A stretch of 64,000 nucleotides of DNA from Amoebophrya sp. A120 (GCA_905178155.1 CAJINV010000014.1:2077888-2141887); one strand, 5' to 3'. Counted from the stretch's first letter, positions 1 to 64,000 are shown. Numbers and translations: made by a program. Notes: a model not told the origin generated them from the sequence alone.

Positions 1-189
1 CCTCCTCGCCAATGATAGAGAGTGGCCCGGCCGCGGCCGGTGGGGTTGGTCATAGCATGCGCGGAAGAATGAAAGCCTGCGGCTTTTGTGCTAAACCGAC
101 GTGATTCAACTTCAAGAATAGACTTGCTTTTTTTCGAAAGCGAAAGAGAAAAAAAAGAATGAAACAACTAGCCCCGGCCATTTCCGAAA

Positions 190-2660
190 CCGATGAAGCT
201 GATGAGTTTGCCACTTGGCAAATTCATCAGCGGCGCCAGCTTTGCCCCCGGATTTCCGAAATTTGGCAATCTTATCAGCGTCACCAGCTTCGCCAATTTT
301 TCCGGGAGGTTTGCCAAATTTGAAAACTTCATCAGCTTCACCCGCTTCGCCACTCTTGCCGGATTTGCGAAATCTAGCAAACTCATCAGCTTCATATCAT
401 CGGCTTCGGGAATGGGCGGGGCCCCTTATGCCCGGCGCGCGCCACGCGCGCCTAACATAAGCGGCGCGCGAGATCCTGCAAAACGTAAAAAGGGAGGGGG
501 GATCCTGCAAAACGCAAACAGAGGGGGGGCAAGCTCCGCGAAAAAGCGCCGCGGGCGCGCGTTCTTCGGGATCTCACCCAAGCCGCCGGTAGCGCCCCCC
601 CCTTTTTCGCGGAGCTCCAGCAGCTTTGCCTGCTTTTTGGGATTTGCCAAATTTGGCAAACCCACCAGCTTCATCAGCTTCACCGGCTTCGGAATAAACC
701 GAGGCCCCTCATGTTCGGCGCGCGCGCCGCGCGCGTACGTTTTACAAGGTTCGGCGGCCCCTGCCGCCGCCGGTAGGTTTTCTCCCCTGGCCAAACACAT
801 CGACGAGGACCCCGCCCCCCTCTTTCATTACCCTGCCAGGAATCATATCGGGCAATGACTTTCTTTCCGCTTTAAAGTTGATTTTCGGAAAATCGGAGAC
901 GGAAACGGCGCCCACAGAACAAGGAGCGTTTTTTTCTTAGGGTAGGAACGCAAAGCCCGATAGTACGGCGCCTTCTCTCTGGACCCCGGGCAAAAAATGC
1001 GGGGAGTCGCCTTGTAACACAACAAACCACAAGCACAAAACACTTGCCCGAAACGCTTCACAAGTTTTTTTTCAAGAATCCCAACGCGTGGCACTTCTTC
1101 AAAACTTTCCGCGATTTTTCCAAAAGCCTCCCAATCGAACTCCTCCGGCCCTTTGGAAGAAGTTGGAGGCCATCCAGGGTTCGAAATCTTTGGCGAGTCT
1201 CGGGAAACTTTTCTTCAAGCGCTGTCACGTTTTGTCTTTGGAAGCCGGAATGCAACACGCAAAAAATTTCTCCGTGTTTGTATTGTTGTTAACACAATCC
1301 GCTCCAGAATTATCTGCAAAGCCCTGTGCCACGTCGGGAATGGATGAGGGGCGCGGAAAATTTCAAAATGCGAGCCATCCACCCCCAGGCCGAGCGATGC
1401 GACCCAAGTCATAGAGGCGACAACAGCGCTCAATCGCAGAACACTGCCCCAAAGCTTTTCAGAAGTTTTCGGAAATTATATGCAAAGCAGCCTTCTCCGA
1501 ACTTTTGGAAGAAGTCAGCTGGAGCCCGCCCAGGGTTCGGGGCGTTTGCAAAGTTCTGGAAAAATTTCATTGCAGTGCGCTCGCTCTTTGTCTTTTCTTT
1601 ACAAACCGGAACGCAACCCGCTAAAATAATCCCCGACGGAATTACTTACGCAGCCCTGCACCCCCCCGGGATCCGGTGAAAAGCGCCTAAAAAGCGCGCG
1701 CAAGAAATTTCTATTTCCCGGCAAAGCGACGAGGCCACAGGGCCGGCAACGGCGATCGCCATCGCTTCACACTCGACAAACAAACAAACATGGAGCGGCC
1801 AATAATACCTTTCCGGACCCGACCCGAAATGCTCCGGCTGGCTCCTTGGAGGCTAGGCGGGAAATTCCCAAAACAACGAAGAAAACGCAGGCGCCGAAAA
1901 TATTGCCCCCCCGCCAATCAGGGGGCCCGTCCTGTTTGACTTCGAGAACCTTTCGGCCGGGTTTAATTAATAACAAGGCCCGGCGGCCCATGCGCTTCTG
2001 AAGCTGGTGAGACTCAAGCTGGTGGCTTTCGCTTTGGCGAGTTTGGTAATTAAATTCGAAAAAAATGGCGAAGCTGGTGAAGCTGACAGCCTCACCAGCT
2101 TCGCCATTCTTTATTTTTCGAAGTTGGCAAATCTGGCAAACTAATCCGGGAAAAGTGGTCGGCTGGGCCGAATCTGCTAAAGGAAGCGCGCGCGCGCGGG
2201 GCGTGAGAGAGACGCCAGGGCGCTCGCGATCGAAGCTGCTGCAGCTGGTGCAGCTGGTGCATTGCGAAATTTGGCAAATCCGGAAAAACTGGCGAAGCTG
2301 GCAAATCCGGAATTTTGGCAAATTCGCAAAATTTGGGAAACCAGGAAGAATTTCGCGAAGCTGGTGAAGCTGGTGAATTTGCCGAATTTGGGAACGAACT
2401 CCGGAAAAATTGGCGAAGCTGGTGAAGCTGATGAATCTGCCGAATTTCGGAAATCCGGAAAAAGTGCGAAGCTGGTGACGCTGGCAAATTTGTCAAATTA
2501 CAGATGGAATCCAGAAAACCTAGCGAAGCTGGTGAAGCTGACGAGGGTGGTGAATTTGCCATATTTGGGCAATCCGGAAAAATTGGCGAAGCTGGTGAAG
2601 CTGATGAATTTGCCAAATTTCGGAAAATTGGCCAAGCTGGTGACTCTGATGAAGTTGGTG
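190..2660. repeat. GC-rich structured repeat block: inverted arrays of a degenerate unit around a diverged direct repeat; probably part of a mobile element running off the window
   Basis: TTCATCAGCTTCACCAGCTTCGCCAATTTT-type units at 190-700 recur as the reverse complement (AAAATTGGCGAAGCTGGTGAAGCTGATGAA) at 2040-2660; ~1040-1270 resembles ~1440-1630. ORFs here are repeat translations. Confidence 0.7.
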
Positions 2661-2663
2661 GCT

Positions 2664-3758
2664 TTATTGCCCAGCTTTGAAACAAAATTCTGAGACGGTG
2701 GCACGGCCGTCGAACCAACATGACCAACCCCATTGGCCGGATCGTTCTGTAGTGATAACATACCCTTTTCCCATGAGGAGAGGACGTAGCAGTCCTCCTC
2801 CCACGGGTTTCCCAGCAAGCTCGCTCTGTTCCCAATGGCGGCGCTGTAGCAAACTTCCGAAGCAATGAGCCGCGCCAAACTTCTCTCGTCCTGAGGTGTC
2901 TTGACACCACGGAACGAGCCGCGCGCCATCGATCTTGACAGTGTCGGGCACTACTCCGTTACAGACGCCGTTTTTGGTCAAGAGCACGTCATTGACACGC
3001 GTCACCTCGAGATTGACAACAATAGAAAAATTACTAAGAGGCGTCGCAACTTGCACCCACTCCCACGACTTTTCACTGCCAAACGGGTTCCAGACATCAA
3101 GCGTCGATAATAATCGCGACTTAACCTGCAACCTCCGCGACGTGGTGCTTATCGAGGAAATCTGCTGCCGTCGCTCTATCCAGTTCTTCGCTGGCAAGAG
3201 CCTGAAAGAGAACGAGTTTGAATGTGGACCCCCGTTGTTTAGGAAATCGAAATTGAAAGAATGCGAATTAGCCCCGTCGCCCGCATGTCCCTCTTCCGGT
3301 ATCGGCACCTGAAGAACAAACAGCCTACCGCTAATCGTGACCTCGAAGTTCCGATACAAGTGAAACGCATTCGGCATCGCCATCGGCTCCCTCATCGTCC
3401 CATGACCGCCAGGACTGACGCCGCGGCTGCTGTATCCGTGAGGCTGGAACAAATGTACGTAATTGGGCTTCTGCTGAAGTTGTATTATGCGCGAAAATGA
3501 CCAAGGGCTAGTGCCCAGACCCTTGCCTCCGTCTTCCTTCTGCGCGAAGTTTTCGGGTACCTCTACCCCGTCCTGGGCTTCATCATCAATGCCTTTCTTT
3601 GCAGCTGTGCCGATGTGTAGTTTATTTTGGCTTTGCTTTTTCTTTTTCCAGATTTCCCTCAGGATTGTCGCGTCAGCGCGGCCGACTACTGCTACCAGCG
3701 CCACTACTCGCTCGCGCCTTTGGCAAGGCCCGCGGCGACGTTGATCCGCCAGCACCAT
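2664..3758 (-). CDS. hypothetical protein (364 aa, no recognised domain)
   Basis: Long uninterrupted ORF of normal complexity; no motif recognised; start uncertain. Confidence 0.4.
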   Translation of the reverse strand: MVLADQRRRGPCQRRERVVALVAVVGRADATILREIWKKKKQSQNKLHIGTAAKKGIDDEAQDGVEVPENFAQKEDGGKGLGTSPWSFSRIIQLQQKPNYVHLFQPHGYSSRGVSPGGHGTMREPMAMPNAFHLYRNFEVTISGRLFVLQVPIPEEGHAGDGANSHSFNFDFLNNGGPHSNSFSFRLLPAKNWIERRQQISSISTTSRRLQVKSRLLSTLDVWNPFGSEKSWEWVQVATPLSNFSIVVNLEVTRVNDVLLTKNGVCNGVVPDTVKIDGARLVPWCQDTSGREKFGAAHCFGSLLQRRHWEQSELAGKPVGGGLLRPLLMGKGYVITTERSGQWGWSCWFDGRATVSEFCFKAGQ

Positions 3759-6490
3759 TCTTCGGTTGATACTACATAAATCAGAAGCGCCCCCCCAGTC
3801 CGTGCTGCGTGGCGCAGTTCAGTTTGGCGAGGGTTTCCACGGGCGCTGAAGACACTTCCGCCGGACTCGCCTTTCTTGGCTGATGCTACTTCCAACTTCG
3901 TCTAGTTGTATCGTGGATTTGCCGCTGGCACTAGTGTCGGTGCTGGGATCGATTGGGCTGCTCCGTGTTGTGATTAAAAGATCAGGCAGGTCTGTAGTCG
4001 CTTATTATCGGCACCCTTATCAATCGCGACCGCAGGGTGGCCACAAGTAGACTTGTCCTCGTGTAGAAGTTGCGGCTTTCCTGGTGACGATTAAAATAGC
4101 TTCCAGATTTGTAAACCTGGTTTACCTGATGCCTTTGTCTGTACCTTCCTCCACCAACGTATTTCCTCCTCTTGCGCAAACCGTTTGCTTCTTGAGTCGC
4201 GTTCGGAGCAACAGCTTGAACCTCCAACGCTCGTAGTGCCCTTGCTCTTCTTCGGAAGAGAAAGAGATGCAGAAATCGGAGTCAAAGTGGGCTACTGCGA
4301 CTCCGTCGTCAATTTTGGTTTCCTTTTGGCAGCAAGTAGTTGCAAAAGCAAAACAGAGGCTCTCCTCAAATTCAAAAAAAATGCAATGGATCTTTTCGGA
4401 CAGTCCAGGCTCGTTATTCGTCAGTCATGATGATCATCACGAAGACAGCGTTGCTCTTTATCTCAAAAAAAATCTTCGCGAATTTCGGTCGGGTTTAAAA
4501 AAACAGTGTTTTATTGAAGGTTCGTGAAAAAGTTTATTTAAGTTCTTTGAAAGGTCGTGTGTGCAAAAGTGTTCTTCATGTATGTAAAAGCTAGAAAAAA
4601 AGAAAAGTAAGCAGATGCATATATTAAAAGGTTTTTGGGACGAAGTGGTTTGTGAATGTGAAAAGTAGAAAATTGTCGAGGGATCGTGACATGAGTAGTG
4701 GGCACTGTAGAGTTTTGGGTGTGTGTGTATGAGCCTTATCCTACTTGAGAACGAAAGAAAGGAGCTCCACAGTTGTCCCCTGGTAAGAAACTCCAGGCGC
4801 CAGCAGTAGAAGATGTATTAGTTCAACGAGCAACTTCTCAAACTCGGTCGTTTGTCTCCGGACTTCTATTGCGCGCAACAGCACCCGGAGCCGTATCTGT
4901 AGTCCGACGAATTCATTGTACTGCTGGCCAGCTGATGTAGTGCCCTGTACTACGACGCATTCTGTTTTTCCTCTTGTCAGGCGGCTTGCACTTGTTTACA
5001 GTGCTGGACGAAAGCAATACATAGGACGAAACCGAGGGGTAGTAAACATCTTAGACCGAAAACCACGAAGCTGTTCGATGTTTCCGGTCGTCGTGTACGA
5101 TTTTTCTTCTATTCGTGTACGAGACCAAGGCGGGGATGAGCTTGAGCGGAAACATTCCGCCTCCATCCAGCACACCGGGACCGAGAATGCGCGACGAAGC
5201 ATCAAAGAAGCTGGGACGCGATAACTGTGTGTCAAAGTAGTCACTCCGAAACCGATTGCGTGGATGAAGCTACGTCAAATAAGACAATACCGATTACAAA
5301 GAAACAATGTAAATACTTAAGACAGGCATTCGAATATTCATCAACAGGGCGCAACTTCTTACGTGGTGCGTCGATGGATCAACATGCCCCGCCCTACATT
5401 CATTTTAGGTGCAGGTTTGCGCTTGATCATACGTTCTTTACATTTGCTTAGATAGTGCCTGACTACACGACGAACACCAGCCTCAATCGTTCGGACTGTG
5501 AGTAATCAATTCAAGTCCAACTTTCTTGTAGTTCGGTGAAAAAGCTGCAAAGATTGCAAAAAAATCAGCCTCCGACCGCCTTGTGCCAGTAGGCGCGCAA
5601 TTTGTGAATGATGTTTGACGCAATGCGAGAAAACTAAGCTTGACATTTTGACGATTTTTCCCACCGCCGTGCCCGTGCCACCCGTCGTGGTGTAGCTCCC
5701 ATTTTATCTACGATTGTCGGCTCCTGCGTCTCAAGAGGACCAGCCGTCCCGGCTACAGCTCGGCTGCCGTGGCTATAGCGTTCTCTAACGTTGCACTGAT
5801 CGCTGTGGATGGCAGCTGGCTTCTTGCTGATAGTTTATCGTGCAGGACCCGTGTCACCTTAATGCTGCATAACGATCATGTGAAGAACGCGTCGACGCAA
5901 GTAGCTGTCATGCGTCGAGCCAGCAGCTGATCATGGGTCCTCGCAAAACAAGCTTACACTACAATGACAATCCCTTGGAAACCTTACGTGATGCAAGAAG
6001 CACACACTTCTTTCTCTTGCATTTGCGATTTCCCATCACAAATCAAGCAAAAATCCTGTAACAGCAACCACTGTATCTGTAACGTTCGAGAATGGCCATA
6101 GTGCGCAGCGCCCCCTCTGGTTCACTTTCTTGGTCCTGCTCTGTTGAGGAGGTGGGATGCTGTGTAACAGAAACTAATATTGCCTTCTCAAATCATTGCA
6201 CAGTCTGAGTTGTGTCTTTTCTTGTAGAGAATCCGCGCTTGATGCATGGTATCTATTCGCATCGACAAGTGTCGCAATAAGGCAATTAAATCCAGTTTTG
6301 AATTTCAACTTCTAGTAAACTTGTCATGCGTATCCGTCTTCCTACCCCTGTGAAGACGATTGGCTTATGGATCAATGTGATATTGGATAGTAGGGCTCTT
6401 GAATGTACGACTTTCATCGTACATGATGTTTCTTTCGAGGACTCGCCGTGCAATGATCGATCGTCATGATACGACAAGATATTTATATAC

Positions 6491-9400
6491 TCAGACTGTA
6501 AAACTACTTGAGGAACCTCCTGTGATAGACAGGGACTCGGCTGTTTTCCACTGTATCCAGGCCAGGTCGCCCTCGGAAATCATCAAATCCGGACTGGTTT
6601 CTGCGTTCGCATCATCCCAAGCAAAAACGCATAGGCACTCAGGTCACGATTGGAAGTTCGGAAGAAAATTCCAGAACATTGAGGGCTCGCGCGTGAAGAC
6701 GGGTTTCGCCATGCGGCCGCGCAGTCGTGCCTAGCAACTCGCCGAGCTGCACCACAAAATCAATCTCTTATCCTGATTCGTGCGTGACTAATTATTTCCG
6801 TGCGCGACTAATATGAAAGCGCCTCCCATGCGGAGAGTTGTCGTGAGAACGGAAACGATGCTCCTCTGGGTGTACGAATACGCATGACAAATCTGACGCG
6901 ACTACGTTTTTGCATCGGATACTCATTCCAGTAGTGAAAAATGCGCACGGCTTCTGGGTACTGTGTTGCTAAAGCCGTTGGATTATCAACTGAAAACCTG
7001 TAGTCTGGGTCTGAAAGGGAGGGACGCGAATTTGTGAATCAGGAGCACTCTGCGTCTGCATGGCCGAGCATGATAGCTTTTCAATGTAGGTGAGCCGTCG
7101 TGCGCATTGAAAATAATTTTACTTGCCCGTATATTATATCATGACAAAACAGCGATGTACTTTGTCGAAGGCCGCATGCATCAGCATGACAGAGCTGCCG
7201 ATCATGCCGGTACAGCATGAGAAACCTTTCAACCTTGGCCTTGCAGACCGCGAGGACAGCAACAAATATTTTCAGTTCATATTGGTCGTGGCCACCGGAC
7301 AGCACGTAGGGGAAATCCGACCCCCAGAGAAGCCGGTGCCCGCCCCCCGCGGCTTGCAGCAGCGCCAACACGCGCGGCCGCACGTCGATGTGCGGAAAGG
7401 GAAACTTGCTTACCCGGAAGAAGGCGCTCAGCTTGACAAAAACGGACGCGGGAAAGTCGCGGACCAGGTTGAGTGCAGTTTACAGTGGAAAAGCACAACA
7501 TCGTCAGTACCAGGAAACACGAAACGACTCTGCATTTTTTGCGGGTTCTTGCGATGCTCTTTGCTGTTCAGCATGACAAAGTTTTTCGGTACCTCTACCT
7601 GTGCAACTACAATCGCTAGAGTGATGAATGCATTACAAATTGCATGATTCTGCTTCTGCATACCAGAGAGCCTCGCCCCCTCTTGCTCTTGTGGTCGTCC
7701 TCTCTGCTCTCGTCCTTTCGTCTCTCGTTTTCTCGTCTATGTGTTTTGTATCTTCCTGTGTCTCGCGTGCTCTCTGTTTTAAGTCTCTCATGTCTCGGCT
7801 TCTCGTCTTCGTCTCTCATCTGCATCTGTATCGGTATCGTTTTATTCTCTTCGTCCGTCTTTCGGATTTCCTCTTTCGTGTGTCGGGTTTGCGTAGTACG
7901 CATTGCAGATTTTTCAGTGATGCCAATTTGGCAACACATACCTATGCTCCTTTTGGTATGCGAAGTGGTTATTGTGCTTTTGCTTTTCTGTGTGATAAAC
8001 GGCCTCGAACGCAGCTTCGTCGTTTTTCGGGGACAGGTATCCACAGTAAATTTTCCCGTTAAAAGCGTACAATTATATATGCGGTTTCTGCATGACAACA
8101 GAGCTTACCTTTAGTTTAAGTTTAACTTTAATCCCATTCAGCATGACAATTGGCACTCTCTAGTTGTAAACTAAATTTGTCATGCATTTTATACGCGCAG
8201 TGGAATGGAAATTTGATGAATATGAATTTGTATTGCATAACAGGGAGCGGTAGAGATCCTCTTCCAAGCCAGTTCCCTTTCCTGCGTGGTTTGCCAGCAG
8301 CTCCTCAGCCCAGCGGGGGAGGCGGTCTGCAGCCGTCGCCGTCGAAGCCAGTGCTGCGGCGTCGTCCTCGTCGTCCTGCACTCCTCCGGTGGCGGGTTGC
8401 CGAAAAAACCCAAAATGGTCGAGAATGAGCTTCGTCTTCGGGAACGCGGTGAGCAGCTTGCGCAAAGCGGCGATGTGGGGCAGAATGCCGCCAAACGCCA
8501 TGACCCCGACCGCCAGCCCCGCTTCCCCGGCCGCATGGTACAGCGCGCGGGCGCATTCGTTGTCCAGCGTCTGTCCCGGAAACAGGGCGGGATTGAACCG
8601 GACGCCCCGGCTATCACAAGAAAAAAGTGTTGCAGTTACACATTTGTATTGAGTTTCTGCATCACAAATTTTCTCTGTGCGTTAATTCAAAGATCAGAAG
8701 GGAAAATACGTAGGAAACGAGGCTCGCAAGCATTTTCTGCATGACAAAGGTTGCCTGTCTTGCGGCTCCTGCAACAGAATGTGTAACAGTGAGCACTTTT
8801 TTCTTGCGATACCGGTAGCCCTGCCGCGCTCTTGCCCACAGCTCCGCCACTTTCGTGGCCTCGACGGTCTGCGTAGCGGACGAGGCCTGTCGAGCGGAGG
8901 GCGAGTTTTCAACATTTTGTCCTTCGGCCTTCCTATCATCCTCGTCATTTTTCGGCAATGGCGTGTTGATAGAGGGTGGCCCGGCCACGACGTCCACCTG
9001 TTTGTCGACTGGAGCACACTGCTTGCCCAATAAATCTGTGGCCAGGTACATACCAAGCAGCTGTGTCGTGGTAGGAGTTTCATCTTCAACATCCAATGCC
9101 GCCGTCGTAGTTGGCTCTCCGCTCAGGCTGCTGGTACCCCGACCGGTAGGATCATTTGCATTTCCTTTATTTCCCCTCCTCGCCTCGTCCAGATAGGTGT
9201 GATCGCGCCCGTAGTTTGCGGGCTGCACCAGAAGTGCTTTGCCCACGCCCGCCGTCCGCGCGTGCGCGAGATACTGCGAGGTGCTGGCGACGTCGCGCAC
9301 GACCACCGGAGGCGATCCGTTCACGTAGGGACCATTCGCGTCCCACACGTGCAAATGACTGTCGAAAATCTTGTTCATGGTCGACGGGGACCACGGAGCA

Positions 9401-9633
9401 CCACCACCACTTTTGCTCCCGGTACTGCTGAGGATGCTGTCTGCCAAAACAAAAGAACCCACACTCGCTGTTGAAATGACCCACACAAAGCTGCAATAGG
9501 CCAGCTGCTGGTGTATGCTCGTGAAAAAGCTCCTGCGCTGCAGAAACGGTTTTCTTTTCCTTGATATTGTTTCACCGGGTGGTGCTGAGAGTTGTAAATA
9601 GAATTGGAGGATGGCCGCAATTGCAGGGGCCAT
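6491..9633 (-). CDS. amidohydrolase-2 family metal-dependent hydrolase (multi-exon; 3' exons approximate)
   Basis: Motifs in order across exons: IFDSHLHVW, ALLVQP-YGRDHTYL, RGVRFNP, LILDHFG, VFVKLSAFFR, RLLWGSDFPY, and C-terminal DLAWIQWKTAESL near 6530-6580. Confidence 0.8.
7660..7880. repeat. CT-rich low-complexity tract inside an amidohydrolase intron
   Basis: Repeated TCTCG/TCTC/TGTC units. Confidence 0.6.
8612..8811. mobile_element. introner-like intron (IR TATCRCAAGAAAAAAGTG)
   Basis: Terminal IR with flanks CCGGC/CCGGT; removal restores GYR|GVRFNP. Confidence 0.85.
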
Positions 9634-11494
9634 TTGTTGATCTTGACCGGACTAATACTGAGCTTATTTCCACCGTGGCCCTGGGCTTCTTGTTTTTTGT
9701 ACCGAAATCTTTATCTACTTGTACTTCACACAAACAGTTCGACGACTTATTTCCTTTTTCGCGTGATATTGAAGTCAAGAGAAAATAGAGCAAGTAGACC
9801 TTTAGGCACCCATCTTTTCAGCCGGTCGATTTGTTCGACACCGACTGACCGGCGATCGAGAAAGAAGTTAATCGGAAGAGTCGTTTCTGTTCGATGCTCC
9901 ATCAAAAAGTGAAGGTTGATCACAAGAACAGAAAGAGAACTACAATATTTCGACCAATAACCACATTGAAAATCCCCCTGCTGTGATTGTAAGTATGCAA
10001 AACAAAACTGAAAATGCACACAAGCGGAATGCGTTTTTCGACCCTTTTTTCCAGCACAACGACCTCGCAAAACAAAGGTTACACCTTAGCTGCAGCTCCT
10101 GATTTTGTTTTCAAGAGAAATAAAGGATCGCCTCTTTGTAGCAACATATCTTCGACCTTTATCTTAGGGATCTCGCAGGACACGCCGGTAGCACTAGGTA
10201 GCACCTTTTATCTTTTTTTTTTTATTTTTCTTCTGCCACCCGATATGTGATCCTCCGCGACCTCAGAAAAAACAAAAAGAGGGCGAGAGTATGGAATACC
10301 AGGGCGCAACCCGAACAACCAGGTAGTCATCTTGGGTATGTGTTGAGAGTGAGAGTCACAGTTTTTGTCTGTTCCTCATCCTCTTGTCTTCCTGTTAGCA
10401 TCAAGTTCTGTATATAAGTCTTTTTTATTTTTCAAAGTTCATTCTTAGTGATAACGACGACAGACATGATCCCATCAAATACAAAATCTCTTTTTTTGGC
10501 CGCAAAATCGGTGGAGCTGCTTCTACCCCAGTAGAGGAAAGCAAGTTGTGCTTTTACTAGTCGTTTTCTTCTAGTATCGACGGCGACCATTTCTATGCAA
10601 GTCTGAAGTTAATGTTCATAGACAACTAGTAGACAAAGATATCATATATCAACTATGCGGACCACCATGATCCGCGAACTTATTGTCAACATCGTTGTGA
10701 ATGGTAGCAACAGAGGTGCCGTAGTTTGCTATTCTTACCGGCGTGAAACGGTCGATCATACGAAATCCGGATGAAGAGGTAGATCCAACAGGAGCCGGGC
10801 ATGAGTATTCAACATTCCAACCTTTTTGAAATTCGAGTGGTTAATCCAATACAGATACACCGCCCAAACGATAGACATCACGATAGCAGTCAAAGAAGAA
10901 ATTGCTCGCACACACGTTTATCCTAGAATCAACGCAATTGAGCTAAGGTCATATTTTTGATGTTGTAGTTACCTCAAAATCTTATCGAAGTCGGTGCGTT
11001 TTTTTGTTCATCTCAACACGAAAAATATCAGACAAGAAGGCTATTGCACAAAAAGGCACGAATGACGAGTATAGAAGCAGGCACGACAGCACAGGTGTGT
11101 GGAGACACAGTCGGACGGTCGGAGGACTTGATATTGAAAAAAACGCAAGCTTTTCTTCAAAAAACGGCGAAGGCGAACTTGAAGGGCACGTCACGTACTT
11201 TGGTTTCTTACCAGGCTTTGTGGTTTCAACTTTGTGGGGGAATGGAAAAATATTCTAGAAATTACGTATACATGAAGCTCAAGAAAGTTGTAGTTGTACT
11301 TGTACACATCGATTAAAACGGAAACGACATTACTAACAAGTTGAAGTTCTTTGGTTTAGTATCGTCATTTACTACACAGAGAGGAAGACAAAAAGCTGCG
11401 GTTAATGGTGTCTCCATCCGGAGCTGGACAATCTGTAATTCCAGTACTCGCAACGCGAGCACAGTCGCCCCTACCAGAAAGTTTCTTCTCCTCC

Positions 11495-14400
11495 TCACAA
11501 GCGCACGCTCCCCAGGCCCAAGAGCTCCGCGGCGCTTCTATCCAGTGCAAAAATTGTATCGCACTCCTCGTATAAATCGCAGTCATGCAGCAGGATGGCT
11601 TTCTAGCAAAAATCAGGACTTCTACAAATTTCTGGCAAGATCATTTGTATTGCAGTTTACACCAGTACGTAAGAACTTCTTTTGCAATGCATAGCTTCTC
11701 GGTGACAGCAACTTTTCCTCCTCTTGTTCGTCCTGCTCGACAAAATGGGCAGCGGCGGGAGAAGACGGTGACGCACCACGAACGTGTTGACCTGCACTAG
11801 TACTAGCAGGCGGTTGATCCAGTAGGCCGCTGCTCGTGCGGTTGCGGTTCGGCGTTGGGGTCCTTGCTGTACCACACAGATTATGCACTGCAAAAATATA
11901 ATCGCACTCGTGTAAATGCATTACAAATTTCCTCAGCGTGACAAATGAAATTTGTAATGCAAATTTGCCTTGGGAACAAGATTTGTAATGCAAGATTTGC
12001 ATTTATACGAGTACGATACTTTTGCACAGGATACAGATTCTCCAGTTTGGGCGAAGGAGACTGCTATCACACGGAAACAAGAGATGCTGACACAAAAGAA
12101 CAATCATGACCACAGTGGCATAATCCTAGAATCAAAAACTTTCTACAATAGAGCGTACGCAACGACCTCGTACTGTGGCTAAAATACACTCGAGATCGAG
12201 CCACACTAGAGAAGGGCACGTGCTAGAAGATGTCGTTGTCACCTACAAAATACGATTTTAGTTGGCTCAATTAGAACATGCCGATGCTCTGCTCCTCGAA
12301 ATCGAAATTTTCGTGAAAATAACTAAAACGCCATCCACCGTATCCGTAATGGTTTCTTCATATATTATAATCCGTTGTGTCTGTGCGATAGGCTCGACGT
12401 GTTGCTAAAGGTTGCCCTGGAGTCGTACGATTTTTCTCCCGTAGACGGGCGCTTTCTGTATGGAGCGCTCAACCAGAGTGGGGGCAAGTCTTTACATCAT
12501 CGCGAAGGGGAAGGTCGTGCCTGGTATGATTTGTGATGCAAAAAGGGATCAGAGAAGTCCAAACCAGAGTGCGCACAGCACGGCTTGGGTTTGTTGGGGT
12601 CGATACACAAAAGAAGTTTTCATTCGTACAATGCTTTGCAAATATGCATAATTCTTCATGCTAGTACATCAATCACAGTGACAGTACTAGAAGACTTTCC
12701 CTTATCATGCTTGTCGTGGCGATGCAGACCCTAGCAGCCCAACACAAAAAATCCAATATCGTTTTGAAAACTTTTCCACTCGCCCCCTGACACGGGCATA
12801 GCAGAACGCTAGAGCTGGCGCGACGTTCTTCGGAGCTTGTGCTCACAGCTCTTTCTTGCGTGCAGCTGCTGCCGCCATTGGTGTTTTTGTCGCCCCGTGC
12901 TGCTGGTGGAGGTGAGCGACGAGAGCCGTGACTCGTCGGATCCTTCGCAGGCGAGTTCTTTCCCTCTGAAGATGCCTGAAGAACCTGATGACGTCGATGA
13001 TCAGGAGTTCTCTCCTTCGGTCGCTGTAGTTGCTTCGCGGGAAGATGAACGGAACAGCCAGCGGAAGCCTCAGTCTTCAGCTGGTGGTCTACTTCATGCT
13101 GTTCTTGATGAGGCCGCGAAGGAAATAATTCTCGACGGTCGCGACGTTCTCGGTCTTTTATTTCCACACCAGTTATAATTTCTCGCTGGTGTCCCGCCGG
13201 AAATGAAAAAAGCCGCTCAACAGGATGACCTTGACCGTGCCCGCCGCTCGGTGGCACCACGATATGAATTGCAAAAGTATCGCAGTAAGTAGTAATTGCA
13301 GTACAAATTAGCTGAACATGACGAGGGAACTTGTCATCATGCGGGTTCACCATAAAAAAGGCATTTGCAATGCATGATTGCGATTACTACGAGTACGATA
13401 CTTTTGCACAGAATACACGACCAGCTGCTGCAAAACTTCGGACACTGATTTTCGCGCCGCCACGGCAATGTCGACCGGTGGTGGCGTCGACGATGATGGA
13501 GGATCTTCTAGCGACTGCCCTGTTGATACCTCTTCACTAGAGGCACTGGGACGCGTAGCACTCGCATGATTTTTACCAGGAGAAGAAAAATCCTGGTCGT
13601 GGCCTTCGACACATGCAGCGGCACGACCACTCGGAACTTCTTCCCCAGTCTTGCAGCGCCTTTCGTGGCGTAGTACTCGATCACTTTCACTGCGCGTGTG
13701 CTCAGAAGTAGTGTTGCTCGTCGCCGAGACTGCATCTAGCGTATAATCGCGTAACCTTGAGGATGGGGATGGCCCCGGCTGGTCCCCTTGTGCTTCCTGT
13801 AATTCCTTGGCGCCGTTTTCGCAGTGGTTACTCGTGGTTTCGTCCTGCAGCTCCTGTGCACATCGATATTCTGCTCCAGGATGAGAAGTTGAGTCAGGAG
13901 TAAGCGAAGCAAAAGAGCCTGGAGCTGCTGCGGGAGCGCCGTTTCTTCTGTTGTGTGCCCTAGTTATGCCGGTCGTGTGCGGGGGGTGACTAGGCTGGAC
14001 AAACCCCAAAGTGCTGCAGCGCTTTCTCCAAGTGCGGGAGTACGAGTTTGCTGCCACCGACCTACCATGAGGATGTTGACTGTGCGGAGAGATAAAAGTG
14101 CTAATCCTATTGGTCGTATAACCGCGCTTGCTTGTTCCATGGTGCAGCTGCGAGGGATCGGAATCGCTACCAGTTACAACATGATGACTGCAGTTGTCGT
14201 CCCCTTCGTGTGCGATCATTGCACCTGCTGATGACGACGAACTTGCAGCTATTGTGTCCGGTGTTCTTGAGCTCTTCCCCCAGGACACACGGGAGGACGT
14301 CGAGGTAAAGTTAGAGTTGCCCCCTTCCGGGGTGCTCGTCGCGTATGGTCCATCGTGTGCTGTTACCTGCGCCCTTGCACCAGAACCAGCACCAGAGCTC

Positions 14401-17400
14401 ATCGTCGGTGGGGGAACTAATAACCCCGTGGTCGTCTGGGTTGACGAACTGGATCCGGGCGTCGAGCTTGCGGTGGTAGTGCAATGCATGTCCACAACAG
14501 TGAAACTATCCAGCACCGCATCGTAATTGATAAATGCTGTTTGCTCGACGTTTCTCATCCTGTCAGCCGCCGATAAACTACAAGGCGGCACCAACCTCGC
14601 AACAAAGTCGTCAATTTCCCCGACCGTTTTCCAGAACGTGATTCGCTCTCCCGAAGATGGTGAAAAAGAGCTTCCAGAACTACAACCCGCGGATGTGCAG
14701 GATTTGAACTTGTTGCTTCTATTCTCCGTGGCGATTTTCAGTCCTTGCAGCGCGTACTTGAAGTGCTTTGGCTCCACCAGGTAGGTGCTGTTCGGGTCAA
14801 AATGCTGCAACGCCTTCCGCAACGCCCTTCGATTGTGGTACAACAGGAGGGCGATCGCGTCCAACTGTGGATCTCCGTCCAAAGTCGGAATGATTGGCGG
14901 CGGGGAGCAGCTGGCCATCGCCATGGTCGTGCCGGATCGATTTGTGTCTTCATCTCGTGGAGGACCGTTGTCTACTCGGGATGAGACAACCTCCACGTTG
15001 CGCTGTTGTTGTTGGCCCTGCTGATCAACCCTACGCATGTTGCTACGAAAAACTGAGTTAAAGGCGTGCAACAGGGCACAAAAAGACAGTTTTCGATCTG
15101 GCATGTTTATTGGGAGAAAGTAGGATGAAGCACCGCTTTGTAGGGATGTAGTTGCTTGCTCAAAAAAAATCCCTGTGTGTGTCACAACTTCGTCGATGAA
15201 GCCGACCGCTAGCTTTGTCAAGCTATCGTCCTGCAACTTCCATGCGGGAATCATCTCGGACAGCACGCTCGCTCGGTCGAGAAAAACCTTCATCTCCTCC
15301 TCATTGAGGAACCCATCCTGGTCTGCGTCCGCGTGCTCGAACAAGTGCAGGAGCTTCGTCTGCACTTCGTTGGCAAAGTCCGCATCAAGTTGTAGGCTCG
15401 ACCGCTGATTATAGTGCGCTGTGATTGGTGGAGAGGACGTGGTGTTCGTCAACATCTTCTGTGCCGACGACGTGGGATTCGGATTGCCAGGATTAGATAC
15501 CGAATTGAGTACGTTGTTGCCATTCTGACACAGGTGGAGCTGCTCTTGCTCCAGTCGTTCCCGCTCGACCTCCGCACTGAGATTTCGATACAGAATGCAC
15601 AAAAGCTGTAGAGCCGGGCCACCTTCCTCGTGGTCTCGCTGCGGGTTGATGTAGTGCCGCTCTTCATGATCAACAGATCGCCCCAGAAGCACTGAAGAAG
15701 AGTCTGCAGGCTGCGAACAACAAGGAGAACGAAATAAATGTTGTCGCCCTATTTCTTGTTCGTGCCCGCCCTGTTGCACGGAGCTTACGTGATGGAAGGC
15801 GAACTCGAAATTGGACAGGAACTGGAGAATGCTCGTGGTCGTACTGCAAGTTGCTGCAGCGCTTGCTCCGCCGTGCGCCTTTGCTGTTCCAGTGACAACG
15901 TCGTCCTGGCCTGCTTCTTTTTCGCTTGTTACGTCATCCCGTTTATTGCCACCGGAAGTAGATGGTTTTCCAGTTGTGTGGTGATTTTTCTCTTGATCTT
16001 CTCCGGAGGAAGATGAAGATGAGGACCCGGTGGCAGCAGACACATGTTCTTGCTTTGCGTCACCGCGGCCTTTGTTCACATTAGCCCCACCAGCACTGGT
16101 GTGAAAATCCATTGGGTTCTTGAAAGCGTGGTGATGCAGAGTCGCAATGCAGGCGTAGAGCTCCAGGCACTCACTGTCGCTGAAGCCAAGCTCGAAGCCG
16201 CACACCACCGCCTTGAAGGAATCAACCGTCACGGACCCGCTCAGATTCAAGTCGAACAACGCAAACAGCTGGCGCAGCGGAAGGTTGGCCTTCCAGATCG
16301 CCGTGAAGAGCGTCACGATCGCGTCGCGTATCCACGTTACGTTGTTCACATTGTCGAGCTCCACCCGAAACCGATGCAGAAACGTCCGCCAATTCACGAC
16401 TTTAATATTCGAAACCACAGGTGGCGGTGCTACCGCCTCCGCTGCAGCTTCCACTGCTTGTGGTCCAACATCTTCAGCGAAGTTGTTGTTCTTGTTGCGC
16501 GGCACCACAACGGTCGGCAGGTCGAGGTGTTTTTCTATAAGGTTCTGCCAGGGAACGTTTTCGCCGACACAGGAACTGAGCCCCTCCACGAAATCTGCCA
16601 TGCCGATCAGGTCGCTGGTCCCGCCCAAGCTGCTCCACCAGAACTTCAGCTGCTCCTTCTTCTCGCAAATTTTCACCTTCAGCTTCGTGATGATTTCGTT
16701 TTCCAGATTGCACACCGACTGTTGCCGCATCACCGATTTGTAATTCTCCTCCTTGCGCGTGAGGTCCTCCAGCGTGTGCAGAATTTTTCTGCAGGCCTGG
16801 ATGTTCTCCTGCTCCAGGTCCAGAATTTCCCTCAGGTTGGGCGCCCAGTGCTCGAAGATTTCGAATTCCAGGGACGGCTGCAGCAGCATCACGGCCCCGT
16901 AGTTTCCGCTGGTCCCGCAGTAGTTGGAGGCCGAGAAAATTATGGGAGTGTCAGGAGCGATATTGACAAAGTTGTTGAGATAATCTGCAACGCATAGCTA
17001 TAGAATGCGACGTCGCAAAAAAAGATGTTATTGCAAGAGATGCAAGGAAGGCCGATTACAGTCCTGCTAAGGGTCAGGAGTCGGGTTGTTGACTAGCATG
17101 ACAGAGGGGAGCAGGTCTTCTGTCTTCAGCAGCGTAACAGATCCGCCCCCGGCACGGGCAAAATTTGTCATGCGCCGACTACAAACTGTGGGCCCAACTG
17201 GAATCGAGTTTGTCCACTGCATACAATAAAGCATGTCAACTTTGTCAATTTCGACCCTGAAGACAGTTCCATAAAAATGGTGATCAACTTGGAATCGTGG
17301 TGCACTTGGAAGCCCCGGCTGTTTGCGGGGAGTTCGTGACTTCGCACCACCATGTGCAGGTGGTTCTCCTTCAGAAATTTCTTCGTCGTTTCCGACCCGA

Positions 17401-20400
17401 ACGAAAAGCAATCGTCGCCGCGCTTCGAATATGAAATGCAAAAGCATCGTACTCGTAGCAATAGCAGGCATGGATTACAAATCTAACTTTCTACCTTGTC
17501 CAGCATGACAAGTTGCATTTTTGTTCTTGGGGAAATTTGTGATGCGATCATTTACACTAGTACGATACTTTTGCAATGCATATCGAAATGCCCTTGGACT
17601 TCGTGGGATTCGGGTCGGCCCACAGCGAATCGAAAAAGATCCAGTCCATCACTGTCTGCGGGTGTTCCGGACACGTCCGCACGCGTTCCACCTTGTTCAG
17701 CTGCTTCAGGGTCACGTTCGGGCACCGAAACAGGCCCCCGTGGATGATCAGCAGCTTCTCCGACACGATGGTCGCGAGGGGCATCAAGTTGAAGGTCTTC
17801 TGAATCAGCTGGAAGACATCGTTGCCGTACTTTTTCCGGCACTCCTGGGCAAACCCACCGCCAATGGCCCGGTCCCGCTCGTTCATGTTGGCGTCCTCGT
17901 GGTTGCTATGAAAGTGCACAAGAGTTTACTCATCTACTTCTACCTCCTTTGTGCCACAGTTTAAGTCGGCCTTCAAAAGAAATTGTAGCGCTTGTCATGT
18001 TGATATTTTTCGGCGTGTCTGATTTTTGCTGTGATGATTTTATCAAGATCAGCTGCCATGCAGAATAAATTTGAATTCCATGTTGATCACTGCCCCCGGC
18101 GCGGCCTGTGTTGCTGTAGACAATGACCGGAAAGAACAGGGGCAAGAAAAAAAAAATAATTCTGTGCACTTTCATATTTCCCCCGGTTTACGTGAACCGA
18201 GTGCCTGTCGAATAGCTGATGCGCGTACATGAGCAGCAGAATCTCGGTGCCGAACATGCCCCGGTCAACCATGTCGCCGTTGAAAAAGTAAACGTTGGTG
18301 CTACTATGGAAGCGTCAGGACTGAAATCGTCAAAGTTGAGTGAATTTCTCATGCATAAATTGCAAGGCATGAAGTGCCTCTCTTGCAGGGATGGCAAGCG
18401 AGGCCGACTGTCAGCCTGTTTGGGGTCTGCGATGCAGCTGCTAAAGTAGCATGACAAAGGACGCCTTCTGTCCCTAAACAACATGAAAAACTGGATTTAG
18501 ACGCGCTTGAAATTTGTCATGCCCTGCTTGACAATTGGGCTTCCAACTGGTATCGACTTTATGCATTGCAAGTTATTTCACCTTTGTCGATTTCAATCCT
18601 GACACTCCCATAGCTACTCGGCCTGCCGTACTTGAAAAAAATCCACAGCAAATCCTCCAGCTGGCCGTGCGTGTCGTATCAAGTGCAACTGTATCGCACT
18701 CGTATTGCAATCATGCATTACAAATCTTCTTTTTTTAAGGTAAGTCCGCATTACAGATTCTATTTCTCATGCTGAGGAAATTTGTAATGCATTTATACGA
18801 GTACGATGCTTTTGCATTTGATATGTCGCCCACGATGACCATTCGGCCCTTTTTCGGCGGCTCTAGGAAGACGAGCGGCTGCCGGTATTGCTGCTTGTAC
18901 AGCTGGTGCACCTTGTAAATCAAGGTTTGCACAAATTTCAAGGGCAGCAACTCCTCGGGGTGCTGCTTGATACGCTCGGTCAGGTTGGAAAGCTGTTTCT
19001 CCGTGATGTTGTCAAAGTCGAAGTCAAACCCAAGGTCGGGCGCACTTTCCTCGTTGAAATGCGTGATCATGGGATGATTCGCAGTGGATAATTTACATGA
19101 TTTAGCGGTGCTTTTCGTGTCGGTTAACAACCGAAGATGTTCTTGTCCTGCAGGTCCTCCTGCGGAAGGTAGTACTACTGGCCCCCCCGAATGAACAAAA
19201 GCGGAGGCGGGTGGAACTACACTAGCGTTTTTGCCGTAAGTGCAGCTGCTCCCGGGAGGGTGATCAGGAGCAAGCAACTGTTGCTCCGCGGTACCCCCAG
19301 CGGTGGTGGACGAGGTCCTGTTACTTGTAATATTCAAATCCTGTGCAGCAGCCATCTGGGTCACCGCCGCGGGCTGCTCGCCTACCCTGGCAGCTTTCCT
19401 CCGTTGCAGAGAAGACCCAGTGTGTTCTCTCTGTGGAGCATTTGGTCGGGCTTGGACCCCTGCAGGATCCTGTATTTTCAAGCTTTGCTTCATCTGGAGG
19501 TTTCGCCGGTGATGAGTCATTTCTGCTCCGGACTGCAGCTGGTCAGGTATGGATGTGTCAGGTTTGAAATCGTCAGAGTTGAAAAAACTTGTAATGCACA
19601 AAATCGATGCCAGTTGCAAGCCCAATTTCTAAGCGGCGCATGACAAATTTGAGTAGAGCCGAAATCCAGTTTGTAATGCTGTTTGGGTAAGGAAGACGCC
19701 TTTTGTCATGCTGCTTTAGCAGCTCTATTCCTACCCCGCAACAGGCTCACAATCTGCCTCCCTTGCCTACTCTGCAAGGCAGGCATTTTCTGCGTTGCAT
19801 TTTATGCATCACAAATCATTTCAACTTTGACGATTTCAATCCTGACAGTTCCATATCAGGTCTTGTCTGAGTAGAAGAAGTAAACGGAAGCGGTCCAGAA
19901 CCCCCTGCCCCGCTCCGCGAAGACGACGAGGCTGCCGGAGCAGCCCTTGTTGCGGGCGAGTTAATACAAGAATCTCTTTTGCAGGATGGACTTTCCAGTA
20001 CGGAAGATGTGCTGCAGCTGTCCTCGTCCACTCCCGCCGCGTCTTGATCCGCATGGTAGGAACCATCCAAGGAAGTTGGAGCTCCTGCGACGGAAGATGA
20101 CGCACGGGGGCCGTAGTTCATTTGTAGATAAGATTCAATGGTCGCGACGGTCGTGGCTTCCTGCAAAAATTCCCTCTCTTCCTCCTCTTTATTCACTGCA
20201 AAAGTACTCGTGCGTGGGGTCGTGCTGCTAATTGCAAACAAGAATGATGAATCTATCTTCTTCTTGTCTGAATCGGCGTTACAAACTCCACCTGAAAAAT
20301 TTCATGCACTTACTGATTTTGTTCATTCTGTTGCTACACCTACCAGGTACGACACTTTTGCAAATGCAATGCATACTCCTCCAACCGCGCCCAAACGTCC

Positions 20401-23400
20401 ACATTCTGCTGCCGCGAGCTGGAACTTGGAGAGCTCTATCGTCAAAAAAAAAAACAAGCCTCTTGGCCAGAAATTTGTCTTGAGTATGTACATTTTGAAA
20501 TAATGCTCATGGTGCAGCCCATATTCTATCTTTCTAATTCTATCTCGTGTATGGTATTCAATTTCCGATTTCTATGTTTTTGTTTGCGCCCTATTCTGCA
20601 TTACAAATTCAGGGCCGCAGTGTGGTCAATGAATTTCTTCATGATAAGCTCGGCGGGGAATGTAGGTAGTTGGTCAGCTGTTGCCTGGTGCGCACGACGG
20701 GGGAGGGAGACGATGCTGCCGTCGACGACGGCGTCGGGTCCTTTATCATAACGCTGGAACCCGCGCCGGTTGGAATTATACCCCCTTGATGCTCCTCGTC
20801 CTCAGGCTGCACCTTTGTCTGTCGTGTGTTTACGCCACTCCGCGATGTCAGATGAGGGGCGCGACTCGGAGAGGACGTCGGCCCCCCGCTCTCTACTCCT
20901 CGTCCTCCAGAAGTGGCCACGTTATAACACGGACCCGGTGGCGTCCTCCCACCGGCCCCCCGCGGCGGCGAGTGGGCAGCCCCTCGCGGCGCGGCGCGCA
21001 TTTTATTCGCTGTTGGCGCGGTGGCTGCTGAAGATGCAATGGAAAAGCTGGAACGGCTCGGGCTCTGCCGCGCGGACGCCGTGGTCGCTCGCTGCTGATG
21101 TTGCGATTGCACCTGCTGTGTTGGTCGTGGTCCACCTGGACCTGTCCGTGTGGAAAAATTCGAGAGGTTCGAGAAGTTGGCAACACCTACACCACTTGGT
21201 TGTTCCAAATTCCTCTGCTTTGCCTGATTCGACGAGCCCGACGATGCAACCGCGGAAAAGTTGAAACTGCTGGGGCTCGCACCAGCAGCACTGCCGCCAG
21301 TAATCGGGCCCAACGTCAAGAAACTCGTGCTACCTCCTACTTGCGGATTGTTCATCGGGCTGGACGTCACGGACTCCTCGGGAGAGGGGCACATCGTGGA
21401 AAGTGTTTGGGATAAAGGCGAAGGTTGACTAGTCTTCGAGGGAGCGACTGACGTGACTGGAAAGATACAAGCTTCACGGCGCTCTTCGCTATTAATATCA
21501 ATATTATCCTCGTTTTCATTTTCATTATCCTCCAGTACGGTGGACGCCGAGGCAACCTTAAGCTTAACAGTCACAGCAGAATCGTGCGGCGTTTTACTAG
21601 TGGTCCCGCTTCTGCTTCTCTCTGCTGCAACACTAGCTTCAACGTCAGTCACTCGCCCGCCGTTGGGCCGCTGTGCGGAAACTGAATTATCTCCAGTGCC
21701 TGCTTCCTTAACAGTGCAAGTAGAACTGAGCGGAGTTGTGCCAGTAGTTTCCGCGCCGTCTCGTCGAAGTTGGGCTGCACGCGAAGATGAGCCTGTGCTT
21801 AGTTGCTCCACTTCCTCGTCCTCCTCATCATCAAAATTCGCACTGTTTGATCGTGTTGGCGACGGCGCGCTGATCGCCAACGTGGGCAGACTTTGGTGAC
21901 TTCTCAGCAAATTGCTGCTCCTGCTTTTCTTGTTTGAAATAGTACCTTGTTTTTCGAGCACAAGAGCCCGACCGCTCGTCGTGCTCGCACATTGAACATC
22001 GATCTCCCGGAAAAGCTGCCGCTTTCTGCTCGCGGTAGAAGATGTTGCCGCAGCTCCGGAATGATGTGTCGGGCTCGAAGACGAATTGTTCAAACGTCGT
22101 CCACCAGCAGGAGAAGGACCACTCCTCCGAGGATCTCTTTTTGCAGCACTTGACCCAGCATTTTCGCCGGACGAAGAACGCGAGGCTGCTGGAGACCCGG
22201 GAGGGGCACCTAAAGTTTTGTCCTGACTTCATCAAGTTCAATGAATTTCATTTCGATTCGAACTGGAAGATAAAAAGGAGCACAGCGAGTCAATTATTTT
22301 GGAGAAAAACAAAATTTTCTGATTTATTCGTGCGGCCTACAAGACCACAATCAAGAAGGTCCAAAGAAGTGCTGTTTGGGTGCAGCTCTTCACTATGATT
22401 ACACTTCAGGTAGTTCAGATACTGTGGCAAGAACTTTTTACCTCCTTTGCATTGCGCAGCGCCTTGACCAGAGGTCGTCCCTGCTCCAACAGCTTCACCA
22501 CGTCTTGGGGTCGTGTTCGTGTTACCAGTTCGTACTTGAGGACGAGGAGGAGCACCGTCGTCGTGAGAACGAGAAGTGGGAGAAACACGCATATTTTCAT
22601 CCCTGTACAACGAGGTCTTCTCGTGATGTGTACTAGGATTTTTTCCAGGTTCACGTTGCCGGTCCTCGACCTCGTCCAGCCCCCGAGTCATCTCACCCGC
22701 ATTCAAGTTACATTTCTCCGGCTCGCGCTGAAATTTCTGCGGAGTTTCGTAGCTGTAGTAGTTACAAAGCAGGTACGAAGAGGGCGCGGAAGTTGGCTCA
22801 CTTGGGTTTTCACCCTTGTCCGGCCGCTTTTCCGTCGTGAAAACCGAGTTAATCGCACCGCTGCCATTACCAGCCTCTTCACCCGGAACAACATGAGTTG
22901 CCATCTCGTCTGTTCGTTCGCGATGGTCAGCAGCCGTTTTCCAAGCTGATGTTGATAACAAACCCTCTTGTGGCCCTTCTCTTCGTTCTCCTCCTCCCGG
23001 TCCCGCGGCACAGCTCCTCTCATTCACGACGGTACTGCAAGATGACGCGCTCGCCGGGGCGTCCTCGAGTACGATGTTCTCGAAAAGCACGAAGTCCGGG
23101 GAGTTCTTCGAGACTTTCTTGCTCAAAAGCATCTTGCTACTTGTATTGCGCGATACTAAAAACTTACGGTGTGAAGTAGAAGAACTCTTATCAAAATTCA
23201 TCGTACTAGGTCCTTCAGCAAGCAAATTCTCCCTGGTGTTGTACTCGTCCTTCCGCCCACTGCGCAGGCGGGTGGAATTTGGCCGCACCAGCGGTGTTGG
23301 GTTACTTCTAGCGCCACCTTCGGCTCCGATCATGTGCTGGGTCGACGGAGTGCAACCGGTAGTTGATGACCCAGCAGGCGGTGGTCGTGTCGAAATCGAA

Positions 23401-25835
23401 CCCCTCCCCGGGGGTCCACCGTCGGGAGACGCTGACGCACCCCCACCCCCCGTCGTAGAAACAACACGCATATCAAACGTAAAAATGTCTGGGTCTGGAA
23501 GGGTTGGAACTTGTGACGCAAACTCTGGAACACACAAAAATTTGTGTTGCATGAGCGCCAAAAGCTGTCCATTTCTTGGCACGCAAGTAGGAGATTTCTC
23601 ATGCGGGACAGGCATCATGAGGCGTGCTCAAAACCTGTGATGCTTTTGCCTGCATCAGACGCCATTTGCGTGATCTGAAATATGCATGACAAATCTCAGA
23701 ATCTTCCAGACCCAGACATTTTTACATTTGATAACGCAGGCGCGGCGGACCTGGATTGGGATTGCGGGCGGTCTATCCTGAGTAAAAACGTACCCACACC
23801 CGAGTCAGGATGGGGATTATGCAACACAAACCTCGAAGCTTTGTGAGTCACGCATGACAAGTTTCAGTCCGTAAGGTAGTGCAAGTTAGCAAGGAAAGCC
23901 GCATCACAAATCGACCTTCTGATCCTGTTTACAGCATTACAAGTTCCCAAACACGATTGAAAACGCCTGTCATGGGGTTGCGCATCACAAATGTTCCTGT
24001 CATGGCAAATCTGCATGACAACTCTGGGGTGGGTACGTTTTTACTCAGGATACGGTCAGCAGCTGCTTCGTGCTGCTACTCGGCGCCACTGTAGGGACCG
24101 TCAGGAAGGTCCGCAGCGTCGTCGACGTGTTTTTACCTCTGTTGCCCGAGCCTCGGTTCGTCCGAGCTAGTGCCTGGTACTGCTGCTCATCCTGTTTCCC
24201 ATGAAACCCGGCTGGTGTAGCCTGGGGGTCATCTTCTCGTCCACGACCTGTTCCGACAAGAGTTGTTGTGCCGGGGCCATTTTCAGGCTTGGCAGTTTGT
24301 GCTACATTTGAGCGCTTCATCTTTGATGAAAAGGACGTCGATGTAGTCGCATAATCATCTGCCCGCTTACTGGTTCTACCTTTCGAACCTGCTTTCAAAT
24401 GCAAGTCCTTCTCGTTTGTTCGCTGCTTCATCGCCGTGGACCGCTTTTCCGTACTAGACGAAGGAGCTCCAGGAATGCCTTCCACGCAAGAACTCCCGAC
24501 GGAGCTGTTCACGCTCCCGGCGGTGCTGTCCATCGAGGAGCTATTTGTGTTGTTCGAATGTAGCAGAGAGCTCGAAGACGAGCTGTTCAGCAGGATTTTG
24601 CTCTCCCGCACGAAGAGTCCACAGTTCGGTGGACACTGAAAGTACCGGATGCTGTTCACGCACCCATCGTGTTTCCCCAGTGTGGTTTGCCTGTTGGAGG
24701 AGCCCAGCTGCTGGGGTGTCTTCAACGACGACGAAGACGACGTCTTGCTTGTTCTTTTCCCCTCAGCACAGCTATTCAACAGCTCGATCCCGAGCCAGAT
24801 TCCTGGCGCGAAGGAGGTCAGCCCACGGTACCGGACTATGCCCTCTTGCTTCGGAGACTGCTGGGACTGGGAGGAATTTGCCGCATTTTGTCCTCCTGTG
24901 GTCTTCAGCATTTTTGTTCCGCGGCGATCGTCTGGAGACATGGCAAGTTTCGCGGTCCTCGTCGCAGCTACCCCAGAAGAACACATGCTGCCTGATGTAA
25001 AAAGATTTCCGTTATCATTCAGCAGAATCCGGTCGCCGACCCTGTAGACACTGTTTCTCGTAGCAGAGGAGGCGCCAGTCATTTTATTTGTCGCGGAGGA
25101 TGGTGAGGTCACGGAGTGGGGTTTCAGCAGCTTGGAACAGGATGCCGTCTTCTGCCGCGGCTCAGATGCAGCACCTCCTCCAGCAGGAGGAGGAGCCTGC
25201 GTGGCTCCTTTTACCGGCCTGGTGGCACAACTAGACGAAAAATATTCAGCGTTAGGTGACGAGGCGCCCACTTTTGTCACGCCCCGTGCCTCGGGCGAGA
25301 ACGCAAATGCGGTTTTTTCCTTGGAAAAAAAGGTCGTATTGCCCTGAACAAGCGGACTACCGTCACCGATTTTCGTCGCACCTTGTTCGCTTGGACGGTT
25401 TCTCACGTTGAGCAGGTTCTGCTTTCTGCTAGTACAAGTTGTGGAGGGGGACGTCGTAACTGCTATGCCCGTATCAACATGAAGGTCGACCACATGATCT
25501 TTTATTTGCCGGGTGTCGTGATCGCCACTTGAGCGCAACCGAGATTCCGTGCTACCCGCTTGTCCTCGGCGCTGCACCAATACACTGGGTTTTCTGGTGG
25601 TCAACGACTGTAGTAGTGGTTGCGGCTCTTGCTGGAGAGCATGAAGATGTGCTGCTGGTGGGGCTCGTCCCTGGTCCTCTGAAGCCTTTTCTGCTCCTGC
25701 TCCCGGTGCTGCTGCGCTACAGGGAGCAGCGCCCTGCTCGTGCTGCGGCTCCATCTGCAGTCCCGGAGCACGGGGAGGCGGCACCGTCGTGCCTGGCGGC
25801 TGAAGGAAATTGTAGTTGTAGGGACGCATATTCAT
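11495..25835 (-). CDS. giant multi-exon protein: CAP-Gly domain + PPEF/PP7-type Ser/Thr phosphatase + EF-hands, with long low-complexity linkers
   Basis: CAP-Gly motifs GIVRYRGLTSFAPGIWLGIEL and GKHDGCVNSIRYFQCPPNCGLFV (~24600-24850). Spliced PPP motifs GDTHGQ, FNGDMVDRG, RGNHE, IIHGGL, LWADP, VRSHE, TIFSASNY. EF-hands DLNLSGSVT, DADQDGFLNEEE, DPNSTYLVE. Junctions from 25835 to 12800 are in frame; the junction at 12459-12800 is unresolved, so the 3' end is less certain. Confidence 0.75.
11539..11693. mobile_element. introner family C
   Basis: TATCCAGTGCAAAA...TTTTGCAATGCATA, DR GCTTC, in-frame removal. Confidence 0.85.
11882..12033. mobile_element. introner family C
   Basis: TATGCACTGCAAAA...TTTTGCACAGGATA, DR CAGAT. 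Confidence 0.9.
12065..12390. mobile_element. degenerate introner-like intron
   Basis: IR TATCACACGGAAACAA / TTGTGTCTGTGCGATA; DR eroded but frame is preserved. Confidence 0.6.
13263..13415. mobile_element. introner family C
   Basis: DR CACGA; IR with GCAAAAGTATCG core; in-frame removal. Confidence 0.9.
16941..17273. mobile_element. introner family A (diverged)
   Basis: TATGGGAGTGTCAGG...CAGTTCCATA, DR AAAAT; restores TIF|SASNY. Confidence 0.9.
17430..17582. mobile_element. introner family C
   Basis: DR TCGAA; restores GIS|KRG. Confidence 0.9.
17907..18176. mobile_element. introner (IR TATGAAAGTGCACA)
   Basis: Perfect 14-bp IR; imperfect DR GTTGC/TTTCC; removal restores RG|NHE. Confidence 0.9.
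18305..18612. mobile_element. introner family A, inverted relative to the other copies
   Basis: DR GCTAC; ~55-bp IR; restores PSS|TNVYFFNGD. Confidence 0.9.
18677..18823. mobile_element. introner family C
   Basis: DR TGTCG; restores GD|THG. Confidence 0.9.
19548..19855. mobile_element. introner family A
   Basis: TATGGATGTGTCAGG...CCTGACAGTTCCATA, DR TCAGG; in frame. Confidence 0.9.
20190..20375. mobile_element. introner family C-like
   Basis: IR TATTCACTGCAAAAGT; DR CTCTT/CTCCT; joins VWARLEE to EEREFLQE. Confidence 0.8.
20437..20646. mobile_element. introner-like intron with short IR
   Basis: TATCGTCAAAAAA / TTTCTTCATGATA, DR AGCTC; in frame. Confidence 0.75.
23471..23733. mobile_element. 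introner family B
   Basis: TATCAAACGTAAAAATGTCTGGGTCTGGAAG IR, DR ACGCA; in frame. Confidence 0.9.
23774..24052. mobile_element. introner (IR TATCCTGAGTAAAAACGTACCCAC)
   Basis: Perfect 24-bp IR, DR CGGTC; in frame. Confidence 0.9.
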
Positions 25836-26965
25836 TTTGTGCCTCTAAATCTCTGTAGTTTATTGTTTACACCTCCGCATTTTACAGTACATGGATTTTT
25901 TATCTTAGTTCTAAAATTATTCACCTTGATGTTGCAGCAACAACCGCGTCCGAGCATGACAACATCGGTGGATTTCTTTCTGCCAATAGAACCTCACACA
26001 GCGACAGCCAGGCCAAGTCCTTCTAGTAGTAATTATCATTTTATTTGCTTGTTCGCCGAAATAGGAGTTGATTTTCTCAGCAGCAGCAGCACCAGCAGCT
26101 GCTGCACCAGTCATCTTCTCCATAAATCAGTCATCGCAACGCAAAAAGTTTTTACGCTTCGGTCGAGATGATCCACAACGAGGAATTAGAAAGTGATGCT
26201 GTAGTATTGATGCCAGCAGCGAGCAGGGGAGATCTCCTTCACTTGTTGTACACACAGTATCACGATGCACCGGCGCCACGGGGAACGTTCTCAATTGAAT
26301 AATTGAGTCAATTCATACGATCGGCAGCGCGGCGAGCCACACAACTAAGGAATACACGAAACAGTGATGTTGGAAGCCTTCCATACACAGCAGCTGTCGA
26401 ACAGTGTAGCACGGTGCAAAAAGGCAAAGGGCCGAGTGAGCTATTAAGTTCAGTAGCTCGTGCAGCAGTTTTTGTTCTCCTACTTTGGTACGTTAACGTT
26501 TTCCATATCGTGTATGGTTCAGAACTTTATCCGAAACAAAAAAAAGCTCAGCAACAGAAACAGCTTATCGTGTCTTGTCCCGATACTGTCCATCTTTTGC
26601 CGCCAACGCAACACGCAAATCAAGATCATCATACAGCAAAACAGTAGAATTTTCTACTACAAACTCACACACGGGCGTAGGCGTGGCAACGTAGTGGGTT
26701 TTATTTTCCTGAGCAAAAAGTGTGCGACCAATTTTTATGCAGCGGAATGCCACACAGACGCACTTTAAGGAAAGGGGTATCATCATCATGTCCGTACTGT
26801 CACTGGATAGGAACCAATCGCTCACGTCCTTGTCTTTGGATATAAGGTGATACCTACGTTAGAAGAAGGCAGATGCAAAAGTCGCCGCGTCATGATCTTC
26901 GCTACCAAGAGCATCGAAAAGGAAAAACGCAGCTGCAGTGCCGCAAAGCACTCTTTGACGACCTG

Positions 26966-29534
26966 CTACGCCATCACGGCCGCATTGTTGGACGCTGTGC
27001 CTCCTGGAATGATTTTGCTCACTAGATCTTTCGCCGAGCTTGCTGCGGAGGTCACAGCTCCTTTCGCCGCCGTCGCGGTCTCCCCGACCGCACTTCTCAC
27101 CTTACTGACGAAACCTTTCTTCTTCGCATCCGCCAGGTCATTGTCCATGTCGGCCACCCGCTGCACCATCTCTTCATAAGGCTCCTTGTAGATTTTCACC
27201 AGCCGGTCGTTTTTTCGGCGAAGCATGTCCACTTCGGCATGCAGGTCCTGCAGAGTCTCGATCGGGGCGGCCTGGTATTCTAGTGACAAAAGAACTACAA
27301 CGATGAACCACCTCCATGATATAAAAATGTAGTTATAAACGTCCTCACTCATCATGAAATTGCAGGCACGAATATGCTGAGACATCGGTCGTGGTTGCGC
27401 ATACTGTTGCATCTTGAGTCTATGTCTATCCTCGTCATAAGGGAACCGCACTACTCGTCAGATGAGAAGTGCACATATCAAATTTTTCTTCCATGATCAT
27501 TCTTGTCCTTCTTGTGCGTATGGTGCACTTCGTTGCGCGCGCGCTTCTATACCTAGTGCAGAGCCACGAAACATTGCATGGTGATTCTGTTTAAAGGTAA
27601 AGCATGAAGGTGTAGTTCGCACGTAGTTTATTTTTATTTCACCAAGCGTAGATGATTTGAATCCTGGCACAGGCACTGATTTCCGGCGTCCACGGCGTCT
27701 AAAGTGGCGTTCTGTGCGAGCGTCACCGCTTGCGAGGCCTTTGCGACCGCAAACTGCATCGCGATTGCCTGGTTTTTTTGTCAAGGTAGTTCAGTATTTC
27801 ACTCGAGTTGTATTAATTCGACGTCCATATGTTCTTCATGACGCAGAAAGAGCGCGACAATTGTGCAAAGCCAGAGCCAACATTGTTCTACTTTCATCAA
27901 GCAGGAGATGAAACCAAATCCATGAGATCATCCAAAGTTGTTCAAGTACCGCTTTCTTGATTCGACTTTGCGCTTCCTCGGACCAGTGTTCCGCGGACAT
28001 CGCGAACTCTTCGGGCGTATCAAATGCAAAAGTGTCTGGGTCTAGAAAAATACAAGTTTGTCATGCAGCTTTTCCATGACCCATAACGCCTGTAATGCAT
28101 GCCGTAGCATCGCAAATTTTTAGACGGCTTGCTGATGCCTACTCCGCATGAAAAATGCCCTCTCCGCGTAGCACAAAGTGGACTCCTCTTGCTGGTCATG
28201 CAACACAGATTTTTATTTTTTTGCAATTCAGAGATAGCGTCACAACTTGCAACCCTCCAGACCCAGACATATTTGCTCTTGATAGGGCGGTCCGTCCGGC
28301 GACCCGGTGTTCAAAAACGCGTTACTGTCCATTGCTCGTTGGTCGTTGCTCCGTATTTGCTGGTACTGGTTCCAGAGCCACACTATGGATGTGTCAGAGT
28401 TGAAATCGACAAAGTTGAAATAATTTGTCATGCATAAAACGGATGCCAGTTGGAACCCAGTTTTCAAGTGGCGCAAGACAAATTTCGGTGATCCCTAAAT
28501 CCACTTTGTCATGCTGTTTAGGCAAAGAAGAGCGAATTTCTCATGCTACTTTAGCAGCTCGAGCTGTAACCCTAAACAGGCTTACAATCGGCCTCACTTG
28601 CCTGCTCTGCAACACACGTGCCCCGGGTCATGCATTTTATGCATTACAAATTATTTCAACTTTGACGATTTCAAACCTGACGCTTCCATACACACCCGCA
28701 TCTGGTTATCCTCGATCTTGTTCAGCGACTGCATGCCCAAGACCCCCTTCAAAGCCTATCCTGTGCAAAAGTATCGTACTCGTAGTAATCGCATTCATGC
28801 ATTACAAATCTCCATCTTAACCTAAATCCGCATTACAAATTCCATTTTTCATGCTGAGGGAATTTGTCATGCGATTTATACTAGTACGATGCTTTTGCAT
28901 TTCATAAAGCCTGCGGCACGACGAAAAACGAGGTCCGCCTTCGTGTAGTTCTCGCGACTCGTATCTTCCGGCGCTGTCCCGTAGAGGCGTCCTGGTGGAT
29001 CATTGAGAGGAAGCTGGAAGTAGATGCGCTCTTCCCGTGTGCTGCTGAACTCCGTGCTGATAATTGAGAGCATGCCCCCAACGCCGGTCCTGTGTGACCT
29101 CCGCGTAATTCCCTCGTGGAACCACGCGCGCCAGGACCACGACCGCCACCGGCAGCTAGCAGTAATCCTCCTCCTGCAAAACTTTCATCTTCATTATCCC
29201 AGGGCCAGGAATAGTCCTTGGAAGATGTTGACCTCGTGGGCAATGCTGACCGCGGCAGATTGAATGCAGGTGCGCTTGAAAAAAAACAGGTCGAAGATTT
29301 ATTCGAGCGAGCGCTCAGTTGTCCTTCTGAAGGGGCCGCGCCGTGGCTGTCGCAATTCAGTCTGTATGAGCCGCCGTGTTCCTGCATGTCGTGCGATGAG
29401 AAGGCGCAACATCCTCGTCCTGCAGGCGAGCCGGTCAATGCAGGTGATCCGCCCCTTCTGACTCGAAGAGCCGTGGGACGAAACCCCTGCTCGATAAATT
29501 CTTGGATGTGTGGTGACTTCAATCCCACAGACAT
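26966..29534 (-). CDS. hypothetical multi-exon protein with coiled-coil-like C-terminus
   Basis: Removing three introners gives continuous QALKGVLGMQSLNKIEDNQMRVWLWNQYQQ...GPPEEFAMSAEHW; last exon AAPIETLQDLHAEVDMLRRKNDRL. Start and last intron uncertain. Confidence 0.6.
28018..28284. mobile_element. introner family B
   Basis: DR GGGCG; GTCTGGGTCT IR. Confidence 0.9.
28384..28690. mobile_element. introner family A
   Basis: DR CACAC; closely similar to 63085-63391. Confidence 0.9.
28757..28906. mobile_element. introner family C
   Basis: DR AAGCC; TATCCTGTGCAAAAGTATCGTACT IR. Confidence 0.9.
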
Positions 29535-31042
29535 TTTTCCTTGCAGCTGGGGTTAGGGTGCTCTGCAAAAAACCAGAATTTTTCTCAATTTGATCCAGCA
29601 GCTGGCGCCCGGACTAGGTGTTGACATTCAGAAGCTGCATTGCATTTATTTTCCGAGCTGCAGTTCTTGCACGAAGTATACGTCGCAACACGACGCTGCA
29701 CTAGCCGACTTGACGCCCTCACACCTCTCGTCGTGCGAGAGTAACGATTAGACAGCTCCTCCTATGGAGGTAACGACGATTCGCACACCTTGTATCAAGG
29801 CACGAGCAAGTCAAGCAGTATTGCTCTTTAGCACGAGAAAAACAATGAAAATGTGCATCTTGTTGTGCCCTAAGCGATAAGCTAAATCTATATGCAGCGT
29901 GAACATGTCATTTGTTGTTTTGGAAGGGATATTTTGAGCTCGTCCCGGGACCACGACGATCATCTTGGGCGAGGATCGATTCCCTGAGCGATGAATATCG
30001 TCGATATGTCCACCTCTACAAGCGGATCGAAAGGTCGTGAGCCAGCTCGCGTTGCGTCTCTCATGTCATCGACGTCTGATGTTAACTAAGAGAGACTCCA
30101 TCTTTGCATACACTATAAGTGACTACTTTCGAATTCGACGACCGGGACCGGACCACGAGGAAAATCATAATATGAACAGTTTCTCACATTTCACCAAAGG
30201 CAAGTCAACTCGTGCAGGAATTTCCTTTCTATCTCAGATATTCGGCGCCTGCTGGTAGCTCAGCGATCTTCGTCTTCGCAGTTGGAGGTTTTGTACCTGC
30301 AAGTACTACTATGCTATTCAACTCGTTTTTTGAGTAAACCACTCCGCTGCACTTGTCTGTAATTTTCACACATTCCGACGGGGCCCCCGCTGGTGATTTC
30401 TGACAAGTTGTCAACTTTTCTCACGATTCAATACAGGAATAGAGCGAGTGTCAGCAACTTGTGCGCACGATTTTTCCGGTCACTGAATCCGTTTCTAGTC
30501 CTCGTGAAAAACCACTAGCGAGGTTGTTGTCTTGCAAAACTAATACTGTTTCTGCAAAACTTCTTTCGCAGTATTTTCAGGGTGCGTCACGTTCTTACGG
30601 AAGATCGTTTCTCTTCGTCTTCATCACTTGAGCAAATGCTCACTGCTCACCACGCCCTACTAAACCATTTCTTGTTTTTGTACTTTGCGCATGTGTCGTA
30701 AAAACTGCGGGACCTTTCACCGCGTACTTAGTTGCTTGTCATCTCACCAAGTGGTCCAAGTCAATCTTTTCTGTTTCATTGTTCCCAACCGCCTGCACCT
30801 GCTACACACTGTCCGCAAGTAGATATCATAAAACCGCTACAATTATGTCGTTGTTCCTAGTCCAAACCAATCTAAAGAAGATGCCCTCTAAGAACGCACT
30901 TGATTAGACCAGAAAAACGGCCGAAGTACATGTTTGGCAGGAACACACTGGATAGGGGGGTGAAGTTAGTAAGTTGTTTTCTGGGGGAAGAACCCATATC
31001 CCCAGAATTCGGGTTTGTTTTTTCATATTTCTTTCTGCGTGT

Positions 31043-34000
31043 TCAAGCGTTTGAAAAAGCGTTTGCGTGGAGGTCCTGCCCTCTTTCAAATTTGAATGGG
31101 TTCAGATTTTCGGCTGCAGTGCCCCCATCGTCGATGTCCATCCTGCACGCACAGTGCAGCTTGGTGCGCTGGGGCACCCACCTCAAGATCCTCTCCCAGT
31201 TCAGGCGGTCGTCGTCGCTGCTGATGCCCACCGTGGTCGTCCACTCCGTCTGATTTTTGTTGGCGTCCGCTTTCTGGGAGGCTTGGGTGGGGGCGGCCGG
31301 CGGTTTCGCGACGAGCTGCGTGAGCCGCGTCCTGCACTTCTCCGGCGCGGCGCTGCATTGTCCGATAAATACTACCCCTATCTCGACGATTCCATTGAAA
31401 AATGTCCCCGTCCCACCCCCAAACAAAGACTTTCTATGTGCCTGCTGGCCGGTGGTCCGCCATCGGACGGCCCCGGAGGGGAAAATACATACGTCGCCGG
31501 GCGCCTAATATGCAAGACAAAGTTGGCCCCCAGGGAGGCGCCATGCGCCTATACAAAATCAAACCAGCTGCAAACCCGACGAGGGGCGGTCGGGGGTGTG
31601 GGGTGCAGGAACGTAGAACCAGCCCGCAGGCTTTTGCATGCATAGGAAGGTCGCCAGCTTGGGCGCAGGCACATAGAAACTGTTTTGGATTGGGGTTGCG
31701 ACGGGGACACTTCTCACTGGCATAACGTCGTCGCAGAACGTGCAAAAAACCCGCGCCAGCTCCCGCTCCGCGCGCGGCTTGACGAGGACACTGTGGGAGG
31801 ACTTGACCCGGGCAGCAACAATACCGGCGGCCGGCTCCGTTCCATTTGCAGCTGATCCAGTATTGATCGTGGGGCCCGGTTCGCGGCGCGGCGACCGCTC
31901 TCGCGTTGTGGCCGGGGCTTGTTGCGGCTGGACTGGCAGGGAGGGCTCGGAAAAGAAGATGTCGCGGTCAGTTGTTTCGAGTGGGTTCTCCTCGAGAACA
32001 AACATTTTCTCCCCCCGCCACAACTCCTCCAGGTCCTGGCGGCACTTCTTCTTCAGCCGGCCGGCAATGTCGCTGTAGGATGGGACGGCGGGTCGAAGTT
32101 GCGAAACAGGCACTGCAGAAGAGGCGGGACCGAGCAGAGTGCTGGCGGAGCTACTGCTGCTGCTGCTGCTACTGCTGCTGCCGGTGGGGGCAGTAGCACT
32201 GTCGGCGCCGCCGCGACTAAACTCATACGCCATGATGGTCACAAGCTCGCTGGTCGCGATGTGTTCGACTTCCAAAAACGTCCGGAAAGTGTGGTAGACC
32301 TCGGGCTGTTCGAAAAAAAGCACATTGTCGCGCACGAATCCGCGGTCGCAGCGCGCCGCATACCAGGTGTCGCCCAGCAGCGCGATCCGCGTGCGGCTGT
32401 TCTTGTGGTAGAACATCACCTCCCCGGACGGGGGTGCTGCTTCTTCTGCCGGGAAAATTTGGAAGCCGTATCGTTTTGAGGGATTGCTGCTGCTGCTACT
32501 GCTGCTCACGCCGCCGGGGGCCGCAAGCAGACTGCCGACCCCATTACCGATCCGGCCGCCACCGACGCTTGAAGAAGTCCCAGGAATCTCGGTCAGGCTC
32601 TGTCGCTGAACACAAACATAAAAGTCGCGCACACCGAGATACCAGTAGTACTGCCGCTGCTTTTTGTGCCAGAGCAGGATCGGACTTTGCTGTGCCAAGA
32701 CCAAGAGCTTGCCGCAGGATTTCGCGTAGGCCATGTGCTCCTCCAGGGGGGCCGAGAAGACAGTTGCTGGCGCAGGTTGCTGCTGCTGCTGAGTGAACTT
32801 CTGCTGCGGGAAGTTCGCGGCGGCGGCAAGGGCAAATGCCTGGACGAACGGCGCCGGCGACGCCGTTCCATGCAGAATCTCCTCCCGCAGGCGTGGCCAC
32901 TGCGGTAGCTGGATTTCGTCCTGCAAAATGTCCGCGCGCTGATTCCTCCTCGCCAATCCGTCAAACCGCGCCTTCAGCTCCTCGCGCTCCTCCGAACCAT
33001 TCGCGGCCAGGTCCGTTCCCCGCTCGTGCAACAAGTCGCCGTAGGTCTTGTTCATCAGGTCGCCGGAATCCCCGAGCTCACAAGGGGGGCGCGGCAGGAA
33101 CTTACTTCGCGGATAGTCATCTTTCCCTTCGCGGTCAAGTTTGTCGTGTCGGGTCGCCAAAGGAAGACGGGGGGCACCCGGTAGTATTTTTCCCTCTTGC
33201 ACTCCAATTGGAATTTCCCGGTGTGTCGCCGACAGATTCTTGACCCCCGCCCCATGAAAAGCGTCCTCCTGAAGCTTCTCGTCGCGCAAACTAGTCCGTA
33301 GGGCCCTCTGCAGGTAGGTTCTTGCTGCCGCTGGGACCGTAGACGCGCCGGCCGCTTTCGCCGCGTGCAAGTCGGAGTAAAGTTGTTGCATCACCAAAGG
33401 CGGTCGGAGCCGTTCGGGTATGCGTTCCACCGCCTTGTGCAGGTGGGAGCCGAGGGAGATGAGGTTGGCCTGAAGCTGTTGCTGGTGTTGCAGCTCCGGG
33501 TCGGTCTGCTGAAAGGCCGCAAAAGGGAGCAGTGTCGCGGATTCCCCGGCCCATACCGAGGCAGCAGAGAAGAAGTAGCACCGCAGTGCCTGCGCAAGGT
33601 CCTGCCCATCTACTTCCAGCGCGAGGGGGTTGGCCTCCTGCTTTACTACCGGCGTCTGCAACTTTTCCACGCTGCTCTGGATGAAGGACCAGTTGTTGGA
33701 TTTTTCGCTTGCCCTGCAGGAGATTTCTTGGTAGAACTCGAAGTACGGCGCCCAGGTGGTGACGGTCACGCGGATCGCCTTCGGCGTTACTCGGTTCAGA
33801 ATTTCGAGAACGTTGGCGATCTTTGTCCCCTTCTTTGCGCCCGTGGAAGCTAGCAGAAGGCGCAGCCCGTCATAGTTTTCGCCCACGTACTGCAGCATGT
33901 AGAGGATCCCACACCAACGGTATCCGGCCCCACTATATCGGGCGTTGATTACTTTCTCGCAAGCCTTGAAAGCTTCCTTGCTGCCCCCGGCGAACATGGA

Positions 34001-35225
34001 AGCCTCGTCAAAAAGCGCAAGATCCCGGCTGGCTACGCTGGCCCGCTGCTCCTGTGCGAGGCAATCCCGCAACCGCTCCAGGCCTTCGCGCAACGTCGTG
34101 ACCTGGTCCGGATTCGTTAACACATACTGTAGCTCCTTGTTCAAAAGTTTCAAGTCCCCCGAAATTGCAACGCTGTTATCGAGGCGGTGGAGTATTGGCG
34201 TCTGGATCATTAGTTTCGCAAGCTGGGATAAAAAGTAAGCCGCGCGGCGATTCCAGCTTGCTTGGTCTTGTAGGAACGTGATGGGCACGGTTGGGAGCAC
34301 GGCGCCGCCAGCAAATAACTCCCGCAAAGCGATTGGGGCGTAGCGGTTCACTTCGATCAAAAACAAATACGCCTGGCAGAGAGACGCGTAATTGTCGTCG
34401 TCGCGCTTTCGGGGTAGACCCGCGAAGGGCAGCGGCGTCCATATTTGCGTTGTTGGTGGGAGGTTGTGCGCCGTTGTCGTCGTCACGAGGTTCGGCCCTT
34501 GCAACTTTTGGAAGTTTTTCTGACTTTCGTCCGAGTTGTAACACAAACCAAGCAACTTCCCCTGGTGGTCGAGTTGCAAGCAGTCCCACTGCGCCTGGTC
34601 CACGGCATGCAAGATGCGGAGCCTGTCGGTGTTTGCGACACCGGCTGACCTGCAGACGGTCTCTGCTTTTTTGGCGACCTCGTACTCTGTCCCCTCGGCT
34701 TTTTGTTCCAGAACACTGGCGAGCCGGAGCAACTTGGTCTCGCCCCGCTGTCGCAGCTTGTATCGGTCGTATGGAGTAAGGCCTAACTTTTCAAATGCTG
34801 CGTCGTATTTCTCGTAGATGGTTGTCGTGGCACTTTCGCGCGTCTGTGGGTGGGTCGCGCGGTTTAGCTGAAATATCATCCAAGCTACCTGTTTTGAGTG
34901 TAGGCCCAAAATTGGAAAGAACAGATGACACGGCCAGGCTGTTTGAAACGAGTGCGCACGGCACGCCCCACGAACGAAGCACATCGGGATAGGCCGGGCC
35001 TGATCTAGGACAAGCCGGGCGGATGCAAAACAGAAAAAGGCCCCCCAAGAGGGCGGGGGGTCTTGAGGCTTTTGCTAATACCAGTTCCCGCCCCGAGGCG
35101 TCCGAAGCGCTCGGCGAAGGGTTTTCCAGGTTGGAGGCCGTCATTGCTTCCGCCCATATTGCCGGGGGAATGGATTTCGTCGCGGACCGCGGAAGCCATA
35201 TTTTGTTACAGTTGAGGCGCACCAT
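31043..35225 (-). CDS. divergent hAT-like DDE transposase (>1100 aa, probably with 5' and 3' introns)
   Basis: 1141-aa core ORF with LCYNSDES (putative D1), FLQDQASWN (putative D2), YRWCGILYMLQYVGENY (resembles hAT RW motif) and QEDAFH (putative E). Splicing 31384-31725 gives a C-terminal Cys cluster FCTFC..C..C. Superfamily assigned by eye. Confidence 0.65.
31388..31724. mobile_element. introner-like intron inside the transposase gene
   Basis: IR TGCCAGTGAGAAGTGTCCCCGTC / GACGGGGACATTTTTCAATGGA; eroded 5-bp DR; removal of element plus 5 nt is in frame. Confidence 0.7.
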
Positions 35226-36887
35226 AGCGCCCTCAGAAGACGAAAAGCTGACAGAAGGGTCGGCCCCCGATCACTGGGCGACGATATGGAAGGGCCGAAG
35301 GGTTCCCATGTTGCTCGCGCTTCATCGTTGGGCCCTTTTTTCTATTCATTTGCCGCAGAGCCGTACAAGTTTAAAGCCAGAAACCTCAAGCAGCTCGCGT
35401 GCGCACTTCGCTCTGTAGTATGCAGAAAGTCCCTCTGTTGTGGCGGCGCTAGTACACGAGCAGAACAGGCAGCGGGCGCGCGCGGGGGGCAGGCGAAGGC
35501 ATGGGACACCGGAGGGCCCACAGGACAGGGCATCGACCCCCCCCTCCGGGGGGGGGGCAAAAGGGGGGGCGATTTGGCATGAATTCTGCCGCTTTTTGGG
35601 GGGGGGGCAATTTTGGCCCTTCCCCCGATGCTACAGGGGGGGGGTAAAATGGGCCATTTTGTGGCCGAAAATACCCCCCCCCCCAAAAGGGGGAGGAATT
35701 CGTCGGAAAAAATGGCCCCGGCCGCCCCCCCATTCGAGGGGGGGGGCAAACAAGCCCGGCGGGCGCGGCCCTGATTTCGCGCGACGCGCGCAGGCCGCGC
35801 GCGGCAAGCGCCAGGCCCCCGGCGGGCGCAGGGCAGGGAATGTGCCCGGGGCTTTGCCTTCCGCCCCTGGCCCGGCTTGGGCGGCCGGCGGCCCAACGGG
35901 CCCATGCCGAGGCCAGGGCGGACAACCGGGCGCCCTGCGGCCCGCATCGGGCCAGAATGGCGCGCAAATTCACCAAAGCCCGGGCCTTGGCTCTATAGCG
36001 GGCCGAAAAATGGCCCCAGGCAGAAGAAAAATGCTAAAGGAGAGAAGCCAAACGGAAAGGGGTGGCCCCCCTCTGCGCGCTGCACAGCGAAAACCCAAGC
36101 GGGGCGCGCAAAAAAAGCGCGCCTGTTTTCCTTCAGACACGAGCCAACGCGGCACTTTTTGGGTCCGCGGGGGCCTCCGAACAAGGGAAAAACGAGCGTG
36201 CCACCGTGTCTGAAGAAGAACAGGCAGAGGCCCTGCAGGCCATCGAGGCCGGCCCGCGGCGCCTGTGCCTCTTTGGCGCGCCACTAGTGGCGCGCTTGGC
36301 CTTTTTCGCCCCGCCCCCAGGCGCCCCATAGGCCAGGGCAGCCCGGCGCATTTCCCGACCCCCGGAGAAATGCAAAAGTGGGCAGAAATACTGCCCGCGC
36401 GCGCCAGATCTCGAAAAGCGCCTCGGGCGCGGGGCCTATGCCCACCGGCGCCGTTTCCGGGTGAAACAGTGCCCCTCCCGTGCTCTGCCCCCCGTCCTAA
36501 CACTCTGAACGCGCTGCCCCCGCGTCAAGAAGCCGTATAGGGCGCAAGCATTTCTTTTCGAACCAACTGAAGGGCAACAGCTTATTTTTTCCAGTTCAAA
36601 AGACATTGACATTTTCCCGGCTTGATAAGTTTTTGGCAACGCGGAATCTTTGCCCGGATGCGATTCCGTCAACTGTGATCGGTCTGGTGCACATTACTGT
36701 TTTCCTCAGAGCTGACACCCGATGTGTGCCACAGACAGTTTGAAAAAATCACGAATGTATGAAGTTGTTGTTTGTATTGCTCAAAATATTTATCTACGAA
36801 ACCAAATTTGTGATGCGTGCTGTTGTCAAGTTTCTCGTTGCGCCTCCTCTACGGCTGAAGTAGAGGAGTCCTGTTTCGTCTAGACCT

Positions 36888-37841
36888 CTACTTCTCGTTC
36901 TCGGCATCATCGTCCGAGAAGTCGCCGCCATTCTCCTCCTCATCCTTGCCCCCGACATTGTTCTCTTTTTCCCAAGAGTCTTCCTCGCTCAGCGACTCCT
37001 GCATCATGTCCTCCATTTCCTGCTCATCCTGGTGCTTATCTTCCAGTGGGGCGGCCGCGGACGAAGAGCTGCTGCCTCCCCCCGTCCGGGAGCAAAAGCG
37101 CTTCAACTGCGGGGTCTGGGAGTTGTACGGGGAAAATCTAGACACAAGCATGTAGAAGCACTTAAGATTGTTTTATGCATGGCAGACGTTCTAAGTGCTG
37201 CGATTTTCGCATGACAAATGCAGGAAAAATAGTAAGCCTCATCAATACCGGGGCGCGCTCCTCTTTTTCCCGTTTCGCCGCCCCCATGGGGAGGCGGTCG
37301 CGGAGAAACTTGCACACCGCCGGAACGCGCTTGTCTTCGATGGGGTGGCACCGTTTCAGCTTCATGCGGTCCACCAGCTTCGCCTGGCCCTTTCTTTCGA
37401 TGTAAATTCTCGCCGCCTCCTTCGACTCCACCATTCCGCTGCCCGCGAGCAAATCGATGAAGGTCGGTTTGTGTTGCTCCATCGCCAGTTCGTCGTAATC
37501 TGTCATGCATTGAAGATGGTATTGAAGGGGGTGGGAAGATGTCGAATTTGTCATGCAGAATGCCAGAAGGTAGGCCCGAGGGTCCGCAGGTCATGCTCGT
37601 CATGCGGAAAAATTAAAAAAATACATTTCAAGTTGCTGGGAATTTCCTTCTTCAACTTCGTCGGCGCCATCACATACTCCTCGGAGGCCTTCTGCAGCAG
37701 GTCCTGGAAGGGCTTGATTTCCTTGTCGTCCTCCAAGCGAATGCGGTTGAGGACATTCTTCAGGTCCGCGAGGGAGGACGGCTCGAACACTTCCTTCACG
37801 GAAGTGGCGGCGCCCTTTTTGTTGCTGCCGGTCTTGGCCAT
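36888..37841 (-). CDS. unknown transposon-borne protein (K/E-rich, helical; 2 introns)
   Basis: MAKTGSNKKG... exon, GT-AG intron 37500-37624 joining to YDELAMEQHK..., second intron near 37140-37248; frame of last exon unresolved. Confidence 0.6.
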
Positions 37842-38934
37842 TTTGTAATCGGTGCGTAGTGCACGAAGTTAGCCACCTCAAAGAGAGTTAGCGGAAGGCG
37901 CAGACTGTTCTGCAAGGAGGAGATCCAAACTTTTTCGCGCCACGATACAAATCAGAGTTCTCGACGAAGCTAAACGATCCAAACCACGACGATGCGCTCA
38001 CACAAAACACAAAATCGCCGCACAAACACAGGCGGGAGTTCTTAAATTTGGTCCGCAGCCAGGTAGCAGAACGAACACAGATACTAGCAAAGCGGGCGGC
38101 AAGCTTCAGGGCTTGGCAATAACTGGCCGAGGCCGCTGGCTGCCATCGATCCTTAGCTGCGCGGGCGCCTGCACAGAAGCGGCCTACTCTGCTTCGGCTC
38201 TCAGGCGCGGGTGGTTGCGCGAGGGCCAGCCGGGCCTTCCACCGCCCGCCCGAAGCACCCTCGACCACCCCGAGGGGCGGTCGGGGGGCGGTCGGGGCCG
38301 ACAGGAGATTCGCAGCGGGAGGGCGCCAAGCAAGGCCCACGGGGCTCCCGGCCCCCCAAGCATGCCGGCAGGCGCACGAAGAGGCGACGGCGCGGCGCCT
38401 CCGCACCTGTAGAGGGGCGCGCGTTTTCGGGCGCACTTTTGCCAGGAGAGGCGCCGCGCGCGCGGTGCTTGCTGCAGTGCTTCGGCACCCCCGGCGGGGA
38501 CCGGCGCGCCGGGGGCAGGGCGACGGCGCGCGGGCCGGGCCTGGGGGCGAGGTCTGGGGCAGTCCGGGCTCGGCAAACCGGGCCGCCAAAACGCATCGGC
38601 AAGGGGCCGGGCCGAGAGCCAACACCGCCGGGCCCTGCCGCCGGCTGTAAGGCAGTGGGCACTGCATGCCCGCATCGCCGCGGCACAAGAACATCGGCCA
38701 GGCGCCGCAGACGCGGGCGCGGCTGCGAAGGACGGCGCACAACCCCGGGCGCGGGGCGGGGCAGGAGGGGCGGGGGGTTGGGATCTCAAGGCGCGGATAT
38801 TCCGCTTTCTATCGTGTGCCTCTGCTCATATACTACTTACAGCGTGCAATGCCTCAACTCTTTAAGAACACCCTGACAAAATTTTTTTACGCTAAGAAAC
38901 CACACGCGGCAATTGGATTCCACTAGCAGAGAAA

Positions 38935-39966
38935 ATGGCAACAGGCAAGGGCATCCGAGGCCAGGCGCGGGCCCTCACCGCCGAGGAGTTTGCCGCAATA
39001 TTCGAGAAACTCCCGACGCCTCACGACCTCGCTTGGCTACTCTCCTACGCACTAATGGCGCCGGCGGCGGAGGTGCTACAGCTCCAGCGGGAGGACTTTG
39101 AGTCACACCCGGGCGCCGTTCGCCTCGTCGGGCTTACCGGGAACAAACGGAAGCCGCGCATCGTCCCCATTGCCGGGGAGGTGGCTCGGGTGGTTGCGGA
39201 TGCTTTGGCGGGGCGGTACACCTACAAGAACACCACCTACAAAAAAGGGAAGGCGTTCGGCTTCGCTCCTGCCGGGCAGCCCGCCATTCCCCTCCGGCCT
39301 CAGTCATACCGCAACGCGCTTGCGGCGGCGCAATCGAACAGCGGCGGGGGAGCGCGGTTGGCGACGTCACACTCCGCAAAGAGGACCGGCATGACCCTGG
39401 CGGAACAGGCCGGCCACGCGGTACGCAAATGTCTTTGCTTTATTTTTGAGAGGCCCGCGCGCCTGGCGGGGCATAGCCGGCCCGGCAGCGCGGCCAGGCG
39501 CTGCGGCGGCACATATAGGAGGCGCAGGCAGCCCCGCGCCCGGGCTCTTGCTTGGCGCGGCGCCAAACAAGACCCCGCGGCGGCCACCGCCCCACAGCTT
39601 GGGAACCCGTGGCCCGCCGGGGTCCAATGTCATGCAGTAAGCGCGCGCGCGGAGCAAAAATCCTCCAAAACCACAAAACAGGGGCGCGACGTGCGGGGCG
39701 TTTCGGGGCACAAGACCGAAACCGAATACGCCAAATACATTCAAAGCGCCCGGGCGGGCGAAATTGCAGAAGACATCGCCGCCGACTTCCACGCGGGGCG
39801 CGCCGGCGGATGGCGGGACTGGGCCCGACCCCTCTCTCGGTGGCGGCGCAGTGCTGCGGCGCAGGCGGCGGGGGACGTGGCCTTGCTAATTTTGCTCCTC
39901 TTGGCGGGGGTACAAATCTGCCTCATTACCTGGCTGGCCGTGCTGCTCGGCCGCCTGCAACAATGA
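38935..39966 (+). CDS. tyrosine recombinase-fold protein with substituted catalytic Arg residues and C-terminal hydrophobic helix
   Basis: RALTAEE; box I LSYALMAPAAEVLQL; KRKPRIVPI; SHSAKRT; after in-frame GT-AG intron 39421-39681, VSGHKTETEYAKYI. Confidence 0.8.
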   Translation: MATGKGIRGQARALTAEEFAAIFEKLPTPHDLAWLLSYALMAPAAEVLQLQREDFESHPGAVRLVGLTGNKRKPRIVPIAGEVARVVADALAGRYTYKNTTYKKGKAFGFAPAGQPAIPLRPQSYRNALAAAQSNSGGGARLATSHSAKRTGMTLAEQAGHAVRKCLCFIFERPARLAGHSRPGSAARRCGGTYRRRRQPRARALAWRGAKQDPAAATAPQLGNPWPAGVQCHAVSARAEQKSSKTTKQGRDVRGVSGHKTETEYAKYIQSARAGEIAEDIAADFHAGRAGGWRDWARPLSRWRRSAAAQAAGDVALLILLLLAGVQICLITWLAVLLGRLQQ

Positions 39967-40510
39967 GGCGGGCACAGACAACAGGCGGAGCCAGCGCCCC
40001 CAGGCTGAGGAAGTGGCTGCCCGGGTTGCGGCGCGCGCGTGCGGAGGCGGCAGCGCAGTTCAATGTCGGTTCTGTAAAGGCGCAATACGAAACGGACGAA
40101 ACGAGTGGGATCCTGCAGAGGACCGAAGCCTCGGGACGAAAACAAAAACCATAACCGAGGTGCAGAAGCCGGCGTGTTATCGGTGTCGAATGCAAAATGA
40201 TTGGCCCCCTGTTGCGGAGGTGGTAGAGAGTGCGGCGGGATACGCGACGTGGCATCAATATAGTTGATGCCCCCAATTATCAACTATTTTGGGGCCCCCC
40301 CTTTGAAGGTGTTCTGCCAAACATGTACTTCGGCCGTTTTTCCGGTCTAACTTGATAAGCGGGAAGTCGCTATTCTATTGTCGTAGTCGTATGTCCTCGA
40401 GTGCCATTCGTTTTTCCGAATTACTGTGATTCTGTCGTGAGTCAAGAAGTATATCAGGAGTCTAAGTACCATGTAGCTCTAGCTGCAGCTCTTGCTCTAC
40501 AACTACTACA

Positions 40511-42514
40511 TCAAATAAAGTAGTCGGGCATGAGGCGGAGTTTTGGATTTGGAGCGTGCTGGGTCGCGCCCAAGGCGGAGGAACTCGTTGGCGACAGCGG
40601 CAAATCGCTCTTCCCTTCGAGCGGCTCGTTCTCGGGCGCGGCGTCAAACTGCAACACCGTGTACTTGAGGTGCTCGTCTATTTCCATCACCGCGCCGCGG
40701 TTGCCGCTATGGAACTGTCAGGATTGAAATTAACAAAGTTGAAATTATATTTTGTGATGCATAAAATCTATACCAGTTGGACCCACAGTTTCCAATCGGC
40801 GCATGAGAAATTTTCCTGGCCTCTGAAGCAAGTCTGTCATGCTGTTTAGGGAAAAATGGCTGCTCCCTGTCATGCTAGTCAGCAGCCCAACTCTTTCTCT
40901 TGACCCTTACCAGCGCTAGAATCTGCCTCCCTTGCGCCTTCAGCAATAGAGTCAGTCTTTGCGTCGCATTTTATGCATGGCAAATCATTTCAACTTTGTC
41001 GATTTCAACTCTGACACATCCATAGCCGCACCGGCCGCAGTAGTTCGGCGCGGAAAAGATCGTGAGCACGTTCCGCTCGTGGGCCCAGCTGTAGCCGTCC
41101 ATGACCAGTTGGTGCGCGCGGGCGATAAGTCGCAGGTTGTTCTGGTGGTTCCAGTTTTCCGAGACGTCCTGCCCGAAAATGAATCCCGCGCCCCGCGGAC
41201 TGATGCCCCACCCGGTGATTTCGTCCGGGTCCGACCAGAGGATGTCGCAGATCGGGCCCTCGTGCGGGACCTCGATAAACCGGTTCAGGTTTCGCAGGTC
41301 GTCCAGCGTTTCGATGCTCGGGGAGAGGCCGGCGTGCGGACAGAAGATCTGGTCCTCGATGAGCGCGGTGAGGGGGAGGGAATCAAACGCGTTCATGAAC
41401 GCGTTCCACACCGTGGGAGACCCGTAGGTGCGCATGCACTCGTCGAAAAACCCATACACCTGCGTCACTTGTCGGCTCTCGTGGTTGCCGCGTAGCAGGA
41501 AAACCATGTCCGGGAATCTGAAGGGGCAAGAGGTTTTCATTTTCTATCTTTTTCTTTCTGATTGCATCAATATACGCATGACAAGAAACGTCCTTCCTAG
41601 TAATCCGAAGCTCATCAACCAGCATGATGATTTTGCAAAGAAATGAAGCCTCTAGCATAAAAAAATGCGAAGAAGTGTGGTAGCTTGTCGGTCAAAAATA
41701 TACCTCATCTTGTAGAGAAACACCAACGTCGCCGTGAGCACGGAGTGGTAACCTCGATCTACGTAGTCGCCCAGGAATAAGAGTATCCAAAGAAAAAGAA
41801 TTTTACAGTTACAAATTGTTTGTGGCAGCATCAACACTGATGTCCCTGCATGGCAGAAAATAACACTGGGAACGCGGAGATCATGAGGGAAAACACGCAT
41901 GAAGCGAGGGCAGTATTAGTATAGCATTTGCTGCATGACATAGCGATAGCTATATTTGTCTTGCTTGCCACGCAACACAAGGTCGCGTAACTGTTTACAA
42001 TTTTTTCGCAGGATAAAGAGGTTTTGTTCCGGGGGTGCACCCTGGATCTTGAGCAGTTCCTTCAAATCCGTAAACTGGCCGTGGATGTCGCCGATCACCG
42101 AAATCGGGCATTTTACGGCGGCCACATTGGACTTATGCAATACAAAAGCAAGTACTTTGGACTATGTGTAAGTCGACACATGGAAAACAATTTATTTATC
42201 AGAAGTACAACGACTAACGTATGGATTTTTTCGCCGTGCGGATTTACCTTTACGTATAGAGAGAAAATAAATGCGTCATGCAATCAAACTAACATGCAAT
42301 TTCAAAGTACAAAGTACAACTTTTATCGCAGAGGATAGGACTCCTCGCGGAGCAGTTGCTCCGTTCGGGACACAATTTCTATCAGCTCTGGTTCCTTCAG
42401 CACCTGCATGCCGAGCACTTGCTCGATCTTCCCGTCAATGGTTGCCTGCTCGACCGTCGAGAGCCGACTGCTTTTCGGCTCCGCGGCCAGAAGCCGGGGC
42501 TCCAGAAGAACCAT
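40511..42514 (-). CDS. Ser/Thr protein phosphatase 2A-type catalytic subunit (4 introns)
   Basis: [64 protein letters not shown]-terminal PDYFI. Confidence 0.92.
40708..41024. mobile_element. introner family A
   Basis: DR GCCGC; restores RCG|NRG. Confidence 0.9.
41784..42015. mobile_element. introner-like intron
   Basis: TATCC...GGATA, DR AAGAG; restores NL|LFLGD. Confidence 0.85.
42134..42337. mobile_element. introner-like intron
   Basis: TATGC...GGATA, DR GGACT; restores EES|NV. Confidence 0.85.
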
Positions 42515-43774
42515 GGTCTATAGTTGTCGCTTTTTAGTCGTATTAATTGAAAACCAAAATTCCTTTCAATGTCCTTCAGATTCTTAGAACATCACTGACG
42601 CTAAGGCGAAAAAAAACGGAGAAAGCGGATACATTCATGGGGCGTAACGAAAGCGATTTCATTGTCGTCAATATCATTATAAACCTGCTACTGCTTCTGC
42701 TTCTCCCGGCGTAGTAAAGAGTTCTTTCGCTATAGAAATTATGGTCACACTCTCCTACTAAGCAATCGACTACTTACAGGAAACAAAGCCACACATATGC
42801 ATATCGTCTGCTGGCGGTTTCAACTAATTATAACATCCCAGGGGTTTTAGCAGTACAAGAATTCTAGGTCTCACATTCACAGTCACAAGCCTGCTTCTTG
42901 TCGGAAGAAAGAGAATTCGCTCGTTGCATTCGAAAATTATAGAGAAAAAAAAGAAATATATTGACTCCATCTTCATCTCCATCGTATGCCTTGTCTAAGA
43001 TTTGGCTGTTGCAGATCCATACACCAGTTAGAGTGTCACAACTATTCGTCCAACAAGCTTGTCTTCGTGTTTTGATCGCACTAATCGCCTTCCTGATCCT
43101 CGTCTTCTCGGAGCGGGCTGCAACCACGCTACACTCATCTTCTTATGTTCTGTTTCATCAAATTAGGCATACAACATACATGAAAGTCGAAGTGATAAGT
43201 ATGTTGAGCATAGAAGTTTTTTTCTTTCTGAGGAAAAAAAAAACTTGGACAACGAGGAACTCCGGGTCAATCGCAAGGCGAGCCAACATGTCGAGAACGA
43301 AGCAGCCTTTATCTAGGCACGGCTTCGGCGTCGCCAACCGACCCCTGCAGATCACAGCTGCCCCTCTTCAAGGTGGTGCGTGGGGCCGCGCGGGCATCCA
43401 CTCATCTTCACGGGTGCTCGCTCCTTTCCGTAAAGGAAGCAATCACGATCTTTCCGAGTCATGTTCGATGGGTTTGTTGTTTTGAAAAAGTAAAAGTCGT
43501 CTTCATCCTGCGGGCAGAATTTTCATCACTTTTCACATCGACGAACCATCCGCCTCCACGAGCTGTATGTAGTTCCTTGTCGTCCTCCAATGATCTGCAG
43601 GACGGATGGCCGTCTGGTCGCTCTGTAGTCGACCACGTGAAGAACCTCTGATGTTGATGGGTTCTTCATCTCAGTAGACGTAGACCACAACGACATGCGG
43701 GCTTCACGAGGACAACGTTATGTCGCCAAGAAAATTCTGATCCCGCGGCGGCGTGTTGTAAGTAGTTCGTCTAC

Positions 43775-45207
43775 CTAGTACTCCAACGGCGCTGGCAAAC
43801 GGTTGATCACGGATTCGATCTCGGCGGCGGAATAAAGATGGTACTTTTTCGTTGATGTTGGTATCTTGGCGACTTCAATGTTCGTCGTCGTCATTTTCTC
43901 CTCCATCATCTGATTTTTTCATTGTAATCATAATGTCGCAGTTGCTCCACTTGATGTGATTATGATGTGTATATTAATGCACGACAAATCGTCTTCGTCA
44001 CATCATCTCCATGCTTGACTAGCTCGGGCTTGCATGACAAAGTTAGCACCAGCACGAGGTCACTCATCGTACCTGTCTGAGAATTCCGACTCCGACGATC
44101 TCCGCCTCTGCTAAAGTCATGTCCGCTTTGTATTGCTCGGACAGGAGTGATGTCGCGCCTTCCTGCGCACTGCCAATCGCGGCGGCAGTGTATTCGGTGC
44201 AACTGCAATCGTGATGTAAATGTTGAAACAATGAAAAACATAGGTCAATTTGCAGAAAATCAAGTTTTGCTATGCATACCATTCTCGTTGTCCGGGCTCT
44301 TGTGTGCAACGCAAGTGCAACATACGTGTGTGCGTGCAAGTCGCACAGAATGAATGTCGTGCGTGTATCCACCAAAAGGTTCAGATTGCATTTGAACAAA
44401 AAAAAACACTTACGTTCCACTCGGATCCGTGACCCACAGTGCTGGTTTTCCGTCGTCATTTACGCCGCCAACAAGCATGGCTACGCCGAATGGCCGGCTC
44501 ATGGTTTTTTTTCTCCTTCCATCAGTGACATCGGCGAAATCCAAGGCGAGGTCAGCAATCTGTTGTTAGATGGATGTCTTTTGTTTTGCTATAAGTAATT
44601 GTAATCCATTCTGATTAGCAACGTGGTCCGAGGTGGTTGCCGTCGTGAGATTTGCATTAGCGCATACATAAAAAGGAGTTGAAATTCTCTATGTAACCAA
44701 AAGCACATAAAAATTCTACCGCATTCACACAGGACTCAATTGAGAGTGGTTCGTTGTAGGTGAACCAGTGCGACTGCGCCTCGTTTCTCGCGTGGTCTAC
44801 GAGCATCCTTGCGTCCGCTAACAGCCCCGCCGTTGCGCACCCGACGTGATGGTCAATTTCGAACACTTTTTGGATCGTTTTGGGGACGATAAGGGAGTTC
44901 GCTAGCTTCTTCTCCACGACAAGGAGCACACCCTCTTTTGTAACCAAGCCGATCGCAGTGGTGCCCAGTTTGATGGCTTGGATGGCGTACCTGTGGGTGA
45001 GGAAAGTGTCGAAAATGAGATTGTCATGCGAAATTACAAAACCACGACCCACGGATCAAAAATCTTACACGCGTCTACATGTTCTTCTTCATGACGAGAG
45101 TCGCAAGCTGAAAGAGTCGAAAGGTTATGTATGTACTCAAGCTGAAAAAGCCGGCCCGCTGGACTCCAGGTCCCGACGCTGCGATCGTATTCGCTTTTGC
45201 CCGCCAT
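43775..45207 (-). CDS. PSMA5: 20S proteasome subunit alpha type-5 (multi-exon)
   Basis: [68 protein letters not shown], MEEKM. Confidence 0.92.
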
Positions 45208-46518
45208 TATGAAGGCTGCAGAAGGAGACTAAGATCGAGATTTCTCTTCTTGCCAACCGACACAACCTCCCGTTTGTCCGATAATTCCAAATTTGTACTA
45301 CGGTTTCTTCTTCTATTGGCAGAGCCGTCGCGTGTACTGGCGTTGCTCCCAACTGTGATAGGCCGTCGCTTACTGATGAGTCGTCGCGGTGTGTTAAACA
45401 GGTCGTGAATAATGTTATTCCCGAGGGTGATCTGTGGAATTCTTCTATCAAACGAGTGCTAGGTGTTTAAAATACCTTGTACTACAAGAGCTGGCTGTGA
45501 TACTCAAAAGGGTTTTGATTTTCCTTGTCGCTAATTGTTTTTTGGAAAAAGAAACAAACTTAAACTTTGTTCTGCGTTCGACTTCTAAATCGAAGGGTGA
45601 TGCTCAATTCAAAAAATTTTTCGTCTGTTATTTTTTTACTGAGTGCCGCTGGTTCCGAGGCGGAATCATTAAATTATGTTGTTACAGCAGTATATCAAGC
45701 GTGCCATGGATCCTCAATATTAAGTCGTGTTCCTCTGACAAAAATCTGGATCTTTCGTCTTTCTGGCAACACTGTCGACGCGCTTTTCTGACTAATCGTA
45801 AAGAAATGGAACTGCGACACTAGCAACTACATGCCTGGAGCAGTGGCGAGCTGAAGCGCTTGTTTGAGTATGATCGTTTTCAAAGCTGCTCCTGCGAGCT
45901 AGCGAATGCGAAACATCAAGTTGATGCAAGAAGGCAGAACACAATACTTCGCGGTCCATGCCTATTTTCCAAACCGCGTTTTCTTTTTGCACGGTTGGTT
46001 TTGCTTCTTTGTTTCATCCTTATCGCAGGACTTCAACTACAACATCGTACTATGTATACACTGATCAAATAGAAGAAGCAGCTGATACAAGAATTCGAAA
46101 CAATTCGGTACAAGAAGTTCATTTTGGGCAGAATGTGAAGCAGAAACAAAACCAGCAGAAACAGGCTATGTGAAGATCAAAATTACTTCTAGAAGAAGCT
46201 ACGTCCTTCTGTAGTACTTGATAGAAAGAGGCGGGAAGGACAAGACGGCACGCTGAAAATCCCTTCCGCTTCCTCGATAGCAGTTTCCTTGCCATGGATG
46301 ATCTGATATAGTCTGTCACGACACGACCATCACCACCAGTAGTTGCTGAATACAATAAATATTTAATATTTGCAGTTCAACATCATGTAGGTCGTGTTCC
46401 CTTCTTTCATATGATCAAGCAGTCGGTTTTGTACAAGTGGAAATTTCATCTCCGCACCATCGACCTCGACAACAGCGCAAAAGCTCGACATTGGAGAATA
46501 TCCTGAAAAATCCGTTTC

Positions 46519-47138
46519 TTAGTTTTGCGCAGAAAAGGCGGACTTCTGGTTCCAGTCCCGCACGAACTCTTCCATCAGTTTCCTCGTTTGCGCGTAGACA
46601 TTTTCCGCCTCCTGGCGTGTCTGGACCGCTTGCGTTTTGGAATCCTTCGCGAGTTTCACGGAATCATCCACTTGAAGGAGTTTTTCTTCCAGCTTTTTGC
46701 TCTGCGACTGCAGAAATTCCGGACTGAGGCTCCGCTGGACAAAAGGGTGCGACTGGACCTGGTCGTGGTAACGATTTCATGTCTCTTCAAACATTTGCAT
46801 ATCGCGAAGGTTCATTTATTCTCGCAAAGATACACACTTAGACCATCGGCATTGAAGATGCGATTGAAAGAAATAATTTGAGCAGGGCGAGAGTAAGACC
46901 AGCTGCACTTTGAGAAGATATAAACAGATCTGCTCTCGTCTTCATCGTTATGCTGCAAAAAAACATGTACAGCTACCGGCTTGAATCCCGTCAGTTGCGG
47001 CACTGTCGTGTAAGCCGGCGGTGGCACAAGGCTGCTGTTGGCGGAAGCTGCCGCAGGAGGTAGGTGAAAAGTTGCTGATGCACCAGCTCCAGAAGGTCTG
47101 GTGCCGCGCCCGGGCGCGGCTGATGAGGCTGGAAGCAT
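46519..47138 (-). CDS. small hypothetical two-exon protein, coiled-coil-like
   Basis: MLPASSAAPG... exon and a downstream frame VQSHPFVQRSLSPEFLQSQSKKLEEKLLQVDDS...AQN*, joinable by a GT-AG intron. Confidence 0.4.
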
Positions 47139-48750
47139 CTTTTTATTTTGCGAAGTGTCGTCGTGGTTCTTCTAACTTCTAGTTCTAGTTGCGAAACGTT
47201 GTTCTAAAGTCCTCGCAGAAAGCACGCACATACGACAAAAATGGTGCACTCAATGAAAAATACTACTAATGGACGAGGATTACTCGGCAAGGTCCAAGGT
47301 CAAACACGAAACATTGCGGCGATAAAGACTCTCAATGACGATTCATCTTCTCAAGAGCTTCTCTACTAGGGGGCTCAATAAAAGCAGCGAATCCATTGAA
47401 AACAGAACTATCCGAGCATGATGGCGACATGGAAGGCACAACAACTGACGAAGACAAGGTAGACAAGAACACAGCGAGCTTGTATTGAGTCAGCATTGAT
47501 GTGGGGGAAAAAGTGCTGCGCGTCCTGCTCACACACATGGCACCAGGCTACAACTTCTCAATTTGTTTCAATATCAAGCAGAAAACATCTATCGTCCAAT
47601 GAAAGAACTATACGCGAATCAATTCATCACTTCAAGAAACATATTACACATCGCAGAAACTACCTGATAATAGTTCTTTGTTTTTCTCCCCATAATCATC
47701 GCAGTAAGCGTAAGCCGCTCCCGCTTGCTACTGCTTGCTGTCGCTCATACGACATTGGTTCTAGATCACCATTATCTACAAGCTGCAGCCACTGCTCCTC
47801 TTCAACTGCAGCTACAACGGGTCGTCCTTTTTACTTTCTTCTTTGTGTACAGTTGTCAATCCGGTTTGCCATGCATAGATATAGGCACTTGCATTTTTTC
47901 GATTTTACATTCGACTCGGACAGTTAAGTCGTCACTCATCCACCACCACGTGAGAGTGGTCAGAGGCAGAGCCAGAAGCTGACGTTGTTTGCTAAAATTA
48001 CCAGAAACATGGTTCAGTTTCAGATGTGATTGCTCAGATAAAAATGTTGTTTGCTGTCAGAAAGAAAACCGTACTTGTCATACCTACACGATGGTTACGT
48101 GCTTGAAAGTTTCAGAATCAGTCAGAAGTGCTGGCAACACTTAATATCTGCCTGAAAGCTTCTTGCAGAAGTTTTTCGATGTTGCTGAGAATTGCGGTGA
48201 AGGTGCCCGCCTGAGAAGCTCTTTTCATAATTACGTTGTTAGCGATTGCGAAACGAAGCTAAAGTTTGATGGAAAGCAGAAACATTAATATAGACGCATT
48301 GAATGTAGTACTAGTTGTGACGCAGAACGAAGATGAAGTTTAACGCGAGGGCACTATGAAGACCTAGAAGTGCAGAAAATTGTACAGGTTTGGCACTTGA
48401 TGTTGCTATTGGTTTTGTAGTACCGGTTTTATCATTTTACATTTGTGATGACATTCGTCGATGGCTTCGCGCCTGTAAATCGCTACTAGATTTTATTAAA
48501 CGTAGGTCTACTCGTCTCCCGAGACAAACATTGATTAAAACGCTTGACTTTTTGTTTTTACGTATCACGCATGACATCTTCGTTCGTCTGTGCTTACTAT
48601 TTGCTTCTGGTCGCGAGACCCGTACTTTTTCAAAAAATTCAAAACTTCACACACGAGGAAACTACGAAATCAATGCATCATGAAGATCGTACTATTTTGA
48701 TTTTCATCAGAATAGTCTCCTCATGGTCTCGATCATCTGTTCCTCCTCTT

Positions 48751-51700
48751 CTAGTTCAACTGTTTCCAGATTAATTTCGTGTCTGACTCGAACGAGTGGC
48801 TGGCTATCGCGTTCGTCAGCTGCTGCAACCGGGCCTGGCTCAAGTAGAGCGGTTTTCCCCGGCTCAAGTACCGATCTTCCTCGCCGTACGCATCCAAATA
48901 AATCGCCCCCCACACGCACATCCGGTCGTCCTTTTGGACGTGGACCAGACCGGAAAGGAGGTTGATCAGCACCGACAATCCCAGCCCCGTTTTTCCCGCG
49001 TGCTTCGTGAAGCTGTTGGGGCAGTTCACCGACCCGCCGGCCGCTTGCACCACGCCGTACTGCTCCATGAACGTGTTCGCGGAGCATAAATGCTTTCCGG
49101 TCAACATATGCAGTGCAAAAGTATCGCACTCGTAGTATCTATTGCAATACAAATTTGCTCAGCGTGACAAATGGAATTTCTCGTGCTGATTTAGCTTGAA
49201 AAAGAAATTTGGCTTGCATGACCGCGATTAGTACGAGTACGATACTTTTGCACAGGATACAACAAGCACAAGAACGATATTTTCGGCTGGTTCACGTTAC
49301 TCGAGTTTGGCGGGAAGCACAGCGGGCATTGCTTGTGAATGTAGGTTATCAACTGTAAAAATGTCTGGGTCTGGAAGAATTCACGTTTGTCATGCTTGTG
49401 TGGCATGACTCTTGAATCTGTCATGCACGTTACCCACGAGCTCCGTTTTTCTGTGATGCAGAAGCGCAGTTGGTCATGCGGAATAGGCAACACCTAGGAG
49501 CTCAGAAACTTGTCATGATGAGCCAGCATCTGTAGGCTCATCATGAGACGCCACCCAGCATCACAAGTTTCCAGACCCAGACATTTTTACTTTTGATATA
49601 GGTGGTGTAGAGGGTCTGGTACAGGTAGGGAAGTTTGATCAGCACCCCGAGGTTGTGATTGTAGTTACACGTCGTCGGCACAATCTGCGACGGCCCGCCG
49701 GCGACGCTGGAAGTGCGGCCAATCGTAGCTGACTGCAAAGCTGCTGCACTACTAGTTCCGCCATTGACATTGTTAGCACTCGCACACGAACTACTCGCCG
49801 CCATCGCGCCGATAGAATTGTGCATCATGTTGTCGCTCTCGGACCACTGCCTGACATCCGTTTTTCCGTACCCGAGACAGTGGATTTCCAGAAAAAAACA
49901 CCGGTTTTGGAGCAGAACAGAATAGGGTGTCGTCGTTTTTGTCTTGTACTGCGAAGATATTAGTGAAGCGGTCTGTAGCTGCATTTGGAAAGAAGTTGCA
50001 CTACTAGAGCTGTTACTTGTGTTGTTCTTCCTGCCATGATGATCTCGGTACTCCTTCTGGTACAGCAAATTCGCGTAGTCCTGTTTGGCGCTGAGCCGGA
50101 TGAATTTGCTGTTCTTCGCGAACTTGGGCCGCAAATACGGAATGTCCCGCTTGGTCACCGTGTCGAACGCCTTCTGGTTCAAAGTTGGTAAAAACTCAAT
50201 CAACGCACGGGAGTGCACTTTCGTGGATGAAAACCACTTGTCCTGCGCGTTCTGCATCTTTTTCCACACATAATCGGGAATCTTGTTGTTCTCGATTTGC
50301 TTGTCGTGGAGTCGGAGCAGGTTGTCGAGCTGGATCTTCTTGTCCGAAATCATCTCCACCAGCAAACATGCGTGCTCCCAGGTTGTCAAGTTGGAAAAGT
50401 TGTTTTTCATTGTGAGAGAAGATTTCTTTTGCAGCCCTGCTTCCTCTGTGCTTCTATCTTCTCCTGTAGTTGCCGTTGTATCTCGAACTCCTAGCACGTT
50501 CTGCAACAGCAAGATTCGCCGCAGAAAGGGTAACAAAGCGACGCCGACCAGATTCTTCGTGTCTTGCTCGGTGAGTTCGAAAAATTCCGCGGACCGCCGC
50601 AATTCGTTTTTCTCCTTCCGCAGCTCCTCCCTTGCGTGCTTGTCTTCCTCGTCGAAAAGTTGGAATAGATCCTCTTCTTCCTGATCTTCGAAACTGTGCG
50701 TGATCGGGCCGAATTTGTTCAGAAAGCTCATTTCCGACGAATTCAGGATGGAGTTCAAGGAGTCGGACACAGTGGCACGAGTAGAGTCTTTATTCGTCTT
50801 GTTACAAGAACTCTCAAGAGCAGCGTCATCATGGTCTGCACCGTTATTGTCAGCAGTTGAAGCGCCGTGATTCATCTTAACGCCACTAATTTCTTCGTCC
50901 CCCGTGCAACTGTCGACCTGCATCTCGTCCCCGGTCTGCATACCAGGCCTGCTGCTACTGTTGTTCCCTATCTGTTGCATCTGTAGGTGTTGGAACGGCC
51001 CCCCGAGCACACTCCGGTTTACCCCCCCGGCGCAACTGCTGGACTCGTTCTCGGCATTGCTCGCCCCGGAGTCCTCGGTCACGCCTAAAGCGATACTGGA
51101 CTCGGAAGACATAGACTTCATGATAAACGGCGCTGGCACAGGCACTCCACCAGAAGCTGCTGCTGGGTTATTTTGTAGCTGTGCTGCTGTCGCACCAGCA
51201 CTTGTGGTGCCGGAAATCGTAGAACCACTAGCACTGCTGCTCGTGGCCGCACCACCACTCGCGGCTCCGTGGTTGACGGACATAACCGGTGGTCTGGGAG
51301 TGGGTCGCTGGTTCAGCAGATCTGCGGCAACAGCGCCACCAACTGCATTCATCTTCGGATTCTCGTCGTACAGGTCTTTCATGTCGAAGATCCGTTCCCG
51401 CTGAAATTTGGGCGCGAAATAGGGGATTTTCAGAAACTCAAATTCCCGTTCCAATGTCATGAAAATCAGCTTCAGTGTGTGCACGAGCGCAATGTACACC
51501 GCCTGCGGGTGCATCTGCTGCTCGTTGTGAATGCTCGCGACGGTGATCCACTCGTGCAGGACAGACGGGTCGCAGGGAATGGCGGTGCAGATGATTTTGC
51601 GGAAGAGCAGCTCGGTTGCGGAAGGAAATTGAAGTTCAGAGTTCGGGTTTTTTGAGGAGGACGAGGCCGCGGATCCGCCGGTCAATATTGTAGTTGGTGC

Positions 51701-54700
51701 AACTGAAGCACTGCCTACATTATTGACGACGGGGTCCATCGGATGGTCGCGAAAGCCCGGCGCGGGGGCCGACGATGAGCTAGAAGACGCGGCGGTTGGA
51801 TCGCTAATTATCATAGCTGAAGAAGCTGATGTGGTGGAAGGACCAGCTGCACCAGTAGATGAGCCGGCACTCGTTGTACCTCCTCCCATCAATGGTCTGG
51901 CCCCAGAGGCTGCTGCTGCTGCTGCTGCTGTCACACCAGCGCTGTTTCCTTGTCTGTTCCGATTTGACGGCGAAGACGAGCCACCGGCCTGAGGACCGTT
52001 CACCGCGCCAAAAACCGTGTGTTGATCCGTGGAGTTCATTTTGGAGTACGATCTCAACGTATCGGCCAAATTCCGCAAAAATTCCAGCCGTTTCGGTTCC
52101 AGCGTCGGAATCAAGGTCTGTTGCTCTTTCGGCTTGGACTGCAGCTGGTGTTGTCCCTTGGCCCGCAACCGGATTTCGTCTAACCGAATCTGGTCCGCAA
52201 GAACGGACCCGAGAATCGTGGCGGGGTGGGAAGCCAGAGACTTCATCACCATCCTATCAACTGTAAAAGTGTGTGTGTCTGGAAGAATTCATGTTTGTCA
52301 TGCTTGTCTGGCATGACTCTTAAATCTGTCATGCACGTTACCCAAGAGCTCCGCTTTTCTGTGATGCAGAAGCGCAGTCTGTCATGCAGAATAGGCAACA
52401 CCTAGGAGCTCAGAAACTTGTCATGCTGAGCCAGCATTTGTAGCCTCGTCATCATGAGACGCCACCCAGCATCACAAGTTTCCAGACCCAGACATTTTTA
52501 CACTTGATACATCCGCATGGTCTCCGATTCGGATTTCCGCTGGTGCCCCGAGGGCTGCTGCTGCAGCAAACTACTGCCCGGAGCGCCCTGCATGACGCCC
52601 TGCATGATCTGCAGTTGCGGCGGGGTTTGATGTGGGGGGGCGCCGAGGCCCATGGTGGTCGATGGTTGTATAATGTATTGTGATGGAGCCGATGCTCCTG
52701 CTGTTGTAGGCTGTGCAACATTGATAAACGCTGCCCTAGCAGCTGTACTTCCGTTCGACGAAGACGATGCGGGCATGAAAGACGAGCCTTGTTGTCCTAA
52801 ACCCCCTACAACAGCTGGCGGGTTCATCATCGCGCTTGACGATCCACCGGCCGGGGTCACAAGCGGCGTCTCGAGCGACGAAATACTCGCTCCGGATACA
52901 GACGTCGGCAGCATCGGCGGGAGTTGCGCCCCTTCTGGAGGTGCGCGGGATAGTAGAGCCGATGCCGTAGTAGTTGCTCCACCAGGCGGTACGACCACCC
53001 CAACCACAGAATCGACCGCAGACGTAAAACTTGCGTTGCTCTGCACCTCCGCCGCCGACTCAAATGCGGACCCGTTTTCTGAGGGCGGGCCGGACGAGAG
53101 ATTCATCTGGAATGATGTCGTTGCTCCACCAGCTGGTGCACCTTCCAGAAACACAGCAGGCGGATTTGCATTTGCTGCTCCAGCACCACCAAGCGGAGTA
53201 GTATCGTGCCCAGCATTTATTGCAGCAGTGCCCCTTCCGGCAGTAGAGGAGGATAAGCTAGAGCTTCCTCCTGCCGCACTGCCAGGCACGGCAGTCGAGG
53301 AACTGGCTGAAGACGATGCGGCAGCTACAGCAGCAACACCATCCGACATCGCGTGATCGGCACTGTCTGTCCTGACCCGTTTCGGCTGCTTTACGCACGG
53401 ACCGCCCGTGATCAGAGGGGGTCTGGAAATGCCTCAGGAATGCTCCAGGAATCTGCTCAGAAATGTCCCGACTTTGCATATATCGCCGCGCATCGGAGTC
53501 ATCGCCGTGGTCGCTTTTATACGTCGCACATCACTGATGCGCGACACGATGGGCACGCCATAGCAACGGAATGACGGGCCACGGGAATTGTCTGCGCCGT
53601 CCTGGACGACCTACATTGGGTTGGCGGACCGCCGGCCGGCGCGAAGATTGGGCGCGGGCAATAGATATAGACCCAAAACCACAGACCCGGCGAACCCCCG
53701 GGGCGCGCGCCCTACGCCACCACGCTGCAAAACTGAAGCGCATGCCGCTCGCGTCACACGCGTGACACGATGGCGCCACGGTTCGGAAAAACGGGGAGCG
53801 CCCCTCGGAGGGTGTTGTGCGCTGGTTAGGACAAAGGTGGTCGCCCAGCGCGCAAAGCTGGTGGCCGGCTGGCAATCCGTGCGACGGCTGGTGGCCGGCT
53901 GACAGGGCGCGCATGCGAGCGCGCGGCCCACACAGTGCGGCCCGCCCGTCCGAGCACGCGCCGCGGCCTGCGTCTGTTGCGCGGGCCGTGTTTCCTAGTT
54001 TCTTTCTGCGAAAATACAAACCAGCGCGCCGGCGCACCTTTGCTTGTGCGCTTGTAAGAAACACGCCAAGCAGGTTTCCTTGGGGAAAACCGAGAGGGGC
54101 CCTGGCTTCTTCCCCCCAATACGATTTTCCTGAAGAAAGAAAAACCGGGCCCAACCCTCCCAAGATCCCCCAATCGGCGGCCTTGCCCTGGGTGCCCAGC
54201 TAGGTAGCGCGCCGGGCCAGCGGCCTGCCCCTGCAAAGGCACACACCGGGCCGCCTACCATCAACGCAGTGCGGTAGGTGTCGCCGGCCAAGGTCGCACG
54301 CGACAGCTGCGGCACGCGAAGCTTCTACAAACATCCTGAGCCCGGCGGCCGGGCCGGCCGGGCTTCCACAGCCCTACTCTTTACCCGCAAAAACCTGCAC
54401 AATCTTGCGCCGGACCCTCCGCCCGCCACAGTTCTTCGCCCCTTTGTTCGCTGCGTGCTCACTGGCCGCGCCCAAATCCCGAAGAACTGCCCGAAGCGCC
54501 GGCCGCCCATTCCGGCCCCCCTCCGTCGGACCGGCCGACAGTATTCACGTGCCCAGTCTTAGCAATCGGCCTGGGCGTGCTCTGCAGGACATCCACCCGA
54601 GACATCAAAAGCGCGAGGAGCGCTCTGGGCCTGCTCTGTAGATCACTCCGCAACTGCTCTGGAGATGCCGCGGCCTTGCAACATAACACCGGAAAAGACG

Positions 54701-57700
54701 GCAAGACTGCCGCGCCGCGGATCTTCTTCGCAGTTTCGCGGAAATTTTGACCCTTTGCAGCCTTCACGCAAAGGCATCTTTTTCACAGGGGCGGACTCGT
54801 TCGCCACGGCGCAACGGCCCGCGCCCGAGATCGATCGAATCAATCTCGGACGGATTTGCCATCGGTTCCCTCACTCTCGGGTCGCTGTGGCGATCGTTAT
54901 GAACTTGATCCGCGCGGCAATTCTTGCCGAATATATAAGACGAATGAGGGGCATCCTGAAAAGCAAAAAAAAAACCAGCAAGGGCACTGCGAAACCCGCG
55001 AAAAAGCAACACCAGAAAAAGCCGAAACGCGGAAAATCGTGGCGCCATTTCAGCTATTGGGGAAAAAATGTCGCGGCTGTTGCATTTTTCTCCTTCAGGA
55101 AAAAACCTGAAAGCGTTTGCATTTTTTTCCTTCAGGGAAAAACCTAAAAAAGTTCGCGCGATTTTCTATAACAAAAAAACCAAAAAAGCTGCGCGCGATT
55201 TTCTACTACAAAAAAACCAAAAAAGTTGCGCGCGATTTTCTATTACAAAAAAACCCAAAAAGGTGCGCGCGATTTTCTAAAGGCCAGAAATGTGAAAAAT
55301 CGCCGGCCTGATCGGCCTCATACCATCGGGGAAAGGCAGGAAAAATGGCCCGTCTTCGGTTTTGGTTTTTTTCGAGGGGGGATTCCCGCGCAACTTTTTT
55401 GGGTTTTTTTGTAAAAGAAAATCGCGCGCACCTTTTTTGGTTTTTTTGTAGTAGAAAATCGCGCGCAGCTTTTTTGGTTTTTTTGTTATAGAAAATCGCG
55501 CGAACTTTTTTAGGTTTTTCCCTGAAGGAAAAAAATGCAAACGCTCTCAGGTTTTTTCCCCAAAGAAAAAAATGCGAAGGCCTCGGCATTTTTCCTCCCT
55601 TTACAGAAATGCGGCACCCGGCAGCGCGTGTGGCTTCGCTTTGGCCTTTTTTTTTGCCTACTTTCTTGGCCCGGTCCTTTCAATTTTTTTCGCTTCATTC
55701 GCGGTCTTTTTACTACCGTAGCCCGATTCAGATTCACCATGATTCTGATTCTCATTCGCGACGTTTCTGATTCTGATTCACAACATGTGGCCTCCACAAG
55801 CCAAATAGCTTACAACGTGTGGCCTCCACAAGCCAAATAGAGTTTTGTTCTACGCAATATCCACAAAGGGCCAGCTGTAATCGGGGCGCTGAAGCTCCTC
55901 AGCGCTCATCATCGTCGGACTCTGGGTCTTGGGGCCGCGCTCGCGAACTCCGGCGGCTGCTGCTTCATCCGGCTGCTGGCCGCCGCTCTCGTTGGTGAAG
56001 GAGTGCCTAAGTCGTGCCGAGGGAGAGGAGCGGCGCCACACATGGCGCCAGTGGCTGCGCCAGTGAGTTCAGCAGCCCCATTAACTTCATACGTTTCGGC
56101 TTTGCCTAGAAGCCGCTGCAACGCCTTCGCCGGCACTTGCATCCAAGCAAAGCCAACACGGCCCGCGCGGGGGCGCCTGCCTGGCTGTCGGCCGGCGGCC
56201 GGTCCGGCTGGCAGAAGCCAGGAAGGGCTCGCGGGCTGAGGCAGGCCTTCGCCCCAGGTCCAAGACTGCCTTGGATGCCAATCATAGACACACACACGCG
56301 GCAGTCCCCTGGGCTTTGGCGGTAGAAGTGAAGGGAAACTGACTGAAGCAATTCTGCTTGCCACCAAACCACCCAAGACCAGCAAGAGACGAGAAAGAAC
56401 GTAGCCGGGTCCGCCCGTGTCACGCGCGTGACACGGTGGCCCTGTGATCTAGAGAAGCAGGGCAGCATCCCCCTCGCGCCAAGGGGCGCGCCTGCGCGTG
56501 CGAAAGCAATGCGCCACGACAATGGGCTGACGAGGCGCCCGGCTGTGGCCAAGCGGCGCCGGCAGGCGGCCAACCAATCAATGGGAGGCCGGCAGTTGGT
56601 TGCTTGCCCTCCCGGGTGAGGCCGGCCGTGCCTGCCGCCCACAAGGGAGGAGGGCCAGAATAGCAGTCCGCCGCGCAGAAAGCAAGGCCGGGCCCGTGCC
56701 TGGCTGCCACAGAAACAAAGAAAGGAACAGCGGCAAGGCCAGCACACTGCCTTCTTACAGAGGCAGCCCCGCTGAAGGTCCCAACCTGTCAGAGCAGGCA
56801 CTGATCCGCCGGGGCGGCGGAAATGCAGGGGCAGACGGGGCGCCTGCAATGCTTCGAACCGGGCTGCGGACAAGACGCCGGCGCGCCTGCGACAAAACGA
56901 AAGCGGGCACAGATAGGCCCGACACAAGTGTGGCGCTGCGGCACTTCGCGTCCATATGTGCAAGGGGAGGCCGGCAAAGGGATAAGGGGCAAACGGGCGG
57001 CGCCCGAACGTCAACGCCAGCCGCGGCCCGCATTGCGCGCCACAAAACTGCGCCAAATACGGCAGCGGGCGCCGCGTCTCGAGGAAGCTGCTTTGCGATG
57101 GCCCGGCTCGACGCCTTGTGTGCCCCTCTTCCCTGCAACCACAATGAGGGGCGCCGGCGTTGTGGGAATTGCCTCCGCCTTACATTCCCGAGGCCATTTC
57201 TGAGACATTTTTAAAGATGGCGGGATCACGGGCGTGGCAGTGCATAACTGCTGCTCGCCCGAACTGCTTGACACACTAGCCGTGCCCGTCTGCTGTTGGT
57301 CGGAAGTCGTATTATACCCCGCCATTCGCTGCTGCTCTGCAACTACTGCTGGTGGCACTTGGAAACTAAGATCGTCCGCATCTTCATAACTGCTGGAAGA
57401 AGCAGCAGCTGCGGTATTTGATGATGATGCTGCGCCGCCGGACGAGACAAAGACTCGCGGCGCGACGGGGATCGGAGCTTGCTGGTCCTGCTGTCCTGTC
57501 GAGGAGGAGGACGCGCCGTTTGTGCCTGCTGCTGTCAGAATTCCTGATGGAGCGGATGAGCTGGATGCCGAGGCAGTAGAGCCAGTGGCCGCATTGATGG
57601 ATGCTGTTGTACTGCTAAATACAACTCCTCCCGTACTACTACTTGATGCCCCACTACTTCTAGTTCCCGTCTGTATCATGTTATTCAGCGCCTGCGCACT

Positions 57701-60700
57701 CGCGGTCGCAGAGGCCAAAATTTGTTGCAGCGACTGTGGCCCGGTTTGCTGCTGTTGCTGGTCCACCCCAGGAGCAGCATTCAAACTGGTCCCTGCCGCA
57801 CTTCCTGTTCCTCGATTATCAGTTGCGGCGTTGTTCGTAGTTATAGTGACTTGGAGTTGCCGCGTGTTGATTGAGTTCACGTTCTGCTGCAGAGCCTGTA
57901 CCTGCGTGAGGAATTGCGCGTACAAATTTAAGATCTCCACGGTATTCGCCGGATCGTTCCCGTGCTGCGCCACTGCCTGCTGCAAGCGGCGCTGGATGTC
58001 CTGCGCGGCAGTCAGGAAAGTGGCGTTGTTCTCCGCAGTGATGCGCAGCCGCTGCTCCCGAGAGAGTTCCACCACTGCAGCTCCCGCCGTCGTGTTTGCA
58101 GCCCTGGTTGTGGTCGTGTCAGCGCGTTGATGTTCTACTTGCGTATTTGTTGTTGTATCCTGTGCAACTATTTCATCCACATTATTCCCTGTTGCGTCGT
58201 TTATATTTGCAGCCTCGTAGGCATTGGTCACTTGCGTGAAGAGGTTGGTCAACTGCACGGGATTGATCGTCATTCCACCTCCAGTAGTGGTCGTTCCCGT
58301 TGTTCCCGCTGCCGTTGTCGCTACACCGCCACCAGTAGTCGCTGTCGTTCCTACCGGTACTACAGCAGGCGCAGTGGCGTTATTCTGCTGCTGCTGCAGG
58401 AGAAATCGGTTGAATAGGCCGGTTGCCACCCCGGCCACGTTCGCGGCAGCTGTCCCTCCCGTATCAGCTGCAAAAGTGTCTGGGTCGGGAAGAATGCAAG
58501 ATTTGTCATGCATATTTTTCATGACCCATGATGCCTGTAGTGCATGACCTAGCATCACAGACTTTTTCTTTTAGAGGGCTTCCGGATGCGCCTTCCGCAT
58601 GAGAAATGCCCTGTCCGTGTAGCACAATCTGGACCCCTGCTCTTGCTGGTCATGCAACACAAATTTTTTTAGACTCCAAAAACAGCATGACAAGTTGCAA
58701 GCTTCCAGACCCAGACATATTTGCATTTGATATCCCGGAACGGTCGGCAACAGCCCGTTCAGCATCCGTCTCCGTTCTGCTACAGACATGTTTTGCGTCA
58801 ACAGGTTGGCGTTGCTGTTACCGCTGTAGTCCCCTTTCGAGGGCGGGATCAAGCAGTACTGTGCGCGGATGTTTTGTCTCTCGTTCTGTACCCAGTCGAG
58901 AAAAGAGTAGAATGGACTGGTGCTCGCGGCACGGCATTTGAGCGACCAGGAAACGTTCCTGCTCGCCATCATGGCTAAAGCCAGTTGCTGGTACCCGACG
59001 GAGGATTTGAAAAATTGGTCCCAGTTTTCGAGGTGCTGCAGCTCCGCGAAAGGGGTGGAGGCGGTATTTTTCCTGGTCGCAACTACTATTTGTGTACCAG
59101 TCGGATCCACATTTGAAGCTGCTCCACCAGCTGCACGAGTTCCTGCCAAAGCGATTTGCGCTTCATTTTCGCTCAAAGAACTGGAGTTGATATTTGCTCC
59201 TACTTTTGAAGATGATGATGGTACTTCGCCGCTGTCCCCGATGCTTTTTCGCACTCGACCTCCAGAATTCAGTTGGCTATTCGGATCCATTAGATCGTGC
59301 ATTATTTCGAGTGCGTCTGTGGGTTTGTTTGATACAACCTGTAGCTGCTGCTGCTGTTGTTGCTGGTCAATTCTTTGTTCGTTATTTTCATTGTCCACAA
59401 CGCCCATACTTGCGTCCCCGTCGGCGTCTTGATCGGACGAAACCGCACCACCATTGTTGACCTCCTCGATCTTTTTTAAAGTTTGGGGTAACGCAAACTC
59501 GCACGGGATGAAGATGTGCACCGGATGGTTGCAATACGGGCAATGGTTGTCCCGGCTGCCGTGCATGGTGCCGTGCCGCAACCGACGCCAGCAATCAAAG
59601 TGGATCTTGTGACTGCAGGACCACATGTACAATCCCGCGGCTGTTGGATCGGGTTGGAGCTGCTCGATCAGCTCCAGCGCTTTCGAGTTATTTGCGTTCA
59701 ATAACTTCCTCTTCAAGTTCGGGTCCTCCAAGCCCTGCTCATACGCGCTTGACTCCTCAGAACTAGAATTGCTGTCCACCGGGGAATATCAACTGCAAAA
59801 GTGTCTGGGTCTGGAAAGTTGTGACGCAAGGAAGGGAAAAATAGTGAGCACACTGTAATCAATGCGCTGCCCAGCATGACAAGTTTTTCCTCGGTTCAGA
59901 GTTGCGCACTCCGCATGAGAAACTGCGTTTTTGCATGACAGGTAAGAGGAGCTCTTTGCGGGCACGCAATACAGAGTTGAGAGTCATGCCAGACTAGCAT
60001 GACAAATCTTGTCCAGACCCAGACATATTTGGGTTTGATAGAGAATTCGCGTGCAAATTATTCTCCGCGTAGTTACTGTCTTTCTCCGGAGAAGACGCCG
60101 CGCTCCCCGGCTGTGGGAACAGCTGGCCGGTTGGTGCCGCGGGGACGGAATTCCACCTGGACAGCTGATTGTTGCTCATCGGGGCCGCGGATGAAAATTG
60201 ATTTGCTCCTCCTGTGCTGCCGGCGGTCGTTTTCTCCTTGGAGGAGGAGGAAGACGAGGAACCACTCACGTTTTGCAATTGGAATAAAGAACCCTGTTGT
60301 TGCGCGGCTTGATTCTGCGGTATCGTCGTTGCGTTCGATGTTGTAGTTCCGCCCATCGTCACATCGCCGTCAAGATTCTTGCTAGTACTGCTCGATGAGG
60401 AGGCTACTTGCTGACCGACGAACAGCCCCCTACTAGTTGTACTTGACACACCACCTGCTCCACTGTTAAACATTGCAGCACTCTGCGGGTCCACCGGGCA
60501 GGATTTCTGCGGCGACAGCCGCTTTCTCTTCCTGACTTGACTGTTCGATGAATTATTGTTCATTCCGGTTTTCGTCGGACTGTTTTGGGACTCAGAAACC
60601 GCTAGTTTCTTTAACCTGGGTACGTTCGAGACACAGGTTTTTTGCAAGTGCGCCATCCGCCCCAACGGGTTTTGCCCCGTTTTCTCCCCGGGTTGCTGGC

Positions 60701-63700
60701 AAAAGCAGATCACGCACTCTGCTTCCTGAACGTCAGGCTCCCCGATTTCCTGGCAAATCAGGTCCACTTTGGAAGTAGAAATAGCTTTCTTACTGGAGCC
60801 CGGCTCTTGGTCTTGTTGTAAGAGCTGCAGCTCTCTTTGCGCAGAAGACATCACCGCCGCGGGGGCGCCATTATTTGATGCAACAGCACTTGTTCCAGTG
60901 TTGTTCAGCGTTGGTGTGGCGTTCTGGGAGTTGTTGACAGACGCGGCTTTCTTGACCGGTGAGCTGTTCTTCGCCGCATCTTCGAGAAACGTTTTCTGTT
61001 TCTTGTTGAATTTTTTCAGCATCGCCGCCTGTTTCCTCTTCCTCTCTTCCTTTTTCTTCTCCGCCTCGGTTTTTTCCTCGACCACCGGCTCCTCCTGTGT
61101 CGCCTGTGGCATCGGGGCGTCCTCGTTGTGTTGTTGGAAGGCGGTGTATGAAGAACTGGACGTCGCAGGAGCTGCACCGCCTTGTTGGAACAATGCACCA
61201 CCTGGTGCTGCGACACCAGCTGACAAGCTAGTACAACTGCCGCCTGCTCCCGCCTCTGCTTGGTCCAGCTGCGCCAAAAACCCGATGGAATTCGTGGACG
61301 AAAGCGCCATACTGCCAAAATTCACAGAAGCGGTTGTGCTTTCTGTCGCGCCCGAACGCATGGCCTGCATCGGGAGGGGCTTGTTGTCAGCGCTGTTGTT
61401 TTCGAGAACGACGCTGGTACTAGTACCAGAGGATTGTTTCATCGCAGCACAACTCGGAGCAGGTTGTTCCTTGCCAACCCCGTACAGTTGCAAAAGGTTC
61501 AGGTTTTGGTTCACCACATGCACGTGCTGTTTGCAACTGGGCTCTTTCAAAATCGCCTCGAAGCACTGCAGCAGGGAAAATTGCACGACGGAAGAAGATT
61601 GGTCTAGTTGTTTCAGTGCGACGGCCGTAGAAGAAGCTCCTTGCTGGTCGACATTCATCGCTTCTGGTTCCATTGCTTGTTCTAGCTCTCCACCTAGCTC
61701 CTGATGGTCATTATTTTCTGGAGAGATTCTGGTCAAGTTCACGGACCTGCCGTTCAAGATTCGCGAGGAGGAGGATGTTGCGCCAGAACTTGCTCCTCCT
61801 GCAAGAGCATTCGTCGTTGCATTCAAAACATTTTTTCCCTCTGAAGTTGCTGATGTTGCTGCACCAGGAGCATTTGTAGTTCCGCTGTTAGTGTTACCAT
61901 TGTTCGTCAGACTCGGTCTGCGACTGTTGTTGGGACTCGAATTCGAGCTGCTGTTTGTGCTGGAATTTGTGCCGATGTTCAGGCTGCTTTGGTGCACCAC
62001 CGCGGCGGAAGACAAGGGGTTGTTGTCCAACGTTAACGGCGCCAGCTGCGGCTTCAGCCCGTGGTACCCCAGCAGCCCGAAGCTCTGCCGTCTCGCGGTC
62101 TGCCGTCGGGACGGGGAGGAGGGGGAGAGAGACTGGGCGGGGGGCTGCTGTTGCTGTTGATCCCCTGTTCCATTACTATTCCCTGTGTTTCTGCTTGACT
62201 GCGAGGTTCCCGGGCGGGAGAGCAAACTATCACCACTCTGCTCGTGGATCCGCATCATCTGCCGTGCCAGGCAGTTACTGGACACCTCGCAGCAATCCAC
62301 CTCCACTACCACATCCTTCGCTACGTCAACCATCGACAACCGGGGGTCGACCTTGTCTGCAAGCTCCTTTGCGAGCGCAAACACATTGCCCGCCTGAACG
62401 ACTGACACCTGGATGATGATTTTGTTGCCGTTGTTCCCAGTTGTACTAGAAGACGTCGAGCTGTTCCGCACATTATCCTCTAGCATTTTCTCCTTCTGCT
62501 CCTCAAAGTTCACCAAGACCAACAGCCGCTGCAGCAGCAGCAACGTCAGCTGCAGCCCCCGGTGGTTCACCATTTCCAGCGGGAGAAACGCGGTTTGGAG
62601 TAACGAAACAATCGGCACAGAAATAAAAGCCGGTTCTCGCGCGATTAGTTGCAGCCCCTTCCGGTAGCAGGGAACGACGAAGGACTCGATGTCCTTCCAG
62701 TGCCGATTAGGGACAAAGCTGTTGCTCAGTTTTGCGCCAAGTTTCTCCATATCAAATGTAAAAGTGTCTGGGTCTGGGAGATTGCGAGATTTGTCATGCT
62801 AGTGTGGCATGACACGAGAATCTGTGTTGCATAGGTACGAAAAAGCCCTCTTACCTGTCATGCAAAAGCGCAGTTTGCCATGCGAAATACGTAAGACATG
62901 GCAGCCAAAAAATTTGCCATGCATAGCTGCGTACTGCAGTGCGTCTATCATTCATTTTTAGCATTACAAGTTTCCAGACCCAGACATATTTGCAATGCAT
63001 ACTCCAGTTTTCGTTCCTCCACGTCGTGCTGTTCCTTCCACGAGTAAAGGAGAAACAGCGGGTCGACATACCGCCACAAAGCTTTATGGATGTGTCAGAG
63101 TTGAAATCGACAAAGTTGAAATAATTTGTCATGCATAAGATGGATGCCAGTTGGAACCCAGTCTCTAAGTGGCGCATGACAAATTTCGGTGGGCCCTAAA
63201 TCCAGTTTGTCATGCCGCTTAGGCAAAGAAGAGTGATTTTCTCATGCTACTTTAGCAGCTCGAGCTGTAACCCCTAACAGGCTTACAATCGGCCTCACTT
63301 GCCTGCTCTGCAACGCACATACCTCGGGCCATGCATTTTATGCATGACAAATTATTTCAACTTTGTCGATTTCAACTCTGACACTCCCATAAGCTTGCTT
63401 CAGAATGTACTTCCCCGGAGTGCGGTGACCCGACTGGGTGGCGCTGTGAGATTTTGATCATGCGTGTTCTTCTTTTTTACAACACAGCATCTACTTCTTC
63501 TGCGCCTTTGTTTCATCAAGCTGATGTTTAGCTTTAGGGATGAAACACAAACAATCACTTATCTTAATTTGCAAGCAGTGCCAAACCATCAAACTAGAAA
63601 TACGCGTCCGGTTCCTGGAAGTCCGCAATGTCGGACAAAATCCCATCCAGAAAGTCGCTGTTGTCGTGCGACTTCATGTATCAAATGTAAAAATGTCTGG

Positions 63701-64000
63701 GTCTGGACGAGGCATGCTGTTTTTGCATGACGCAGGAGGTCTGGCATGGAAGCTCTAGCGTCACAGGTTTCGAGAAGCTTCCACAATGCCGAATCCGCAT
63801 GACAAATCACCCATCTTGGTGACAGAAAGTGGGCAGCTTTCGGTACCTATGCATGAGAGATTTTTCTGTGTGCTGCAATGCGCATCACAAGTTTGTCTTC
63901 TTCCAGACCAAGACATTTTTGCATTTGATATCATGATCGTGTCCGTCAGCTCGCTGTGCGTGCAGGGTCCCTTCGCGAGTACGTGGATGCAGTGATACTC
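48751..64000 (-). CDS. UBR1/UBR2/PRT6-type N-degron E3 ubiquitin ligase, 3' portion (start lies outside the window)
   Basis: Split RING-H2 ECVIC...SCSHKIHFDCW...CPYC; C-terminal LIKLP, CPLC, LCLL, YLDAYGEEDRYLSRGKPLYL. Introner junctions checked are in frame. Confidence 0.88.
49107..49259. mobile_element. introner family C
   Basis: DR CAACA. Confidence 0.9.
49347..49598. mobile_element. introner family B
   Basis: DR TAGGT; near-identical to 52255-52509. Confidence 0.9.
52255..52509. mobile_element. introner family B
   Basis: DR CATCC. Confidence 0.9.
53391..57247. mobile_element. giant (3.86 kb) introner-like element forming an intron of the UBR gene
   Basis: Imperfect ~60-bp IR (TTAYGCAC..CGCCCGTGATC..AAATGYCTCAGRAATG); DR CTGCT at 53386-53390 and 57248-57252; removal gives in-frame GEQQ|PKRVRTDSADHAMSDG. 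Confidence 0.85.
55082..55575. repeat. ~190-bp inverted repeat built from tandem ~37-bp A-tract/GCGCG units
   Basis: AAAAAAACCAAAAAAGNTGCGCGCGATTTTCTANTAC repeated 3-4 times at 55140-55280 and as reverse complement at 55388-55520; ~110-bp spacer. Confidence 0.9.
58462..58732. mobile_element. introner family B
   Basis: DR TCCCG. Confidence 0.9.
59787..60040. mobile_element. introner family B
   Basis: DR GGGAA/GAGAA. Confidence 0.88.
62750..63001. mobile_element. introner family B
   Basis: DR CTCCA. Confidence 0.9.
63085..63391. mobile_element. introner family A
   Basis: DR AGCTT; ~54-bp near-perfect IR. Confidence 0.92.
63679..63930. mobile_element. introner family B
   Basis: DR TCATG. 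Confidence 0.9.

Follow-up and report, generated by a model that had tools for sequence, protein, structure and literature searches.

The question raised by this locus of Amoebophrya sp. A120 is whether a multi-gene DNA element encodes the enzyme that mobilises introners, the non-canonical, transposon-like introns of this genus. The element was analysed within a window of 64,000 nucleotides (GCA_905178155.1, CAJINV010000014.1:2077888-2141887), which is the whole stretch of DNA under study. No transposase had been found in A120 and transposase-driven spread had been argued against (Farhat et al. 2021, PMC7789003), while some A120 introner families are reported to occur in autonomous as well as non-autonomous forms (Farhat et al. 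2021, PMC7789003; Gozashti et al. 2025, PMC12130899), with an autonomous example described as carrying integrase/Copia-Gypsy-like ORFs (Gozashti et al. 2025, PMC12130899). A first-pass annotation of the window had proposed a transposon pairing a hAT-like DDE transposase with a tyrosine-recombinase-like gene and had linked it to introner movement.

The mobile DNA element was delimited at 30904-40350 (9,447 bp). Its termini read TTAGACC...GGTCTAA, and the family was named TTAGACC in this analysis after them. The terminal inverted repeats (TIRs), located at 30904..30940 on the plus strand (TTAGACCAGAAAAACGGCCGAAGTACATGTTTGGCAG) and at 40314..40350 on the minus strand, are 37 nt long, match at 36/37 positions (97% complementarity) and lie 9.4 kb apart; they reach approximately 43 nt if one indel is allowed, which agrees with the repeats of about 42 bp annotated initially, the bounds having shifted slightly. 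They are flanked by two copies of CTTGA, at 30899..30903 and 40351..40355, which form a 5-bp target site duplication (TSD). The 7-bp duplication read initially, ACTTGAT, had to be given up, since 5 bp is perfect in 14/16 copies of the family and 7 bp fits the window copy alone; the longer string is CTTGA together with the T/A at the element's ends and two flanking bases that match by chance. Targets of the family are AT-rich, and insertion is accompanied by a 5-bp staggered target duplication. By established transposition chemistry, TSDs of variable sequence point to staggered cleavage and not to site-specific recombination.

Within the element the spacers have a GC content of 0.65-0.68, compared with approximately 0.46-0.51 in the flanks, as had been noted before. 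Three genes are carried, and the other ORFs, at 35.3-36.5 kb and 38.0-38.9 kb, resemble GC-rich noise. A search of the element against Rfam gave no match. RNA-like contigs from run X1 represent gene 2 and parts of genes 1 and 3. TIRs, a TSD of fixed length and dispersed, near-identical copies were all found, as defines a class II transposon. The three-gene TIR/TSD transposon of the first-pass annotation was thus upheld, and we regard it as nearly certain that the element is real, a transposon with TIRs and 5-bp TSDs that belongs to an introner family.

A genome-wide search with the TIR pattern returned 19 occurrences, compared with 0 for the reversed-pattern control. At least 15 copies of approximately 1 kb, referred to here as MITEs, have the same ends as the element, and the first 31 nt of its left TIR are identical in the two C16 MITEs. 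Some MITE pairs are 99.8-99.9% identical, and these ~1-kb copies moved very recently. The 9.4-kb element is the only protein-coding TTAGACC member in the assembly, in which it has one full copy. Apart from approximately 31-58 nt of the ends and a central module, it has nothing in common with the MITEs; this narrow overlap, and the single full copy, which affords no comparison of gene co-occurrence across copies, both count against regarding it as their parent. A diverged, truncated relative, the C12 derivative, keeps the end segments of gene 1, including a remnant 88% identical to gene 1 exon 3, and has exactly the TIR variant found in the MITE subfamily with the most recent activity. Since the C12 TIR matches this recent subfamily and the TIR of the window element is identical to that of the C16 MITEs, gene-1 elements and MITEs pair by TIR subtype.

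The positions of individual MITEs bear on their removal from transcripts. One splits a homogentisate dioxygenase gene precisely at the boundary of its two domains, HgmA_N (E=4e-29) and HgmA_C (E=9e-53) (locus L018), a second immediately precedes the GDxVDRG motif in a metallophosphatase gene (L027), where Pfam Metallophos matches the downstream flank only, at 20.7 bits and below the cut-off of 21.5, and a third lies inside an open frame of 300 codons (L026). For at least two MITEs the frame of the interrupted conserved gene is restored once the element and one TSD are removed. Judged from these reading frames, at least two MITEs within conserved coding sequence must leave the mRNA and so act as non-canonical introners. 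The suggested tie between the element and introners was supported, as conserved genes are interrupted by ~1-kb copies that have the element's ends, and the discrepancy in TSD length (7 versus 5) that had accompanied it has disappeared, because the TTAGACC family and the TATGGA...TCCATA introners of the window both have 5-bp TSDs. The latter are unrelated to the TTAGACC family, and two unrelated introner families thus have a 5-bp duplication in common. Amoebophrya introners as reported (PMC7789003, PMC12130899) resemble this family in their inverted-repeat ends, in direct repeats of 3-5 nt overlapping exon/intron boundaries, in non-canonical boundaries and in MITE-like copies within A120 coding exons.

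The element itself is also absent from one sequence. A contig of run X1 (RNA-like) joins 23 nt of the left flank, which is unique in the assembly, directly to position 40350 onward, giving an exact empty site with the single ACTTGAT that had been predicted. This contig reflects either excision of DNA or removal from RNA, the two being indistinguishable from run X1. Splicing out of the whole element at canonical GT-AG boundaries was checked by hand for every repeat offset; none fits.

Gene 1 is encoded on the minus strand and contains an intact ORF of 1141 codons (31559-34984) inside a three-exon model, whose exons were placed by aligning the database gene model P0001 to the window with tblastn. 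Exon 1 (35082..35225; 48 aa, ATG at 35225) is followed by a GT-AG intron of 193 nt (34889..35081), and exon 2 (31727..34888; 1054 aa) forms the body of an orphan protein of 1,215 aa, which ends with exon 3 (31046..31384; 113 aa) and a stop codon at 31043-31045. The second intron (31385..31726; 342 nt) is non-canonical (GT..TC, with a 2-nt boundary ambiguity), has inverted repeats of 42 nt and looks like a nested introner. Contigs of run X1 cover 34500-35367, the 5' part of the gene. Spliced proteins were searched exon by exon, exons being joined only to obtain the reading frame of gene 2.

No match was obtained for gene 1 in Pfam at E up to 10, with the whole ORF, thirds of it or the complete gene model as query, in the PHROG, NCBIfam and PADLOC families, in a PDB sequence search or among viral contigs. 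A HMMER search of 1.84 billion representative proteins returned the protein itself and no homolog. The gene is single-copy, and a search of the genome for paralogs (E up to 10) gave none. The whole protein retrieved nothing from the ESM Atlas; residues 745-925 gave a weak lead there to DUF3684/DUF8348 (0.87, ~100/256 features), which was set aside, Pfam giving it no support. A single-sequence AlphaFold2 model had a mean pLDDT of 35.7 and is uninformative on fold. Many proteins of this organism are orphans (Farhat 2021, PMC7789003), and the orphan status of gene 1 therefore says little. Of the initial description of a transposase-like gene of more than 1100 aa, the long ORF stands, whereas no test marked the product as transposase-like. 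Gene 1 is tentatively put forward, by elimination only, as the transposase of the element.

These searches bear most directly on the earlier proposal that a transposase of the hAT superfamily and a tyrosine recombinase together form a new composite class. The size of the large ORF is compatible with a eukaryotic transposase and the recombinase homology of gene 3, described below, is real, but the TSD is 5 bp instead of the 8 bp of hAT elements, and Pfam searches of gene 1 (E up to 10) gave neither a hAT dimerisation domain nor BED or any further domain linked to hAT elements, with no match in PHROG, NCBIfam, PADLOC or PDB. PF05699 exceeds its cut-off nowhere in the genome, and the 1.84 billion proteins among which gene 1 had no homolog are expected to include many hAT transposases. 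The hAT assignment accordingly lacks support, and the composite class is considered very improbable.

Gene 2 had been listed as an unknown gene; it does exist, in the form of a spliced minus-strand transcript only (36519..38311). The transcript is represented in run X1 by a spliced contig of 1535 nt (depth 22.8), with exons 38311-37625, 37499-37249 and 37115-36519 separated by GT-AG introns at 37500-37624 and 37116-37248. Its coding sequence runs from an ATG at 37841 to 36891 and specifies a protein of approximately 231 aa with an acidic tail. Searches of Pfam, PHROG, NCBIfam and PADLOC gave neither a family nor a homolog, and a word-index homolog search with exon 2 gave no match.

Gene 3 (ORF 38935-39966, plus strand) is divergent from its neighbour. 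Exon 1 (38935..39420; 162 aa) is homologous to the tyrosine-recombinase (YR) catalytic domain, with matches to phrog_1 integrase (E=4.5e-11, residues 10-160) and phrog_216 (E=9e-4) and weak collinear matches to IntI, XerC and XerD and, in the PDB, to P2 Int and IntI4; Pfam PF00589 does not reach the locus, and a word-index homolog search with this exon found nothing. A GT-AG intron of 261 nt (39421..39681) is predicted; it is in frame and stop-free, and the ORF reads through it. Exon 2 (39682..39966) contains the motif GHKTETEYAKYI, with the His and the catalytic Tyr, and, C-terminal to it, a hydrophobic helix. Removal of the intron restores the spacing of nine residues that precedes the GH...Y motif in the genome's own YR family, and the intron donor is conserved in a paralog on C2; no RNA contig of run X1 spans the intron. 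With hhalign, exon 1 aligned to this YR family at E=0.0018 and exon 2 to its motif TGHxSxxTLxRYI at E=0.13. In the AlphaFold2 model of the 343-aa ORF, which at pLDDT 40 overall is unusable as a whole, a helix was placed at 293-342 and was confident at approximately 311-343. Exon 2 of the C2 paralog was looked for and not found, and no sequence of the element was shared by the 10 kb that precede each of four canonical recombinase loci.

The divergently transcribed YR-fold gene of the first-pass annotation is therefore a genuine homolog, in which both catalytic arginines are replaced, with Pro in the place of Arg I (LMAPAAE) and Lys in that of Arg II (SHSAKRT); the GH...Y motif with its Tyr is retained. 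The C2 paralog has the same arginine-less state and a dN/dS of 0.20, a value that marks gene 3 as having been under purifying selection. From its residues the product is probably catalytically dead. This makes it scarcely credible that gene 3 itself moves the element in the manner of a Crypton; it is the only one of the three genes with homology to a family of DNA-rearranging enzymes, yet it bears the Pro and Lys substitutions, and neither the long TIRs nor the 5-bp TSDs, fixed in length and variable in sequence, are traces of the kind expected from tyrosine-recombinase transposition. A Crypton has an active recombinase as its sole mobility enzyme and no long TIRs, and the element departs from this description.

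Tec elements have a TA duplication. Together with Fusarium MarCry-1, Euplotes Tec1 and Tec2 are TIR elements that combine a DDE transposase with a tyrosine recombinase, their TSDs indicating that transposition is the work of the enzyme other than the recombinase (Kojima and Jurka 2011, PMC3212892). The present element is likewise a TIR-bounded multi-gene transposon with a recombinase-family gene beside a larger gene. Tec and MarCry elements have recognisable Tc1/mariner DDE transposases, with TA duplications in MarCry-1 (PMC3212892), whereas the present element has a 5-bp TSD, a large protein of no recognisable family and a recombinase homolog devoid of both arginines. In the latter respect gene 3 resembles DUF3504 and other domesticated Crypton domains, which remain conserved although little of the R-H-R-Y tetrad is left and which have been proposed as DNA-binding modules (PMC3212892); like them, gene 3 is a conserved, recombinase-derived domain that has lost catalytic residues. 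Unlike DUF3504, which is found in host genes outside transposons, gene 3 sits within an apparently mobile element, and Pfam searches of the element gave no match to DUF3504.

At the exact midpoint of the element lies a palindromic module of G-runs and C-runs (35538..35700), the sole segment besides the TIRs that the element has in common with the ~1-kb MITEs (74-79% identity). It is predicted to form a hairpin (z = -3.3), and 0/200 shuffles fold as well. Tn3 elements of the bacterial Tn4430 type have TIRs of approximately 38 nt, 5-bp TSDs, a transposase of approximately 1,000 aa and a tyrosine-recombinase resolvase gene, with an internal site retained in cis. By analogy, and not by membership, the element might transpose replicatively, with a large transposase making the 5-bp TSDs, gene 3 and the central module serving as a resolution system, and MITEs keeping the ends and the resolution site. 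TIRs of approximately 37 nt, 5-bp TSDs, a protein of approximately 1,200 aa beside a recombinase-family gene and a palindromic module conserved in MITEs would suit this analogy; it is nevertheless improbable, as DDE_Tnp_Tn3 gave no match in the element or in the whole genome (E up to 10), gene 3 has neither catalytic arginine, and the empty site, if it is DNA, favours excision over replicative transposition. The TIR sequence is likewise unrelated to that of the Tn4430 type.

There remains the origin of the three genes with respect to the ends. GC3 is equal in all three genes and in the neighbouring host gene, an observation that leaves room for captured host genes and is counted against the reading favoured below. 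A TTAGACC-type element could have taken up three host or foreign genes and be moved in trans as a non-autonomous carrier of cargo; besides the host-like GC3, this would accord with the fact that the genes contain spliceosomal introns and one nested introner and that none of the three bears a transposase signature. The 5-bp TSDs of the unrelated TATGGA...TCCATA introners also mean that an enzyme making 5-bp duplications need not be encoded here. Integrase-like enzymes commonly make 4-6-bp TSDs. The integrase-like ORFs reported in A120 TIR introners (Gozashti 2025, PMC12130899) are one candidate for such action in trans, which is a further point against the favoured reading. Against capture, genes 1 and 2 have no parental copies elsewhere in the genome, no other coding element with these ends is present in the assembly, and the C12 remnant indicates that gene 1 has travelled with the ends through approximately 12% divergence and a change of TIR subtype. 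Capture is a possibility that we take seriously and nonetheless doubt.

On balance, and by a modest preference, we favour the explanation that the element is the autonomous parent of the introner family, with gene 1 as the candidate transposase and gene 3 as an accessory or regulator. The 9.4-kb element would then be the parent of the TTAGACC family, either autonomous or the last to keep coding capacity. The gene 1 protein would be a nuclease/strand-transferase that recognises ends of approximately 31-37 nt and makes a 5-bp stagger, and the gene 3 protein would be a DNA-binding accessory factor or regulator rather than a recombinase, which may act on the central palindromic module that MITEs keep along with the ends. 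The orphan 1,215-aa protein and the arginine-less recombinase homolog distinguish the element from the autonomous A120 example (PMC12130899). A bolder version, which we think unlikely, is that gene 1 founds a transposase family without relatives that drives the introners with 5-bp TSDs in A120, with gene 3 as a conserved, catalytically re-purposed partner, and that the 9.4-kb parent is itself precisely removed from host transcripts, as its 1-kb derivatives are.

The locus provides a further case of a mobile element in which a tyrosine-recombinase fold is conserved but its catalytic arginines are missing. It offers a single coding element whose ends match those of recently active introner MITEs, and it defines the cis elements, namely ends of approximately 31-37 nt and a central hairpin module, together with three expressed proteins as objects for assays. 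It is thereby a concrete, testable candidate for the spread of non-canonical, transposon-like introns in Amoebophrya.

The inverted-repeat arms of the element (30904-30940 and 40314-40350) are 37 nt long, 97% complementary and 9.4 kb apart, and the GC content of the interior is 56-68%, compared with approximately 46-51% in the flanks. The letters at the junctions fit two readings, ACTTGAT/TAGACC...GGTCTA/ACTTGAT with a 7-bp target-site duplication (TSD), as proposed in the first-pass annotation, or CTTGA/TTAGACC...GGTCTAA/CTTGA with a 5-bp TSD. The remaining family copies were used to decide between them. A perfect 5-bp TSD (CTTGA, ATAAT, CAAAA, TGAAA, ATAAA, TTCAG and ATTTT among others, approximately 83% A+T) adjoins the termini TTAGACC...GGTCTAA in 14 of 16 copies, including that in the window, which is the only one of the 16 to fit the 7-bp reading. 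The element therefore spans 30904-40350 (9,447 bp) with a 5-bp TSD. Dispersed copies with the same ends and 5-bp TSDs identify it as a genuine terminal inverted repeat (TIR) transposon, as originally described. The mismatch ("7 versus 5") noted earlier between its TSD and that of the TATGGA...TCCATA introners disappears. These abundant introners of approximately 310 bp (19548-19855, 28384-28690, 63085-63391 and approximately 40708-41024) have the 5-bp TSDs TCAGG, CACAC and AGCTT; they share TSD length with the TTAGACC family but have unrelated ends. One of them lies inside the last coding ORF (40971-41540, minus strand) of a PPP phosphatase gene.

The end-sequence pattern was found at 19 sites in the genome and at none with the reversed control. 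At least 15 elements of approximately 1 kb (981-1102 bp; hereafter MITEs) share the ends of the large element, as does one truncated derivative on contig 12. Two pairs of MITE loci are 99.9% (L024/L026) and 99.8% (L023/L027) identical over approximately 1,040 bp. Long open frames were regained at three sites when the MITE and one TSD copy were taken out. At locus L018, the left flank aligns with HgmA_N up to its last position (171-273 of 273 in the profile, E=4e-29) and the right flank resumes at HgmA_C position 8 (E=9e-53). At L027, the MITE directly precedes the GDxVDRG motif of a metallophosphatase, the downstream flank alone matches the Pfam model with E=6e-4 and 20.7 bits, below the cut-off of 21.5, and inspection of this copy by hand found no GT-AG pair that fits precise removal. 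The 1-kb copies are recently mobile introners, at least two of which interrupt conserved genes, and the proposed link between the element and introners is confirmed.

In the published A120 genome (115.5 Mb, 51.2% GC), introner elements carry inverted repeats of 8-20 nt and direct repeats of 3-5 nt, and a transposase was not found (Farhat et al. 2021, PMC7789003); later work assigned A120 introners to a range of TIR, LTR and non-LTR elements and left approximately 72% of all introner families unclassified (Gozashti et al. 2025, PMC12130899). The assembly used here likewise has approximately 51% GC, and non-canonical TIR/DR introns pervade it. The same MITE is present at 12455-12700 in JACKZZ010013399.1 (locus L045), a public WGS/metagenome contig from a related Amoebophrya. 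It is 95-97% identical, and the flanks, orthologous to contig 6 (4074336-4076660), are 76-91% identical; the family may have been active recently in both, or may have been transferred horizontally. A highly abundant repeat of approximately 150 bp (approximately 10570-10730 in L045 and more than 40 sites in the A120 assembly; copies approximately 90% identical) probably represents a further introner family.

The MITEs and the 9.4-kb element have just their ends and a 165-nt palindromic G-run/C-run module in common. The ends of the two contig-16 MITEs are identical to those of the element over 31 nt, and the module (74-79% identity), which folds into a long hairpin (z = -3.3), occupies the exact centre of the MITEs and of the element (35538-35700). 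Between this module and gene 2, a short dispersed repeat (36111-36268; element positions 5207-5364) is flanked by a 21-nt inverted repeat (36121-36141/36205-36225), has 13 matches listed elsewhere in the genome at approximately 73-79% identity, and is possibly a further small nested element. The main rival to autonomy is that the element is a cargo carrier. Alignment places the contig-12 remnant on element positions 1-460 (88%), 4204-4346 and 4690-4915, so that it corresponds to the element minus the body of gene 1, with segments from both gene-1 ends retained. Because this remnant and the most recently active MITE subfamily have the same end sequence, gene-1-bearing elements exist in at least two end-subtypes, with MITEs matching each; this is the chief reason to regard gene 1 as part of the transposon and not as a recent passenger.

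The gene model for gene 1 (P0001, 1,215 aa, minus strand) mapped to exons 35225-35082, 34888-31727 and 31384-31046. Intron 1 is GT-AG. Intron 2 (31385-31726) looks like an introner nested in the large gene, because it has 42-nt inverted repeats and non-canonical boundaries (GT..TC, ambiguous by 2 nt). The first-pass annotation had called gene 1 hAT-like. Searches of Pfam, PHROG, NCBIfam, PADLOC and PDB sequences with the protein gave no match, a set of 1.84 billion representative proteins contained nothing related except the protein itself, and the genome yielded no paralog up to E=10 and neither a hAT dimerisation domain over cut-off nor a Tn3 DDE domain; the hAT assignment is unsupported and was dropped. 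AlphaFold2 without an alignment gave a pLDDT of 35.7, and a weak language-model lead to DUF3684 was not confirmed. Gene 1 is a candidate transposase purely by elimination and by the need for an enzyme making 5-bp staggered cuts.

The tyrosine-recombinase fold proposed for gene 3 was upheld. The gene is a 343-codon ORF enclosing a predicted in-frame GT-AG intron (39421-39681). Exon 1 matches PHROG integrase families (E=4.5e-11 and 9e-4) and is collinear with P2 integrase, IntI4, XerC, XerD and at least 12 canonical recombinase genes of the same genome; exon 2 bears GHKTETEYAKYI, aligned to the family's GHxSxxTLxRYI. In these alignments, Arg I is replaced by Pro (LMAPAAE) and Arg II by Lys (SHSAKRT). 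A paralog on contig 2 (137631-138203; 5629-6093 in locus L016) has exon 1 intact over 155 codons, the same splice donor and both identical substitutions, with dN/dS of 0.20 and saturated dS, so the arginine-less state is old and selected. No recognisable exon 2 or TTAGACC ends were found near this paralog, which is either what is left of a different element or a gene fragment retained on its own. The gene-3 protein is a recombinase-fold homolog unlikely to recombine DNA by the canonical mechanism. Unless a further intron removes it, its C-terminus (39850-39966) forms a strongly hydrophobic helix (AlphaFold pLDDT 85-98, residues approximately 311-343) resembling a membrane anchor, odd in a DNA enzyme. 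The canonical genes (PF00589 over cut-off, loci L030-L040; for example C15:619668-620153, C12:1837999-1838445, C3:8613723-8614232 and C14:1640571-1641032) have basic N-termini, 44-52% identity to the first aligned member and intact TGRRGMDVR, SHTPRRS and GHxSxxTLxRYI motifs; at four of these loci, the upstream 10 kb had nothing in common with one another or with the element. The closest precedents for gene 3 are transposons that pair a DDE transposase with a recombinase (Tec1/Tec2 and MarCry-1) and the tetrad-less DUF3504 domains, for which DNA binding has been proposed (PMC3212892).

Sequencing run X1 behaves like RNA, given its uneven depth and spliced contigs. Its 1,535-nt contig over gene 2 spans 36519-37115, 37249-37499 and 37625-38311, leaving out two CT..AC introns (GT-AG on the minus strand). 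Local translation gave an ORF of approximately 231 aa with an ATG at 37841 and an acidic tail; no family or homolog was found in exon-by-exon searches, each exon of the spliced models having been searched separately. The predicted empty site with a single ACTTGAT is present as another X1 contig, in which 23 nt of left flank, the expected length for a k=31 bubble, are joined directly to 40350 onward; this left flank occurs only once in the assembly. The element lies approximately 620 bp past the stop codon of the minus-strand PPP phosphatase gene and X1 contigs cover this region, so the junction could stem from DNA without the element (by excision or as a polymorphism) or from RNA after introner-like removal of the whole 9.4-kb element, for which no canonical splice pair fits. 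Three raw-read RNA runs had no read anywhere in the window, which bears on neither source.

The element is the only member of an introner-generating family that encodes proteins. Its gene content is unusual, and it may plausibly be autonomous.
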